Shown: piece by piece, positions 1 through 64,000 of the stretch | Numbering within the stretch: position 1 is the stretch's first letter | How the letters are laid out: each line of letters begins with the position of its first letter | Assembly: GCF_047602245.1 (NCBI RefSeq) | Contig: NZ_JASGHT010000001.1 | Location: forward strand, 1,463,896-1,527,895 | DNA: 64,000 bases | Reading direction: 5' to 3' | Source of the DNA: Propioniciclava sp. | Lineage (GTDB): Bacteria; Actinomycetota; Actinomycetes; Propionibacteriales; Propionibacteriaceae | Position numbers and translations under genes: made by a program | Notes under the pieces: generated by a model | Told to the model about the DNA's origin: nothing | Databases searched by the model: none | What the model saw: only the letters and a program-made list of their open reading frames with translations

Positions 1-1596
1 ACGCGGTTCCCACCGGAGCCGAACGGGTACCTGCACATCGGCCACCTGAAGGCGATCACGGTCGACTTCGGCATCGCCGAGGACTTCGGCGGCAGCTGCA
101 TGCTGCGCTTGGACGACACCAATCCCGACACCGAAGAGGTCGAGTACGTCGATTCGATCGTCGACGACATCGCGTGGCTGGGCTACACGCCCGCCGAGGT
201 GCGTTACGCGTCCGACTATTTCGGGCAGCTGTACGTGTGGGCCGAGTACCTGGTCGAGCAGGGGCTGGCCTACGTCGATGATCAGGACGGCGAGACGATC
301 TCGGCGACCCGTGGCGACTTCTCCACCCCGGGCACGAACTCGCCGTTCCGCGAGCGTCCGGTCGCAGAGAATCTCGATCTGCTGCGCCGGATGCGCGCGG
401 GCGAGTTCCCCGACGGTGCGCGGGTGCTGCGCGCCAAGATCGACATGGCCCACGAGAACATGCAGATGCGCGATCCGGTGATGTACCGCATCCGGCACGC
501 GCATCATCACAACACCGGTGACGAGTGGCCGATCTACCCGACCTATGACTGGGCGCACGGCCAGTCGGACGCCTACGAGGGCGTCACGCATTCGCTGTGC
601 ACCCTGGAGTTCGAGTCGCACCGTCCGCTGTACGACTGGTTCCTCGCCCAGCTCCCCCTCGAACAGTCTGCGCCCCGCCAGATGGAGTTCGCCCGCCTCG
701 AACTGACTCACACGGTCACCTCGAAGCGCCGGCTGCGCACCCTGGTCGAGCGGGGGGTCGTCGACGGTTGGGACGATCCCCGGATGCCGACCCTGCGCGG
801 CCTGCGCCGGCGCGGCTATCCGGCGTCCGCGTTGCGCGCTTTCTGCACCGCGGTCGGCATTACCCGCACCAACTCGCGCAAGGCGATCGAGGAGCTGGAA
901 AGCTATGTGCGCCGCGACCTGAACGCGTCCGCGCAGCGCCGGATGGCGGTGCTGCGGCCGCTGAAGCTGATCTTGACCAACTGGCCGACCGACGCCGACG
1001 GCAACCCGGTCGTGGAGTACTTCGAGGTCGCCAACAACCCCGAGAACCCGGCCGACGGCACCCGTCAGGTCGCGTTCTCGGGCGAGTTGTGGATCGAGTC
1101 CGACGACTTCGCCGAGGTGCCGCCGCCGAAGTTCTTCCGGCTCTCGCCCGGGCGCGAGGTGCGCCTGCGCGGCGCGTTCTTCGTGACGGCGACCGAGGCG
1201 GTCAAGGACGCCGACGGCAACCTGGTCGCCGTGCACGCCACCTACGATCCGGACAGCCGGGGCGGCAACTCCCCGGATGGCCGCAAGGTGAAGTCGACGA
1301 TGCACTGGGTGTCGGCCGCGCACGCGACCCCGATCACGGTCGCGCTGTACGACCGGCTGTTCACCGCGGCCGCGCCGGGTGCGGCCACCGGCGAGGCCCT
1401 CGACGACCTGAACCCGAACAGCCGCGAACTGCTCGCCGGCTGCTGGGGCGAAGCGGCGCTCGCCGAAGCCACCGGTAGCGAGGTGGTGCAGTTCGAACGG
1501 CTGGGCTACTTCGCCGCCGATACGGACGCCCCGGGCTTGTTCCATCGCACGGTGGGCCTGCGCGACGAGTGGGCGGCGATCCAGCGCCGCGGCTGA
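1..1596 (+). CDS. glnS: glutamine--tRNA ligase (GlnRS), 5' end outside window
   Basis: Frame 1 is open from nt 1 (TRFPPEPNGYLHIGHLKAI, class I HIGH motif). Collinear with E. coli GlnRS blocks (LRFDDTNP, RAKIDM, MRDP, YPTYDW, SLCTLEF). Confidence 0.95.
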   Translation, partial: TRFPPEPNGYLHIGHLKAITVDFGIAEDFGGSCMLRLDDTNPDTEEVEYVDSIVDDIAWLGYTPAEVRYASDYFGQLYVWAEYLVEQGLAYVDDQDGETISATRGDFSTPGTNSPFRERPVAENLDLLRRMRAGEFPDGARVLRAKIDMAHENMQMRDPVMYRIRHAHHHNTGDEWPIYPTYDWAHGQSDAYEGVTHSLCTLEFESHRPLYDWFLAQLPLEQSAPRQMEFARLELTHTVTSKRRLRTLVERGVVDGWDDPRMPTLRGLRRRGYPASALRAFCTAVGITRTNSRKAIEELESYVRRDLNASAQRRMAVLRPLKLILTNWPTDADGNPVVEYFEVANNPENPADGTRQVAFSGELWIESDDFAEVPPPKFFRLSPGREVRLRGAFFVTATEAVKDADGNLVAVHATYDPDSRGGNSPDGRKVKSTMHWVSAAHATPITVALYDRLFTAAAPGAATGEALDDLNPNSRELLAGCWGEAALAEATGSEVVQFERLGYFAADTDAPGLFHRTVGLRDEWAAIQRRG

Positions 1597-1725
1597 TCGG
1601 CGGTCGCCCCGCGCACGCGGGCGGCCACACGGACGCCGCGCGGTGATGATCGCCAACCTATGGTCGCCCCGTTCCGAGGTGGGCGACCTCACGCGTCCGG
1701 CACGGGCAGCGTAGGCTGAACGACC

Positions 1726-2919
1726 GTGTCCGCAGTCTTCAGCCCCGTCCGCGCCCGCACCGGCATTTCGCTGTTCTTCTTCACCAACGGCGCGATGATG
1801 GCCGGCATCATGCCGCGTTATCCCGAGATCAAGGCGGCGTTCGAACTGTCGAACACCGCCTTCGGGTTCATGGTCGCGGTGGGCCCGATCGCGTCGGTGG
1901 CGGCGTCCGCCCTGCCCGCCCCGCTGATCCGCCGGTTCGGCGCGCAGCCGGTGGCGCTGGCCTGGACCTGCGCGATGGCGTTCGCGATGATGCTGGCCGG
2001 TTTCGCGCCGCACTTCTTCGTATTCGCGCTCGCCCTGGCGATCGCCGGGTTCTCCGATGCGCTGGTCGATTCGGCACAGAATGTGCACGGCGTCCGGGTC
2101 GAGGACGCCTACGGCAAGACGATCATCAACTCGCTGCACGCCCTGTGGAGCCTCGGTGCCACCACCGGCGGAGTCGTCGGCGCGTGGGCGGCGTCCCAGC
2201 ACATTCCGCTCAGCATTCACCTCAGCGCGGTCGCGCTCACCCTGATCGGTCTCGCCACCATCGCGACGGTGCTCGGACGCCTGCCCGGCAATCCGCGTCC
2301 GGTGGCGGCCACCGAGTCGGAGGTGACGCCGAGCGGCAAGCTGCCCACGGGGGCGTGGGCGGTGATCGTCCCGCTGGCGCTGCTGGCCATCGCGGGCGTC
2401 CTGACCGAGGATGTCGCCTCCAACTGGGCGGCGCTCTACGTGGTGCAGGTGGTCGGCGCGACCGCCGCAGTGGGCGGCATCGGCTACACGGTGATGCTCG
2501 GCTCGCAGTTCATCGGACGCTTGCTCGGCGATCCGGCCACCGACCGCTGGGGCAGCGTGGCCGTGATCCGGATGGGCGGGGTGATGATCGCCGTCGGCGG
2601 CGTCCTGATCATCGCGTTCCCGGTGCTGCCGGTGGTGATGGTCGGCTACGCGCTGTGCGGCTACGGTTGCGCCACCATCGTGCCGACCGCCTACGCGGCC
2701 GCCGGACGCCTGCCCGGCCTGCCCGAGGGTGCTGGCATCACCTACGTGAGCTGGCTGCTGCGGATGGGCTTCGTGGCCAGTTCGCCGTTCATCGGCGCCG
2801 TCTCCGACGTCACCAGCCTGCGCGTCGCCCTCGGCTTGCTCGCCGTCGGCGGCCTGGCGATCATCTACCTCGCCCGCGTGGTGCGTCCCACCGAACCGTC
2901 GCCCGCCGCGTCCGCCTGA
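1726..2919 (+). CDS. MFS transporter
   Basis: 397 aa, about 12 hydrophobic segments, Gly/Ala-rich helices typical of MFS; GTG start. Confidence 0.75.
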   Translation: MSAVFSPVRARTGISLFFFTNGAMMAGIMPRYPEIKAAFELSNTAFGFMVAVGPIASVAASALPAPLIRRFGAQPVALAWTCAMAFAMMLAGFAPHFFVFALALAIAGFSDALVDSAQNVHGVRVEDAYGKTIINSLHALWSLGATTGGVVGAWAASQHIPLSIHLSAVALTLIGLATIATVLGRLPGNPRPVAATESEVTPSGKLPTGAWAVIVPLALLAIAGVLTEDVASNWAALYVVQVVGATAAVGGIGYTVMLGSQFIGRLLGDPATDRWGSVAVIRMGGVMIAVGGVLIIAFPVLPVVMVGYALCGYGCATIVPTAYAAAGRLPGLPEGAGITYVSWLLRMGFVASSPFIGAVSDVTSLRVALGLLAVGGLAIIYLARVVRPTEPSPAASA

Positions 2920-2957
2920 TCCCTCCCGTGTCGCGCCCGGTCGTGCCAGAGTGGGGC

Positions 2958-4685
2958 ATGGGCACTGCACCTCGTACGACGTTGACGTTTCTCGGCGCGG
3001 CCGGCACGGTCACCGGGTCGAAGTACCTGCTGACCATCGGCGACCGGCGCATCCTGATCGACTCGGGCATGTTCCAGGGCGAGAAGAAGTGGCGGCTGAA
3101 GAACTGGGAGCAGTTCCCGATCGAGCCGGCGAGCATCTCCGACATCGTCCTCACCCATGCGCATCTCGATCATGTCGGGTTCCTGCCCGTGCTGACCCGC
3201 AGCGGTTTCACCGGCCCGATCTGGTGCACCGAGGGGACCCGGCAGCTCGCCGAGATCGTGCTGCGGGACGCCGCCAAGCTGCAGGAGCAGGAGGCCGAGG
3301 ACGCCAACACCTACGGCTATTCCAAGCACGAACGCGCACTGCCGCTGTACACGACCGCCGACGTCGAGTCGATGCTCGGCCAGTTCGTCGCGCTCGAATA
3401 CGACGCCGACTTCGAGCTGACCGGCAACGAGCGCCCCGGCTTCACCGCTGATCCCGATGAGACGATCACGATCCGGCTCACCCGGGCCGGGCACATCCTC
3501 GGATCGGCGTCGGTCAACGTGTGGACGCCGACGGCATCGGTGCTGTTCTCCGGCGATCTGGGACGCCGTGAGCATCCGGTGCTGAAGGCGCGCGAAGTCC
3601 CCCGGGAGGGGGCGCCGTTCGTGCTGGTCGAGTCGACCTATGGCGACCGCGACCATCCCGTTCCGGTCAATCTGCCGCACGAGGGATTCGCCGACGTGAT
3701 CCGCCGCACCATCGGCCGCGGCGGCACCGTGCTGGTGCCGGCGTTCGCGATCGACCGCACCGAGGTCGTCCTGAAGACCATCTCCGACTTCGAGCGCGAC
3801 GGGCGCATTCCCGACATTCCCGTCTACGTGAACTCACCGATGGGCACCCGGGCGCTGCGGGTCTACCAGTCCCTCACCGAGGAGTTGCGCGAGGACCTGA
3901 GCCCGTCCGAGTTCGTGAACATTCCCGACCTGACCGCGGTCGAGTCCAGCGAGGATTCGCGGCGGCTCACCGGGCCGGGCGGTCACGGGCCGTGCGTGAT
4001 CATCTCCTCCTCGGGCATGGCCACCGGCGGACGCGTCCTGCACCATCTCGAAGAGCTGCTGCCCGACCCGAAGAACGCGGTCGTCCTGACCGGCTACCAG
4101 GCGGCGGGCACCCGCGGGCGGCAGTTGTCGGACGGCGCCGACCAGCTCAAGCTGCGCGGCAAGTACGTGCCGGTGCGCGCCGAGGTGTTCCACGACCGGG
4201 AGTTCAGCGTGCACGCCGACCGCGGCGACATCATGAGCTGGCTGGCGGCGCTCGACCCGAAGCCGTCCCAGGTGTTCTGCGTGCACGGCGAGACCGATTC
4301 AGCCGCCGCGCTGGCCGTCCGGATCAAGGACGAGCTCGGCGTCCAGGTCATCACGCCGCGCCACGGCGAGGTGGTGCTGCTGGACGCCGCCGAACTGCCG
4401 GCGCCCACCGGCGTCCGCGCCCGGATGACCGAGCCGGTCGCGCAGGCGCCCAGGCAGGAGGTGTTCGGCTGGTTCGGCTACGCTCCGCTGCCGACCGGAT
4501 CACTCCCGGACGGACGGCCGTCCTACCGGTTGATCACCGGCAGGCCCGGCGACGACTTCGACGAGGCGGTGAGCGCCGCGATGCGCGAGGGATACGCACC
4601 CCACCTCGCCCCGGTGCTGGTCGCCACCTCCGACGGCATCACCGTCGCGCAGGCGGTGACCTGGCAGGGTCCTTGGGGGCAGTGA
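2958..4685 (+). CDS. MBL-fold beta-CASP hydrolase with C-terminal DUF1737-like domain
   Basis: ATG at 2958 inside the 846-aa track ORF. HAHLDH metallo-beta-lactamase motif and beta-CASP/RMMBL-like region. C-terminal tail YRLITGRPGDDFDEAVSAAMREGYAP resembles DUF1737. Confidence 0.85.
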   Translation: MGTAPRTTLTFLGAAGTVTGSKYLLTIGDRRILIDSGMFQGEKKWRLKNWEQFPIEPASISDIVLTHAHLDHVGFLPVLTRSGFTGPIWCTEGTRQLAEIVLRDAAKLQEQEAEDANTYGYSKHERALPLYTTADVESMLGQFVALEYDADFELTGNERPGFTADPDETITIRLTRAGHILGSASVNVWTPTASVLFSGDLGRREHPVLKAREVPREGAPFVLVESTYGDRDHPVPVNLPHEGFADVIRRTIGRGGTVLVPAFAIDRTEVVLKTISDFERDGRIPDIPVYVNSPMGTRALRVYQSLTEELREDLSPSEFVNIPDLTAVESSEDSRRLTGPGGHGPCVIISSSGMATGGRVLHHLEELLPDPKNAVVLTGYQAAGTRGRQLSDGADQLKLRGKYVPVRAEVFHDREFSVHADRGDIMSWLAALDPKPSQVFCVHGETDSAAALAVRIKDELGVQVITPRHGEVVLLDAAELPAPTGVRARMTEPVAQAPRQEVFGWFGYAPLPTGSLPDGRPSYRLITGRPGDDFDEAVSAAMREGYAPHLAPVLVATSDGITVAQAVTWQGPWGQ

Positions 4686-4754
4686 CGGCGTCCAACAGCC
4701 GGATCGCGGCGCACCGAGTTGCAGGAGCCCGCATGGCGGGTGTGCGATAGCGCA

Positions 4755-5264
4755 ATGGAAATCCTTGCCGAACTCGGCGACGTGGCGGTCGCCCGCGCGG
4801 ACCAGGAACATCTGCCGACCATCGCGCGCCTGCTCGCGGACGACCCCACGTCTCCGCAGTACGTGGCCACCACCACGCTGATCAGCGACGAGATCCTCGG
4901 CCCGCTCCGCGCGGTGTTCGATCTGGAGCCCTTCTTCGAGCGCATCATCGCCGATCCGAACCAGCTGCTCGCGGTGGTCCTCGACGAAGGCGACCGGGCG
5001 ATCGGCACCTTCCAGCTCACGATGATCCCGACCCTGGGTCGCGGTGGAGCCCTGCTCGCTGTGGCGTCGAACGCCCGCGTACGCGCGGGAGCCGACAGCG
5101 TCGCGGTGTCCAAGCGGGTGTTCACCTGGGTGATCGAGCATGCGCGCGCTCAGGGCGCCAAGGCGCTGCTGGTGATCGCCGAGAAGGAACGCGCCCATAT
5201 GCACGGCTTCTTCACCACGATGGGATTTAGGCCCACTCACGACGGTCTCGTGCTGCCGTTGTAG
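4755..5264 (+). CDS. GNAT family N-acetyltransferase
   Basis: About 170 aa with an acetyltransferase-like core; start at the internal ATG (MEILAEL). Confidence 0.65.
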   Translation: MEILAELGDVAVARADQEHLPTIARLLADDPTSPQYVATTTLISDEILGPLRAVFDLEPFFERIIADPNQLLAVVLDEGDRAIGTFQLTMIPTLGRGGALLAVASNARVRAGADSVAVSKRVFTWVIEHARAQGAKALLVIAEKERAHMHGFFTTMGFRPTHDGLVLPL

Positions 5265-5342
5265 CCCGGCGAGCGCCGGGGGGCACACGGCCCCGGTCTC
5301 GAGCGACCGTCCGGCCCCGTCTCGGGCGACCGTCCGGCCCGC

Positions 5343-5849
5343 TCAGGCGTCCGGGTTGAGCACCGCGATGGACGCCGACAGCACCGTCGCGAAGGCGCAC
5401 CATCCCGCGTAGGCGACCAGCCCGAGCGCCTTCGGCCCGGTCTTCAATCCGCGGCGGGCCAGATCGACGCTGAACGCGGTGAGCGCCGCCGCTCCCACGG
5501 CCGACAGCCAGGTGTTGTTGGCCCGGAAGAACAACCCCGACCAGCCCGCGTTCAAGGTGAGATTCACCGCGAGGGCCTTGGCATAGGCGGACGCCTCGTC
5601 GTCACGTCCCTGCCGGCGCAGGTCGTGGATCACCGCGGTCGAGGTGATGGCGATGATCGCGTACAGCGACGTCCACGCCACCGGGAATGCCCAGTTCGGC
5701 GGCTGGAAAGCCGGCTTGGTCAGGCTCTGGTACCAAGAGCCCTCCGGCTCGGTGAGCAGAGACCCGACCACCGCACACGCCGTCACACCGGCGCCCACTT
5801 TGGCGAGGGTGACGCCCCACCCCGGGCGCTTGTTCGTCGAACCGTTCAT
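5343..5849 (-). CDS. tspO: TspO/MBR tryptophan-rich sensory protein
   Basis: WYQSLTKPAFQPPNWAFPVAWTSLY motif and 5 TM segments. ATG at 5849 is preceded by AGGAGG. Confidence 0.85.
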   Translation of the reverse strand: MNGSTNKRPGWGVTLAKVGAGVTACAVVGSLLTEPEGSWYQSLTKPAFQPPNWAFPVAWTSLYAIIAITSTAVIHDLRRQGRDDEASAYAKALAVNLTLNAGWSGLFFRANNTWLSAVGAAALTAFSVDLARRGLKTGPKALGLVAYAGWCAFATVLSASIAVLNPDA

Positions 5850-6075
5850 GCGACCTCCTGTGTGAGCCTCGGCCCCGTTCGCGGTGCCGTCCGATACCGC
5901 CGGCACCGCCCAGGTTAATCACCGTTGCCCGGCTTGCCTACGATCGCCCGGCATCCTCCACGACACCACCCGGTTTCCGGGCGACATCAAGACTCCGAGC
6001 GGTGCGAACGGGCGATCCCGGCTAGGCTCGGCCGGATACGCGTCTCCCTGGTGGAGCAGAGAAGAAGAGGACGGG

Positions 6076-6999
6076 ATGAGGAACAAGGTTCAGGCTCCTT
6101 CGGCGGTGGTCATGGTGCGTCCGCATCACTTCACACCCAACCCCGAAACGGCGGCTGACAACGCCTTTCAGCTGCCCCGGCCCGAGCTGACCGCCGATTC
6201 GATCTCGGCGCGGGCGCTGCGCGAGTTCGATGAGGCCGTCCGGGTGCTGATGAGCCACGGCGTCCGGGTGCACGTCTTCGACGATCTGGGCACCGACACG
6301 CCCGACTCGGTGTTCCCGAACAACTGGTTCTCCACCCATCACGGCGGGCGGGTGGTCATCTACCCGATGGCCGCCCCGAGCCGGCGCACCGAGCGCCGCG
6401 CGGACATCATCGAGATGCTCAAGCGCGACTACCGCGTGCAGGAGGTCATCGACTACTCCGGCATGGAGAACGACCGGCTGTTCCTGGAGGGCACCGGCGC
6501 GATGATCCTCGACCACGCCGAGCGGATCGCCTATGTGGGTGCCTCGCAGCGCGCCGACCCGATCCTGCTGGAGCGGTTCTGCACCCATCTGGGCTACGAG
6601 CCGATGGTGTTCGCCAACACCGATCCGGACGGTGCCGCGATCTATCACACCAACGTGATCATGAGCATCGGCACCGAGTTCGCGCTCGTGTGCACCGACG
6701 TGATGACGGACGCCGCCCGGCGCGACGAGATCATGGCCCGGCTGACAGAGTCCGGGCGCGACATCATCGACCTGAGCTGGGCGCAGATCAAGGAGTTCTG
6801 CGGCAACGCCCTCGAACTGACCGGCACGGACGGCCGCATCCTCGCCTGCTCGCAGCGGGCCGCGGACGGCTACACCGACGAGCAGCGGGCCATCATCGAG
6901 CGCTCGGCGACCATCGTGCCGATCGACGTGCCCACCATCGAGCTCGCCGGCGGGTCGGTGCGCTGCATGCTGGCCGGCATCCACCTGACCCCGCGCTGA
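6076..6999 (+). CDS. amidinotransferase-fold hydrolase, citrulline utilization hydrolase (CtlX)-like
   Basis: N-terminus AVVMVRPHHFTPNPETAADNAFQ and C-terminal GGSVRCMLAGIHL (catalytic Cys) are typical of the arginine deiminase/DDAH/CtlX superfamily. Confidence 0.7.
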   Translation: MRNKVQAPSAVVMVRPHHFTPNPETAADNAFQLPRPELTADSISARALREFDEAVRVLMSHGVRVHVFDDLGTDTPDSVFPNNWFSTHHGGRVVIYPMAAPSRRTERRADIIEMLKRDYRVQEVIDYSGMENDRLFLEGTGAMILDHAERIAYVGASQRADPILLERFCTHLGYEPMVFANTDPDGAAIYHTNVIMSIGTEFALVCTDVMTDAARRDEIMARLTESGRDIIDLSWAQIKEFCGNALELTGTDGRILACSQRAADGYTDEQRAIIERSATIVPIDVPTIELAGGSVRCMLAGIHLTPR

Positions 7000-7128
7000 C
7001 GCCCTGACGCCCTGACGCCCTGACGCCCGACCAACGACCTGACGCCGCGCTGAGCGACCGAGGACACACTGACCACCGGGCCCGCGCCGACCACCTGACC
7101 CCTCGCTGACCGACCGCGCGCGAGGCGG

Positions 7129-8539
7129 TCAGCGCATCAGCGCGTGCGCCAGCGCCTCGATCAGTGTGCCCTGGCAGAACCGGAAGCCCGAGTCGACCAG
7201 TGTGCCCGAGGACACCCGCTGGTCGGTGTCGATCATCTGGTCGTAGCCCTCGGCACCCAGCATCAGCTTGGGCCCGAACGCGGGCGTCGGGATCGCCGAG
7301 GGGCGGTGCAGAACGCGGCCGAGCGTGTCCGCGAACTCGCCGTGGGTGACCGGGCGCGGTGCGACCAGGTTCACCGGACCCTCCAGCGCCTCGGTGGCCA
7401 GCGCATGCACGTAGCCGCGCACGGTGTCGTCAAGGCCGATCCAGCTGGTCCAGGCATCCGCCTTGGCGAGGCGTCCGCCCACGCCGAGGGAGAACAGCGG
7501 GATCTGCGGCGCGAGCGCACCGCCGCCCTCGCTGAGCACGATGCCGGTGCGCAGGAACACCGCCCGCGCCCCGGCGGCCACCACCGGACCGGCGGCGTCC
7601 TCCCAGTCGCGCACCACCTCGGCCAGGACGCCGTCGCCGGGGGCGGCGTCCTCGGTGAGCAGTTCGCCGGGACGCCGCGCCCCGTAGAACCCGACGGCGG
7701 ACGCCTGCACCCACGTCGGCACGCCCGCCGCGGCGGCAGCATCGGCCAGGGTGCCGGTTGCCTCGAGCCGCGAGATGCGGATCTTCTGTTTGTGCTTGGC
7801 CGTGAACCGCCCACCGATCGAATGACCGGACAGGTTGATCACCGCGTCCGCCCCCTCGAGCACCGCCGGGTCGAGGCGGTGCCGCGCCGGGTCCCATCGG
7901 GCGGTGCCGGGCCCGGGACGTCCGGAACGCACCAGCCGCACCACATCGTGCCCGGACGCGACCAGCAGCGCCGCCACCTGGGTCCCGATCAGGCCGGACG
8001 CCCCGGCCATCACCACGCGACGGGGCAGCGCGGCGAGCCGAGTGTGCAGGGCGAGGTCGTCGCGCAGCTGGCGGGCACGGAAGGCGAACAGGCCGTCAAG
8101 CTGCATCTCGACCAGGGCCTCGTCCAGCGGTCCGGGCAGGTTGACCGGCAACTCCCAGGTGACCCGGTCGGTGATCACCGTCGAGCCGCCGGGGCCGTCG
8201 GCGAACTCGTGCTCGTGGTACCAGCGCTTGAACGGCCCCGAACAGTTGCTGGTCGACGAACCGCACCCCGGGCTCCAGGTCGATGTGCCGCAGCCGCCAG
8301 CGGACGCCGAGCGGCCTTTTCGCCCCCTTGCGGGAGACCCCGGGAAGCAGGGCCGCGATCAGCGGATGCGAGACGACGATCTCGCTCTCGGAGCCGACGT
8401 TGATGCCATCGGTCGGCGGCTTCAGCGGCGTGGTCATGCCGGGCGGATGCAGCCGCAAGAACGCGGCCGGGCGCGTATGCCAGTCGAAGACGAGCGCACG
8501 CGGATACGGGTAGCGCGAGACGCGTTCGAACACGGGCAT
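7129..8539 (-). pseudogene. SRPBCC domain fused to TIGR01777/SDR39U1-type NAD-epimerase; reading frame broken near 8241
   Basis: ORF 8539..8096 (MPVFERVSRYPYP...FVDQQ) and ORF 8178..7129 (GPFKRWYHEHEF... then the Rossmann motif GASGLIGT) form one protein only if 1 nt is removed near 8241-8242. Confidence 0.65.
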
Positions 8540-8734
8540 GCGGGCCTCCTTTGGCGACACGTGCGTCCTGCCCAGCGTAGTGCGGACGAACGTGGGGCAG
8601 CAGGGCCCGCGCGAGTTACGATGGCCGGTAAACAACGTCGAGGACACCCCCTAGCGTCACCCAAGGCCACGACCCTGGCACCGGCCCGCACCCAACTCGC
8701 GGAGCCGGGTGGGCAGCACCGAAGGAGAATCAGC

Positions 8735-9220
8735 ATGCCCGTCACGTACGTCACCCACGACCTCGACGCTCGTACTTTGACGATCGTCGCCGACTTCGCC
8801 GCACCGGTCGATCGCGTGTGGCAGGTCTATGCGGACGCCTCGCAGTTGGCCCAGGTGTGGGGGGCTCCCGACTACCCGGCCACCATCGTCCACCACGACC
8901 TCACCCCCGGCGGTGAGATGCGCTACTACAAGACCTCGCCCGAGGGTGCCGTTTTCCACGGCCTGTGGCGGGTGCTGACCGTGGACGAACCGCACCGGCT
9001 CGTCTTTCAGGACAGCTTCGCCGATGAGGACTACGCGATCACCGAGGCGCTGCCGGTCTCGCAGTACAGCTGCGCCTTCGCCGAGCACGAAGGGGGCACC
9101 CGGGCCACCTATGTCGGCGTCTACCCGACCTCCGAAGGGCTTCAGCGGCTGATCAACATGGGCATGGTCGAGGGCATGATCGCCGCGCTCGCCCAGATCG
9201 ACGCGCTGCTCGCCAACTGA
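8735..9220 (+). CDS. SRPBCC (AHSA1/START-like) domain protein
   Basis: 161 aa beginning MPVTYVTHDLDARTLTIVADFAAPVDRVWQVY; GAAGGAG RBS upstream; paralogous to 9715..10200. Confidence 0.85.
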   Translation: MPVTYVTHDLDARTLTIVADFAAPVDRVWQVYADASQLAQVWGAPDYPATIVHHDLTPGGEMRYYKTSPEGAVFHGLWRVLTVDEPHRLVFQDSFADEDYAITEALPVSQYSCAFAEHEGGTRATYVGVYPTSEGLQRLINMGMVEGMIAALAQIDALLAN

Positions 9221-9319
9221 GGGCGCACCCGCATCCGGACGGACCAGCCACATCGCCCGTGGATCACGTCTTCACCCAAACCCTCGACACATACAACCAT
9301 TTGGTTGTATGTTGTGCTC

Positions 9320-9703
9320 ATGGAGAACGACGAGGACCGCGCGGACGCGATGTTCCACGCCCTCGCCGACCGGACCCGCCGCGACATCCTGCGCCGCGTG
9401 CTGACCGGGGAATCGTCGATCTCCACCCTGGCGGAGAAGTACGACATGAGCTTCGCCGCCGTGCAGAAACACGTCGCCGTCCTCGAACGAGCCGGGCTGA
9501 TCACCAAGCGCCGCTTCGGTCGCGAGGCGCTGGCCAGCGGCGACGTCCAAGCGGTCCGCTCGGTGCGCTCGATGCTTCTCGAACTCGAGGACGTCTGGCG
9601 CGGGCGGATCGCACGCATCGACGAGTTGCTCGCCGATCCGGCCCCATCCTCGACCACACCGGTCACCGGCCCGCAGGCGCCCGAGGGCGCCGGGCCCTCC
9701 TGA
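9320..9703 (+). CDS. ArsR/SmtB family transcriptional regulator
   Basis: ALADRTRRDILRRV...STLAEKYDMSFAAVQKHVAVLERAGLI winged-HTH signature. Confidence 0.85.
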   Translation: MENDEDRADAMFHALADRTRRDILRRVLTGESSISTLAEKYDMSFAAVQKHVAVLERAGLITKRRFGREALASGDVQAVRSVRSMLLELEDVWRGRIARIDELLADPAPSSTTPVTGPQAPEGAGPS

Positions 9704-9714
9704 AGGAGATCACC

Positions 9715-10200
9715 ATGCCCGTCACCCACGTCACCCACGATCTCGACTCCCGCACCCTGACCATCGTCGCCGACTTCGCCGCCCCGGTGGAGCGCGTCTG
9801 GCAGGTCTATGCGGACGCCGCCCAGCTCGCCCAGGTCTGGGGGCCGCCCACCTACCCGGCCACCTTCGTCCGTCACGAACTCACCCCCGGCGGCGAGATG
9901 CACTACTTCATGACCTCGCCCGAGGGTGAGCGCTTCTACGGCCTGTGGCGGGTGCTCACCGTCGACGAGCCGCACCAGTTCACCTTCGAGGACGCCTTCG
10001 CCGACGAGAACTTCGCGGTCGCCGAGACCCTGCCCGTCTCGCACAACACCTACGCCTTCGCCGAACACGAGGGCGGCACCCGGGCCACCTACACCGGCGT
10101 CTACCCCAGCGCCGAGGCGCTGCAGCAAGTGCTCGAGATGGGCATGGTCGAGGGCGCGACCCTCTCCCTCAACCAGATCGACGCACTGCTCGCCGGCTGA
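9715..10200 (+). CDS. SRPBCC (AHSA1/START-like) domain protein, paralog
   Basis: 161 aa, clearly paralogous to 8735..9220 along its full length; GAAGGAG RBS upstream. Confidence 0.85.
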   Translation: MPVTHVTHDLDSRTLTIVADFAAPVERVWQVYADAAQLAQVWGPPTYPATFVRHELTPGGEMHYFMTSPEGERFYGLWRVLTVDEPHQFTFEDAFADENFAVAETLPVSHNTYAFAEHEGGTRATYTGVYPSAEALQQVLEMGMVEGATLSLNQIDALLAG

Positions 10201-10247
10201 CCGCGCACCGCCTCCCCGGAGGGCTTCGGACACTCTGTCGGGGAGAG

Positions 10248-11423
10248 TCAGCTCGCGCGGTCCTGACCGTAGATCATCTGGCGTTCCAGTGCGGACTGGA
10301 CGTAGTCGACGAAGATCCGCGCCACCACCTCGGCACGGCTGTTCACACCGCACTTGGTGATGATGGCCTTCACGTGGTCGCGCACCGTGTGCAAGGACAG
10401 GCCCAGTTCGGCCGCGATCTCCTTGTCGGCCAGGCCTCGCGACAGCCGCTGCGCGATGTGCGCCTCGCGCGCGGTCAGCCCGAAACTCGCCATGGCGACC
10501 GGGATCAGGTCCGAGGCCCGCGCCGGTTCGATGCTGAGCGCCACCAGGTCGTCGCCTTCGGTCCGGGCCGCGCTGATCCTGAACCATGCCCCGGACGCCG
10601 ACCGCATCCGGGTGATCACCGCCTCGCCGGACGCGGCCGCCCGCGCCCGCGCGACCAGCCCACCGAGCATGCCCGGCACGCGCTCGTCCCCCTCCGCCTC
10701 GAACGGGGACGAGCGCCTGATATCGGCCAGCAGGCCTCGGGCGTCCGTCGTCGCGTGCACCAACCGGCCGGCGGAGTCGACGATCGCGATGCCCGAACCG
10801 ACCCCCGCCTCCGCCCCGCGGCTGACGGCCTGCTGAAGCATGCCGGCGACCGGACGGACCAGCGCGTGAACGCGCGCGAGTTCGGCGGGCTCGAACGGCC
10901 GGTCACGAAGAATGTGGACGAAGGCGCGGCAGTGCTCACCGGTGCGGAAGGCGACACGAAGCTCGTCGACGAACAGCGCGGGACGGAAGATATCGAGATA
11001 GCGCCGCGCCAGCCGGTCCGCGCTCTCATCGGCACCGGCTTCGGACGCCTCGGTGATCGCGGTGACGTCCGGCGGCAGGTCCGGGCATGACCGTCCGCCC
11101 TGCTGCCGCGCATGCGAGCGGGCAGCCTCGATCAGCGTGCGCACAGGGACGTCCGCCCGGGCTAGATCGACGAACTTGTTGAGCCCGGTCTCGGCAAACT
11201 CCGCGGCCCAGAAACCCTGGCACGCGTCTGCGGAAATGCCCTCCACCAGCCCGGCGATCGGCAGCAGGGTGGTCGGATCGACGACCAGCAGTGCGGCGCT
11301 ATCGAACCGGACCGCCTCGTGCAACATCGCCATGGATGCGCGCAGCGCCTCCGCGAGATCGGGCATGCCTGAGTTATCGCCCCGGCGCGAGCGCGGGCCG
11401 GTCCACCCGGCAGGTCCCCCCAT
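10248..11423 (-). CDS. LuxR family transcriptional regulator (GAF-like N-terminus)
   Basis: C-terminal LTAREAHIAQRLSRGLADKEIAAELGLSLHTVRDHVKAI is a LuxR/GerE HTH. Alternative start at 11366. Confidence 0.8.
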   Translation of the reverse strand: MGGPAGWTGPRSRRGDNSGMPDLAEALRASMAMLHEAVRFDSAALLVVDPTTLLPIAGLVEGISADACQGFWAAEFAETGLNKFVDLARADVPVRTLIEAARSHARQQGGRSCPDLPPDVTAITEASEAGADESADRLARRYLDIFRPALFVDELRVAFRTGEHCRAFVHILRDRPFEPAELARVHALVRPVAGMLQQAVSRGAEAGVGSGIAIVDSAGRLVHATTDARGLLADIRRSSPFEAEGDERVPGMLGGLVARARAAASGEAVITRMRSASGAWFRISAARTEGDDLVALSIEPARASDLIPVAMASFGLTAREAHIAQRLSRGLADKEIAAELGLSLHTVRDHVKAIITKCGVNSRAEVVARIFVDYVQSALERQMIYGQDRAS

Positions 11424-11551
11424 GCGCCCACAATAGGCGGACGCGCCGGGTCCCGAACAGGGGGTCAGCGCCGAACCGGGTCGGCGTCCGGCCTACTCAG
11501 AGCGGGCGCAGCGCCGCGCGAGGCCGTCGACGAGCCGGGGCTATCAGCCGA

Positions 11552-12775
11552 TCAGAGCGGGTCGCGTTCGATCGGGCAGGACATGCAGCGGGGGCCGCCG
11601 CGTCCGCGCCCGAGCTCGGAACCCGGCACCTCGATCACCTCGATGCCGCCGGCGCGCAGATCGGCGATGGAGGCCTGGTTACGCTCGTACCCGATCACCG
11701 TGCCGGGCGCGACCGCGAGGACATTGCAGCCGTCGTGCCATTGGTCGCGCTCGCGGGCGAAGTAGTCCTGCTGGGTGGACAGGATGCGCACCGAGTCGAT
11801 GCCCAAAGCGACGGCGAGGCTGGAGGCCAGGTCGCCGTCGAGCCGGGTCGTGCGCAGCGGCAGATCCATGTCGCCGGGCTCGATCAGGTAGCACTCGGGC
11901 TGGGGCAGGTCGGCGTACAGCAGGAACGACTCCGGGTCGACCATGGTGAGCACGGTGTCGAGGTGCATGAACGCGCGGCGCGCGGGCAGCCGCACGGCGA
12001 CGATCCGCTTGAGGGCGTTGTCGGCGAACAGGCGCAGCGCGAGCCGCTCGATCGCCTGCGGCGTGGTCCGCTCGGAGATGCCGACGAGTAGGGCGTCCGG
12101 CGAGATGACCAACACGTCGCCACCCTCGATGGTGGCGTTACCGGTCTCCAGATCCTCAGACCACACCCGGTGCCCGGTGCCGGCGAACAGCGGATGCCAG
12201 CGCAGGATCGCGCGATAGTTGACGGCCTCGCGGCGGCGGGCGAAGTGCTTCATCGAGTTCACCGAGACGCCGTCGCCGATCCAGCAGGTCGCGTCGCGGG
12301 TGAACAGGTGGTTGGTCAGCGGCGTCACCAAGAAGTCGTAGGGGTGCGCGATGCCGAACACCACCGACTGCGGGACCGGCATGCGGTCGAGCGCCTCCTG
12401 CTTGGTGAGGCCGCCGACGAGCACGTTGTACAGCTCATCGACCTCGGCGTGGGCCAGGTGAGACTGCAGCGCCTCGGCGAGGGCCGGGCCGAAGGTCCGG
12501 TCGTCGAAGGTCTGGCCGAGGACCCAGCCGCGGGCACCCGTGCTGGTCAGCGTCTCGCGCAGCAGCTGGTCGAAGTAGAGCACCTCGGCGCCCGCGCCCC
12601 GCAGCGCGTCCGCGAAGGCGTCGTGCTCCTCGTCGGCACGTTCCAGCCAGAGGCTGTCGTCGAAGAGCAACTCCTCGGAGTTGCTGGGCGTCAGCCGGGC
12701 GAGCTCAATGCCCGGACGATGCACGATCACACGGCGCAGTTGGCCGACTTCGGAGGTCACAGAGAGGCGTGGCAC
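11552..12775 (-). CDS. arcA: arginine deiminase
   Basis: 407 aa; SEVGQLRRVIVHRPG N-terminus and a catalytic Cys near the C-terminus (GGPRCMSCPI). Confidence 0.93.
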   Translation of the reverse strand: MPRLSVTSEVGQLRRVIVHRPGIELARLTPSNSEELLFDDSLWLERADEEHDAFADALRGAGAEVLYFDQLLRETLTSTGARGWVLGQTFDDRTFGPALAEALQSHLAHAEVDELYNVLVGGLTKQEALDRMPVPQSVVFGIAHPYDFLVTPLTNHLFTRDATCWIGDGVSVNSMKHFARRREAVNYRAILRWHPLFAGTGHRVWSEDLETGNATIEGGDVLVISPDALLVGISERTTPQAIERLALRLFADNALKRIVAVRLPARRAFMHLDTVLTMVDPESFLLYADLPQPECYLIEPGDMDLPLRTTRLDGDLASSLAVALGIDSVRILSTQQDYFARERDQWHDGCNVLAVAPGTVIGYERNQASIADLRAGGIEVIEVPGSELGRGRGGPRCMSCPIERDPL

Positions 12776-12807
12776 ATCGGCACCCTATCCGAACCTGCGC
12801 GGGTGTC

Positions 12808-12899
12808 GATGGTCGAAATCTATGTCCAGTTCGAGGGGGCATCTCCGCGACAAGGGGAAACGCGCGCAGGGTCACATCTGGACATAGATTTCGACCATC
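12808..12899. repeat. 92-bp hairpin element, copy 1 (22-bp perfect inverted arms, 48-nt core)
   Basis: GATGGTCGAAATCTATGTCCAG ... CTGGACATAGATTTCGACCATC. A second copy lies at 48613..48700. Confidence 0.85.
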
Positions 12900-12969
12900 T
12901 CAGAGCGGCGACGATCCCCTTCGGAGTCGCGAAACGGCCCCACCCGAGGCCCCAGGCGGCGCGAGCCGG

Positions 12970-14736
12970 TCAGGAACGGCGCTGCCAGTCGCGGATCATC
13001 GCGATCCGGGCATCCACCTGCTCGGTGGTGGCTTGGGCGAGCGCCGGCCCGCCGCACTGGCGGCGCAGTTCGGCGTGCACGTGGCTGTGCGGCATGCCCT
13101 TCACCCGGGCGTACTGCGACACCAGCGAGTTGAGCTCCTTGCGGCGAGCGGCCAGCGCGCGGTGCAACGAGGCCTCGGGGGTGAGCTTCTCGCGCTTATC
13201 GGCGCGGGCATGCCGGTTGATCTGCCGGTTCTGCCGCTCGCGCAGCAGGTGGGTGATCTGTTCGGTGTCGAGCAGCCCGGGCAAGCCGAGATAGTCAGCC
13301 TCATCGTCGGAGGTGGGCACGGCATGCATGCCGAACTGCTGCGATTCGAACAGCACGTGGTCGAAGGTGGCCGCCGAGTCGATCGCCTCGAAGGCGCCCA
13401 TCAACTCATCGGAGGCCGCCTCGCGCCGGTTCGCCGCCTCAATCAGTGCCTCCGCCTCGGCCCAGACGTCGATCACCTCGTCGCCGGCCTTGCGGCCGAG
13501 GATGTGGTCGCGCTGCCGCTCCAGCGATGAGGCGTGCGCCAGGATGATCGGCACCGTCGGCAGGAATACCGTCGCCACCTCGCCGCGGCGCCGGGTGCGC
13601 ACGAAGCGGCCGACCGCCTGAGCGAAGAACAGCGGGGTCGACGTGGCGGTCGCGTACACACCCACCGCCAGCCGCGGCACGTCGACTCCCTCCGACACCA
13701 TGCGCACCGCCACCATCCAGCGGTCCTCGGATTCGGCGAACGCATCGATCCGTCCGCTCGACCCAGCGTCGTCGGAGAGCACCAGCGTGGGCTTCGTTCC
13801 GGTGATCGACTCCAGCAGCCGCGCGTAGGCGCGGGCATGGGTCTGGTTGGTGGCGATCACCAGACCGCCGGCGTCGTGCACGTGGCGGCGCACCTCGGTC
13901 AGCCGGCGGTCGGCCGCGCGCAGCACGGCGGCGATCCACTCCCCCTTCGGGTCGAGCGCGGTGCGCCACGCCTGCTGGGAGACGTCCTTGGTGGTCAGCT
14001 CGCCCAGGTTGGCCTCGATCGTGTCGCCGGACTTGGTGCGCCAGCGCATCGGCCCGCCGTAGTTCATGAACACGACCGGGCGCACCACGTGGTCGCGCAG
14101 CGCGTCGGCGTAGCCGTAGGTGTAGTCGGCCCGCGAGATCAGGCCGCCGCCGGGCGCCTCGGTGTAGGTGACGAACGGGATCGGGTTGTCATCGGACCGG
14201 AAGGGCGTACCGGTCAGCGCGAGCCGCCGGGTCGCGTACTGGAACGCCTCGCGCACCGCGTCGCCCCACGACAGCGCATCACCGGCGTGATGCACCTCAT
14301 CGAGAATCACCAGCGTCTCGGAGTTGGCCGTCATCGTCTGGTAGCTGAGCATGGCGGCGGCCACACCCGCGTAGGTGACCGCCACCCCGTTGAACTGCCG
14401 GGACCGCCCGCGGCGGCGTCCGCCCAAGCCGGGGTCGAGCTGGATGCCGACCTTGGCGGCGGCGTCCGCCCACTGCACCTTGAGGTGCTCGGTGGGGGCG
14501 ACCACGATCACCCGGCGCACGATCCGGGCGGCGAGCAGTTCGGAGGCCACCCGGAGCGCGAACGTCGTTTTGCCCGCACCCGGGGTCGCGACCGCGAGGA
14601 AATCCCGCGGCGCGGTGCTCAGGTACAGCTCGAGCGCCTCGGCCTGCCAGGCCCGCAGCCGCGCCGAGGTGCCCCAGGGAGCGCGCTGCGGGAAGGCCGG
14701 GCTGATCCGGTCGAACGCAGAGGAGGTGGGCGACAT
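12970..14736 (-). CDS. superfamily 2 DEAD/DEAH-box helicase (XPB/Ssl2- or type III res-like)
   Basis: Walker A TPGAGKT, DEVHH box, helicase C-terminal motifs, and an unassigned basic tail of about 110 aa. Confidence 0.85.
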   Translation of the reverse strand: MSPTSSAFDRISPAFPQRAPWGTSARLRAWQAEALELYLSTAPRDFLAVATPGAGKTTFALRVASELLAARIVRRVIVVAPTEHLKVQWADAAAKVGIQLDPGLGGRRRGRSRQFNGVAVTYAGVAAAMLSYQTMTANSETLVILDEVHHAGDALSWGDAVREAFQYATRRLALTGTPFRSDDNPIPFVTYTEAPGGGLISRADYTYGYADALRDHVVRPVVFMNYGGPMRWRTKSGDTIEANLGELTTKDVSQQAWRTALDPKGEWIAAVLRAADRRLTEVRRHVHDAGGLVIATNQTHARAYARLLESITGTKPTLVLSDDAGSSGRIDAFAESEDRWMVAVRMVSEGVDVPRLAVGVYATATSTPLFFAQAVGRFVRTRRRGEVATVFLPTVPIILAHASSLERQRDHILGRKAGDEVIDVWAEAEALIEAANRREAASDELMGAFEAIDSAATFDHVLFESQQFGMHAVPTSDDEADYLGLPGLLDTEQITHLLRERQNRQINRHARADKREKLTPEASLHRALAARRKELNSLVSQYARVKGMPHSHVHAELRRQCGGPALAQATTEQVDARIAMIRDWQRRS

Positions 14737-14824
14737 AGGCCCACGACCCTAGCTCGCCGCCGAGGTCGCCCCGGGCTGCCGGACGCCGCGTGTCGCGTCC
14801 TCGCCGATGCGCTAGGGCGCCGGA

Positions 14825-15430
14825 TCAGAACCCGACGAGCAACTCCTGCATGAGGGTGATCTCGGTCTTCTGGGTGCGCACGACGTCCTCGGCAAGCTGC
14901 TTGACGCGCGGGTCGGAGCCTGTCGCCAGCACGCTCTCGGCCATGGCGACGGCACCCTCGTGATGGGCGATCATGCCCTCGAGGAACAGCTTCGTCGCGG
15001 CCAGCGTGTCGGCGTCCTGCAACGCCTTGAGACCAGCGGCATCCAGCATGCCGTGGGAGGGGTCGTGCGCCGCATGGGCGCCCACTTCGGGCTGGCCCCA
15101 CTCCTTGAGCCAGCCGCGCATCCGGTCGATCTCGGGCTGCTGGGCGTCCTTGATCGCGGTGGCGAGTTCCTTGATCTCGGTCGACAGGCCCGGCTTGCCC
15201 AGCAGGATGTCGCTCATCTGCACCGCCTGTTCGTGATGGCCGATCATCTGCTGCGCGAACGTGACATCGGCGGGAGAGGCCGCGACCGTTGCGGCCGCCG
15301 ACGCGGCCGGAGAGCCGGCCGGGGTCGAGGTCGCGGGCGCGCCCGAGCAGCCCGCCAGAACGATGGCGGTCACGGGAACCAGCCAGAGCGAACGCAGCGC
15401 GCGGCTCGGAGAGGTCAGGGGGTGATTCAT
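14825..15430 (-). CDS. DUF305 family lipoprotein
   Basis: Lipobox LAGC; duplicated HHEQAV / HHEGAV helices typical of DUF305. Confidence 0.8.
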   Translation of the reverse strand: MNHPLTSPSRALRSLWLVPVTAIVLAGCSGAPATSTPAGSPAASAAATVAASPADVTFAQQMIGHHEQAVQMSDILLGKPGLSTEIKELATAIKDAQQPEIDRMRGWLKEWGQPEVGAHAAHDPSHGMLDAAGLKALQDADTLAATKLFLEGMIAHHEGAVAMAESVLATGSDPRVKQLAEDVVRTQKTEITLMQELLVGF

Positions 15431-15441
15431 CGGTTACTCCT

Positions 15442-15933
15442 TCATGGTCGGGTCAAGTGCTCGTGGAGCGCATCGAGCAGGGGGACCTGCCCGAGAGTCA
15501 GTTTCGTGCGAGCCTCGTCGAGAGAGAACCATCCCGCGCGGTCAACCTCGGGATAGGTGCGGTAGCGTCCCGAGCGGCGCGGCCATTCGACCTCGAACGT
15601 GTTCGAGGCGACGAACGCCAGATCGGGTGAGGCCTCCACCGCGAAGCCGTGCACCCGTTTGCCCGAACTGAGCCGCACCTCGCCCAGGTCGATCAGCTCA
15701 CCTTCGGGCGCCGGCACCCCCACCTCTTCGCCGAACTCACGGCGTGCGGCGTCCTCGGGAGCCTCGTCGCCCGGGATGTACATGCCCTTGGCAAGCGACC
15801 ACCCACCCCGGTCGCGGTGCCCCCAGAACGGCCCACCCATGTGCACGATGAACACCTGGACGCCTGCGTCCCCGACGGTGAACGGCAGGAGTCCGGCGCT
15901 GTAGAGGGGCATGGGGTCCATCGTGCCACTCAC
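15442..15933 (-). CDS. NUDIX hydrolase
   Basis: Nudix box GMYIPGDEAPEDAARREFGEEVGV. Confidence 0.8.
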   Translation of the reverse strand: MSGTMDPMPLYSAGLLPFTVGDAGVQVFIVHMGGPFWGHRDRGGWSLAKGMYIPGDEAPEDAARREFGEEVGVPAPEGELIDLGEVRLSSGKRVHGFAVEASPDLAFVASNTFEVEWPRRSGRYRTYPEVDRAGWFSLDEARTKLTLGQVPLLDALHEHLTRP

Positions 15934-15983
15934 GCGCGAGGCGCCGCTGCCTCTGGACGCCCCGGCGTCCGGGCTGACACAGT

Positions 15984-16178
15984 GTGGTCATGACTGATTC
16001 AAGCGGCGATGCAGGCAAGGCAGTCGATCCGAAGGAGCAGATGAAGGCTGCTCTGGAGGCCAAGAAGAACGCGCACCACGGCAGCGCCCAAGGCGCGAAC
16101 GGGGGCGGCAAGAACGCGGGCGGGCCGCACGGCCAGCAGGGCGGCAAGCGGACGTTCCGCCGTAAGTCCGGCGGATAG
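15984..16178 (+). CDS. small conserved actinobacterial protein (DUF5302-like)
   Basis: 64 aa, Gly/Lys-rich, C-terminal KRTFRRKSGG; stop lies 2 nt before the ald start. Confidence 0.6.
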   Translation: MVMTDSSGDAGKAVDPKEQMKAALEAKKNAHHGSAQGANGGGKNAGGPHGQQGGKRTFRRKSGG

Positions 16179-16180
16179 CG

Positions 16181-17290
16181 ATGAGAATCGCGGTCCCCAC
16201 GGAGGTCAAGCCCCAGGAGTACCGCGTCGCGATCACGCCGGTCGGCGTCGATGAGTTGACCCGGGCCGGGCATCAAGTGTTCGTGCAATCCCGCGCGGGG
16301 GTGGGGTCGTCGATCGCCGACGAGGACTACCGCGCGGCGGGAGCGACCATCGTCGAGGGCGCCGAGGCGACCTGGGCGTCCGGCGAGATGGTGCTCAAGG
16401 TGAAGGAACCCATCGCGGCCGAGTACGGGTTCCTGCGCGAGGATCTACTGCTGTTCACCTACCTGCACCTCGCCGCGGACCGGCCGCAGACCGAGGCGCT
16501 GCTGGACGCCGGAACCACCGCGATCGCCTACGAGACGGTCCGGCTGCCCTCGGGCATGCTGCCGCTGCTCTACCCGATGTCGGAGGTCGTCGGCTGTCTC
16601 GCCCCACTGGCCGGCGCGCAGGCGCTGATGAAGGCGCACGGCGGACGCGGCGTCCTGCTCGGCGGGGTGGCGGGGGTGGCCAACGCGAAGGTGGTGATTC
16701 TCGGCGGTGGCGTCGCCGGCCAGAACGCGGCCAACGTCGCCGTGGGCATGTGCGCCGACGTCACCATCATCGACAAGGACCTCGCCAAGGTGCGCGAGGT
16801 GTCCTGGCGCTGGGGCAACCGGATTCAGGCACTGGCGTCGAACGCGATGACGATCCGCGAGCAGGTGCTGGCCGCCGACCTGGTGATCGGCACCGTGCTG
16901 GTGCCTGGCTCGAAGGCTCCCAAGCTGGTCACCAACGAGATGGTGGCGCAGATGAAACCCGGATCGGTGCTCGTCGATGTCGCGATCGACCAGGGCGGAT
17001 GCTTCGAGGACTCCCACCCCACCACGCACGAGCACCCCACCTTCCCGGTGCACGATTCGGTGTTCTACTGCGTGGCGAATATGCCCGGCGCAGTGCCGCA
17101 CACCTCCACCTGGGCGCTCACCAACGCGACCCTGCCCTACGTCGAGAAGCTGGCCGCGCTCGGCTGGCGGCAAGCGATCGAGACGGACGCCGCCCTGCGC
17201 CTGGGTCTCAACGTGCAGGACGAACGGCTCCGCCACGAGGGCGTGGCCCGCGCCTTCAGCGACCTGCCCTACCAGGAGTACGCCGGCTGA
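16181..17290 (+). CDS. ald: alanine dehydrogenase
   Basis: MRIAVPTEVKPQEYRVAITP N-terminus and NAD motif ILGGGVAGQNAA. Confidence 0.93.
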   Translation: MRIAVPTEVKPQEYRVAITPVGVDELTRAGHQVFVQSRAGVGSSIADEDYRAAGATIVEGAEATWASGEMVLKVKEPIAAEYGFLREDLLLFTYLHLAADRPQTEALLDAGTTAIAYETVRLPSGMLPLLYPMSEVVGCLAPLAGAQALMKAHGGRGVLLGGVAGVANAKVVILGGGVAGQNAANVAVGMCADVTIIDKDLAKVREVSWRWGNRIQALASNAMTIREQVLAADLVIGTVLVPGSKAPKLVTNEMVAQMKPGSVLVDVAIDQGGCFEDSHPTTHEHPTFPVHDSVFYCVANMPGAVPHTSTWALTNATLPYVEKLAALGWRQAIETDAALRLGLNVQDERLRHEGVARAFSDLPYQEYAG

Positions 17291-17332
17291 GTCCTCTGAC
17301 GACGGCGGCGTTCTCAGACGGCGGCGGCGTTC

Positions 17333-17866
17333 TCAGACGGCGGCGGCGTCCGCGATGGCGGCCAGCGTGGCCGGCATGGTCTCGGCGATCGCGCGACCGC
17401 ACAGACGGTCCCACACCTTGGCGCTCGGGCCCTTGACCGAGACGGCCTGGGTGAGCACCCACACGTTCGAGGCGGCTGTCCCGGCGTCGGTGTCGTCCCG
17501 GTTCGCTTCGTCGCCCGCGGGCGCCTCAAAGGCCCGCGCGGCGGGCGTCCCCGCGTCCGCTCCACCGGACTCCTCCGCCTCGGCTGGTTCGGGGCGGGTC
17601 AGGGTGAAGTCGACGGTGAGGTAGGCGAACAGCAGCGCGAACCGGATCGAAAAGCGCCGATTCTGCTCGACCTCGGTGACCCGGAACCCCTGGCGGCGTC
17701 CGCCCACGGGGTACACGATGCCGCCGGCACCCTTGGCGACCGGGCCGTTGAGCTGCGCCTTGGCGACATAGGGGCTATCGAGGGCCCATCGTTCGGGGTT
17801 GGTGAAGTGCTCCCACACGATCCTGGGATCCACCGAAGCCGTCACCGAGTGACTGCGCACCTTCAT
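17333..17866 (-). CDS. SRPBCC/polyketide cyclase-like protein with acidic low-complexity insert
   Basis: MKVRSHSVTASVDPRIVWEHFTNPERW START-like N-terminus. Confidence 0.55.
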   Translation of the reverse strand: MKVRSHSVTASVDPRIVWEHFTNPERWALDSPYVAKAQLNGPVAKGAGGIVYPVGGRRQGFRVTEVEQNRRFSIRFALLFAYLTVDFTLTRPEPAEAEESGGADAGTPAARAFEAPAGDEANRDDTDAGTAASNVWVLTQAVSVKGPSAKVWDRLCGRAIAETMPATLAAIADAAAV

Positions 17867-18094
17867 TGACCTTCTCCCGTTGCCTGGCACAGACGCCCCA
17901 TTGTGCGCCACAAACACCACCCACCGCCGACCATCCAGAGGATGGGCGCGGATCCAAGACTCCCCTGGTCGTGGCGTTCACCGGCACCCACTCCTGCGCC
18001 TGGGCCTGGGCCTGGGCAGCATGGCCCGATCCCGGCGTCCGCCACGACTAAGATCGTGACGACCGCACACGCTGCGGCAGTGGGGAGAACGCGC

Positions 18095-18559
18095 ATGATT
18101 CTGACGGTGGTCCTGTTGTTCGTCGTACTGCCCCTCGCCGCCTACGCGATCGTCTGGGCGGTCATCTCGGTCGCGGCCGGCCGGCGCTGGGGCACCCGAG
18201 GGCGCGTGATCACAGCGGCCATCTTCATTCCCGGGATCTTCGTCGTCGTGATCGCACCGTTCTGGTGGGCGACGATGACCAGCGAGGACGACTATGGGGC
18301 GCCGCCGATCGGCCGGATCGCCTTGCCCTCCTCGGCGCAGATCACCGCGAGCGGCTCCGACTGCGCCAGCGGAGGCTGCTGGGCAGCGGTGTCGCTCAGC
18401 CCGAGCGAGGGTGCCTCACGCGAGCAGATGATGCGTGACCTCGAGAAAACCGAGCGGTGCACGGCTGGCAGCCTGTTCGACCCCCGAGCGGTGTGCTGGG
18501 AGCACGCCCCCGGCAGCACGGCACATGATCTGATCGCCCGCTACCAGCGTCCGTGGTAG
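18095..18559 (+). CDS. hypothetical membrane protein
   Basis: Internal ATG followed by 3 TM helices; the upstream Pro-rich part of the track ORF is unlikely to be coding. Confidence 0.45.
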   Translation: MILTVVLLFVVLPLAAYAIVWAVISVAAGRRWGTRGRVITAAIFIPGIFVVVIAPFWWATMTSEDDYGAPPIGRIALPSSAQITASGSDCASGGCWAAVSLSPSEGASREQMMRDLEKTERCTAGSLFDPRAVCWEHAPGSTAHDLIARYQRPW

Positions 18560-18689
18560 GTGGTTGGCGACCGTCTTGCCTGATCGTTCCAGGCCTCACC
18601 GGTGGCCTCAACCGGCTCACGAGAGCCGGCTCTCCGGGCGTCCCTCCTGCCTGATCGCGGACGCTTCAGGTCGCGGTCGTCCCTCTACG

Positions 18690-18715
18690 CAAGAAACCCG
18701 GCCATAGGCCGGGTT
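18690..18715 (-). terminator. intrinsic terminator of the original tRNA-Arg gene
   Basis: Minus strand reads AACCCGGCC-TAT-GGCCGGGTT followed by TCTT, directly downstream of the displaced tRNA 3' fragment. Confidence 0.6.
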
Positions 18716-18733
18716 CTCATCGGTGACACATTG

Positions 18734-18768
18734 GCGCGCTCGGAGGGACTCGAACCCCCAACCTGCTG
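18734..18768 (-). repeat. attL core: displaced 3' part of tRNA-Arg (35 bp identical to 34898..34932)
   Basis: Exact 35-bp direct repeat. This copy continues into an encoded CCA (positions 18732-18734). Confidence 0.9.
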
Positions 18769-18891
18769 GTTGGGAGTGCCAGGAGACGCTTCCGTTCGTC
18801 GCCGTCGACGGCGACGTCGGCGATTTTGGCGTGCTGACAACGTCTGATGATGGCGTGGTGGTGCCGTTCCCGCGGCGGTGGGTGTCATGAA

Positions 18892-19188
18892 ATGAGTGTC
18901 AAGCCTGGTTTGACGCCGAAACGTGAGCGGGAGATCCCTGAGTATGCCGCGATGGTGCGGCGGGTGAACATGGCTCTGGGGCGCCGTGTGGGTGATGCCG
19001 ATGTCGAGGACCTGGCCGAGTTGCTCGCGATGCGTGGGGTTGTCGAGCAGGCGACCGCCACGGCGATCCGGGGTATGCGGCGCCGAGGCGTCTCGTGGGG
19101 CGACATCGGCCGCGGCCTGGGAGTCACGCGGCAAGCGGCTCATGCGGCGTGGGCGTGGGTTGAAAGTCTCGACCACGGTCCTCGATGA
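18892..19188 (+). CDS. small HTH protein (possible excisionase/RDF or regulator)
   Basis: GVSWGDIGRGLGVTRQAAHAAW is HTH-like; ATGA overlap with the integrase start. Confidence 0.55.
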   Translation: MSVKPGLTPKREREIPEYAAMVRRVNMALGRRVGDADVEDLAELLAMRGVVEQATATAIRGMRRRGVSWGDIGRGLGVTRQAAHAAWAWVESLDHGPR

Positions 19189-20066
19189 CGGGGGCCGGCG
19201 CTCTACTGTCCGGCGGCGTGAATCTGGACGATCCTCGATCGAAGTATGTGCCTGCCTGTTGGTGTGAGCCGATCGCGGCGTGGTGCGCTGCGCTGGTGAC
19301 AGCAGGCCGGGCGGCGGACACTGTGGTGACGCGTGGCGACCAGCTGCGCCGGCTTGCGCGGGCGATGGGCGATGTCGGCCCGTGGGACGTGACGAGTGTG
19401 CAGCTCGTCGAGTGGGCTGCTCGGCAGGTGTGGAGCCGGGAGACGCGCCGGAGTGTCTACGCCGGCGTCCGAGCGTTCTACCGGTGGGCGGTCGGCGCGG
19501 GTTTGATCGGCCACTCCCCTGCTGATGGTCTGCCGGCGGTGCGGGCGTCTGATCCGTGCCCGCGGCCGACGCCGGATGACGTGCACCACCAGGCGCTCGC
19601 CGATGCTGATCCGCGGACGTGGATCATCTTGAGGCTCGCGGCCGAGGCTGGTTTACGGCGTGGTGAGATCGCCCGGGTGCATGCTCGTGACTTGTGGCGT
19701 GATCTCGCGGGGTGGAGCCTCACGGTGCACGGCAAGGGCGGCAAGACGCGGGTGGTGCCACTCACGGACGCGTTGGCGGACGCGCTGCGCGTGGCGATCG
19801 CCGCGGCGGGCGGCGGGTGGGTGCTGCCTGGCGATGTGGACGGGCACCTGTCACCGCGCTGGGTCGGCACACTGGCTGCTCGGGTGTTGCCGGGCGCTTG
19901 GACGCTGCACAGTTTGCGGCACCGGTTCGCCACGAGGGCTCATGACGCGACTCACGACCTGATCGCTGTCCAGCGACTTCTAGGGCATGCGTCGGTTGCC
20001 ACGACCCAGCGCTACGTTGCGTCGTCTCAGGATGCTCTACGTCGTGCGGCCGCGGCCGCCGCGTAG
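19185..20066 (+). CDS. int: tyrosine recombinase / phage integrase
   Basis: GLRRGEI (Arg I), HSLRHRFAT (H-x-x-R) and LGHASVATTQRY (catalytic Tyr). Ends in RRAAAAAA. Confidence 0.9.
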   Translation: MTGAGALLSGGVNLDDPRSKYVPACWCEPIAAWCAALVTAGRAADTVVTRGDQLRRLARAMGDVGPWDVTSVQLVEWAARQVWSRETRRSVYAGVRAFYRWAVGAGLIGHSPADGLPAVRASDPCPRPTPDDVHHQALADADPRTWIILRLAAEAGLRRGEIARVHARDLWRDLAGWSLTVHGKGGKTRVVPLTDALADALRVAIAAAGGGWVLPGDVDGHLSPRWVGTLAARVLPGAWTLHSLRHRFATRAHDATHDLIAVQRLLGHASVATTQRYVASSQDALRRAAAAAA

Positions 20067-20084
20067 CAGATACGCTCAGGGTTC

Positions 20085-20318
20085 ATGAAGTGCTGGGGGT
20101 GCGGCCTTGACCTCGATGACGGCGAGGCGTGCTGGAGGTGCGAAGTGGTGCCGGCGTTGCGCCAGGTGTGCGCAGACGCCGACACCGATTGCTGGGTGAC
20201 GTGCGGGGATCAGTCCCGCTGCGACGAGCTATTCGTTCATGACGCCGGGTTGGGCAGTGCTGATGTCGCCTTGGGCTTGGCGGGTGCGGGCGGCGTCTCG
20301 GTCGGCGAGGGCTGCTGA
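20085..20318 (+). CDS. hypothetical Cys-rich protein
   Basis: CWGC...CWRC zinc-ribbon-like pairs. Its 3' end overlaps the convergent holin-like gene by 90 nt. Confidence 0.3.
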   Translation: MKCWGCGLDLDDGEACWRCEVVPALRQVCADADTDCWVTCGDQSRCDELFVHDAGLGSADVALGLAGAGGVSVGEGC

Positions 20319-20564
20319 GACGGCGGCCTTGATCCGGGCGTCCAGGACGCCGTTGGTCTGTGAGGCGGCTTGGGCGCTGTTTCGGCTGGCAGAGGCGACG
20401 ACTTCGCCGACGAGGAGCCCGAGGATCACGGGTCCGGCGATGACCCAGATGGGTGAGGAATCGACGCCGGATTGCTCGGCGGCCAGCCAGGCGCCGAGGA
20501 ACAGGCCGGTCATGATGATGCCGGCGACGAGGGAGCGTAGCGGCATGGTCTTGTCGTTGGTCAC
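20229..20564 (-). CDS. holin-like membrane protein
   Basis: Two TM helices; GTGA overlap with the endolysin stop; last gene of the late operon. Confidence 0.55.
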   Translation of the reverse strand: MTNDKTMPLRSLVAGIIMTGLFLGAWLAAEQSGVDSSPIWVIAGPVILGLLVGEVVASASRNSAQAASQTNGVLDARIKAAVSAALADRDAARTRQAQGDISTAQPGVMNE

Positions 20565-21346
20565 AGCGCGGCCTCTTCGGCGTCCGTGGTCTTGGTGATG
20601 TGGTTGTAGATCGCGGCGATCGCGTCGTCGGTGCGGATGCTGGTGCCGTCGGCGAGGGTCAGGCGCTCGAGCTCGGCGGCGGCGGCGAGGGCGTCGTCGC
20701 GCGTGGTGGTCCACGTGCGGGCAGGGTCGCGGCCGCTGACGGGGATGGCGGCGGCGAATGCTGCGGTGAGCTCGTCGCGGATGATGGTGCGGAGCTCGTC
20801 TTTGGTGGCCATGATGTCGTCTTCCTTGGGCTGGGTGTGGGTGGTGGTGGGTGCCGGTAAGCCGGCGCGGACCCAGGCGCGTAGGTGCGGGCCTGGGCAG
20901 TCGGTGCGGGTGCTGCCGGCGTCGCCGTGGCCGACGATGGTGCAGCCCTTGGCTGCCTTGCCGGCGAGCTCGTGGGCGACGCGGCGCAGGGTGGTGAGCA
21001 TGGCGGGGGTGGGGGTCTCGGCCATGCCGAGGATGGCCAGGATGGATTGCGAGGTGCCACCCTGACCGGCGGTGGCGCCGTCGCGGACGTCGGCGCCGCG
21101 GAGCTCCCAGACTCGGCCGGCTTGGTCGACGCCGACCGCGTAGGCGATGTCGGTCCAGCCTTGGACGGCCTGGTGATAGCGCTGCCAGGCGCGCAGGTAG
21201 CTGGCGATCGCCTCGGGGTTGGCGCCGATTGGGGTGGTGGAGGCGGGCCAGTGGATGACGATTTTACGGACGCGTGACCAGGTGAGCAGGGTGCGGCCTT
21301 TGGCCGGTTGCGCACCCCAGTCGGTGCGGCGGTAGTCATAGCGCAT
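20561..21346 (-). CDS. N-acetylmuramoyl-L-alanine amidase (PGRP/Amidase_2) endolysin
   Basis: IVIHW, IAYAVGVDQAGRVWELRG and GHGD...TDCPG motifs. Confidence 0.85.
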   Translation of the reverse strand: MRYDYRRTDWGAQPAKGRTLLTWSRVRKIVIHWPASTTPIGANPEAIASYLRAWQRYHQAVQGWTDIAYAVGVDQAGRVWELRGADVRDGATAGQGGTSQSILAILGMAETPTPAMLTTLRRVAHELAGKAAKGCTIVGHGDAGSTRTDCPGPHLRAWVRAGLPAPTTTHTQPKEDDIMATKDELRTIIRDELTAAFAAAIPVSGRDPARTWTTTRDDALAAAAELERLTLADGTSIRTDDAIAAIYNHITKTTDAEEAAL

Positions 21347-21361
21347 TCGACGGGCCTTTCG

Positions 21362-23194
21362 TTATGCGTTAGCGATGGTGGTGACGCTGCCGGAGGAGCC
21401 GCGGTATTTCAGGGCGCCGTTTTCGACGTAGATGATTCCGCCGCTGGCCGGGCTCGCGGTCGGCACAGCGTGGGCGTTGCGGATTCCGATCACGCCTTTC
21501 CCGGCGCCGAGCCCGGATGATTCTTGGGCGCCGGCCAGCAGTGTCGAGCCGGGGATGATGAGCGGCAGCCCGTCTGCCGACGGGTAGTTCGCGATTGGGC
21601 CGGGGTGCGAGTTCGCCATGCTCAAGACGTTGCGCGAGGTGGCGAAGGAAAGTTGCTCGGTGGCGCGGTTTCCGGGGTCGGTGATGGTATTGCCGATAGC
21701 GACGATTCGGGTGGCGTCTGGGGCGAGAACGGCCATGGATCGGCGGGTCGTGGCCGTGTTGGTGGTCCAGGAACTGGTGATCGCGTTGAGGGCGACGACG
21801 ACGGCGCCGAGCGTGCCGGTGAGGAGCAGGCCACTGCTGCCTGAGGCGTGGATGAGGTTGGCGGAAACCACGGCGTCAGTGACGGATTGGATCAGGATTC
21901 CCGTGACGCCGGCATCGGTGACCGTGTTGCCGGTGACGGTGATCGCGTAGCAGCCGGGGCCGCCGGAGCCGACCATGATGCCGTGCCAGGCGGCGGCGGT
22001 GACGGTGTTGCCGGTGATGCTGATCGCGCGGACGGGGTGGTCGACGGATGATCCGACGACCTGGATGCCGGCATAGTTGGTGGTAGCACCATATGTGTTC
22101 GCTTGCGTGATGGTGTTTCCGGAAATCGTGACGTTAGCGGTAGATCGGATTCCGTAGGAGCTTTCTTCTGCGATGTAGATCCCGGCGTTGCGCGTGGTGT
22201 CGACTGCATTGGAGCTGATGGCGACGGTGTCACCGCCGACCACAGCGATGCCGCGGCTGTGAGACTGGCGGATCACGTTGCCGGTAATGCTGACAGATCG
22301 GCAGCGGCCGGAATCGGTCAGGTAGGAGACCACCGCGATGCTGTCGTCTCCCGTGTTCTCGAGCTGGTTGCCGGTAATGGTGATGTCTCGTGATGCGCCG
22401 GTGACGTGAATGCCGTCGGCTTTGGTGTCGCGGATGTGGCATCCCTCGATCCGTCCGGAAGTGCAGCCATGGCCGACGTAGATGCCGACGCCCTCTGTGC
22501 CGGTGGTTGAGCAGCGGGCCACGCTCCAGCGGTCGGAGGACTCGATGGAGATGCCTCGGGTGGGGCCGCGGCGCAGGGTGGGGTTGGCCCCGCGGGAGAT
22601 GAGGCCGTCGAGGGCGAAGTCTGTGCACCCGACGAGCTGGAGGTATGGCTTGGTGGTGGAGGAGCAGACGAGTTCTGCGCCGTCGCCGAGAAGCTGGAAG
22701 TGGTGACGGCTGGCGATGGTCAGGCCGCGATGGTGGTAAGCGCCGCGCGGGAAGTAGAGGGCGTCGCCGGGCTCGAGTGCAACAAAGAGGTCGTTGAGCG
22801 CGTCGGTGATGTCGCTTCCGTCGCCGTAAATGCCACGTAGGGCCACGTTGATGGGGAGTCGGGTGGTGACGAAAGCGATTCGGTCGGCGACCGCGTTGGC
22901 GGTCTCGGTGGCGCTGTCGTCGATGAGGTGCGCGACGGCGTCATCCTCACCCGTCAGTCCCATGATCTGTTCGGCGGTGGCCAGCGCGGCTTGCATCTGT
23001 TGCCCGGCGGCGATCAGTGCTGGGAGTTGCGCGAGCCAGGTGGTCGCCGCGTCGTTCGAGGCAGTGAGCTTCGAGGCGAGCCGCTGCGTGTACTCGGGCA
23101 GTAGATAGAGGTAGTTGCTGCTGTCGAGGAGCGGGAAGCCGCCGGGGTCCATGCGGCCGATTTCATCGTCGTGCGGGGGGATGGACAGTGTCAT
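21362..23194 (-). CDS. tail fibre/spike protein with right-handed parallel beta-helix (pectate-lyase fold)
   Basis: Many repeats of the I(T/S)GN(T/V)I(T/R) type; ATGA overlap with the upstream gene. Confidence 0.7.
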   Translation of the reverse strand: MTLSIPPHDDEIGRMDPGGFPLLDSSNYLYLLPEYTQRLASKLTASNDAATTWLAQLPALIAAGQQMQAALATAEQIMGLTGEDDAVAHLIDDSATETANAVADRIAFVTTRLPINVALRGIYGDGSDITDALNDLFVALEPGDALYFPRGAYHHRGLTIASRHHFQLLGDGAELVCSSTTKPYLQLVGCTDFALDGLISRGANPTLRRGPTRGISIESSDRWSVARCSTTGTEGVGIYVGHGCTSGRIEGCHIRDTKADGIHVTGASRDITITGNQLENTGDDSIAVVSYLTDSGRCRSVSITGNVIRQSHSRGIAVVGGDTVAISSNAVDTTRNAGIYIAEESSYGIRSTANVTISGNTITQANTYGATTNYAGIQVVGSSVDHPVRAISITGNTVTAAAWHGIMVGSGGPGCYAITVTGNTVTDAGVTGILIQSVTDAVVSANLIHASGSSGLLLTGTLGAVVVALNAITSSWTTNTATTRRSMAVLAPDATRIVAIGNTITDPGNRATEQLSFATSRNVLSMANSHPGPIANYPSADGLPLIIPGSTLLAGAQESSGLGAGKGVIGIRNAHAVPTASPASGGIIYVENGALKYRGSSGSVTTIANA

Positions 23195-24564
23195 GTGGTT
23201 CTCCAGCTGGTCGGCGCGTCGACGACGCGGGTATCGATGATGCGGATCTGGTCGGCGAGGGTCAGCGGGTCGTCGAGTGGTCCGCAATGCTCGAAGCGGG
23301 CGGCGACGGTGTCTCGAGGCCTTGGGTTGGTGGGGACATCGGCGGGCGTCGGCCAGTCTGACCACCTCATCGGGCGGATTCCGGCGGTGACGGCCGGGGC
23401 GAGGGTGACGCTGGCTGTGAGCTGGCCGGCGGCGATCTCGATGGTGCCGGCAGAGATGTAGACGGCGGGGTCGAGATCGGCGGGCACGGGGTCTAGGAAG
23501 AAGATGGTGGTGGTGCGCCGGCGGACGTCTAGGACGGCGTCCCAGGGCACATCGTCGAGGCCGACGGCCAGGCGGGCGGCGGTGAGGACCGGTCGCGGGG
23601 TGGTGCCTTCGCCGGCGATGCCAGCGGCGAAAGGGCCGATCTCGGGGAGGACGACTGTGGACGGGTCGAGGGGGTGAGCGGCGGTGGTCTCGAATTCGAG
23701 GTCGGTGTCGATCGTCAGTGACGCTGTGGGGAGGTGCCGGGCCTGCGGCGATCGCCAGTTGCGGCTTGTCTCGCTGACGTCGCCGGTGTCGCGGTCGGCG
23801 ACGTAGAAGGTGACACGGACAACTGTGACTAGCCCGCGGCGACTTAGGTCGCGTCCGGCGTCCTCGACGCGGGAGGCTGACAGGACCGCGGGGGGCGCGC
23901 CGCGTGAGACGACGGCGGCCGGTGGGTGGGGTGGGTCATGGCGGGGGACTCTGATATGTGTGCCGTCAGGGTGCACGAGGGCTATGCCGGTCGAGCTCGC
24001 GACTGCGAGGCGGGCGTAGCTTGAGGCGGTCCGGTGGATGATCTCGAGGGCGTCGGCGGCGTCGACGTCTCGGGCGACCAGCCACTGATGCTCTGGTGAG
24101 TCGTCGTCGGGGTCGAGGAGCGCTATGGGGGATGCGTGGTTGATCTGTGCGATGCGGTCTCGGAGCCGCACGTCAGCGGCTGGCCACGGGGACGCGGCGA
24201 GTCGGATTCCGGCGGCGCGTCCGACTGCGTTCGCGGCGGCGATCTTGTAGATCCAGGCATCGGAGGTGCGGCGGGCGTGGACTGATTCGACCCACCATGA
24301 CCCAAGGTCGAGGGTGGCGTTGTGGACTCGGCAGGATATGTGCAGTTTTGAGTCGAGGTGGATGAGCCCCGGGGTGGGGTAGCGGAGCGTAAGGGATAGT
24401 GAGCCTGGCTCTTCGTGGGTGCGGGCGTTCGGGTGCGACCACTCGCAGGTCAGGGCGCCGACGGCGGTGAGGATGCCGAGGTTAGCGGCTGCACCGCTTG
24501 TCGTGTTCACCGTGATGGTGTCGTCGATCTTGAGAGAAACGTCGACGGGCGTGGACCACCTCAT
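23191..24564 (-). CDS. minor tail protein
   Basis: Lies directly downstream of the tape measure gene; ATGA overlaps at both ends. Confidence 0.55.
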   Translation of the reverse strand: MRWSTPVDVSLKIDDTITVNTTSGAAANLGILTAVGALTCEWSHPNARTHEEPGSLSLTLRYPTPGLIHLDSKLHISCRVHNATLDLGSWWVESVHARRTSDAWIYKIAAANAVGRAAGIRLAASPWPAADVRLRDRIAQINHASPIALLDPDDDSPEHQWLVARDVDAADALEIIHRTASSYARLAVASSTGIALVHPDGTHIRVPRHDPPHPPAAVVSRGAPPAVLSASRVEDAGRDLSRRGLVTVVRVTFYVADRDTGDVSETSRNWRSPQARHLPTASLTIDTDLEFETTAAHPLDPSTVVLPEIGPFAAGIAGEGTTPRPVLTAARLAVGLDDVPWDAVLDVRRRTTTIFFLDPVPADLDPAVYISAGTIEIAAGQLTASVTLAPAVTAGIRPMRWSDWPTPADVPTNPRPRDTVAARFEHCGPLDDPLTLADQIRIIDTRVVDAPTSWRTT

Positions 24565-26042
24565 AGCGGTGAGCCGGTCAGGTCAATGACGCCTCGGATG
24601 CGTGCGTCTGAGGTCAGGATGCTGCGGATCTGTGCGGCGACGGCGCGCGGGTCTAAAGCACCATTCACGGTGATCGCGATGACGGGCGCGACCGCGGTAG
24701 CCGCCGAGTTAGATCCGCGCATGAAGGCGGGCGCGGCGCTGATGCCGGCGGCGGCAGTGAAATCGGCCGGGCTGACGGTGAGCTGCGCGCCGACGGATGC
24801 GCCAGAGAAGAAGCTGCCGATGTCGGCGCCGACCTTCTTGGCGCCGGCGAGGAGGCCGCCGACCACGTCGGCGGCGCGCCGGGCGAGTCCCATGAGCCTG
24901 TCAATGGCGTCCATGGCAGGTTGGAGGAACTCGGCGCCGGCGGCTTCGATCTGGTTGAAGGTCTGGGAGAGCCATCCCCAGGCGGCTTGTCCGGCGGCGA
25001 CGGTCGCCCGCCAACAGTCGAGGGCGACTTGCTTGACGGCGTTCCAGTTCTGGACCAGGAGAACGATGATGGCGATGAGCCCGGCGATGCCGATGATGGC
25101 CAAGCCGACGGGGTTGGCGGCGAGGGCGGCGTTCCACAGCCATTGGGCGGCGGTCACGGCGGCCTGGATGGCCGGCAACGCGGTCATGATCGCGTTGTAG
25201 CCGACGACGACGCCGACCAGGGTGCCCAGCACGCCGATGAGGATCAGGAACGCGTCTGCGTTCTCGGTGATGAAGGTTGCGGCGACGGCCATGGCCTGGT
25301 TGGCTGCGGTCTGTGCGGGGAGGAGCGCGGTGCCGAGGGTGGCTGAGGCTTCCTCGGCGGCGGCGCGGGCGCGCTGCTGGGCGCCGGCAGCGTTGTCGGC
25401 TTCGCGGGCGAACGCGCCGGCGGTATCAGCGGTCTGCTCGTTGAGGAGGGCGAGCATGGCTTGGGCGGTGGCGGCTTTGTCGGCCTCGCCTGTGAGACCG
25501 TTGAGGCCCATGGCGGCCTTGCGGGCCTCGACGTCGGCTGCCTTGATGCTGACACCGTAGCGTTCGATCGGGTCGGCTTCGCCGCGCATGAGGCTGCCCA
25601 GTGCGGCCACGGCGTCCGAGGTGGGGCCGCCGAAGGTGGCGGCGAGGTCGGCGCCCTTGCTGATGAGGTCGTCGGTCTGGCCCGCGAGCTGGGCGGTCGG
25701 CACCCCCATGTTCTTGAGCTGCGAGCCGACGATGGAGGCCATCTCCTGGTATTCGCTGGTGGCCAGTCCGACGCTGTCGACAGCCTGGGCGGCGTAGGCC
25801 TTGACGGCGTCCGCCTGGCCCTTGAACACGCTCTCGACGGCGCCGGTGGATTCCTGGAGGCTGCTGGCGCTGCTGGCGGCGTCCTGGGCGAGTGCGAGGA
25901 GCCCGACGCCGACGGCGGCCGCGGGGACGGCGGCGCGGCGCAGGCCGTCGTCGAGTCGGCTGCCGGCGCTGGCGACTTTGTCGAGGTCGCGGGCGGCGTC
26001 GGATGCGTCGGTTACGACCTGGACCTTGAGAATGGCGGTCAT
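24561..26042 (-). CDS. tape measure protein
   Basis: 493 aa, Ala-rich coiled region with an internal hydrophobic block; follows the chaperone genes. Confidence 0.85.
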   Translation of the reverse strand: MTAILKVQVVTDASDAARDLDKVASAGSRLDDGLRRAAVPAAAVGVGLLALAQDAASSASSLQESTGAVESVFKGQADAVKAYAAQAVDSVGLATSEYQEMASIVGSQLKNMGVPTAQLAGQTDDLISKGADLAATFGGPTSDAVAALGSLMRGEADPIERYGVSIKAADVEARKAAMGLNGLTGEADKAATAQAMLALLNEQTADTAGAFAREADNAAGAQQRARAAAEEASATLGTALLPAQTAANQAMAVAATFITENADAFLILIGVLGTLVGVVVGYNAIMTALPAIQAAVTAAQWLWNAALAANPVGLAIIGIAGLIAIIVLLVQNWNAVKQVALDCWRATVAAGQAAWGWLSQTFNQIEAAGAEFLQPAMDAIDRLMGLARRAADVVGGLLAGAKKVGADIGSFFSGASVGAQLTVSPADFTAAAGISAAPAFMRGSNSAATAVAPVIAITVNGALDPRAVAAQIRSILTSDARIRGVIDLTGSPL

Positions 26043-26159
26043 GGGCTTACCTCCTTGCTGCGCGGTCGTCGAGGATGGTGAGGATGGTCGCGATCTGCTG
26101 GTCGTCCTGCTGGAGGAGCCAGGGCATCGGGAAGCCGGGGGCGGCTGCCGCGATCTCGG

Positions 26160-26480
26160 TCAGGAGCCGGATGCGGGAGCCGGCCGGGTAGGGTCCGCCG
26201 GCGCCGTGTCGTCGATCTTCTTGACCTGGGCTTGGAGGCAGTGGGCTTCGAAGTCCTCGAAGGTGTCGGTGGTGTCGCCGGCGCGGGTCATGGCTGCCCA
26301 CGCGAGGAAGGTTGACCAGAGGAAGGGGGCGTCGATGGCCTGGGGCCACTGTCGGCGTCCGCGGGTGAGGTCCCAGCGGACCACGTCACGGTTGTCGGTC
26401 TGCACTTCGAGCTGGACGAGGGTGCCGTCGGGCTGCTCGACGACGACGTCGATGATGGGGCTCTTCAATTGGATGGTCAT
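26160..26480 (-). CDS. tail assembly chaperone (G-like); -1 frame extension open to 26047
   Basis: Lies upstream of the tape measure gene. An overlapping -1 frame ORF ends at 26047. Confidence 0.65.
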   Translation of the reverse strand: MTIQLKSPIIDVVVEQPDGTLVQLEVQTDNRDVVRWDLTRGRRQWPQAIDAPFLWSTFLAWAAMTRAGDTTDTFEDFEAHCLQAQVKKIDDTAPADPTRPAPASGS

Positions 26481-26482
26481 GG

Positions 26483-26833
26483 TCAGGCTCCTTGGACGGT
26501 GTCGAGGGCGTGTTGTGCTTCGAGGTCGAGGGTGTGCAGCCAGGCGGATTCGGTGGCCTCAGCGGCGTGGGTGAGCCAGGGCCGGCCGTTGTGACCGGCC
26601 CAGCCCTGGTGTTGCGGGATGGCGTAGCGGGCGGTGTTGGTGACTTGGACGGCGCCGGGGGTGGTGACCAGGGCGTGGCTGCTGGCGAGGTGTCCGGTGC
26701 GCCTGGGGGCGTCCTGGGCGGCCTGCTGGGCGATGATCTGGCCGGCGGCGGTGTGGTCCAGCGTGTCGAGTTGCCGGCCGGCGTCGCGCAGGGTGTGCGC
26801 GAGCCGGTCGGCGCCCTCGACGGTGATGTCCAT
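26483..26833 (-). CDS. HK97 gp10-family neck/tail component
   Basis: DAPRRTGHLASS...ARYAIPQHQG resembles the HK97 gp10 family. Confidence 0.6.
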   Translation of the reverse strand: MDITVEGADRLAHTLRDAGRQLDTLDHTAAGQIIAQQAAQDAPRRTGHLASSHALVTTPGAVQVTNTARYAIPQHQGWAGHNGRPWLTHAAEATESAWLHTLDLEAQHALDTVQGA

Positions 26834-26834
26834 G

Positions 26835-27257
26835 TCAGGCGATCACGGCGATGAGGGGGTCGCCGATGACCTTAAAGGTGAAGTCGGCGCGGTTGCGCTT
26901 CTTGACGTCGCCGCCGATGTTGGTGGCACGCACCTGTAGCTGCCCGGTGAGCTTCTTGCTGCCGCCCGAGTTCGGCGTGAACGTGAACGGGAACGTCTTG
27001 CCGTTGTTGGTGAGGGTCCACTCGGACAGGCTCTTGGCCGACTGGGTGCCGAAGTCCTGGAGGATTTCACCTTCGAGTGTCCAGCTGGTGGTGAGGTCAC
27101 CAGCGACGACCTCACCGGACAGCACGGGGATGTCGTCTTCCTCGTCGTGCTTGGGGGTGAGGGTGCACTTGGTGACCTGGCTTGCGAACGAGGTGAGGGT
27201 GCCGACGGGGCCGATGTCGAGGACGCCGGGGCCGAGCTCGGTTTGGTAGACGGTCAT
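26835..27257 (-). CDS. major tail protein
   Basis: 140 aa; AAGGAG RBS; called from its position between the neck and chaperone genes. Confidence 0.65.
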   Translation of the reverse strand: MTVYQTELGPGVLDIGPVGTLTSFASQVTKCTLTPKHDEEDDIPVLSGEVVAGDLTTSWTLEGEILQDFGTQSAKSLSEWTLTNNGKTFPFTFTPNSGGSKKLTGQLQVRATNIGGDVKKRNRADFTFKVIGDPLIAVIA

Positions 27258-27259
27258 GA

Positions 27260-27607
27260 CTACTCCTTGATGTCGAGGTTGATGGTTGCGCGGTAGGCCG
27301 GCAGACCGGCCGGGTTGTGGTTTGGGAGCGCGACGGTGACCGCCTGGACGCTGCGGACACGGATGGCCGCCCGCACGCCGGCGAGGAGCCCATCGAGGGC
27401 GGCGAGGGCGTCCGTGGCCGGCAGGCTGCCGACGATGAGGTACAGGAGGATGGTGACCTCGTGCAGCTGGTCGTCGAGCGTGGACGCCGTTGAGGTGTCG
27501 GGCAGCACCCAGACGCCGGGGGTGTTGAGGTCGGCGGGGTCGGCGGCGGCGCTGATGCCGGCGGCGGCCAGCTGCGCGACGACCCACGACACGGCTTCGC
27601 CGAACAT
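27260..27607 (-). CDS. head-tail joining / tail terminator-like protein
   Basis: Called on position only. Confidence 0.45.
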   Translation of the reverse strand: MFGEAVSWVVAQLAAAGISAAADPADLNTPGVWVLPDTSTASTLDDQLHEVTILLYLIVGSLPATDALAALDGLLAGVRAAIRVRSVQAVTVALPNHNPAGLPAYRATINLDIKE

Positions 27608-27924
27608 CAGCCGACCTGCGGGGTGGTGTAGCCGTCGATGCGGAGGAGGCGTGCGATGTCGGGGTCGGTTCGGGCGACGTAGACGGCGGTGCCGTCGCTC
27701 ATGGCCTGGACGCCCTCGGGGCTGTTGCGGCGCCGGTAGAGGCGGGCGCCGAGCATGACGCCGGCGAGGTGGGCGTCACCAGCGGGCAGCCCGTCGGCGT
27801 AGCGGCTCGCGACACTGCCCGCCGCTGCGGCGCACTGGTCGATCAGTGCGTCGTCGGCGTGCGGGGCGGATGGGAGCTTGAGCCAGGCCTTGACCTGCTC
27901 GCGGGTGACGTCCACGGTGGCCAT
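27607..27924 (-). CDS. head-tail adaptor (gp6-like)
   Basis: Lies after the capsid gene. Contains VKAWLKL..D..I motifs common in gp6-like connectors. Confidence 0.6.
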   Translation of the reverse strand: MATVDVTREQVKAWLKLPSAPHADDALIDQCAAAAGSVASRYADGLPAGDAHLAGVMLGARLYRRRNSPEGVQAMSDGTAVYVARTDPDIARLLRIDGYTTPQVG

Positions 27925-27928
27925 CGGG

Positions 27929-29491
27929 TCAGCCGGTGATGGTGGTGAGGAGGATGGCGCGCGCGTCATGCACCTGGAGCGCGTAGTAGCCGTACACGCC
28001 AAGGTCGACGCCGCCGTGGGCCAGGTCGAGGGCCTGGACCTTGACGGGGCCGCTCTTGGGCTGGTGCAGCTTGGCCGCGCGCGCGTCGAACGCGAGGACC
28101 TGGCCGGCGGGCAGACCGTGGTTGACCGCGAACTTCAGGCCGCCGGCGGTGCCGGAGTTCGTGCCCAGGTTGATCTCTCCCTGCCGCTGCAGCCACCACG
28201 GCACTTCGTCGGGGACGAGGTTGGTGAAGGCGGCCCAGACGTCGGGCGCCATCGCGATGACGTTGAGGGAGCTGCCGAGCTGCCCGGCGACCGTTCCAAG
28301 CTTGCCGAGCGCCTCGGTGAGGCTCGCCGACGGCGCGACGACGGTAGCGGAGGTGCGGAGCTCGGTGGCCGCCGCGGCTTCGAGCTTGCGCTTGAAGTCG
28401 GCGGTGGCGGCGGTGAAGACCGATGTGATGAAGCTGCCGTCGCCGAGGTCGAGGTAGATTCGATCGACATCCCAGCCGCCGGCGAGCCGCTTGGCGGTGG
28501 CTTCGGCGGGGATGGTGGAGATGGGGCCGGTCGGGATCTCGGCCTTGTTGCCCGTGTAGGGCGCGACCTGCGGCTTGATGTTCCACTTCCAGCCCTGGAC
28601 CTTGGTCGAGGTCAGGTCGCCCTTGCTGAGGGCGTCCACGATGGGCGTGTCGGTGTTGTCGGCGGTCCACAGCTCGTTGAGCCAGCTGGGGCGGCCGATG
28701 AACCCGTGGCCGGCGTCGTTGGCGGGCACGATGTCGGCGAGTGCGGCGGTGACCTGGGCGGCCTTGCCGCCGGCGGTGAGCGCGGTCGCGATGGCCTGGG
28801 TGGCCTGGGCGGCGGTCATGATGGCCGGCTGCTCGGGCGTGTACGGGGCGGGCGCGATCGCCGGTGCCGGTGCGGGGTTGTGGGCCTGCTGGCTGGCTCG
28901 CACGGTGCACACGCGGCTGTCGGTGAAGGCGGGCAGGCTGACGAGGGACACTTCGTCGAGGGCTGCCTCGGTGACCTCGGTGATGACGCCGTCTGCGCCG
29001 CGGTGGTGCATGGTGAGGTTGGCGCCGATGCTGAGACCGTCGCGGATGCCGTTGGCGGCCTTGGCGAGGGCTTCGTCGCCGGCGTCGCCTGCGGGCACGT
29101 GGAAGGTGGCGCGGACGCCGTCCTCGTCCTGCTCGATGGCGGTGGCGTATCCGACGGCGCGGGTGCGGTCGTGGTCGATGAGGAGCTTGATGCGCTTGAG
29201 GTCGGGGTGGTGACGGATGCTGCCGGCGGCGAACCGGACGGCGCCCATGCTGGTGCGCTGCGCGATGACGCCGTAGGGCAGGATGATGCCGCTGAGGGTG
29301 CGGGCCGTGGTGTCGAGGGTGAGGTCGGACTGCAGCGACAGCGTGACGCTGACGGGCGCCACCTCGGATGCTGTGCCGGCCGGGGTGGGCGACGGGGGGA
29401 CATCGCGGGCCGGTGTGGCGTCCGGGGTGACGCTCGACGGCGTCACGGGGGTGGGTGCCTGGGAGGCGGTCAGGTAGAGCGAGGGGGTCAT
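27929..29491 (-). CDS. prohead protease (HK97/S78-like) fused to HK97-fold major capsid protein
   Basis: The N-terminal third (LSGIILPYGV...LLIDHD...GLSIG) is protease-like and the C-terminal 300 aa are capsid-like. No separate protease or scaffold gene is present. Confidence 0.8.
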   Translation of the reverse strand: MTPSLYLTASQAPTPVTPSSVTPDATPARDVPPSPTPAGTASEVAPVSVTLSLQSDLTLDTTARTLSGIILPYGVIAQRTSMGAVRFAAGSIRHHPDLKRIKLLIDHDRTRAVGYATAIEQDEDGVRATFHVPAGDAGDEALAKAANGIRDGLSIGANLTMHHRGADGVITEVTEAALDEVSLVSLPAFTDSRVCTVRASQQAHNPAPAPAIAPAPYTPEQPAIMTAAQATQAIATALTAGGKAAQVTAALADIVPANDAGHGFIGRPSWLNELWTADNTDTPIVDALSKGDLTSTKVQGWKWNIKPQVAPYTGNKAEIPTGPISTIPAEATAKRLAGGWDVDRIYLDLGDGSFITSVFTAATADFKRKLEAAAATELRTSATVVAPSASLTEALGKLGTVAGQLGSSLNVIAMAPDVWAAFTNLVPDEVPWWLQRQGEINLGTNSGTAGGLKFAVNHGLPAGQVLAFDARAAKLHQPKSGPVKVQALDLAHGGVDLGVYGYYALQVHDARAILLTTITG

Positions 29492-30594
29492 TTTGGGTCT
29501 CCTTCGAGAGGGGTTCCGGTTTCGATTGCGATGCATTGTTCGGCGGTGTAGATGCCGGCTTCCTGGGCGGCTTTGTAGCCGGCCATCCGGTCGGCGAAGT
29601 CGGGGGTCGTGAGTTGCTCGACGAGGGCGTGCGCCCAGGTGCCTCGTGGCAGCACGTCGTCGAGGGACAGCCGGCCGCCGATGGCGTCGAAGTAGCCGGT
29701 GAGGCTGAGGTCGAGGAGTTCACGCATGCGTGAGGGGCTGTTGCTGTAGGTGATGCTGCTGCCGCCGACCTCGGCGTCGACGGCCCAGGCGGGGAGTCCC
29801 ATGGCCTGGGCGATGTCGAGGGAGCTGGCTTTGCGGCCGGCGATGAGTAGTTGTTCGGCGGGCAGGCCGTGGGTGCGGAGCTCGATGGCCTGGTTCGTGT
29901 AGCTCACGGCGCCGTTGGGGTTATTGCGTGCGGCGATCCATCGGGCGATGAGCTGATCGATCTCTTCCTTGGTGAGCTTGTCGCCCTGGGTCTGGTGGAG
30001 CTCGAGTGCGGGGGTGGGGTTCGCGGCGGTGCGACCGTAGGCCTTGCTGATGGCGCGGGCGGCTTTGAGGACGTCTTGGCCGTAGACGAGGAGGCCTTCG
30101 TGCGGCCCGTCGATGCGGATGATGTTTTCGGGCGGCGTGCGGATTCCGCGCACGTAGTAGTGCTCGCTGTCCCAGGTGATCGCGGACTCGGGCACCCACT
30201 CGACGCAGGTGATGCGCTGGTTGTAGTCGCGGGCGCGGGCGATCCACCAGGCGCGGCCGTAGAACAGCAGGGCGTCGGCGGTCCATGCGTAGGTGAGCGC
30301 TCGGGCGCGGGCGTTGCCCTCGGGCTGGGTGATGATGGCCGGCTGGGGGTGGGTGCGCTTGGTGCCGGTGCGGGCTTCCCACGCGACTCGGCCGAGGGTC
30401 TGGCAGATGACGTTGCGGCCGCGGGCGACGGCGGGGATGGCCATCGCTTGGGCTCGGGTCACGGGGGTGTGGTCGTCCGCGAGGTCGTAGAGGTGCTGCA
30501 GCGTGATGGCCTGGAGGTGGGTGGGGCCGGCGTAGGGCGTGAGCACGCCGGTTTGGTTCGCGGCACCGAAGCCGAGCCACTGCAGGAGACCCAT
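29488..30594 (-). CDS. portal protein (HK97 family)
   Basis: 368 aa, located between the terminase and capsid genes; ATGA overlap with the capsid gene. Confidence 0.88.
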   Translation of the reverse strand: MGLLQWLGFGAANQTGVLTPYAGPTHLQAITLQHLYDLADDHTPVTRAQAMAIPAVARGRNVICQTLGRVAWEARTGTKRTHPQPAIITQPEGNARARALTYAWTADALLFYGRAWWIARARDYNQRITCVEWVPESAITWDSEHYYVRGIRTPPENIIRIDGPHEGLLVYGQDVLKAARAISKAYGRTAANPTPALELHQTQGDKLTKEEIDQLIARWIAARNNPNGAVSYTNQAIELRTHGLPAEQLLIAGRKASSLDIAQAMGLPAWAVDAEVGGSSITYSNSPSRMRELLDLSLTGYFDAIGGRLSLDDVLPRGTWAHALVEQLTTPDFADRMAGYKAAQEAGIYTAEQCIAIETGTPLEGDPK

Positions 30595-30616
30595 ACCCGA
30601 CAGGATGGAGGGGAGG

Positions 30617-30811
30617 TTACACAGTGGGCGATTGGCGGCGTTTCGCCATCTGCGCGGCGTTGCGGGCGCGGTGGGTGTTGGGGTGGCAAGAGGCCTCGTG
30701 CTCGGCGGCGTAGAGGTATGCCTGGTTGTCGGTGAGGGCTAGTGATCTCCAGCATGGGCAGGTGGTGCACCAGACGACGATGCTGGATGGTGAGCGGTCG
30801 AGGCGGATCAT
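30617..30811 (-). CDS. small Cys/His-rich hypothetical protein
   Basis: 64 aa with CTTCPC...H..SCH; ATGA overlap with the terminase stop. Confidence 0.45.
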   Translation of the reverse strand: MIRLDRSPSSIVVWCTTCPCWRSLALTDNQAYLYAAEHEASCHPNTHRARNAAQMAKRRQSPTV

Positions 30812-32220
30812 CCGAACACCAGGAGGGGGGTTTCGGGTTCGGGTTCGAGTTCGGCGGCGCGGATGGCGCAGAGTGCTGCGATGAGGTCGTCGATGGGGCC
30901 GGCGGACAGGTGCCGGGTGAAGGCCCAGCCCTCGCCGAGTGGGCGGTGCGCGGCGGCGGCCCAGGCGTTGCGGAGCGATGGGGTGGCGTCGTGGATGAGT
31001 TGGCGGGTGTTCGCGCGCCACAGGATCGTGCTGCAGGCGGTGGTGAAGTCGCGTCCGCCGATGGTGGTGACCTTGCGGCCGTCGCGGATGAGTTGGTCGG
31101 TGACTTGGCGGACGGGGCCGTCGTCGTGCGCGACGAGGCGGGCGCGATCGCCGAGCGTTTCGCGGGTGGCGGTGACGGCGTCGGCGACCCAGTCCATGCC
31201 GGGGGCGGAGGCGATGACCTTGAGGACGGCTTTGCCGTTGTCGTCGAGCCAGGACGTCCACACGGCGGAGTGGCTGCGGTCGTGGTGGACGTCGTAGCCG
31301 AGACCGATCGGGCGGCGGTCGGGCGGCGGCGTGATGATGCCGGCGAGGGCGTCCCAGACGAGGAGGTCGAGGACGGCTTCGGTGGTGACGCTGGTGAGGT
31401 TGCCGTAGGCGCGGCGCCACTCGCCGGGCGGGCAGTGTAGGGACTGCTCGGCGAGGCTGTCGGCGGTCATGGTGTGCCCGAGCGCGGGGTGGTAGGTGGA
31501 CCACACGGCGGGGTCGTAGAGGTCGGCGTCCTCGGGCGCGCAGTACTCGATGTACCCGATGCTGGCGTTCGGGTCGGCGGTCGCGGCGCGGCCGCTGTCG
31601 ATCCAGCCTTGGAACCATGTCGCGCTGGCGTCGCCCTTGGTGCTGATGAGCCAAAGCTGTCGGTCGATGAGGGTGGACTGGGCCGGCAGGATCGCGCCGA
31701 GTAGGTCGGTGCCCTCGTCCTCGGTGTGCGCGAAGGCCTCGTCAAGCGCGACGAACGGCGGCGTGTACCCATGCAGCGATGTCGACGTCGGAGCAAATGG
31801 GCTGATCTGCGAGTCGGTGCGCAGGAACGTCAGTGCGGGACTGCCGGCAGCCTCGCGGGTCTTGGTGTAGGCGCGGAGGACCTCGTTGCGGTTGACGATC
31901 TTGACGAGGTCCTTCCACCGGGCGGTGGCGTCCTTGCCTGTCTGCGCCGAGTAGAAGCCGAGCCAGTCGGGTCGGGTCATCGCCCGGTGCGTCATGAGGG
32001 CACGAAGGACCGTCGTCTTGCCGGACTGGCGTGGCACGGTCACGACCATGATCGGATAGCGCCATGAGCCGTCTGCGCGGCGCTCGCTGGCGATGCGGGC
32101 GGTGAGAGCCTGCCAGGGCATGAGCGGCGTTCCGAGCGCGGCAGCGACGGCGCGGATTTCGGCGAGGTCGTGCGCTGCTCGCGGGTCGGGTCGTGTCCAC
32201 CAGGTCGGGCGGGCGGTCAT
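30808..32220 (-). CDS. terminase large subunit
   Basis: Walker A-like VPRQSGKT plus a C-terminal nuclease region; 470 aa. Confidence 0.9.
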   Translation of the reverse strand: MTARPTWWTRPDPRAAHDLAEIRAVAAALGTPLMPWQALTARIASERRADGSWRYPIMVVTVPRQSGKTTVLRALMTHRAMTRPDWLGFYSAQTGKDATARWKDLVKIVNRNEVLRAYTKTREAAGSPALTFLRTDSQISPFAPTSTSLHGYTPPFVALDEAFAHTEDEGTDLLGAILPAQSTLIDRQLWLISTKGDASATWFQGWIDSGRAATADPNASIGYIEYCAPEDADLYDPAVWSTYHPALGHTMTADSLAEQSLHCPPGEWRRAYGNLTSVTTEAVLDLLVWDALAGIITPPPDRRPIGLGYDVHHDRSHSAVWTSWLDDNGKAVLKVIASAPGMDWVADAVTATRETLGDRARLVAHDDGPVRQVTDQLIRDGRKVTTIGGRDFTTACSTILWRANTRQLIHDATPSLRNAWAAAAHRPLGEGWAFTRHLSAGPIDDLIAALCAIRAAELEPEPETPLLVFG

Positions 32221-32558
32221 GCGTTGACCTCGAGCTCGGCGCGCGCGGCGACGCAAGCGGGGCACGGACAGTTCGGGCACCGGGCCGCGCCGCGGATCGC
32301 GGTGATCAGCGCGTCCCAGGCGTCGCCGCCCTGCTCGGGCAAGTCGTCGAGGGCCTCACGCAGCTGCGCGGCGAGCGGCGCCACCGCGTAGGCCGGCGCG
32401 CGGCTAATGCGCTGGGCGAGCTCGAGCACCAGCGCGGCGCGGAGCTCGAGCGCCGGACCGAGCATCCCGGACGCCCTCAGCCGCTCGACGTGGCGGGTAG
32501 CGGACACGCCGAGCGCGCCGAGCTCGTGCGGGGCGACTTCGAGGCCTGGCAGGGTCAC
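32217..32558 (-). CDS. putative terminase small subunit
   Basis: Called from its position between the HNH and TerL genes. GTGA and ATGA overlaps. Confidence 0.45.
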   Translation of the reverse strand: MTLPGLEVAPHELGALGVSATRHVERLRASGMLGPALELRAALVLELAQRISRAPAYAVAPLAAQLREALDDLPEQGGDAWDALITAIRGAARCPNCPCPACVAARAELEVNA

Positions 32559-32980
32559 TTTTTCTCCTGGGTGGGCGTGTTTATGCTTGTCAACGGCCAG
32601 TTGAGGGGGCGCTGCTCGATCGCGGACGGGCGGGTCGGCTGGGCGGGGTCGGGTTTTGTCAGGGCCGGGGAAAGAGGTCCAGTGACTCCGGCAAGAGTCG
32701 TTGGCGGCGAGCTGAAAAACGCGAGGTCGGTGAACGCTGATGGCGTGGCCGGTAGCGGCGTGACGCCTCGCTCCTGGTTGCACCTGCGGCGACATGTGGG
32801 GCATGGCTTGTGGTGCACAGGCCTGAGGTTGGCCAGGCTGTCCGGGCCGCCGAGTGAGCGCGGGATGAGGTGATCGGCGCTGTCGCTGGCTGCGTGCAGG
32901 CACAGGTGACACACGTCACCGAAGGTCTCGTGCACGAGTTGGACCAGACGCCGGGCGCGGAGCCCTCCCCACGTCTTCAC
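32555..32980 (-). CDS. HNH endonuclease (packaging-associated)
   Basis: CHLC...DHLIPRSLGGPDSLANLRPVH HNH motif; adjacent to the terminase genes as in HK97-like cos phages. Confidence 0.85.
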   Translation of the reverse strand: MKTWGGLRARRLVQLVHETFGDVCHLCLHAASDSADHLIPRSLGGPDSLANLRPVHHKPCPTCRRRCNQERGVTPLPATPSAFTDLAFFSSPPTTLAGVTGPLSPALTKPDPAQPTRPSAIEQRPLNWPLTSINTPTQEKK

Positions 32981-33753
32981 AGCAGGGTGGGCGACTCGAA
33001 CCGCGCGCGGCGCAGTGCTGCGCGTGTCGCGGCGAGCCCGGCCGCCGCGACCTCGGTGCTCCCGGTGGGGACTTCCCTGATCAGGGACGCCGCCGTCCGT
33101 GCTGGGTTGCGGCGCAGGATGGTGCGGCAAGCGGGACACGGGTGCACTTCGCCCGGTGGCGGGATTGGGATGTCGTGGATGCACACTTGCATGGCCGTGG
33201 TCTCCTTTCGTGGCGGTATGTCGACGGCTGGGAGACGCCGCCGGCCCGGTGGGGCGGCGTCCTCCTTTCCCTCTCTGAGGGGAAGGCTCGAATTCAGTTC
33301 CCCTTGATCCGGCAAGGGGCGATGCGTCGTCTTGCGGGGCCACAGCGTGTGGTTGCGCACTGTGTGGCGGATCCGGTGGGCCGTCGCCGCGCGGTGCTCA
33401 CGCCGCGCCGTGCGGGCTTGCCGGCGGGCGTCCTCGACGACGCGGGCGAGCTGGCCGGCGTAGACCTTGATCCAGCCCGGACGCGGGCGTCCGGCCTCGA
33501 TGTGGCCACGTGTCCACCGGATCAGCCGGAACGCTTCCAGGACGTGCAAGCACTTACGTGTCCACTTCGTCGAGAGCCCGACCCGCTGAGCGAGCTGCCG
33601 GGCCGTGATCACCACGGCCCGGTCAGACTGGAGATGCACAAGGCAGCGGAGGACGTCCCGGACGCCGCGATACTGGCGGCCGTCCAGGACGCCGTAGGAC
33701 TCGATGCCCTCCAGCTGCGCCCACAGCACACGACATGGCGTCGTCGTGGTCAC
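32977..33753 (-). CDS. winged-HTH DNA-binding protein with C-terminal Cys cluster (possible replication initiator)
   Basis: ITARQLAQRVGLSTKWTRKCLHVLEAFRLIRW is wHTH-like. GTGA overlaps at both ends. Confidence 0.5.
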   Translation of the reverse strand: MTTTTPCRVLWAQLEGIESYGVLDGRQYRGVRDVLRCLVHLQSDRAVVITARQLAQRVGLSTKWTRKCLHVLEAFRLIRWTRGHIEAGRPRPGWIKVYAGQLARVVEDARRQARTARREHRAATAHRIRHTVRNHTLWPRKTTHRPLPDQGELNSSLPLREGKEDAAPPGRRRLPAVDIPPRKETTAMQVCIHDIPIPPPGEVHPCPACRTILRRNPARTAASLIREVPTGSTEVAAAGLAATRAALRRARFESPTLL

Positions 33754-33947
33754 AATGACCTCCCGAGGACCCGCGCGCACTCGACACACCACACGCCGAC
33801 GAACCGGTCATCGACCAACAACGCCGTGTACGACTGACGCGGCGTGATCACCTGCGTGCACCACACCGTGCCGCCCGAACAGGACACCGTCCGGGTCGCC
33901 GTCCGGGACACCTGGCGGGCATAGCGGACCTGATCGTGCGGGATCAC
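33750..33947 (-). CDS. hypothetical protein
   Basis: 65 codons, linked by GTGA overlaps into the operon chain. Confidence 0.35.
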   Translation of the reverse strand: MIPHDQVRYARQVSRTATRTVSCSGGTVWCTQVITPRQSYTALLVDDRFVGVWCVECARVLGRSL

Positions 33948-34069
33948 GGCCGACCACCGCGCCCGAACAACCAAGCCAACAGCTCCGCCACACCCACAGC
34001 GAGCGCCGGCAACGCCAACACCACAACGAGCACCACGGCCACGACGTTCAAGACATCGAAAAGGCTCAT
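33944..34069 (-). CDS. 41-aa single-pass membrane protein
   Basis: MSLFDVLNVVAVVLVVVLALPALAVGVAELLAWLFGRGGRP. Too short for the ORF track. ATGA overlap with the upstream gene. Confidence 0.4.
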   Translation of the reverse strand: MSLFDVLNVVAVVLVVVLALPALAVGVAELLAWLFGRGGRP

Positions 34070-34569
34070 GAGGTGCGCACCACCCGGTAGCCGAGACGGG
34101 CGAGACCGTGGGCGACCGCCTCAGCGAGAGCCGGAACCGTGGCCAGGATCAACGGCGGCTTACTGGAGTCCGGCGACCCCGGAGCGCCCGCCCACGGTGT
34201 CGCCATCAAGATGTCGGAGAGCGTCAGCTGCAAGTCGACATCCGGCACAGCCGCCGGCGGCGCTAGGTCGACCGTCCGCACACCCTCGCGGCGCGCCTTG
34301 TCACGGTCCGCCAACGCGTCAGCCACAGCAGCGGAGATCCGCGCGTCAAGTGGACCAACCGGATGACGGCGAGGCGGATGCAACTCGGTCAACGCCAACG
34401 ACGTCACCGCCTCCGCGATCACCCGCAACCAGTCCGGCGGTGGCTCATCAAGCAGCAGCGCACGCGCCGCCAGGGCATGCGCCTGCGCCCACCGACGAGG
34501 ATCAGGCCGATCCAAAACAGCAGGGTCAACAGGACGGGGATCATCGGCCGAAGCCGCCAAAGTAGTCAT
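34066..34569 (-). CDS. hypothetical early protein (first gene of the leftward operon)
   Basis: 167 aa starting at MTTLAASADD; divergent from the XRE gene. Confidence 0.5.
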   Translation of the reverse strand: MTTLAASADDPRPVDPAVLDRPDPRRWAQAHALAARALLLDEPPPDWLRVIAEAVTSLALTELHPPRRHPVGPLDARISAAVADALADRDKARREGVRTVDLAPPAAVPDVDLQLTLSDILMATPWAGAPGSPDSSKPPLILATVPALAEAVAHGLARLGYRVVRTS

Positions 34570-34570
34570 A

Positions 34571-34650
34571 CGGCAGAGACTTTGCCGAATCGGCAGATAA
34601 TTCAACGCGCCACGCCGATGAGTGGGCAGAATGTTTGCCGACACGGCAGA
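34571..34650. promoter_or_regulatory. two 27-bp operator-like repeats in the divergent control region
   Basis: CGGCAGAgacTTTGCCGAatCGGCAGA (34571-34597) and GGGCAGAatgTTTGCCGAcaCGGCAGA (34624-34650). Confidence 0.6.
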
Positions 34651-34670
34651 GGACTTACTACGGTGGCAAC

Positions 34671-34940
34671 ATGACAACCGTTACTCCCCTACCCGACCGG
34701 AATGGGTTGGTGGCGACAATCGCCGAGAACGTACGCGTGGCCGCTGCGCGGCGAGGGTGGAATCAGAGCGATCTTGCGCGGGCGCTTGGCGTGACCAGCG
34801 CGACGGTCAGCCGAAAGTGGTTTGGCGCGCGCCAGTGGCAGCTAACAGAGCTTGAGGATGTGGCAAAGGTCCTGGGCGTTGACGTCCAGGACCTATTGCG
34901 CGCTCGGAGGGACTCGAACCCCCAACCTGCTGATCCGTAG
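34671..34940 (+). CDS. XRE-family repressor, prophage (truncated) form; 3' end lies inside the attR/tRNA sequence
   Basis: WNQSDLARALGVTSATVSRKWFG is an HTH. The last 14 codons plus the stop are read from the tRNA-Arg complement. Confidence 0.8.
   Translation: MTTVTPLPDRNGLVATIAENVRVAAARRGWNQSDLARALGVTSATVSRKWFGARQWQLTELEDVAKVLGVDVQDLLRARRDSNPQPADP
34898..34932 (-). repeat. attR core (35 bp), part of the intact tRNA-Arg
   Basis: Identical to 18734..18768. Confidence 0.9.
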
Positions 34941-34971
34941 TCAGCTGCTCTATCCATTAAGCTACGAGCGC
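34899..34971 (-). tRNA. tRNA-Arg (anticodon ACG)
   Basis: Hand-folded 73-nt cloverleaf: GCGCTCG/CGAGCGC acceptor stem, anticodon loop CTACGGA, T-loop TTCGAGT. No CCA is encoded. Confidence 0.9.
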
Positions 34972-35032
34972 TTGGTCGGTGACCGAGGCAATACTTTAGC
35001 CCAATCCCGGACGACCGCCAAATGGAGCCCTC

Positions 35033-35491
35033 ATGGACGACGCTCACACCGCACGGCTCACCGAACAGTGGGGCCTCACCGCGGACGCCCAGCGCGCGCT
35101 ACTCAGCCGATTGCGCCCGCGGACAGCGTCGGTCGAGTTCGTGGTCCGCCCCCGCACGGGCGCACCGGAGCCGCTGGCCGATCTGCTGGCGCCGTTCGCG
35201 CCGGCGTCCACCATCGGTGTCGGACGCCGCCCCGGCTACCCACGCCCCGAACCGGAAGCCGTCGTGCTGGTCTGCCGCACGCAGCGGTCCCTGTTCGCAC
35301 TGCTCGCCGACATCGGGTTGTTCACGGTCGAGCCGAGCCCGCACGGCGATCACATCACCCCGACCGCCCTCGGCACCGCCGATCTCGGGTTCTTCGACGC
35401 CGACGGACGCCTCCTCTGCGCAGTCGTCACCCACGAGGGGCTCGTCTTCGCCGACGCCGCTTTGCTCACCACCCACGAGACCGCGAACTGA
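35033..35491 (+). CDS. hypothetical protein
   Basis: 152 aa with good GC3 bias; no family recognised. Confidence 0.5.
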   Translation: MDDAHTARLTEQWGLTADAQRALLSRLRPRTASVEFVVRPRTGAPEPLADLLAPFAPASTIGVGRRPGYPRPEPEAVVLVCRTQRSLFALLADIGLFTVEPSPHGDHITPTALGTADLGFFDADGRLLCAVVTHEGLVFADAALLTTHETAN

Positions 35492-35742
35492 CCCCACGGC
35501 CCGCCACTCACGCACCTTCGCGCACGAGTTGCACCGTCACGCACGAAATCTCGTCGGCAACGGTTCAACTCGTGCGCGCGAGCGTCAGGTCACGCAGAAG
35601 CGCCGTCGATGTAGAGACGTGGCGAGTAGACGCACCACGATCTTGCATTGATGGCGCGGACACCGTCGTGCAGTCCGTCCAAGGCGGGACCGCGACCTGA
35701 TCCCCCGGCCAGTGCGGACATCGGCATCGAGTGATCGCTTCC

Positions 35743-35782
35743 GTGCGGGATCGTGGTCCGACTACGGACCAAGATCCCGCAC
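35743..35782 (-). terminator. 18-bp stem hairpin downstream of the VOC gene
   Basis: GTGCGGGATCGTGGTCCG-ACTA-CGGACCAAGATCCCGCAC with one mismatch and no U-tract. Confidence 0.4.
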
Positions 35783-35858
35783 TGGAATGACCTGCGTGCC
35801 AGCAGCTCACTCGGCGGCGCCCCGAGCTACCTCCCCGCCGGCGACGGCGTCCGGACCC

Positions 35859-36233
35859 TCAGAGGTACGGGTGGGTGATCAGCTCCAGGTAGTGGCCGGA
35901 CGGGTCGAGCAGGTACACGCCGCGTCCGTCGTGCTCGTGGTTGATCTCACCGGGACGCGTCCGCTGCGGGTCGGCCCAGTGCTCGCGTCCCTGAGCCCGG
36001 ATCGTGGCGCAGGCGCGGTCGAAGTGGTCGTCGTCCAGCAGGTAGGCGTAATGCTGCGGCGGGAACTCGAACGGCGGCGCCGCGAACTGAAGCAGGACGC
36101 CGTCGCCGATCTGGATGTTGGTGAACACGCCCCACGAGGCGGCCTCGTCCGCTTCGAGCAGGTCGAGGTAGAACGCAGCCATGACGGCCGGGTCGAGTGA
36201 GGCGATGATGGTGTGGTTGAAACGTGCGGTCAT
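35859..36233 (-). CDS. VOC/glyoxalase family protein
   Basis: 124 aa, FNHTI...HYAYLLDD...YLLDPSGHYLELI. Confidence 0.8.
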   Translation of the reverse strand: MTARFNHTIIASLDPAVMAAFYLDLLEADEAASWGVFTNIQIGDGVLLQFAAPPFEFPPQHYAYLLDDDHFDRACATIRAQGREHWADPQRTRPGEINHEHDGRGVYLLDPSGHYLELITHPYL

Positions 36234-36559
36234 GGGATCTCCTTGGGTCATCGATGGTTGGTGAATCGCATCGATGCCAGGAGGAGCGCGGATCAGGGAA
36301 CGACCAGATCGCCGTTCCGGGAGCGGCCACCACGGGCCTGACTGGTCTTCATCGCGGCCACTCTATCCGAGAGGTCTCCGGACCCCCGACGATGAGATCA
36401 CCGACTTCGCGGCCGGCGGCACCGCCTGATGGCCTGAGGCAAGGCCGGAGCACCGACCAGGTGGACCGGGGTCGTCCGGAAGTGCGGCGTGAGTACGACT
36501 TCAGGCCACCATCGGCTCCCGAAGGCCGCGCGGGAGGACCGGGCTTCTACGCTCGGTGC

Positions 36560-37066
36560 ATGTCGCAGTCTCGTCTTGGTTCCACTCGGCTCGTGTCTCT
36601 CGCCGGGACGGCGCTGGTGGTGCTCTACGCCGCCTTCGCCGCCGTGCAGATCCTGGTGCTCAATCCGCTCGCGGCCGTGCCAGGACAGTCCCTTGACCAG
36701 ATCCACGCGGGTCTCGCCGCCCAGGGAGAGACGCTGGCGCCCCCGTTGGTGCTCATCACGCTGGGGATCGGTGTCGCCCTCGCGCTGGCCGTCCTGGTGC
36801 GCTCGTGGCGCCACCACGACACAGACCCCTGGTCGGCGATCCTGTCCTACTCGGCGCTCCTGACCCTGGGCGCACCCGCATATTTCGTGGCCAGTTTCGG
36901 GCCGGGCATGGCGCTCGCGGACGCCTACGGCATCAGCGGAGCCGACTACTCGCCATGGGCGGCGCCGCTGTACGTGATCAGCCTGATCACACTGGTCAGC
37001 ACCGTCGTCGCGATGAACGTCCTGGCCGGCAAACGACGAGCTTCAGGGACGGCGATCACGGCATAG
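36560..37066 (+). CDS. hypothetical membrane protein
   Basis: Internal ATG followed by 4 TM helices. Confidence 0.55.
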   Translation: MSQSRLGSTRLVSLAGTALVVLYAAFAAVQILVLNPLAAVPGQSLDQIHAGLAAQGETLAPPLVLITLGIGVALALAVLVRSWRHHDTDPWSAILSYSALLTLGAPAYFVASFGPGMALADAYGISGADYSPWAAPLYVISLITLVSTVVAMNVLAGKRRASGTAITA

Positions 37067-37190
37067 GCGTCCGTTGGCGAGCGTCAGGGTGCGGTCGCCC
37101 GTCGCGTCCTGTCCGGCGTTCCCGCGGAGCGGGGTTCCTCGGCGAACCGCTCCGAAGCTTGCCGGACGCGGACCCGTGCGCGTACGGAGG

Positions 37191-37274
37191 CTCGCGGAGC
37201 GTGGCACGTTCGCAGCACCTCGCGGAGCGTGGCACGATCACGACATCTCGCGGAGCGGGTCGGTCTCCATCACC
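37191..37274. repeat. 28-bp tandem repeat x3
   Basis: CTCGCGGAGCG(T/G)GG starts at 37191, 37219 and 37247. Confidence 0.7.
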
Positions 37275-37296
37275 GGCATCTGCGCCGAGAGACGCG

Positions 37297-37321
37297 AAAG
37301 CCCCTGACGAGCAGGGGCTTT
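37297..37321. terminator. bidirectional intrinsic terminator
   Basis: AAAGCCCCTG-ACGAG-CAGGGGCTTT; abuts the 3' end of tRNA-Ser. Confidence 0.6.
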
Positions 37322-37325
37322 CACA

Positions 37326-37415
37326 TGGCGGTGGCGGTGGGATTTGAACCCACGGAAGGGGTAACCCTTCACGCGCTTTCGAGGCGCGCTCCTTAGGCCG
37401 CTCGGACACGCCACC
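37326..37415 (-). tRNA. tRNA-Ser (anticodon CGA)
   Basis: 90 nt with a long variable arm, anticodon loop CTCGAAA and an encoded CCA. Confidence 0.9.
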
Positions 37416-37633
37416 GCCGAGAAGGGTAGCAAGCAGGCGCCCTCCGTCGCCAATCGGCGATCGGCGGCACGGACGGCGTCCCTTCATTGGGTGAGGGGAC
37501 GCCCGTCTCACTCGCGCACACGTGGGGCCTCGACCGGCAGGAAGGGGACCGCGAGCTCTACCTAGCTTTCACTCGCGCACGCGGCGGGCTTCGTCGCCCG
37601 AGGTACACACAGTGGCCCGGGTTCCCCACCGAG

Positions 37634-37697
37634 GTCGCCCGGTTTACGCACCGTCGCCCTGGGTGCAAACCGGGCGACGGTGCGTAAACCGGGCGAC
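37634..37697. repeat. 26-bp perfect inverted repeat with 12-nt loop
   Basis: GTCGCCCGGTTTACGCACCGTCGCCC ... GGGCGACGGTGCGTAAACCGGGCGAC. Confidence 0.75.
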
Positions 37698-37861
37698 GCG
37701 ATGCTGCCGCGCCGCTCTGGCCGGAACACACCCTAACCCGCCGGAACCGGGGACGATTATCGGCTCGACCGGCGCCACGAACAACCGGAATTTGCACTCA
37801 GCGGTTCCCGTGCATTACCGTGGAAGAAAGAACGACCGATCAATCACTTCCGGAGGCGGCA

Positions 37862-37990
37862 ATGTTCGGGCAGAAGCGGAACGAGGCGCGCACGGCGCGT
37901 TCGTATGACGCTTCCTTCATGCTGCCCATCGAAGGCACCCCATGGCGCGTCAGCGACGGCGAGCCGAGGCGAAGGAGTGACGTGAGGTAG
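37862..37990 (+). CDS. candidate 42-codon small ORF
   Basis: GGAGG lies 6 nt upstream of the ATG and a strong terminator follows. No family recognised. Confidence 0.25.
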   Translation: MFGQKRNEARTARSYDASFMLPIEGTPWRVSDGEPRRRSDVR

Positions 37991-38013
37991 GTCGATCGAA
38001 CCTGCACACACAG

Positions 38014-38055
38014 GGCCACTCCGCTAGCCACACGGCTTGGGAGTGGCCTTTTTCG
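38014..38055 (+). terminator. rho-independent terminator
   Basis: GGCCACTCC-17 nt-GGAGTGGCC followed by TTTTT. Confidence 0.75.
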
Positions 38056-38072
38056 TGTTCAGGACAGGTCAT

Positions 38073-38145
38073 ACGGACGTAGCTCAACAGGAAGAGCCGC
38101 GGTCTCCAAAACCGCTGGTTGGGGGTTCGAGCCCCTCCGTCCGTG
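38073..38145 (+). tRNA. tRNA-Trp (anticodon CCA)
   Basis: 73-nt cloverleaf: ACGGACG/CGTCCGT acceptor stem, anticodon loop CTCCAAA. Confidence 0.9.
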
Positions 38146-38312
38146 CTGATTCGATGAATCAACATACCGGGCACCATGATGCGTGCCCGAACAGCGGCAA
38201 TTCACCGCCCGGCACCACGCCGGCGCGGAATACCCAAGCGCCCTTTTCCACCACCAAGAGAGCGCAGAAACAAGCACCACTCCCACCCGAGAATACAAAC
38301 AAGGAGAAGGAA

Positions 38313-39524
38313 ATGATCAACGAACTCGGCCTGCCGGTCGGCGTCCCCGGCACGGCCGGTGACGTCCTGATGTGGGCGCCGCTCGCCGAAGTCGACCAGA
38401 TGGCGCTGTCGCAGTTGCGCAATGTCAGCACGCTGCCGTGGGTGCACGGTGTCCGCGTCATGCCCGACGTGCACGGCGGCTACGGGGTGCCGGTCGGCTC
38501 GGTGATCGCAATGCGGCAGGCGGTGTCGCCGTCCGCGGTCGGCGTCGACATCGGTTGCGGCATGGCGGCAGTGAGGACGTCCCTCACGCTGGCCGACCTG
38601 CCCGACGATCTGGGCCACCTCCGCCAGCATATCGAGGACGTCGTCCCGGTCGGGTTCCGCGGCCACGACCACCAGGCACCCGCGACGCGCCGCAACGAGG
38701 CGCTCAAGCGGCAGTTCCAGGTGATGTTCGGGGCCCAGGGCACCTTCAACGATCTGCGCGTCGACATGTCGGCGCGCGAGTCGCGGGCGGTCGCCCAGTG
38801 CGGTTCGCTGGGCAGCGGCAACCACTTCATCGAGTTGTGTGCGGACGCCGAGGGCCGGCTGTGGGTGACCCTGCATTCGGGCTCGCGCAATATCGGCAAG
38901 GAGCTCGCCGAGCGGCACATCAAGAAGGCGAAGGGGCTCGACCACAACCGGCAGCTGGCCGATCCCGACCTGGCGGTGTTCCTGGCGGGCACCGAGCTGA
39001 TGGCCGACTACCTGCACGACCTGTACTGGGCACAGGACTACGCCCTGCTCAACCGGCGGGTCATGCTCGAGTCGGTGATGACGGTGCTGCGCGAGACCTT
39101 CGCGGGCATCGCCTTCGACAAGCCGGTGGAGTGCCACCACAACTATGTCTCCGAAGAGACCTACGACGGTGTGCCGCTGACGATCACCCGCAAGGGCGCG
39201 ATCTTCGCCGGCGCGGGCGCGCTCGGCGTCATCCCGGGGTCGATGGGCACCGGGTCGTACATCGTGCGCGGACTCGGCAACGAGGCGTCCTACTGCTCGG
39301 CGTCCCATGGTGCCGGACGGAGGATGAGCCGTGGCGCCGCCCGGCGCACCTTCACCCTCGACGACCTGGCCGCCCAGACCCGGGGAGTCGAGTGCCGCAA
39401 GGACGCCGGCGTGATCGACGAGGCGCCCGGCGCCTACAAGGATCTCGCCCAGGTCATCGCCAACCAGGCGGACCTGATCGAGGTCGTCACCCGCCTGGAG
39501 ACGCTGCTCTGCGTCAAGGGCTGA
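38313..39524 (+). CDS. rtcB: RNA 3'-phosphate ligase RtcB
   Basis: MPDVHGGYGVPVGSV, GSGNHFIE, HSGSRNIG and SHGAGR motifs; AAGGAGAAGG RBS. Confidence 0.95.
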   Translation: MINELGLPVGVPGTAGDVLMWAPLAEVDQMALSQLRNVSTLPWVHGVRVMPDVHGGYGVPVGSVIAMRQAVSPSAVGVDIGCGMAAVRTSLTLADLPDDLGHLRQHIEDVVPVGFRGHDHQAPATRRNEALKRQFQVMFGAQGTFNDLRVDMSARESRAVAQCGSLGSGNHFIELCADAEGRLWVTLHSGSRNIGKELAERHIKKAKGLDHNRQLADPDLAVFLAGTELMADYLHDLYWAQDYALLNRRVMLESVMTVLRETFAGIAFDKPVECHHNYVSEETYDGVPLTITRKGAIFAGAGALGVIPGSMGTGSYIVRGLGNEASYCSASHGAGRRMSRGAARRTFTLDDLAAQTRGVECRKDAGVIDEAPGAYKDLAQVIANQADLIEVVTRLETLLCVKG

Positions 39525-39575
39525 GCCCGCGGGCGACACCGATGAGCAAGATGAGCAAGAAAGGAGGACGCGGCC

Positions 39576-40082
39576 GTGACCGCACACGTGATCGTCTACA
39601 ACACCGGCGCCGGCCGCGTCCGGCCTGGGGAGCGCGCCCGCTACGCGTTGCGCCGGGTGCCGCTGAAGCATGCGATCGGCATGCTGTTCCGCGGCGTCGC
39701 CCGCGAACTGGAGTGGCTGGACGGCCAGTTCATCGGCCCCTACCGCCGGGTGACCGCGGTCGAGCTGGTCAACGAGGTCGCCACCCTGCTGGTGTACCGC
39801 AGCACCCGCCGGGTGATGTTCTCCAAGCAGAACGTGCTCAAGCGCGACCGGTACCGCTGCGCCTACTGCGGCAAGACCGGCACCACGATCGACCACGTCC
39901 TGCCGAAGGCTCACGGCGGACGTTCGACCTGGCTGAACTGCGTCGCGGCTTGCCAGCCCTGCAACGGCAAGAAGGCGGACCGGACGCCGGAGCAGGCCGG
40001 CATGCGCCTCGACGTCGAGCCGTGGGTGCCGACGCTGGACGAACTCGGCCTGCACACCCTCGGTTGGCACGCGGACGCCTGA
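39576..40082 (+). CDS. HNH endonuclease
   Basis: RCAYCG...DHVLPKAHGG...NCVAACQPCNGKKADR. Confidence 0.85.
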   Translation: MTAHVIVYNTGAGRVRPGERARYALRRVPLKHAIGMLFRGVARELEWLDGQFIGPYRRVTAVELVNEVATLLVYRSTRRVMFSKQNVLKRDRYRCAYCGKTGTTIDHVLPKAHGGRSTWLNCVAACQPCNGKKADRTPEQAGMRLDVEPWVPTLDELGLHTLGWHADA

Positions 40083-40106
40083 GCGGTCCGGCCGTGGGCG
40101 TGCGGG

Positions 40107-40580
40107 TCAGCGGTGTCCGGCGAAGAACTCACGCAGCAGTGCCGCGCAGGCGTCCGCTTCGACACCGGCGATCACCTCGACGCGGTGGTTGAGGCGCGGG
40201 TCGCGGACGATGTCGAACACGGACGCCACCGCGCCGGCCTTGGCATCGAAGGCGCCGAAGACGAGGCGTCCGATCCGGGCGTTGACCAGGGCGCCCGCGC
40301 ACATGGCGCACGGCTCCAAGGTGACGACGAGGGTGCAGTCCTCGAACGACCATCCCCGGTCCTCCGCCGCCCGCGCGGACGCCGCGCGCCGCAACGCCAG
40401 CACCTCCGCGTGCGCGGTCGGGTCACCGGTCAGTTCGCGTTCGTTCCCAGCCCGGGCGAGCACGACACCGCCGGCGTCCAGCACCACCGCACCGATGGGC
40501 ACATCACCGTGTGCGAACGCCGCCCGCGCCTGGTCCAGCGCGAGCCGCATCGCGGGCCACCACCGAGCGCCGCCGGTCAC
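40107..40580 (-). CDS. tadA: tRNA adenosine(34) deaminase
   Basis: HAEVLALR and TLEPCAMCAGAL deaminase zinc motifs. Confidence 0.9.
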   Translation of the reverse strand: MTGGARWWPAMRLALDQARAAFAHGDVPIGAVVLDAGGVVLARAGNERELTGDPTAHAEVLALRRAASARAAEDRGWSFEDCTLVVTLEPCAMCAGALVNARIGRLVFGAFDAKAGAVASVFDIVRDPRLNHRVEVIAGVEADACAALLREFFAGHR

Positions 40581-40655
40581 CGGGTGCGCCTCACCGACGA
40601 TGTCGCACGAACCCGACGCGTCGAGAACGCGCGGCCGGACGTCACGGCGACAACC

Positions 40656-41300
40656 TCACAGGTCGAACTGGGCGGCGACCTTGTCGTAGGCGTCGCTGAA
40701 GCCGAGCTTCTCGACGACGGTCTCCAGGATCTCGAGCGGATCGGCGTCCTCGTCGGAGGTGATCGCCTCGATCTCCAACTCCGACAGACCGGCGTCGGCG
40801 AACAGGTCGAAGTCCCCCACGGGTTCGGAATCGTCGTCCTCGCCCGGCAGTTCCAGGCCGAGGAAGTCGGCGGCGTCGCGGGCGATCGGCCAATCCTGCG
40901 AGGCGGCGATGTCGGACAACAGCACCTCGACCTTGCGGCCGCGCACCCGCACGATGACGAAGAAGTCGCCGTCGATGCTGACCACGCCGACCGCGCCGGC
41001 CTCGCCGGGCACCCGGCGCAGTTCGTCGATCAGGCCGTCGAGGTCGTTGGCCAGCTCCTTGTCGAGCGCGATCGCGGCGGGTTCGCCGTCCTCGCGGTAC
41101 AGCGCCGCGACCAGGTCGATCTCGTCCTCGAGGGCGTCCTCGGGATAGTCGGCGTCCTCGTCGTCGTAGTCGTCGCCGTCGTCGGTGTCCTCGTCGAGCC
41201 CGAGCGCGGTGAAGTCGTCACCGTCCACCTCGTCGACACCCGGCCGGTCGTCGCCGATGTCGGCGAGTTCGGCGTCGAAGTCATCCTCACGCGCGTCCAT
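40656..41300 (-). CDS. acidic tRNA adenosine deaminase-associated protein
   Basis: 214 aa, strongly Asp/Glu-rich, directly upstream of tadA as in many Actinobacteria. Confidence 0.7.
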   Translation of the reverse strand: MDAREDDFDAELADIGDDRPGVDEVDGDDFTALGLDEDTDDGDDYDDEDADYPEDALEDEIDLVAALYREDGEPAAIALDKELANDLDGLIDELRRVPGEAGAVGVVSIDGDFFVIVRVRGRKVEVLLSDIAASQDWPIARDAADFLGLELPGEDDDSEPVGDFDLFADAGLSELEIEAITSDEDADPLEILETVVEKLGFSDAYDKVAAQFDL

Positions 41301-41361
41301 CGGGGACCCCCTTTCCTCGTCGTACCATCGTCGCAGACATCGCGGACTTCGGCACCCCCGT

Positions 41362-42024
41362 TCAGGAGTCGGCCGGCTGCGCCGCGCGCCCGGCGAGGCT
41401 GAGCAGCATCAGCGTCGCGACGGCCGCCGCGACGGGACCGGCCGCCAGCGCGGGACGCACCCACCGTCCGGTACGGCGCACTGGACGCAGCACCGTCACC
41501 GTTCCGACCAGAGTCGACACCGCGGACGCCGCGGCCATCGCGCATACCCGCCCGGAAAGGCGGCGGCGCGAGGTGGCGGCGGCGGTGGCGAGCGCCGAGG
41601 CGGCGAGGGTGATCCCGATGTCGGTGAGGACCGCCTCCCCCTTACTCACCCAGCGCACCGGGCATCCGTCCGAACCCCACGCGCTGGGCAGCGGGTCGGC
41701 CAGGGCGCGTCCGCGCACCGCGTAATGGGCGACGACTGCGGCCAACACCAGCGCGGGGTAACCGGCGGCCAACACGAATGCCTCCTCGGCGGGCGCCGCG
41801 AGGGCACCCTGCTCGGCGTCCTCAGCGTCGATGTCGATCCGCGCGATCACGTCGGCGAACTCCTCGGGCGAGGTGTCGGCGTCCAGCGCCTCGCACAGCG
41901 CGCGGGTGAGCGCCGCGCGGACGGCCTCGGGTGCGCCGGTCTGCGCGGCGGCGACGGACGAGTCCAGCCAGGCCTGGGCCACCGCGCGGGTGGCGGGGGT
42001 GAGCTGGTCGAGCATCGTGATCAT
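41362..42024 (-). CDS. hypothetical membrane protein
   Basis: C-terminal TM helices; no family recognised. Confidence 0.45.
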   Translation of the reverse strand: MITMLDQLTPATRAVAQAWLDSSVAAAQTGAPEAVRAALTRALCEALDADTSPEEFADVIARIDIDAEDAEQGALAAPAEEAFVLAAGYPALVLAAVVAHYAVRGRALADPLPSAWGSDGCPVRWVSKGEAVLTDIGITLAASALATAAATSRRRLSGRVCAMAAASAVSTLVGTVTVLRPVRRTGRWVRPALAAGPVAAAVATLMLLSLAGRAAQPADS

Positions 42025-42067
42025 CGGACCTCCTGGGCAGCCGTCGCGCACACCGTACTATCGGGTC

Positions 42068-42718
42068 ATGGACCCGCGCCTCGCCCACTATTTTCCGCCT
42101 CTCGGCGTCCGGGTCGCATCCGGTCGGCTCGAATTGCGCGGCATCGGCACCGACGAGGTGCTGGCGCTCATCGATGTCGTGCGTGACGGCGTCCATGACC
42201 CCGCGCAGATGCCGTTCTCCTTCCCGTGGACGGACGCCTCGCGCGAGGAGATCCCGCGCAACTATCTGCAGTGGTGGTGGCGCGAATTGGCGACCTGGAC
42301 GCCCGAGGCGTGGAACCTGAACCTGTGCGTGCTGTGGGACGGCGAGGTGGTGGGCGTGCAGAGCGTCGCCACTCGCGACTTCCCGACCGTCCGCTACGGC
42401 GAGACCGGCTCGTGGCTCGGACGCCGCTTCCACGGCCGCGGCATCGGCACGGCGATGCGCCAGGCGATGTGCGCGTTCCTGTTCGACGAACTCGATTTCG
42501 AGTTCATCACCTCCTCGGCGGTGCTCGACAACGCGGCCTCGCTGCGGATCAGCGAGAAACTCGGCTATGTCGACAACGGCGTGGACTGGTCGGTCCCGCG
42601 CAAGGAGCGCGTGTCGGTGCGGCGACTCTTACTGCTTCCCGAGGACTTCCGCCGCGGCGACCCGATCACCGTCGAGGGCGCGGACGCCCTGCGCCGGTTC
42701 CTCGGCGTCCGGGTCTGA
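42068..42718 (+). CDS. GNAT N-acetyltransferase (RimJ/RimL-like)
   Basis: GRRFHGRGIGTAMRQAM acetyl-CoA binding motif. Confidence 0.8.
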   Translation: MDPRLAHYFPPLGVRVASGRLELRGIGTDEVLALIDVVRDGVHDPAQMPFSFPWTDASREEIPRNYLQWWWRELATWTPEAWNLNLCVLWDGEVVGVQSVATRDFPTVRYGETGSWLGRRFHGRGIGTAMRQAMCAFLFDELDFEFITSSAVLDNAASLRISEKLGYVDNGVDWSVPRKERVSVRRLLLLPEDFRRGDPITVEGADALRRFLGVRV

Positions 42719-42721
42719 CGT

Positions 42722-44008
42722 TCACCGACCGGAGGACACCCGGTAGCGCCTGAACGACGGAACAGCGAGCGCGACGATCACCATTCCGAGAACCACGAGC
42801 GCGCCGCCGATCCCGGTCGCGGACGCCGTGCCGACCAGGTCGGCGGCACCACCGTGCAACACGTCGGCGATCCGCGGGCCGCCCGCGACCACGACGATGA
42901 AGACGCCCTGGAGGCGTCCGCGCACCGCGTCGTCGGTGGCGCCGAGCAGGATGCTCTGCCGGAATGCGGCCGACGCCATATCGGCCGCGCCGCCGACCAC
43001 CAGCATGCCCAGCACGAGCCCGAGCATGGCGCGCTGCGCATGCGGCGCGAGGCCGACGGCCACACCGAGCACCGTCATCGCCGCACCCCAGACGGCGACG
43101 CACCACAGCACCGCACTGCCGTGCCGCCGCACCCGCGACACCCAGCCGCCGAAGACGCCGCCGAGCACCGCGCCGGCGGGCATCGCGGCGTAGAGCAGCG
43201 CGAAGGCGAGGCCGCCCTCGGCGGGGCCGCCGAACGATTCGTGCGCCATCTGCGGGAACAGGGCCCGCGGCATGCCGAAGATCATCGCGATCAGGTCGAC
43301 GACGAAGCTGATCAGCAGAATCTGATGCCCGCGCAGGTAGACCAGCCCGTCCCACACCGCGCGCAGACCGGGCGTGCGGGCGTCCGGCGCGCGGTCGACC
43401 GGCAGCGACGGCAACCGCCAGACCGCGTACAAGGTGGCGAACAGGGTGAGCGTGTCGAGCAGGTACAGCCAGGAATAGCCGAGCACCGGGATCAGTGCCC
43501 CACCGACCAGCGGCCCGGCGATGGCGCCGGCCGACATGATGGTCATGTTGAGCGTGTTCGCGGCCGGCAGTTGTTCGGCCGGCAGCAGTTTGGGCAGGAT
43601 CGCCGTCCGGGTCGGCTGGTTCACCGCGAAAAACGCCTGCTGGACGGCGAACAATCCCAGCAGCACCCACACGTTGTTCCAAGCCAGAAAGGCCTGCAGC
43701 CAGAACAGTCCCGAGGTGACCACCAGGCCGGTGGTGGTGATCTCGAGCAGGCGACGGCGGTCCATGTGGTCGGCGAGCGCGCCACCCCACAGGCCGAACA
43801 CGATCAGCGGCACCAGCCCGAACAGGCCGGTGAGCCCCACCATGCCTGAGGACTGGGTGATCGCGTAGATCTGCGCGGGCACCGCCACCACGGTCAGCTG
43901 CGCGCCGATCACGGTGACGATGTTCGCCGTCCACAGCCGCCGGAAGTCCGGATGCCGCAGCGGTGTCACGTCGGCGAACAGGCCCCGCAGCGCGTCCTTG
44001 GCCGTCAC
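42722..44008 (-). CDS. MFS transporter (EntS/MFS_3-like)
   Basis: 428 aa, 12 TM, FRRLWTANIVTVIGAQL N-terminus. Confidence 0.85.
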   Translation of the reverse strand: MTAKDALRGLFADVTPLRHPDFRRLWTANIVTVIGAQLTVVAVPAQIYAITQSSGMVGLTGLFGLVPLIVFGLWGGALADHMDRRRLLEITTTGLVVTSGLFWLQAFLAWNNVWVLLGLFAVQQAFFAVNQPTRTAILPKLLPAEQLPAANTLNMTIMSAGAIAGPLVGGALIPVLGYSWLYLLDTLTLFATLYAVWRLPSLPVDRAPDARTPGLRAVWDGLVYLRGHQILLISFVVDLIAMIFGMPRALFPQMAHESFGGPAEGGLAFALLYAAMPAGAVLGGVFGGWVSRVRRHGSAVLWCVAVWGAAMTVLGVAVGLAPHAQRAMLGLVLGMLVVGGAADMASAAFRQSILLGATDDAVRGRLQGVFIVVVAGGPRIADVLHGGAADLVGTASATGIGGALVVLGMVIVALAVPSFRRYRVSSGR

Positions 44009-44107
44009 CGGATGCCTCTGGTCTCGCTGATCACCCGGGCGAGGGTACTCCGCGGCAGCCCCGCGCGCACCGGGTGGGTCACGCCGGGGCCCACCGCGGC
44101 GGCCGGC

Positions 44108-44824
44108 TCAACCGATCACCTCGCGGGCCAGGGCGGGGTGGTTGGTGACGACGGCGTCCGCGTTGATCTCGACCATCCGCATGATGTCGGACGCCTCGTT
44201 GACCGTCCACACGTTCACGTCCAGTCCCTCGTCGTGGGCGTGCCGGACGACCCGGCGGCGCGCAGACGACAGCGACGGGTGCAGCGCGTGGACGCCGAGG
44301 CGCCGCGCGTACGCCCACGGCTTCCACAGCGGCTGGTCGTACAGCGCGCCGAGACGGACGCCGCCGGTGAGCGACCTCAGGTAGCGCAACGAGTCGTGGT
44401 TGAACGACGACAGCACCACCCGGTGTGTCATCTCGTACTCGGCGATCACCGCCAGGACACGTTCCTCGAGTCCCTTGTAGGCCATCTTGGAGTTCTTCAG
44501 TTCGACGTTGATCACGGCCTCGGTGCCCTGCACCAGCCCGAACACGTCGCCCAGAGTGGGGATGCGGGTGCCGCCGAAGCCGTCGCGTCCGGCACTCGCG
44601 TCGAGTTTCCGCAGATCGTCCAGGCTGTGGTCCGCGACCCAGCCATGGCCGTCGGTGCAGCGTTCGAGCGTCTCGTCGTGGATCACGACCACCTCGTCAT
44701 CGCGGGTGAGCTGCACGTCGAGCTCAAAGCCGTCGGCGCCCTGTTCGAGGGCGAGTTCGAATGCGGGCAGGGTGTTCTCGGGAGCATCGGCGCTCGCGCC
44801 GCGGTGGGCCCAGACCTTGGTCAT
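44108..44824 (-). CDS. glycerophosphodiester phosphodiesterase
   Basis: AHRGASADAPENTLPAF...ELDVQLTRDDEVVVIHD. Confidence 0.9.
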   Translation of the reverse strand: MTKVWAHRGASADAPENTLPAFELALEQGADGFELDVQLTRDDEVVVIHDETLERCTDGHGWVADHSLDDLRKLDASAGRDGFGGTRIPTLGDVFGLVQGTEAVINVELKNSKMAYKGLEERVLAVIAEYEMTHRVVLSSFNHDSLRYLRSLTGGVRLGALYDQPLWKPWAYARRLGVHALHPSLSSARRRVVRHAHDEGLDVNVWTVNEASDIMRMVEINADAVVTNHPALAREVIG

Positions 44825-44906
44825 GACCCCATGCTGACATCCCGGGGCCCGATGAGTAACCCGGACGCAACGCCGCCGGAATATTCGGCTCCTAGGTTCT
44901 TCAGAC

Positions 44907-46340
44907 ATGAGCGACACGCTGCTACAGGAACCGGCCCACGGGTCGACGATCGAATCCGACGACTATCTCGCCAAACGTTCGCTGCGCAAGGGGACGGCCG
45001 GCTGGGTGCTGCTCGCCGGACTGGGCGTGAGCTACGTGATCTCCGGCGACTACGCCGGATGGAACAACGGACTCCTACTGGGTGGCTTCGGCGGCCTGCT
45101 GATCGCCTCGCTGATCGTCGCGACGATGTACCTGGCGATGGTGCTCGGCATGGCCGAGCTGAGTTCTGCGCTGCCGGCGGCCGGTGGCGGCTACACGTTC
45201 GCCCGCAAGGCGCTGGGCACCTGGGGCGGGTTCATCACCGGGTCGGCGATCCTGATCGAGTACACGATCGCGCCCGCGGCGATCGCGACGTTCATCGGTG
45301 GCTACGTCGAATCGCTGGGATTGTTCGGCATCACCGATGGCTGGTGGATCTACCTGGCCGTCTACGCCCTGTTCATCGCCGTCCATCTGGCCGGGGTCGG
45401 TGAGGCCCTGAAGGCCATGTTCGCGATCACGGTGGTCGCCCTGCTCGGCCTGGTGATCTTCGCCGTCGCGGCGGTGGGCCTGTTCGACATCAACAACCTG
45501 TTCGACATTCCGGTGGATGCGACCGCGTTCGGCGCGAGCCCCTTCCTGCCGCACGGGCTGATGGGGATCTGGGCCGCGGTGCCGTTCGGGATCTGGTTCT
45601 TCCTGGCGCTGGAAGGCGTCCCGCTGGCCGCCGAGGAGGCGCGCAATCCGGCCCGCGACGTGCCGCGCGGCATCATCGTCGCGATGGTGGTGCTCATCAT
45701 CACCGGCGCCCTGGTGCTGTTCCTCGGCACCGGCGCGCTGGGCGCGCAGGCACTCGGCGCCTCGGGCAATCCGCTGGTCGAGGCCCTCGGCGCCGGACCG
45801 GCGGCCACCCTGGTCAACTACATCGGGCTGGCCGGCCTGGTGGCGAGCTTCTTCTCGATCATGTACGCCTACTCGCGGCAGACCTTCGCGCTGTCCCGGG
45901 CCGGCTACCTGCCCCGCTGGCTCTCGCTGACCACCTCCCGCAAGGCGCCCGTGTGGGCACTGGTCGTGCCGGGCGTGATCGGGTTCGCGCTCTCGCTGAC
46001 CGGCAGCGGCGCGATGCTGCTCAACATGGCCGTGTTCGGCGCGGCGGTCAGCTATGTGCTGATGATGGCCAGCCACATCGTGCTGCGGGTCAAGGCGCCC
46101 CAGATGCCGCGTCCGTACCGCACGCCGGGCGGCGTGGTGACCACCTCGATCGCGCTGGTGATCGGCGTGGCCGCCGTGGTGGCGACCTTCCTGGTCGACC
46201 CGGTCGCGGCGTCCGCCACCGCCGGCGTCCTGCTGGCCCTGCTGGCCTACTTCGCGCTCTACTCGCGCCACCACCTGGTGGCGAACTCCCCCGACGAGGA
46301 GTTCGCGGCGCTCGATTCCGCCGCGGACGACGTGTCCTAG
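44907..46340 (+). CDS. ethanolamine permease (APC family)
   Basis: 477 aa, 12 TM amino-acid permease fold, directly upstream of eutBC. Confidence 0.8.
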   Translation: MSDTLLQEPAHGSTIESDDYLAKRSLRKGTAGWVLLAGLGVSYVISGDYAGWNNGLLLGGFGGLLIASLIVATMYLAMVLGMAELSSALPAAGGGYTFARKALGTWGGFITGSAILIEYTIAPAAIATFIGGYVESLGLFGITDGWWIYLAVYALFIAVHLAGVGEALKAMFAITVVALLGLVIFAVAAVGLFDINNLFDIPVDATAFGASPFLPHGLMGIWAAVPFGIWFFLALEGVPLAAEEARNPARDVPRGIIVAMVVLIITGALVLFLGTGALGAQALGASGNPLVEALGAGPAATLVNYIGLAGLVASFFSIMYAYSRQTFALSRAGYLPRWLSLTTSRKAPVWALVVPGVIGFALSLTGSGAMLLNMAVFGAAVSYVLMMASHIVLRVKAPQMPRPYRTPGGVVTTSIALVIGVAAVVATFLVDPVAASATAGVLLALLAYFALYSRHHLVANSPDEEFAALDSAADDVS

Positions 46341-46351
46341 GGGAGGCGTCG

Positions 46352-47764
46352 ATGATCTGGCATCAGACGATCGCCGGCCACAGCTACCGCTTCGACGGCC
46401 TGGTCGACCTGCTCGCCAAGGCGACCCCCGAGCGCTCCGGCGACCAGCTCGCCGGGTGCGCGGCGACCTCGGGTGCCGAACGGGTGGCCGCCCAATGGGT
46501 GCTGGCCGACCTGCCGTTGCGCACCTTCCTAAACGAGCCGGTGGTCGACTACGACACCGACGAGGTCACCCAGCTCATCGTCGACACCCATGATGCGGAG
46601 GCCTTCGCGCCGCTCGCCTCGCTCACCGTGGGCGGGTTCCGGGACTGGCTGCTGGAGGTGAGCACCCGGCCGGACGCCGCTCTGCTGTTGCGCGCGGTCG
46701 CGCCGGGCCTCACCCCCGAGATGGTCGCCGCGGTGAGCAAACTGATGCGCAACCAGGATCTGATCGCGGTCGCCCGGGCAATGCAGGTGGTCGTCGGGTT
46801 CCGCACCACGATCGGGCTGCCGGGAACGCTCGCGACCCGGTTGCAGCCCAACCATCCCACCGACGATCCGCTCGGCGTCGCGGCGGCGACCCTCGACGGG
46901 CTGATGTACGGCGCGGGCGATGCGGTGATCGGCATCAACCCGGCCAGCGACAGCCCGCAGAACTGCGCCGAACTGCTGCGCCTGCTCGACGATGTCCGGG
47001 TGCGTTACGAGATCCCGATGCAGTCGTGCGTGCTCACCCATGTGACCACCACGATCGGGCTGATCGAGGCGGGCGCCCCGGTGGACCTGGTGTTCCAGTC
47101 GGTGGCCGGCACCGAGGCGGCCAACCGAGGCTTCGGCGTCGACCTCGCGGTGCTGCGCGAGGGCCTGGAGGCCGGGCGCTCGCTGCGCCGCGGCACCGTC
47201 GGCGACCACGTCATGTACCTGGAGACCGGACAGGGATCGGCGCTCTCGGCGGGCGCCCACCTGGGCGTCGGCGGGCGTCCGGTCGACCAGCAGACCCTGG
47301 AGGTGCGCGCGTACGCGGTGGCGCGCGCCTGCGAACCGCTGCTGGTCAACACGGTGGTCGGGTTCATCGGACCGGAATATCTCGCCGACGGCCGCCAGAT
47401 CATTCGCGCCGGGCTGGAGGACCATTTCTGCGGCAAACTGCTCGGCCTGCCGATGGGCGTCGACGTCTGCTACACCAACCACGCCGACGCCGACTCCGAC
47501 GACATGGACGTGCTGCTCACCCTGCTCGGCGCGGCCGGGTGCGCGTTCGTGATCACGGTGCCCGGCGCCGACGACGTGATGCTCGGCTACCAGAGCCTGT
47601 CGTTCCACGACGCCCTCTACGCGCGCCGCACCCTCGGGTTGCGCCCCGCGCCCGAGTTCGAGGCCTGGCTGCACCGCCAGCAGATGACCGGCCCCGACGG
47701 CCTGATCCGGCCGTTGGACGCCGCGGCCTCGCCGCTGCGGGCACTGGTGGGAGGACGCGCATGA
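46352..47764 (+). CDS. eutB: ethanolamine ammonia-lyase large subunit
   Basis: 470 aa; HSYRF..L..LLAKA N-terminus and further EutB blocks throughout. Confidence 0.93.
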   Translation: MIWHQTIAGHSYRFDGLVDLLAKATPERSGDQLAGCAATSGAERVAAQWVLADLPLRTFLNEPVVDYDTDEVTQLIVDTHDAEAFAPLASLTVGGFRDWLLEVSTRPDAALLLRAVAPGLTPEMVAAVSKLMRNQDLIAVARAMQVVVGFRTTIGLPGTLATRLQPNHPTDDPLGVAAATLDGLMYGAGDAVIGINPASDSPQNCAELLRLLDDVRVRYEIPMQSCVLTHVTTTIGLIEAGAPVDLVFQSVAGTEAANRGFGVDLAVLREGLEAGRSLRRGTVGDHVMYLETGQGSALSAGAHLGVGGRPVDQQTLEVRAYAVARACEPLLVNTVVGFIGPEYLADGRQIIRAGLEDHFCGKLLGLPMGVDVCYTNHADADSDDMDVLLTLLGAAGCAFVITVPGADDVMLGYQSLSFHDALYARRTLGLRPAPEFEAWLHRQQMTGPDGLIRPLDAAASPLRALVGGRA

Positions 47765-48540
47765 GTGCGGTGACACGCGAGGAATCGGACGGTTTCTGGG
47801 CAGGCCTCCGCGTGCACACCCAGGCACGGATCGGTCTCGGCCACGCCGGCGACGCACTGCCGACCCGGCAGGTCCTGGAGTTCCGCGGCGCGCACGCGCT
47901 CGCCCGGGACGCGGTTCACACCCCGCTGGATGTCGGCACACTGCTGGATTCCTTGGCCGAGACCGGCCTGGGTGAACCGGTGCATGTGACCAGCCGGGCG
48001 GCGACCCGCGAGGAGTACGTGCGGCGCCCCGATCTCGGCCGTCTGCCCGGGCCGCTGGACGCGCTGCGTCCCGCGCACGCCGATCTGGGGATCGTGGTGA
48101 TGGACGGCCTGTCCTCGCGGGCGCTGGCCGACCACGGCGCGGCGCTGGTGCGGGCGCTGCGGGAGGAGATCGGCGACCGCTACACCGTGGCACCACCGGT
48201 CCTGGTGACGCAGGGCAGGGTCGCGCTCGGCGACCACATCGGCGCCGCCCTGGGCGTGAGGACCCTGCTGGTGATCATCGGCGAGCGTCCCGGGCTCTCG
48301 GTGGCCGACAGCCTCGGCATCTACCTGACCCACCAGCCCCGCCCCGGGCTGGCGGATTCGGCGCGCAACTGCATCTCGAACATCCATCCCCCCGACGGGC
48401 TCAGCTATCAGGCCGCCGCGCAGACGGCCATCCGCCTGGTCACCGGCGCCTGGGAGCTCGGTGAGTCCGGAGTCCGGCTGAAGGACACCGGACCGGCGCT
48501 CGGCGCCGCGCCCCAGGGGGAGATCGCGGCAGCCGGCTGA
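47761..48540 (+). CDS. eutC: ethanolamine ammonia-lyase small subunit
   Basis: ATGA overlap with eutB; TQARIGLGHAG and GERPGLS motifs. Confidence 0.9.
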   Translation: MSAVTREESDGFWAGLRVHTQARIGLGHAGDALPTRQVLEFRGAHALARDAVHTPLDVGTLLDSLAETGLGEPVHVTSRAATREEYVRRPDLGRLPGPLDALRPAHADLGIVVMDGLSSRALADHGAALVRALREEIGDRYTVAPPVLVTQGRVALGDHIGAALGVRTLLVIIGERPGLSVADSLGIYLTHQPRPGLADSARNCISNIHPPDGLSYQAAAQTAIRLVTGAWELGESGVRLKDTGPALGAAPQGEIAAAG

Positions 48541-48612
48541 GCCCGCGCGCTCGGTGAGGGCATCACAGAGGCGGCTCAGGATGAGGTCGCGGCGGTCGGC
48601 TGCGCGCACGCA

Positions 48613-48700
48613 TGGTCGTTTTCTATGTCCAGTTTGGAGGGGAGGGTCCACGACAAGGGCAAACGCGACGGCGGGTGAATCTGGACATAGAAATCGACCA
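48613..48700. repeat. hairpin element, copy 2
   Basis: TGGTCGTTTTCTATGTCCAG ... CTGGACATAGAAATCGACCA with a 48-nt core homologous to the core of copy 1. Confidence 0.85.
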
Positions 48701-48747
48701 CCGGTGCGCCCGGAGGTCTCGCGGGTTCGTGCGCTACCTTCGGTCGG

Positions 48748-50427
48748 GTGAGAGCAGCCACGCCGATCGACCACATCGCCGACCAGCACACCCAGCACCT
48801 GGTGCAGGCCAGCCCGCTGCTGGCCACCGCGCTCGGTGTGCCGGGCAGCGACCATCTGCTCGACGATCTGTCCCCGGACGCCCACGCCGCCCACGCGGAC
48901 CTCAACCGGCGCACCCTGGATGCGCTCGCCGCCGCGGTTCCCCAGGACGCGATCGACGAGGTCACCGTCGCCGCGATGCGCGACCGGCTGGGACTCGAAC
49001 TGGAGAGCTTCGAGGCCGGCGACCACCTGACCGACCTGAACAACATCGCCTCACCGCTGCAGCAGGTGCGCAACGGCTTCGACCTGATGCCGCACAGCAC
49101 CGCCGACCATTGGGCGGCGATCGCCGCGCGCATGTCGGCGGCCCCGGCCGCGATGCGGCAGTACGCCGCGACCCTGCGCGAGGGCGCGTGCGCCGGACGC
49201 TTCCCCGCCCGCCGGCAGGTCGAACTGGGCATCGCCGAGGCCCAGGAGCTCGCCGACGATTCCTCGTTCTTCGTGACCTTCGCGGCCTCCGCCCGCCCGG
49301 ACGGCGCCGCGCCCTCCGCGGCACTCGAGGCCGACCTGGCCCGCGGTGTTAGCGACGCACGCGCGGCCTACGCCGGCCTGGCCCGGTTCCTGCGCGACGA
49401 ACTGGCCCCGCACGCCCCCGCGCCGGACGCCGTGGGTCGCGAGCGCTACGCGCGTGCCTCGCGCCTGTTCGTGGGCGCGAGGATCGACCTCGATGAGACC
49501 TACGCCTGGGGGATCGAGGAACTGGCCCGGATCACCGCCGAACAAGAGGCCCTCGCCGCCACGATCGCCGGCCCGGGCGCGAGCGTCGCGGACGCCGTCG
49601 CCGCCCTGGACGCCGATCCGTCCCGCACGCTGCACGGCACCGGCGCGCTCCGGGAGTGGATGCAGGCCACCGCCGACGAGGCGATCGCGGCGCTGGACGG
49701 GGTCCACTTCGACATCGCCGAACCGCTGCGCACCATCGAATGCATGATCGCGCCCACCCAGTCGGGCGGCATCTACTACACCGGGCCGACCGACGACTTC
49801 TCGCGCCCGGGCCGGATGTGGTGGAGCGTGCCCGCGGGCGTGACCACCTTCAACACCTGGCGCGAGAAGACGACCGTCTATCACGAGGGCGTTCCCGGGC
49901 ATCACCTGCAACTGGGGCAGGCGGTCTACAACGCCGCCGAGTTGAACTGGTGGCGCCGGCAGATCTGCTGGCTGTCGGGTCATGGCGAAGGCTGGGCGCT
50001 GTACGCGGAGCGGTTGATGGAGGAGTTCGGGTTCCTCGACGACGCCGGCGACCGTTTCGGCATGCTGGACGCCCAGCGCCTGCGCGCCACCCGCGTGGTG
50101 CTCGATCTGGGCGTCCACCTCGGCAAGCCGGCGTTCGGCCGCTACGGCGGCGGGGTGTGGGACCACAACAAGGCCTGGGCGTTGATGAAGGACAACGTCA
50201 ACATGGACGACGGTTTCCTGCGCTTCGAACTGAACCGCTACCTGGGCTGGCCCGGGCAGGCGCCCAGCTACAAGGTCGGCCAGCGGCTGTGGGAGGACAT
50301 CCGCGCCGCCGCCGCGTCGGCCGCCCGGGCACGCGGTGAGGAGTTCTCGCTGAAGGACTTCCACTCCCGGGCGCTCAACCTCGGTTCCCTACCCTTGGAC
50401 GTGCTGCGCGACCAGTTAGCCCGCTGA
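48748..50427 (+). CDS. DUF885 domain protein
   Basis: 559 aa; HEGVPGHHLQ zinc-peptidase-like motif characteristic of DUF885. Confidence 0.8.
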   Translation: MRAATPIDHIADQHTQHLVQASPLLATALGVPGSDHLLDDLSPDAHAAHADLNRRTLDALAAAVPQDAIDEVTVAAMRDRLGLELESFEAGDHLTDLNNIASPLQQVRNGFDLMPHSTADHWAAIAARMSAAPAAMRQYAATLREGACAGRFPARRQVELGIAEAQELADDSSFFVTFAASARPDGAAPSAALEADLARGVSDARAAYAGLARFLRDELAPHAPAPDAVGRERYARASRLFVGARIDLDETYAWGIEELARITAEQEALAATIAGPGASVADAVAALDADPSRTLHGTGALREWMQATADEAIAALDGVHFDIAEPLRTIECMIAPTQSGGIYYTGPTDDFSRPGRMWWSVPAGVTTFNTWREKTTVYHEGVPGHHLQLGQAVYNAAELNWWRRQICWLSGHGEGWALYAERLMEEFGFLDDAGDRFGMLDAQRLRATRVVLDLGVHLGKPAFGRYGGGVWDHNKAWALMKDNVNMDDGFLRFELNRYLGWPGQAPSYKVGQRLWEDIRAAAASAARARGEEFSLKDFHSRALNLGSLPLDVLRDQLAR

Positions 50428-51162
50428 GCGGACGGTGAACTCGGTCTGGATGGGCTGACGCTGGCCGCCGACATGGACGACCTCGTCACCCTCGACGGCG
50501 AGTTGGCTGGCGTAGCTGCTCAGCGCGTCCTTGATCTGATCGAGGAGCTCAGGGGTAGCGATGCGCTGGCCGGGTGAGTCGGTCACCGACGCCACCTCGA
50601 GAAACGGCACCCCCAGCACGGACGCCGCCGTCCGGCTCGGCGCGTGCAACGCGACGTGGTCGGGGTGCCCATAGCCGCCGTGGGCGTCGTAGCTGACGAT
50701 CGTGGTCGCGCCGAGGTGGGTCGCGTAGGCGGCGATGTCTGCGGCGATCTCGCCGGGGGCGGCGAGGCTGAGGGCGTCCGGGGTCGCCGAGTCACCCGGG
50801 CCCGCGACCGTCTCGGCATCGTCCAGCCAGCGCATACCCGAGTCGGTGTAGCGCCGCTGGTTCAGTCCCGCGGCGCGGGCGGGCGGCGTACCGAGGAACG
50901 CGCGGGCGGTCACGCCCAGCGCCGCGCAGGCGCGGGTCAGTTCGCCCTCACGGTGGACGGCCAACTCGGGGGTCCCCTGCAGCGCGGCGAGCGGTCCCGG
51001 AGGCACTTCACCCTGCTCGCCGCGGGTCGCGGTGAGCACGGCCACCTCGACTCCCCGACTGGTCAGGTGGGCGATCAGCCCGCCGGTCGCCAGCGTCTCG
51101 TCGTCGGGATGGGCATGCACGAACAGCACGCGCGCGGCGTCCGCGAACAGATCCTCAGCCAT
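50416..51162 (-). CDS. PIG-L family deacetylase (MshB/Mca-like)
   Basis: VLFVHAHPDDETLATGG and HPDH motifs. Confidence 0.8.
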   Translation of the reverse strand: MAEDLFADAARVLFVHAHPDDETLATGGLIAHLTSRGVEVAVLTATRGEQGEVPPGPLAALQGTPELAVHREGELTRACAALGVTARAFLGTPPARAAGLNQRRYTDSGMRWLDDAETVAGPGDSATPDALSLAAPGEIAADIAAYATHLGATTIVSYDAHGGYGHPDHVALHAPSRTAASVLGVPFLEVASVTDSPGQRIATPELLDQIKDALSSYASQLAVEGDEVVHVGGQRQPIQTEFTVRSAG

Positions 51163-51319
51163 GGCGCCCCAGCGTAGTGCGCCGGGAGGGCGCCGGTCTC
51201 GGTGCGGGAGCCCCCACCCATCCCGGCCCGGAGTGCGATCGCAGCGCGAGACCAGACAGGTTTGAACGGGCATGACATACTACGGAACGTAGTTGTCGAT
51301 ACCCTCCAGGAGTATTCCC

Positions 51320-51925
51320 ATGCGTCGCACCCCCCTTGCCGCTCTCGCCGCCGCAGCCCTGATCGCGGTGGCGGGATGTACCCCGGCGCCGCAGCAGACC
51401 CCGCAAGCACCGGCCGCGTCACAGCCGGCGGACCAGGCGACGGCGGCCGCCGCCATGCTGGCCAAGCTCGGCCTCGAGAACCTCACCCCGCGGCAGATCG
51501 TCGAGAAGCTCGACCAGGACACCACCCCGCGCCCGCTGCAGATGAAGGCGTCCGTACGCCCCGATCACCTGCTGATCGGCGACGGCACCACCGAGGCCGC
51601 CCTGCCCATCGAAGGCGACAACTCCTTCTACCTGTCGATCGCGCCGTTCGTGAACCGCACCCACGAGTGCCACTTCCACAGCCTGGCCACCTGCCAGGGC
51701 GAGCTGGTGAGCAAGCCCGTGCACGTGCTGATCAAGGACGCCTCCGGCAAGGTCCTCATCGACCAGGACGCCACCACCTACACCAACGGCTTCGTCGCCT
51801 TCTGGCTGCCGCAGGGCATCACCGGAACGGTCACGGTCGAGTCCGACGGCAAGTCGGGAACGGTCCCGTTCTCGTCGCAGGCCAACGACGACGCCACCTG
51901 CCTGACCACGCTCAAGCTCGCCTGA
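51320..51925 (+). CDS. CueP-family metal-binding lipoprotein
   Basis: Lipobox VAGC; HECHFHSLATCQGEL Cys/His cluster. Confidence 0.65.
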   Translation: MRRTPLAALAAAALIAVAGCTPAPQQTPQAPAASQPADQATAAAAMLAKLGLENLTPRQIVEKLDQDTTPRPLQMKASVRPDHLLIGDGTTEAALPIEGDNSFYLSIAPFVNRTHECHFHSLATCQGELVSKPVHVLIKDASGKVLIDQDATTYTNGFVAFWLPQGITGTVTVESDGKSGTVPFSSQANDDATCLTTLKLA

Positions 51926-52784
51926 TCCGCTCGGCGTAGAGACCGGTCACCGCGTCGATGAGCGGCGCCAACCCGACCGGGGGCGCATCGCGCCACCAGA
52001 CCAGCCGCACCGGGATGCGCGGGCCGTCCTTGACCGGCCGGTAGCTGATCCCGAGGCGGGAATGGTGGTCGGCGGTGGCCGCGGCGGTCGTGCCGACGCC
52101 GCGTCCGGCGGCGATGGCGTCGAGCCAGCCGTCCACGTCGCTGGACTCCACGAACCGGGGCACCCGGCCCGAACTACGCCAGAGGTCTTCGGTGGTGTTG
52201 CCGACTCGCGGGTCGATCACCACGGTGCGTTCGGCGATCTCGGCCATGCCGATCTGGCGGCGGCGGGCCCACTGCGCGTCGTCGGCGGGGAAGGCAACCA
52301 GCCGTCGCTCTAGCCCGACGATCGCGGACTCGAACCGGCGCTCGTCGACGGGCCTGCGCACGATCGCGACGTCACACAACCCTTCAGCCAGGCCCGCGGT
52401 CGGCGAGTTGTGCCGGACGAGTTCCAGCTCGATCGCCTCATGCTCGCGCGCCCACACCCGTTGCAGCGGGATCGTGTGCCGGCCGAGCGCCGCCCACGCG
52501 TAGCCGAGCCGGAGCCGGCCGTGCCGCGTCCGCAGGAACCGCTCGAAACCGTCGGCCTCCGCGAGCAGCCGCCGGGCATGCGGCAGCACCTGCTGCCCCA
52601 GACCGGTCGGTTCGCAGCCGCGCGGAATCCGGCGCAGCAGCCGGTCGCCGACCGTTCGTTCCAGGCCGGCGATGGTGCGCGACACGGACGCCTGCGACAC
52701 CCCCAGTTCGAGCGCGGCGTCGGTGAACGATCCGGTCTCCGCGGCGACGACGAACACCCTCAGCTCACGCAGCGTCCAATCCAT
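51912..52784 (-). CDS. LysR family transcriptional regulator
   Basis: LRVFVVAAETGSFTDAALELGVSQASVSRTIAGLE HTH; divergent from the EamA gene. Confidence 0.9.
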   Translation of the reverse strand: MDWTLRELRVFVVAAETGSFTDAALELGVSQASVSRTIAGLERTVGDRLLRRIPRGCEPTGLGQQVLPHARRLLAEADGFERFLRTRHGRLRLGYAWAALGRHTIPLQRVWAREHEAIELELVRHNSPTAGLAEGLCDVAIVRRPVDERRFESAIVGLERRLVAFPADDAQWARRRQIGMAEIAERTVVIDPRVGNTTEDLWRSSGRVPRFVESSDVDGWLDAIAAGRGVGTTAAATADHHSRLGISYRPVKDGPRIPVRLVWWRDAPPVGLAPLIDAVTGLYAERIRRA

Positions 52785-52820
52785 AATCAAACCGTATGGC
52801 AAAGACGAAATATGCACTAG

Positions 52821-53777
52821 GTGAAAGGCAACACGCGCTCCTACCGTGACCTCGTGGGAATGAACCAGACAGGGGCGCACGGCGACGGGCGCGGCGGCAC
52901 GACCGGACGCCGTGCGGCCGGGATCGTCATGATGCTGGCCAGTTCGGCGTCCAACCAGGCGGGCGCGGCGATCGGGGCGATGGCGTTTCCCGCGATCGGA
53001 CCGGTGGGAGTCGTGGCGGTGCGGCAGTTCGCCACCGCGCTGGCCCTCGTCCCGTCCGTGCGCCCGCGCGTGCGCGGGCTGCGGCGGGATCAGTGGCTGC
53101 CGGTACTCGGGCTGGCCGCCGTGTTCAGCGTGATGAACCTGACCCTCTATATGGCGGTCGAGCGCATCGGGCTCGGGCTCGCGGTCACGCTGGAGTTCCT
53201 CGGCCCACTGACGGTCGCCATCGCCGGGTCGCGCCGCGCGATCGATGCGGTGTGCGCGATCCTGGCCGGCGCCGGCGTCCTGGTGCTGACCAATCCGGGA
53301 CCGGCCACCGATCTGCCCGGCATCGCGCTCGCGCTGACGGCCGCGGTGGCGTGGGGCTGCTACATCCTGCTCAACCGGATCCTCGGCGTGCGCCTGCCGG
53401 GACTGCACGGAACCGCGCTGGCCAGCGCGGTCACCGCGGTGCTCTGGCTGCCGGTCGCCGTGGTCTGGTTCGCGACCCATCCGCCGACGGCGACGGCGCT
53501 GCTGCTCGCGGCCGCCTGCGGGCTGCTGTCCTCGATCGTCCCCTACGTCGCCGACCTGCTCGCGCTGCGCCGCGTCCCCGCCGCCATGTTCGGCATCTTT
53601 ACCAGCATCAACCCGGCCTGGGCCGCGCTGGCGGGGTGGCTCCTCCTGCACCAGGCGCTCGGCGCCCACGAGTGGCTCGGCATCGCGATGATCGTGGTGA
53701 GCAGCCTCACCGTCTCCCTGCGGGGCATATCGTCGGCAAGGGCCAGGACCAAGAAATGGTCGTTCTCAGAGCGCTGA
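52821..53777 (+). CDS. EamA/DMT family transporter
   Basis: 10 TM segments in a duplicated EamA pattern; start uncertain. Confidence 0.75.
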   Translation: MKGNTRSYRDLVGMNQTGAHGDGRGGTTGRRAAGIVMMLASSASNQAGAAIGAMAFPAIGPVGVVAVRQFATALALVPSVRPRVRGLRRDQWLPVLGLAAVFSVMNLTLYMAVERIGLGLAVTLEFLGPLTVAIAGSRRAIDAVCAILAGAGVLVLTNPGPATDLPGIALALTAAVAWGCYILLNRILGVRLPGLHGTALASAVTAVLWLPVAVVWFATHPPTATALLLAAACGLLSSIVPYVADLLALRRVPAAMFGIFTSINPAWAALAGWLLLHQALGAHEWLGIAMIVVSSLTVSLRGISSARARTKKWSFSER

Positions 53778-53914
53778 TCAGCGCTCCCGAGGGGTTGGGC
53801 CACGGTGTGGTCGTTATCATCGAGAGCTTGATGCCTTATAACGACCACAGCGTGGCCCAAGCCGCCTCAGGCGTCGCCGACCCCTCTGAAAACGACTTTT
53901 TCTTGGTCCTAGCC
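53741..53914. repeat. 174-bp nested imperfect palindrome between convergent genes
   Basis: Outer stem 53746-53771 pairs with 53884-53909 (26 nt, 3 mismatches). Inner stem 53793-53817 pairs with 53838-53862 (25 nt, 2 mismatches). Confidence 0.8.
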
Positions 53915-53919
53915 GCTGG

Positions 53920-59463
<5,544 letters not shown>

Positions 59464-59670
59464 GGGACCTCCTGGCGCGAACGGACAGCCCTCGGGCGGA
59501 GAGCTGAGGACGAATGTCCCACCCCGGGACGCGTTCGCGCGACGTGACGCGCGGGTCTTGTGGGCACCGCGAGCGATTCAACCGCTCCAGGCCCAACGCC
59601 CTGCGCAAGACTTTGTGGAGACCCCACAAAGTGAAGACTCAACAGGGCTGCCCTCCACACCGGGCGCGAA

Positions 59671-60888
59671 TCAGTGGGCGTGCACGGGGTCGGAGTCCGC
59701 GGGGCCACCGACGGTGAGGGCGGCAACGCCGGTGGTGAGCGGGACGCTGAGGATCAGGCCGATGCCGGTGCCGATGGTGCGGACGATCTCCTCGGCGAAC
59801 TGTTCGGTGGACAGCAGCAACCCCAGCGGCTGCTCGTAGAACGCGAGCAGCACCAAGGTGGCGAGCGCGGCGCCGGCGTAGGCGAACACGATCGTGTAGA
59901 TGGTGGACGCGATGTGGTCGCGTCCGATGCGCATGCCCGAGGTGAACAGGTCCCAGCGGGTCAGTTGGGGGCCGGCGGCGCGCAGTTCCCAGACCGCCGA
60001 CGACTGGGTGATGGTGGTGTCGTTGAGGACGCCGAGGCCCGCGATCACCAGGCTGGCGGTGAGCAACGCGGTGAACGAGAGCCCTTCGCTCTGCGAGGCC
60101 AGCGCGATGCTCTCATCGCTGGACAAGCCGCTCAACCGGGCGGCCTGGACGCCGAGCGTGCCCAGTCCGGCGGTCACCAGCAGGCTCACCATGGTGCCCA
60201 CGAACGCCGAGGTGGTGCGCATCGAGATGCCGTGGGCCAGGTAGAGCACCGCGAACATGATCGCCGAGCCGCCGGCCAAAGCGACGGCGAGTGCGGGGCG
60301 TCCGGTCGCGAGCGCGGGAAGCATGAAGCCGAAGAAGACCGCACCCGCCACGATCAGCCCGATCAGCGCCCGCACCCCCTTCCATCCGGCGACGGCGATG
60401 ACGACGGCGACGAAGGCCAGCGCGAACCAGGCCAGCGGCGCCAACCGGTCGACGACGACGAGCGCGTAGACGCTCTGCCCGGGCGACCCCACGTCGGTCA
60501 CCTGGACGCCGTCGCCGACGGTGACCCCGCTGAGCGCGGAGGTGCCGATCAACTCCACCGGCACGACCTTTCCGCTCTGCGCACCGGAGGTGAGTTCGAC
60601 CGCGGCGACCAGGCAGGCGTGCTGCGGAGAGGTGATCATCGAGGGATCGACGCCCTCACATGGTTCGAGCGCGGTCACAACGCCACCGTCGATGGCCGCC
60701 ACCGAGGCGGCCGGGCCCGACACCGACGCGCTCAGCGCCGGACGTTCGCCGGGCCACAGCGTCACCACGCCGACCACGGTCAGCACCGCCACCACCACCA
60801 GCAGCACGACGCTGGCGAGTCTCGCCAGGCGCGGGATCTCGATTCGGGCCGCCGGCCCATGGCTGTGTCCTGCTCCCATGCCTTCCAT
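59671..60888 (-). CDS. YibE/F family membrane protein
   Basis: Multi-TM protein with IGRDHIASTIYTIVFAYAG motif; His-rich N-terminus. Confidence 0.7.
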   Translation of the reverse strand: MEGMGAGHSHGPAARIEIPRLARLASVVLLVVVAVLTVVGVVTLWPGERPALSASVSGPAASVAAIDGGVVTALEPCEGVDPSMITSPQHACLVAAVELTSGAQSGKVVPVELIGTSALSGVTVGDGVQVTDVGSPGQSVYALVVVDRLAPLAWFALAFVAVVIAVAGWKGVRALIGLIVAGAVFFGFMLPALATGRPALAVALAGGSAIMFAVLYLAHGISMRTTSAFVGTMVSLLVTAGLGTLGVQAARLSGLSSDESIALASQSEGLSFTALLTASLVIAGLGVLNDTTITQSSAVWELRAAGPQLTRWDLFTSGMRIGRDHIASTIYTIVFAYAGAALATLVLLAFYEQPLGLLLSTEQFAEEIVRTIGTGIGLILSVPLTTGVAALTVGGPADSDPVHAH

Positions 60889-60931
60889 TGTGGGCCAACG
60901 CCGGGGGCGGGATCGCGCCGGGTGGGGCACC

Positions 60932-61141
60932 ATGGACGCCATGGCCCGTTTCCTGGTGTCGTACCCGTGCGAGGACGCGTGCGGCGAGATCGAGACCGAT
61001 CGGCGCGTCGAGGGGGCGCCGGTCTACCGCTGCCCGGGATGCGACTCGGAGTGGATCGAGGAGCATGAGCGCACCGACCCCGCACCGCCCGCCAAGCCGG
61101 CCGGCTCCGCCGAGGCGAGCGCCACCACCCCGGACGCCTGA
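60932..61141 (+). CDS. small zinc-ribbon-like protein
   Basis: 69 aa with C..C...CPGC pairs and an Ala/Pro-rich tail. Confidence 0.4.
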   Translation: MDAMARFLVSYPCEDACGEIETDRRVEGAPVYRCPGCDSEWIEEHERTDPAPPAKPAGSAEASATTPDA

Positions 61142-61215
61142 CCCAAACGCCCAGCCCGGGCACGGCGCGAACACCACACACCCAAACGCGAGCACCGTCG
61201 CGGAATCACTACTAC

Positions 61216-61232
61216 ACTGAGTCGGACTCAGT
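61216..61232. promoter_or_regulatory. 17-bp perfect palindrome upstream of the kinase gene
   Basis: ACTGAGTC-G-GACTCAGT, ending 27 nt before the ATG at 61259. Confidence 0.35.
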
Positions 61233-61258
61233 CTCCGCCCTCACACCCAAGGACAGGC

Positions 61259-61942
61259 ATGAGCCTCGATGAGCGAATGCGCGCCGCCGCGCTGCTTGAG
61301 CGTGAGCGGATCGCCCGCGAACTGCACGACAGCCTCGCCCAGGTGCTCGGGGTGGCCCATCTGAGACTGCACGCCCTGGCGGCGCGGCCGTCGGTGCGCG
61401 CCGACGAACCCGCCCATCGCGAGGTGCTCGACCTGGCCGAGTTGTGCCACGAGGCGTACGCGGATGTCCGCGAGGCGATTCTCGCCCTGCGCGAGTCCAC
61501 CAACCCCGACCGCACCCTGCTGGAGCACCTGCGCGCCTACGTCGCCACCTTCTCCCGCACCAGCGGCGTCCCCACCAGCCTGGTCGTCCACACCGGCGCC
61601 GAGCCCTGCCTGGCGCCTTGCGCGGAGATCCAGGTGGTCCGGATCATCCAGGAAGCGCTCACCAACGTGCGCAAGCACTCCGGCGCCTCCGGGGCCACGG
61701 TCACCGTGCGCGCCTTGCCTCACCAGGTCGAGTGCACCGTCGCCGACGACGGCGTCGGCTTCGAACCCGCGGACGCCCTCTCCGGCGATGGCTTCGGCCT
61801 GACGTCGATGCGTGAGCGTGCCGAGGCGGCCGGCGGGGGCCTGCACGTCGACTCGGCTCCGGGGCGCGGCACCCGGGTGACCGTACGCGTGCCCGGCCGC
61901 GGCGTCGCGGCGTCCGCACACCCTGCCGAGGCGACCGCATGA
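61259..61942 (+). CDS. HisKA_3-type histidine kinase lacking any sensor or TM region
   Basis: H-box ERERIARELHDSLAQ begins at residue 14. HATPase_c N, G1 and G2 boxes are present; 227 aa in total. Confidence 0.85.
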   Translation: MSLDERMRAAALLERERIARELHDSLAQVLGVAHLRLHALAARPSVRADEPAHREVLDLAELCHEAYADVREAILALRESTNPDRTLLEHLRAYVATFSRTSGVPTSLVVHTGAEPCLAPCAEIQVVRIIQEALTNVRKHSGASGATVTVRALPHQVECTVADDGVGFEPADALSGDGFGLTSMRERAEAAGGGLHVDSAPGRGTRVTVRVPGRGVAASAHPAEATA

Positions 61943-62619
61943 CGGACGCCTTGCTGCCGCGTCCGGCACGCATCCTGATCGCCGACGATCTGCCGCTGTT
62001 CCGCCGCGCGATCGCGCATCTGCTCGACGAACAGCCCGACCTCGTCGTGGTCGGGCAGGCCGGCAATGGCATCGAGGCGATCGAACTGGCCCAGTCGCTG
62101 CAGCCCGACATCGTCCTGTTGGACGTCGAGATGCCGGTCATGGACGGGATCGCCGCAGCCCGCCGGCTGCGCGCACTGGTGCCGGACGCCCGCATCGTGA
62201 TGCTCACCGTCTCCGAGCACGACGATCACCTGATGGAGGCCATCAAACTCGGCGCCCACGGCTACCTGCTGAAGGATCTGCACCCCGACGAGCTCTACGC
62301 CATGCTGCGCGCGGCGATGCGCGACGAGGCGCCGGTCTCCGCCGCCCTGGTCGGACGCCTGCTCACCGCGGTGCGCGATGCGGGCCGGACGCCGGCCGTG
62401 CCGAGCGCACCGGAGGGCGATCTGTCGCGCCGCGAACTGGAGGTGCTGCGCCTGGTCGCCGACGGGCTGTCCAACAAGGAGATCGGCGTCGTGTTGTCGA
62501 TCACCGAGGGCACGGTGAAGAACCACGTGCACCATGCCCTGTCCAAGCTGGGGCTGGAGAACCGGATCCAGGCCGCCGCCTACATCGTCCGCCACGGGCT
62601 GGGGCTGCCGCGCAGCTGA
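61939..62619 (+). CDS. NarL/LuxR-family response regulator
   Basis: REC domain (DD...D...K) plus a GerE HTH ([22 protein letters not shown]); ATGA overlap with the kinase gene. Confidence 0.9.
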
Positions 62620-62686
62620 GCCCGCCCCACGCCGGACGGCGGCGCGCAGCGGCGTCCGCCCACGGGGTGAGGGGCACTGTATCCAT

Positions 62687-62710
62687 CGGCACGGGGTGTG
62701 CCGCTTTTCT
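62687..62710 (+). terminator. intrinsic terminator after the response regulator gene
   Basis: CGGCAC-GGGGT-GTGCCG followed by CTTTTCT. Confidence 0.55.
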
Positions 62711-62793
62711 ACCTCCCGGCAGATATCGGCGCCGCAGCCACCACGACACTATGTAGGAGACAGGAGAGTTGCGCGCCGAGAGGAGGTTCCCGC

Positions 62794-63288
62794 ATGGCCG
62801 GCCAGAAGTCCGCATCGTCGCTGTTCAGCCGCGTCAAGGGTGCCTTCATCATCGTCAGCGGCGGGCTGGTCGGCATCCTGTTCGGCATCGCCATCTTCAC
62901 CTTCGGCTATGCCGGCGGGTGGGCCTACTTCGGCAACGATCCGGCCACCTGTAACCAGTGTCACGCGATGAACGAGCAGTACAACAGCTGGGCCAAGGGC
63001 AGCCACAAGGCCGTCGCCGGCTGCAACGACTGCCACTCACCCCACGACAACATCGTTCACAAGTACCTGAACAAGGCCGACAACGGGTTCTGGCACGCGG
63101 TGAAGTTCACCACGGGCGACTACCCGGAGAACATCAAGATCCGCGAGATGAACCGTGACATCGCACGCGAGAACTGCCTGCACTGTCACGCCGCCATCGT
63201 CTCCGACATCGAAGAACCGCGCATGACCACCCACAACAACCAGATCGACTGTCTCCAGTGTCACGCCGACGTGGGGCACATGAGGTGA
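62794..63288 (+). CDS. nrfH: cytochrome c nitrite reductase small subunit NrfH (tetraheme, NapC/NirT family)
   Basis: N-terminal TM helix and four CXXCH motifs (CNQCH, CNDCH, CLHCH, CLQCH); AGGAGG RBS. Confidence 0.9.
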   Translation: MAGQKSASSLFSRVKGAFIIVSGGLVGILFGIAIFTFGYAGGWAYFGNDPATCNQCHAMNEQYNSWAKGSHKAVAGCNDCHSPHDNIVHKYLNKADNGFWHAVKFTTGDYPENIKIREMNRDIARENCLHCHAAIVSDIEEPRMTTHNNQIDCLQCHADVGHMR

Positions 63289-63294
63289 GCACCT

Positions 63295-64000
63295 ATGGCC
63301 AGTGAATCCAAGAAGAAGAACCGCCTGCTGCTCGCGGCCGCGTTCCTCGTGGCGGGCGCCCTCGTCACGGTGGGCATCGCTTCGCTGCTGATCTCGATCT
63401 TCGAGAAACGCGGCGAAGCCCAGAACCCGTACTTCCGGGTGACCGAGCTCACCGCGACCAGCTACGACCCCGCGACCTGGGGCCAGAACTTCCCGTTGCA
63501 GTACGAGGGGTGGCGCGCGACAGCGCAGATGGAGAACGACGACCAGCAGGTGCAGCAGCCCACCGACACCGATCCGCGCACCATCGTCGCGCACAGCAAG
63601 ATCGAGCAGGACCCGAGGCTGGTCACCATGTGGCAGGGCTACGCCTTCTCGACCGACTACCGGCACCCGCGCGGTCACGCCTACATGCTGGAGGACCAGC
63701 GGCTCACCAAGCGCGTCACCAGCCCGCAGTTCAAGCAGCCGGGCGCCTGCCTCAACTGCCATGCCTCCACCGTCGAGGTGATGGACACCCTCGGCAACGG
63801 CGACCAGACGGCCGGCTGGCACGCGATGAACAAGATGAGCTACCAGGAGGCCACCCAGCTGGCCAAGCACCCGGTGGCCTGCATCGACTGCCACGATCCG
63901 AAGACGATGGCGCTGCGCGTCACCCGCCCGGCGTTCGAGATCGGCATCGCCGCGTACAAGGCGGGCCAGGGCATCAAGGACTACGACGTCAACACGATGG
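63295..64000 (+). CDS. nrfA: ammonia-forming cytochrome c nitrite reductase NrfA, 3' end outside window
   Basis: Not in the ORF track because no stop falls in the window. Translated by hand: signal anchor, YAFSTDYRHPRGHAYML, ACLNCH, ACIDCH; collinear with E. coli NrfA. Confidence 0.88.
   Translation, partial: MASESKKKNRLLLAAAFLVAGALVTVGIASLLISIFEKRGEAQNPYFRVTELTATSYDPATWGQNFPLQYEGWRATAQMENDDQQVQQPTDTDPRTIVAHSKIEQDPRLVTMWQGYAFSTDYRHPRGHAYMLEDQRLTKRVTSPQFKQPGACLNCHASTVEVMDTLGNGDQTAGWHAMNKMSYQEATQLAKHPVACIDCHDPKTMALRVTRPAFEIGIAAYKAGQGIKDYDVNTM

Follow-up and report, generated by a model that had tools for sequence, protein, structure and literature searches.

A palindromic unit of about 90 nt, present twice in a 64-kb stretch of the genome of Propioniciclava sp. 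(the whole stretch analysed is called the window here), is most probably a small non-coding element, mobile or repetitive, and not a regulatory RNA. The explanation that is favoured, tentatively and at a little short of even confidence, is that the unit is a lineage-restricted, non-coding, MITE/REPIN-like palindromic repeat with ends that are recognized by a protein. This reading is preferred because the unit is sharply bounded, carries terminal inverted repeats (TIRs), is found in either orientation relative to genes, is intergenic, is absent in relatives and gives no coding or RNA-family signal. We infer its mobility, the protein recognition of its ends and any effect on transcripts. The unit belongs to a well-known kind of element and, judged by sequence comparison, appears to be a new family as far as searchable databases go.

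The arms of copy 1 are 22-bp inverted repeats that are 100% complementary and separated by a 48-nt spacer, as described in the original prediction, and perfect 22-bp inverted repeats with a spacer of at most 150 nt are expected only about 1e-5 times by chance in 64 kb of this composition. In copy 2, the arms are 20 bp long and pair at 19 of 20 positions (one T:T mismatch), and the core is again exactly 48 nt, which confirms the predicted equal core length. Both copies have the same + strand orientation, also as predicted, and are located 35.8 kb apart (Table 1). The 11-mer TCTATGTCCAG is confined to the four arms, while 0.27 matches are expected in the 64-kb window, and the arms are AT-rich (45% GC) compared to the genome (70% GC). 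RNA folds of the unit are equally stable on the + and - strands (-49 to -53 kcal/mol, z -5 to -8), and DNA folds reach -27 to -30 kcal/mol. Single arms fold poorly on their own (-0.2 to -1.9 kcal/mol), no better than shuffled sequence. The element had been reported as present twice, and no third copy was detected in the 64-kb window using blastn (word size 7), nhmmer and a covariance model with filters off. Also, no solitary arm is found anywhere in the 64-kb window.

Table 1. Positions of the palindromic unit and its parts, of the predicted promoter elements beside it and of a possibly related palindrome, numbered within the 64-kb window.
Feature	Position	Strand	Remarks
Palindromic unit, copy 1	12808..12899	+	92 nt; between helicase stop (12970, -) and arcA start (12775, -)
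Copy 1 left arm	12808..12829	+	GATGGTCGAAATCTATGTCCAG = GA-TGGTCG-AAA-TCTATGTCCAG
Copy 1 core	12830..12877	+	48 nt; with conserved block CGACAAGGGGAAACGCG and 4-bp mini-stem CUCC/GGGG
Copy 1 right arm	12878..12899	+	Perfect complement of left arm
Palindromic unit, copy 2	48611..48702	+	Strict arms 48613-48700; between eutC stop (48540, +) and DUF885 start (48748, +)
Copy 2 left arm	48613..48632	+	TGGTCG-TTT-TCTATGTCCAG
Copy 2 core	48633..48680	+	48 nt; 71% identical to copy 1 core (gapped alignment)
Copy 2 right arm	48681..48700	+	CTGGACATAGA-AAT-CGACCA; one T:T mismatch with left arm
Outer palindrome extension, copy 2 only	48604..48609	+	GCGCAC, pairs with GTGCGC at 48704-48709; 3 nt outside arms
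Predicted -10 hexamer TAGGGT, putative leaderless arcA promoter	12782..12787	-	6 nt before GTG start; 20 bp from unit; TAGTGT in relatives
Predicted -10 hexamer TACCTT, putative leaderless DUF885 promoter	48735..48740	+	7 nt before GTG start; 34 bp from unit; TACCTT or TAGCTT in relatives
Composite palindrome	53741..53914		174 nt; between convergent ends of EamA gene and acetyl-CoA carboxylase gene

Over 88-92 nt, the two copies share 78% identity, and an ungapped comparison gives 25 differences in 92 positions. Directly outside the unit, the 60-nt flanks on either side share 27-28% identity between the copies, which equals random sequence. Because the identity of the flanks drops to this level, the unit is a discrete, sharply bounded repeat and not part of a duplicated region. 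Without gaps, 7 of the 44 arm positions (16%) and 18 of the 48 core positions differ (Fisher p = 0.03). In the gapped alignment of the cores, a +1/-1 indel pair is present and 35 of 49 positions are identical (29% different), and the contrast between arms and core then has p values of 0.07-0.21. Better conservation of the arms than of the core is suggested by these alignments as a marginal trend only. The net core length is identical in both copies despite the likely indels.

Apart from the outermost base on each side, all arm changes are located inside a 3-nt A/T tract. This tract is flanked in all four arms by invariant blocks, an outer TGGTCG and an inner block of 11-13 bp (TCTATGTCCAG). 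Three blocks had been described as shared by the cores, of which the 17-nt block CGACAAGGG(G/C)AAACGCG is kept in register between the copies at 16 of 17 positions. The other two, GAGGGG and GGGT, are present in both cores but have an offset of 1 nt in the ungapped alignment. The sole fold common to both cores is a 4-bp mini-stem on the + strand, in which one C-G pair is swapped to G-C. Since only two sequences are available, the covariation of core and stem is without statistical weight.

From copy 1 to copy 2, the left arm changes from AAA to TTT and the right arm from TT to AA. This exchanges A-U for U-A in two neighbouring pairs and leaves a third position unpaired, as had been noted before. 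By a rough estimate, swapped pairs would be placed in this way by chance in a few in a thousand cases, and the placement is not random. The swapped pairs form one block that probably originated in a single event. RNA selection is no better as an explanation of the swap than copying from one arm of a DNA palindrome to the other, through template switching or gene conversion. The claim that the swap points to selection on the stem rather than copy decay therefore fails as stated, since arm-templated repair of a single block is equally explanatory. Compensatory changes are common in the mobile hairpins known as REPINs (PMC3116915).

Copy 1 is located between the genes encoding a DEAD/ResIII helicase (12970-14736, -) and arginine deiminase (arcA; 11552-12775, -), and copy 2 is located between eutC (which ends at 48540, +) and a gene encoding a DUF885 protein (48748-50427, +). 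The intergenic position of both copies and their opposite orientation relative to the genes, which had been part of the original prediction, are confirmed by this context; relative to the genes around it, the asymmetric core is reversed between the two sites. Each copy begins exactly 70 nt past the stop codon of the upstream gene, and the distance from the end of the unit to the next start codon is 32 nt for copy 1 and 45 nt for copy 2. The exact spacing after the stop codon, together with the exact core length, gives a hint of a constraint at the level of the host.

In alignments with relatives, intergenic conservation is limited to a TANNNT hexamer that precedes the start codon by 6-7 nt. 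In Actinobacteria, TANNNT just before the start codon usually indicates a leaderless mRNA, and the arcA and DUF885 mRNAs are apparently leaderless, as predicted from the position of these hexamers. A scan with the sigma-70 consensus found no promoter at these sites. If the leaderless promoters are real, the unit is in neither the arcA nor the DUF885 transcript and is not part of the 5' leader of either. It would then be transcribed only through read-through from the helicase gene or eutC, or from a promoter of its own. At both sites, the conserved -10 elements are left undisrupted by the unit.

The orthologous junctions of the closest relatives, which are near Nigerium and share 85-89% protein identity, lack the unit at both sites. 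One metagenome-assembled genome (MAG; L002), with an ArcA that is 87% identical, has kept the helicase-arcA adjacency. Its 170-bp gap is without the unit and contains three 18-nt tandem repeats instead, and the unit is absent from the helicase-arcA gap of both L002 and L003. In L005 (ArcA 89% identical), arcA has another upstream neighbour and no unit is present. The DUF885 protein is 85% identical to that of a Nigerium sp. MAG and 77% identical to that of Propioniciclava, and the flanking proteins assign the window, part of a 3.54-Mb contig, to the Propionibacteriaceae, close to Nigerium. The GDPD and DUF885 genes are divergent and 92-138 bp apart, without the unit, in both the Nigerium MAG (L015) and an ENA contig (L016). 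Propioniciclava soli (L020) carries two other genes between GDPD and DUF885, again without the unit. At the same junction, the window contains about 3.9 kb of extra DNA (roughly 44846-48725) with a permease gene (eat), eutB, eutC and copy 2.

The intergenic DNA of the relatives is too diverged at 85-89% protein identity for a significant alignment, and no clean empty site was obtained. At copy 2, a possible empty site had been considered, as the flanks GCACGCA and CCGGTGCGC resemble GCACGCCTCCGGTGCGC of the relatives; it was dropped because the left-flank alignment is no better than shuffles (138-321 of 500). The closest EutC relatives (83-76% identity; L017, L018, which is Micropruina, and L019) showed no homology past the eutC stop codon. 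L017 and L018 have their own, unrelated long hairpins after eutC, and the Micropruina hairpin was rejected as an arm homolog, as the alignment scores are no higher than those of shuffles (p 0.06-0.57). The two-copy covariance model, run with filters off on eight related loci (about 70 kb), returned generic hairpins only.

Rfam searches of the whole window at the gathering threshold returned two tRNAs only. For both copies at E values up to 10, the only match was MIR538 (16 bits; gathering score 100), which is a chance match to a plant miRNA. This agrees with the earlier statement that the element was not recognized as a known riboswitch or small RNA. A pattern of both inner arms with a 38-58-nt spacer gave one chance match in the GTDB species genomes, in an unrelated Chryseolinea repeat array. 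The single-arm pattern gave nine chance single-arm matches in JGI metagenomes, apparently within coding DNA as judged by eye, and a pattern scan of IMG/VR gave no copy. In PLSDB and phage records, blastn with the unit as query gave no real match and no IS with these ends. The source genome itself is evidently outside the GTDB, JGI, IMG/VR, PLSDB and phage collections, to which these searches apply. No sequencing runs matching a 301-nt or 10-kb query were listed, and in the literature the arm sequence gave unrelated primer matches only.

Prokaryotic MITEs are smaller than 500 bp, have TIRs of 4-30 bp and direct repeats that fade with age, and give hairpin-forming transcripts (PMC10969869). The unit is similar in its length of 88-92 bp, its TIRs of 20-22 bp and its lack of coding capacity. 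It differs in that no direct repeat of at least 2 bp flanks both copies at any single boundary choice, and the proposed check for target-site duplications thus had a negative outcome at every consistent boundary. Two copies are present in the 64-kb window, and no parent IS or transposase was found among the window ORFs tested, PLSDB and phage records. With these features present except for the direct repeats, the unit is filed as MITE/REPIN-like and as a member of neither family. A 2024 review of prokaryotic MITEs makes no mention of Actinobacteria, Mycobacterium, Corynebacterium or Streptomyces.

The Correia elements (CREE) of Neisseria and the MITEs share further features with the unit. Such elements are short non-coding units with TIRs of about 20-26 bp and a conserved core, and they are intergenic, in either orientation, near promoters and gene ends, with transcripts that form long hairpins (PMC10969869; PMC2649163). 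Correia elements are 100-200 bp long, are present in tens to hundreds of copies and have a TA target duplication, whereas the unit has two copies in the window and no duplication. Furthermore, Correia elements have an IHF site and promoter-forming ends, whereas the unit has no recognizable IHF or promoter motif and no relatives in the genomes searched.

The REPINs of Pseudomonas and Enterobacteria are doublets of REP sequences that form hairpins and are mobilized by RAYT transposases (PMC3116915). Like the unit, they are symmetrical and about 90-110 nt long, their inverted ends are conserved, the spacer between them varies somewhat more in sequence but not in length, and compensatory changes are present; the starts of the conserved ends are 70 bp apart in the unit and 71 bp apart in the Pseudomonas GI REPIN (PMC3116915). 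On the other hand, each end of a REPIN holds a REP palindrome that folds by itself, whereas the arms of the unit do not self-fold, and Pfam searches of about 55 window ORFs revealed neither a RAYT/Y1 nor any other transposase. Actinobacteria are not mentioned in either of two RAYT/HuH papers. REP/RAYT-type systems have been described mainly from Proteobacteria.

In the mechanism that is proposed for a MITE/REPIN-like repeat, an enzyme acting in trans, whose gene is elsewhere in the genome, would copy or move the entire unit into intergenic DNA. This enzyme would recognize two identical ends, each consisting of TGGTCG, the 3-nt A/T tract and then TCTATGTCCAG. The arms would stay complementary because both ends have to fit the same protein and because the arms of the palindrome would correct each other by template switching; it is proposed that the paired AAA/TTT block results from this arm-to-arm correction and shared protein fit. 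Read-through from the helicase gene or eutC would give a 20-22-bp hairpin that could be a 3'-end barrier or an RNase III target, both of which have been shown for Correia and ERIC elements. Such an effect on transcripts would be a side effect and not the reason for the existence of the unit. Set against the MITE/REPIN-like reading are the two visible copies, the missing target-site duplication, the missing parent IS and the lack of any sign of spread in databases. In addition, both copies are placed exactly 70 nt past a stop codon.

The original prediction named three kinds of candidates. Of these, the MITE-like mobile hairpin is now favoured, a protein-bound DNA palindrome or a terminator still has a chance, and the structured RNA has lost ground. 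A small protein encoded by the unit was considered separately. A 30-codon ATG frame is open in both copies, with about 4 synonymous and 13 non-synonymous codon differences (counted by hand), and its GC3 is about 57% compared to 86-94% in genes of this genome. The frame runs on into the unrelated flanks. A small protein is rejected on these grounds, i.e., mostly non-synonymous changes, low GC3 and a frame that extends into the flanks.

It is conceivable, though unlikely, that the unit is a hairpin maintained by the host at transcript ends, similar to TRIT or REP sequences. Such a hairpin would make the polymerase pause or stop, obstruct 3' exonucleases or serve as an RNase III cleavage site, and the next gene, with a promoter of its own, would be insulated in this way; as the hairpin is palindromic, it would work in either orientation. 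Both copies are located between co-directional genes, past the stop codon of one and upstream of the predicted -10 element of the next, and the equal 70-nt spacing is explained by this reading and is otherwise a coincidence. The RNA fold is very stable on both strands, the eutC genes of L017 and L018 are also followed by long hairpins, and more long hairpins are found at gene ends within the window. However, the stem has no U-tract and no terminator-like site was found at the unit on either strand, so a canonical intrinsic terminator is rejected. The mycobacterial RNA polymerase reportedly needs a U-tract, which counts against a role at transcript ends. A 48-nt interior is also atypical for a terminator, and the same junctions in relatives lack the unit.

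A precedent is the tuberculosis Rho-independent terminator (TRIT), a genus-restricted palindrome, largely bidirectional, of which M. tuberculosis has 147 copies (PMC3152330). Compared by description, the unit resembles TRIT in its conserved sequence and structure, its location near gene ends in a high-GC actinobacterium and the lack of a canonical U-tail (PMC3152330). In contrast, TRITs have a short loop and overlap the stop codon at about -8, with 147 copies, whereas the unit has a 48-nt interior at +70 nt and two visible copies (PMC3152330). A role at transcript ends and a mobile origin are compatible and do not exclude each other.

It is rather improbable that the unit is a paired operator, in which the arms bind a regulator and two proteins placed 70 bp apart loop or wrap the core and control the arcA and DUF885 promoters. 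Both genes are located beside nitrogen-releasing pathways (arginine deiminase and ethanolamine ammonia-lyase), and the invariant arm blocks with a varying tract that stays A/T would fit two contacted blocks around an unread spacer. From the end of the unit downstream to the predicted -10 element there are 20 bp at copy 1 and 34 bp at copy 2, and genes for LuxR- and ArsR-type regulators are located at a distance of 1.4-3.5 kb from copy 1, in DNA that is specific to the window. The unequal distance to the promoters and the asymmetric core, which is flipped relative to the promoter, argue against this function. A regulator also does not need 20-22 bp of exact complementarity between distant sites, no arm stands alone in the 64 kb, and the same promoters are present in relatives without the unit. 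To our knowledge, none of the motifs for ArgR, AmtR (CTAT-N6-ATAG), DasR, GlnR, DosR and Crp/ArcR, the DnaA box or parS fits the arms.

Even less probable is a structured non-coding RNA on the + strand, either a small RNA or a cis element, with a stem that presents an internal loop and mini-hairpin (CGACAAGGG-AAACGCG). It would agree with the shared + strand orientation of the copies, the conserved 17-nt core block, the swapped mini-stem pair together with the two swapped pairs of the main stem, and the strong fold z-scores. This reading is weakened by the lack of an Rfam match, even at E values up to 10, by a core fold of only 4 bp, by the opposite gene orientation and by the position upstream of the predicted leaderless promoters. 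In addition, no shared promoter-like element is present upstream and no terminator follows, and more generally no promoter or terminator consensus was found in or beside the unit. Functional bacterial RNAs rarely contain perfect duplexes of 20-22 bp, the fold of the - strand is just as good, and the unit is not conserved in any relative.

A substrate for site-specific recombination, either a miniature invertible switch or an attC-like hairpin at the 3' end of an eat-eutB-eutC cassette, is very improbable. The identity of the arms within a copy would be expected from a crossover inside the arms, the cores face opposite ways relative to the downstream genes, and copy 2 is at the 3' end of the DNA that is absent in relatives, at a junction that carries other cargo in P. 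soli. However, known invertases would seem to need a longer spacer than 48 bp for intramolecular synapsis, the core has no conserved promoter-like sequence, and no recombinase gene is adjacent. The sole recombinase in the window is a prophage integrase (19185-20066), 6 kb away, which adjoins neither copy. An integron attC site was rejected, since the ends are TGGTCG...CGACCA without R''/R' motifs (RYYYAAC/GTTRRRY) or extrahelical bases, and the sole tyrosine recombinase lies inside the prophage. Copy 1 is also not at a cassette boundary, as the helicase-arcA adjacency is conserved in L002.

A second palindrome in the window may be connected to the MITE/REPIN-like unit. The composite palindrome at 53741-53914 folds at -66.7 kcal/mol (z -11), and its inner and outer arms carry TGGTCGTT(A/C)TC. 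In the inner arms, this motif is preceded by CACG-N4, and copy 2 has CACG-N2-3. The sequence TGGTCGWWW is found 7 times in the window against 1.19 expected, and 6 of these 7 are within the unit copies and this palindrome. Local alignments between the palindrome and the unit are not significant (p 0.04-0.49). Based on these shared motifs, a relationship is suggestive only, and is a lead rather than a finding. There may be a wider genomic set of palindromes with a common end motif. A more far-reaching possibility, which is considered improbable, is that this actinobacterium has vertically kept, REPIN-like palindromic replicators that are served by a putative enzyme for TGGTCG-W3-TC ends, have relatives such as 53741-53914, and possibly capture or delimit blocks such as eat-eutBC. 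If true, this actinobacterial counterpart of REP/RAYT would differ in its non-palindromic ends and represent a new variant with a distinct enzymology.

For genome annotation, the unit calls for caution, as a perfect long hairpin in two copies with one 'compensatory' block is not evidence for a regulatory RNA. Should it prove to be a mobile palindromic repeat, the Propionibacteriaceae would gain a family that had not been described before. Mobile palindromic repeats are useful strain markers and can alter the expression of their neighbours, which are here arginine deiminase and a gene beside an acquired ethanolamine-utilisation block.

In both copies of the ~90-nt palindromic unit, the distance between the upstream stop codon and the start of the unit is exactly 70 nt. 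By-eye comparison of the two 70-nt stretches (12900-12969 and 48541-48610) revealed no likeness between them. The arcA and DUF885 genes are each preceded by a TANNNT hexamer, located 6-7 nt ahead of the GTG start codon and kept in relatives, which points to arcA and DUF885 mRNAs that would both be leaderless. In the related MAG contig L002, in which the helicase-arcA adjacency is kept, three exact 18-nt tandem repeats (4920-4977) lie immediately upstream of the arcA promoter, and another intergenic gap (8800-8990) holds a tandem array with units of ~31 nt.

Features of the window and their positions
Feature	Position	Placement
TANNNT hexamer	12782-12787	ahead of arcA GTG start codon
TANNNT hexamer	48735-48740	ahead of DUF885 GTG start codon
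Composite (nested) palindrome, 174 nt	53741-53914	between convergent ends of EamA transporter and acetyl-CoA carboxylase genes
Perfect 26-bp hairpin, loop 12 nt	37634-37697
Half copy related to the 26-bp hairpin	37592-37623	upstream of that hairpin
Hairpin plus half copy	37592-37698	between tRNA-Ser (37326-37415) and tRNA-Trp (38073-38146)/RtcB
Prophage-like region	~19000-35000	end near tRNA-Arg (34898-34971)
Tyrosine integrase gene	19185-20066	in prophage-like region

The end motif of the unit, TGGTCGTT(A/C)TC, also occurs in the arms of the composite palindrome (-66.7 kcal/mol as a DNA fold, z -11) and is enriched in the window, with 7 occurrences observed against 1.19 expected; alignments between this palindrome and the unit were not significant. 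The sole match to the two-arm pattern, built from the inner parts of both unit arms and scanned across GTDB genomes, was due to chance and came from a Chryseolinea MAG (L001, 4230-4400), where AAAACTGGACATA-like units form an array at intervals of ~30-35 nt. A hairpin is also present in a Micropruina MAG (L018, 6793-6877), ~20 nt past the eutC stop codon and between convergent genes. Its 40-nt arms, 90% complementary around a 5-nt loop, each start with TGGACCG and end with CGGTCCA, and its similarity to the unit arms is not significant.

Besides the integrase, the prophage-like region encodes an amidase, a beta-helix tail-like protein, a prohead protease, a portal protein and a large terminase, and GC skew is strongly positive across 20-32 kb. 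Further DNA is missing from the syntenic contig L002: the block at 8200-11550, flanked by arcA and the epimerase gene, carries AHSA1-like, ArsR-type and LuxR-type genes, and the block at 14825-15933, which separates the helicase gene from the alanine dehydrogenase gene, carries DUF305 and NUDIX genes.

At the GDPD|DUF885 junction, the window has additional DNA relative to L015 (Nigerium MAG), L016 (ENA contig) and L020 (Propioniciclava soli), namely the permease-eutB-eutC block together with copy 2 (~44846-48725). In P. soli, this junction holds other cargo, namely MTES_1575 and NUDIX genes, and because the cargo differs, the junction looks like an insertion hot spot.
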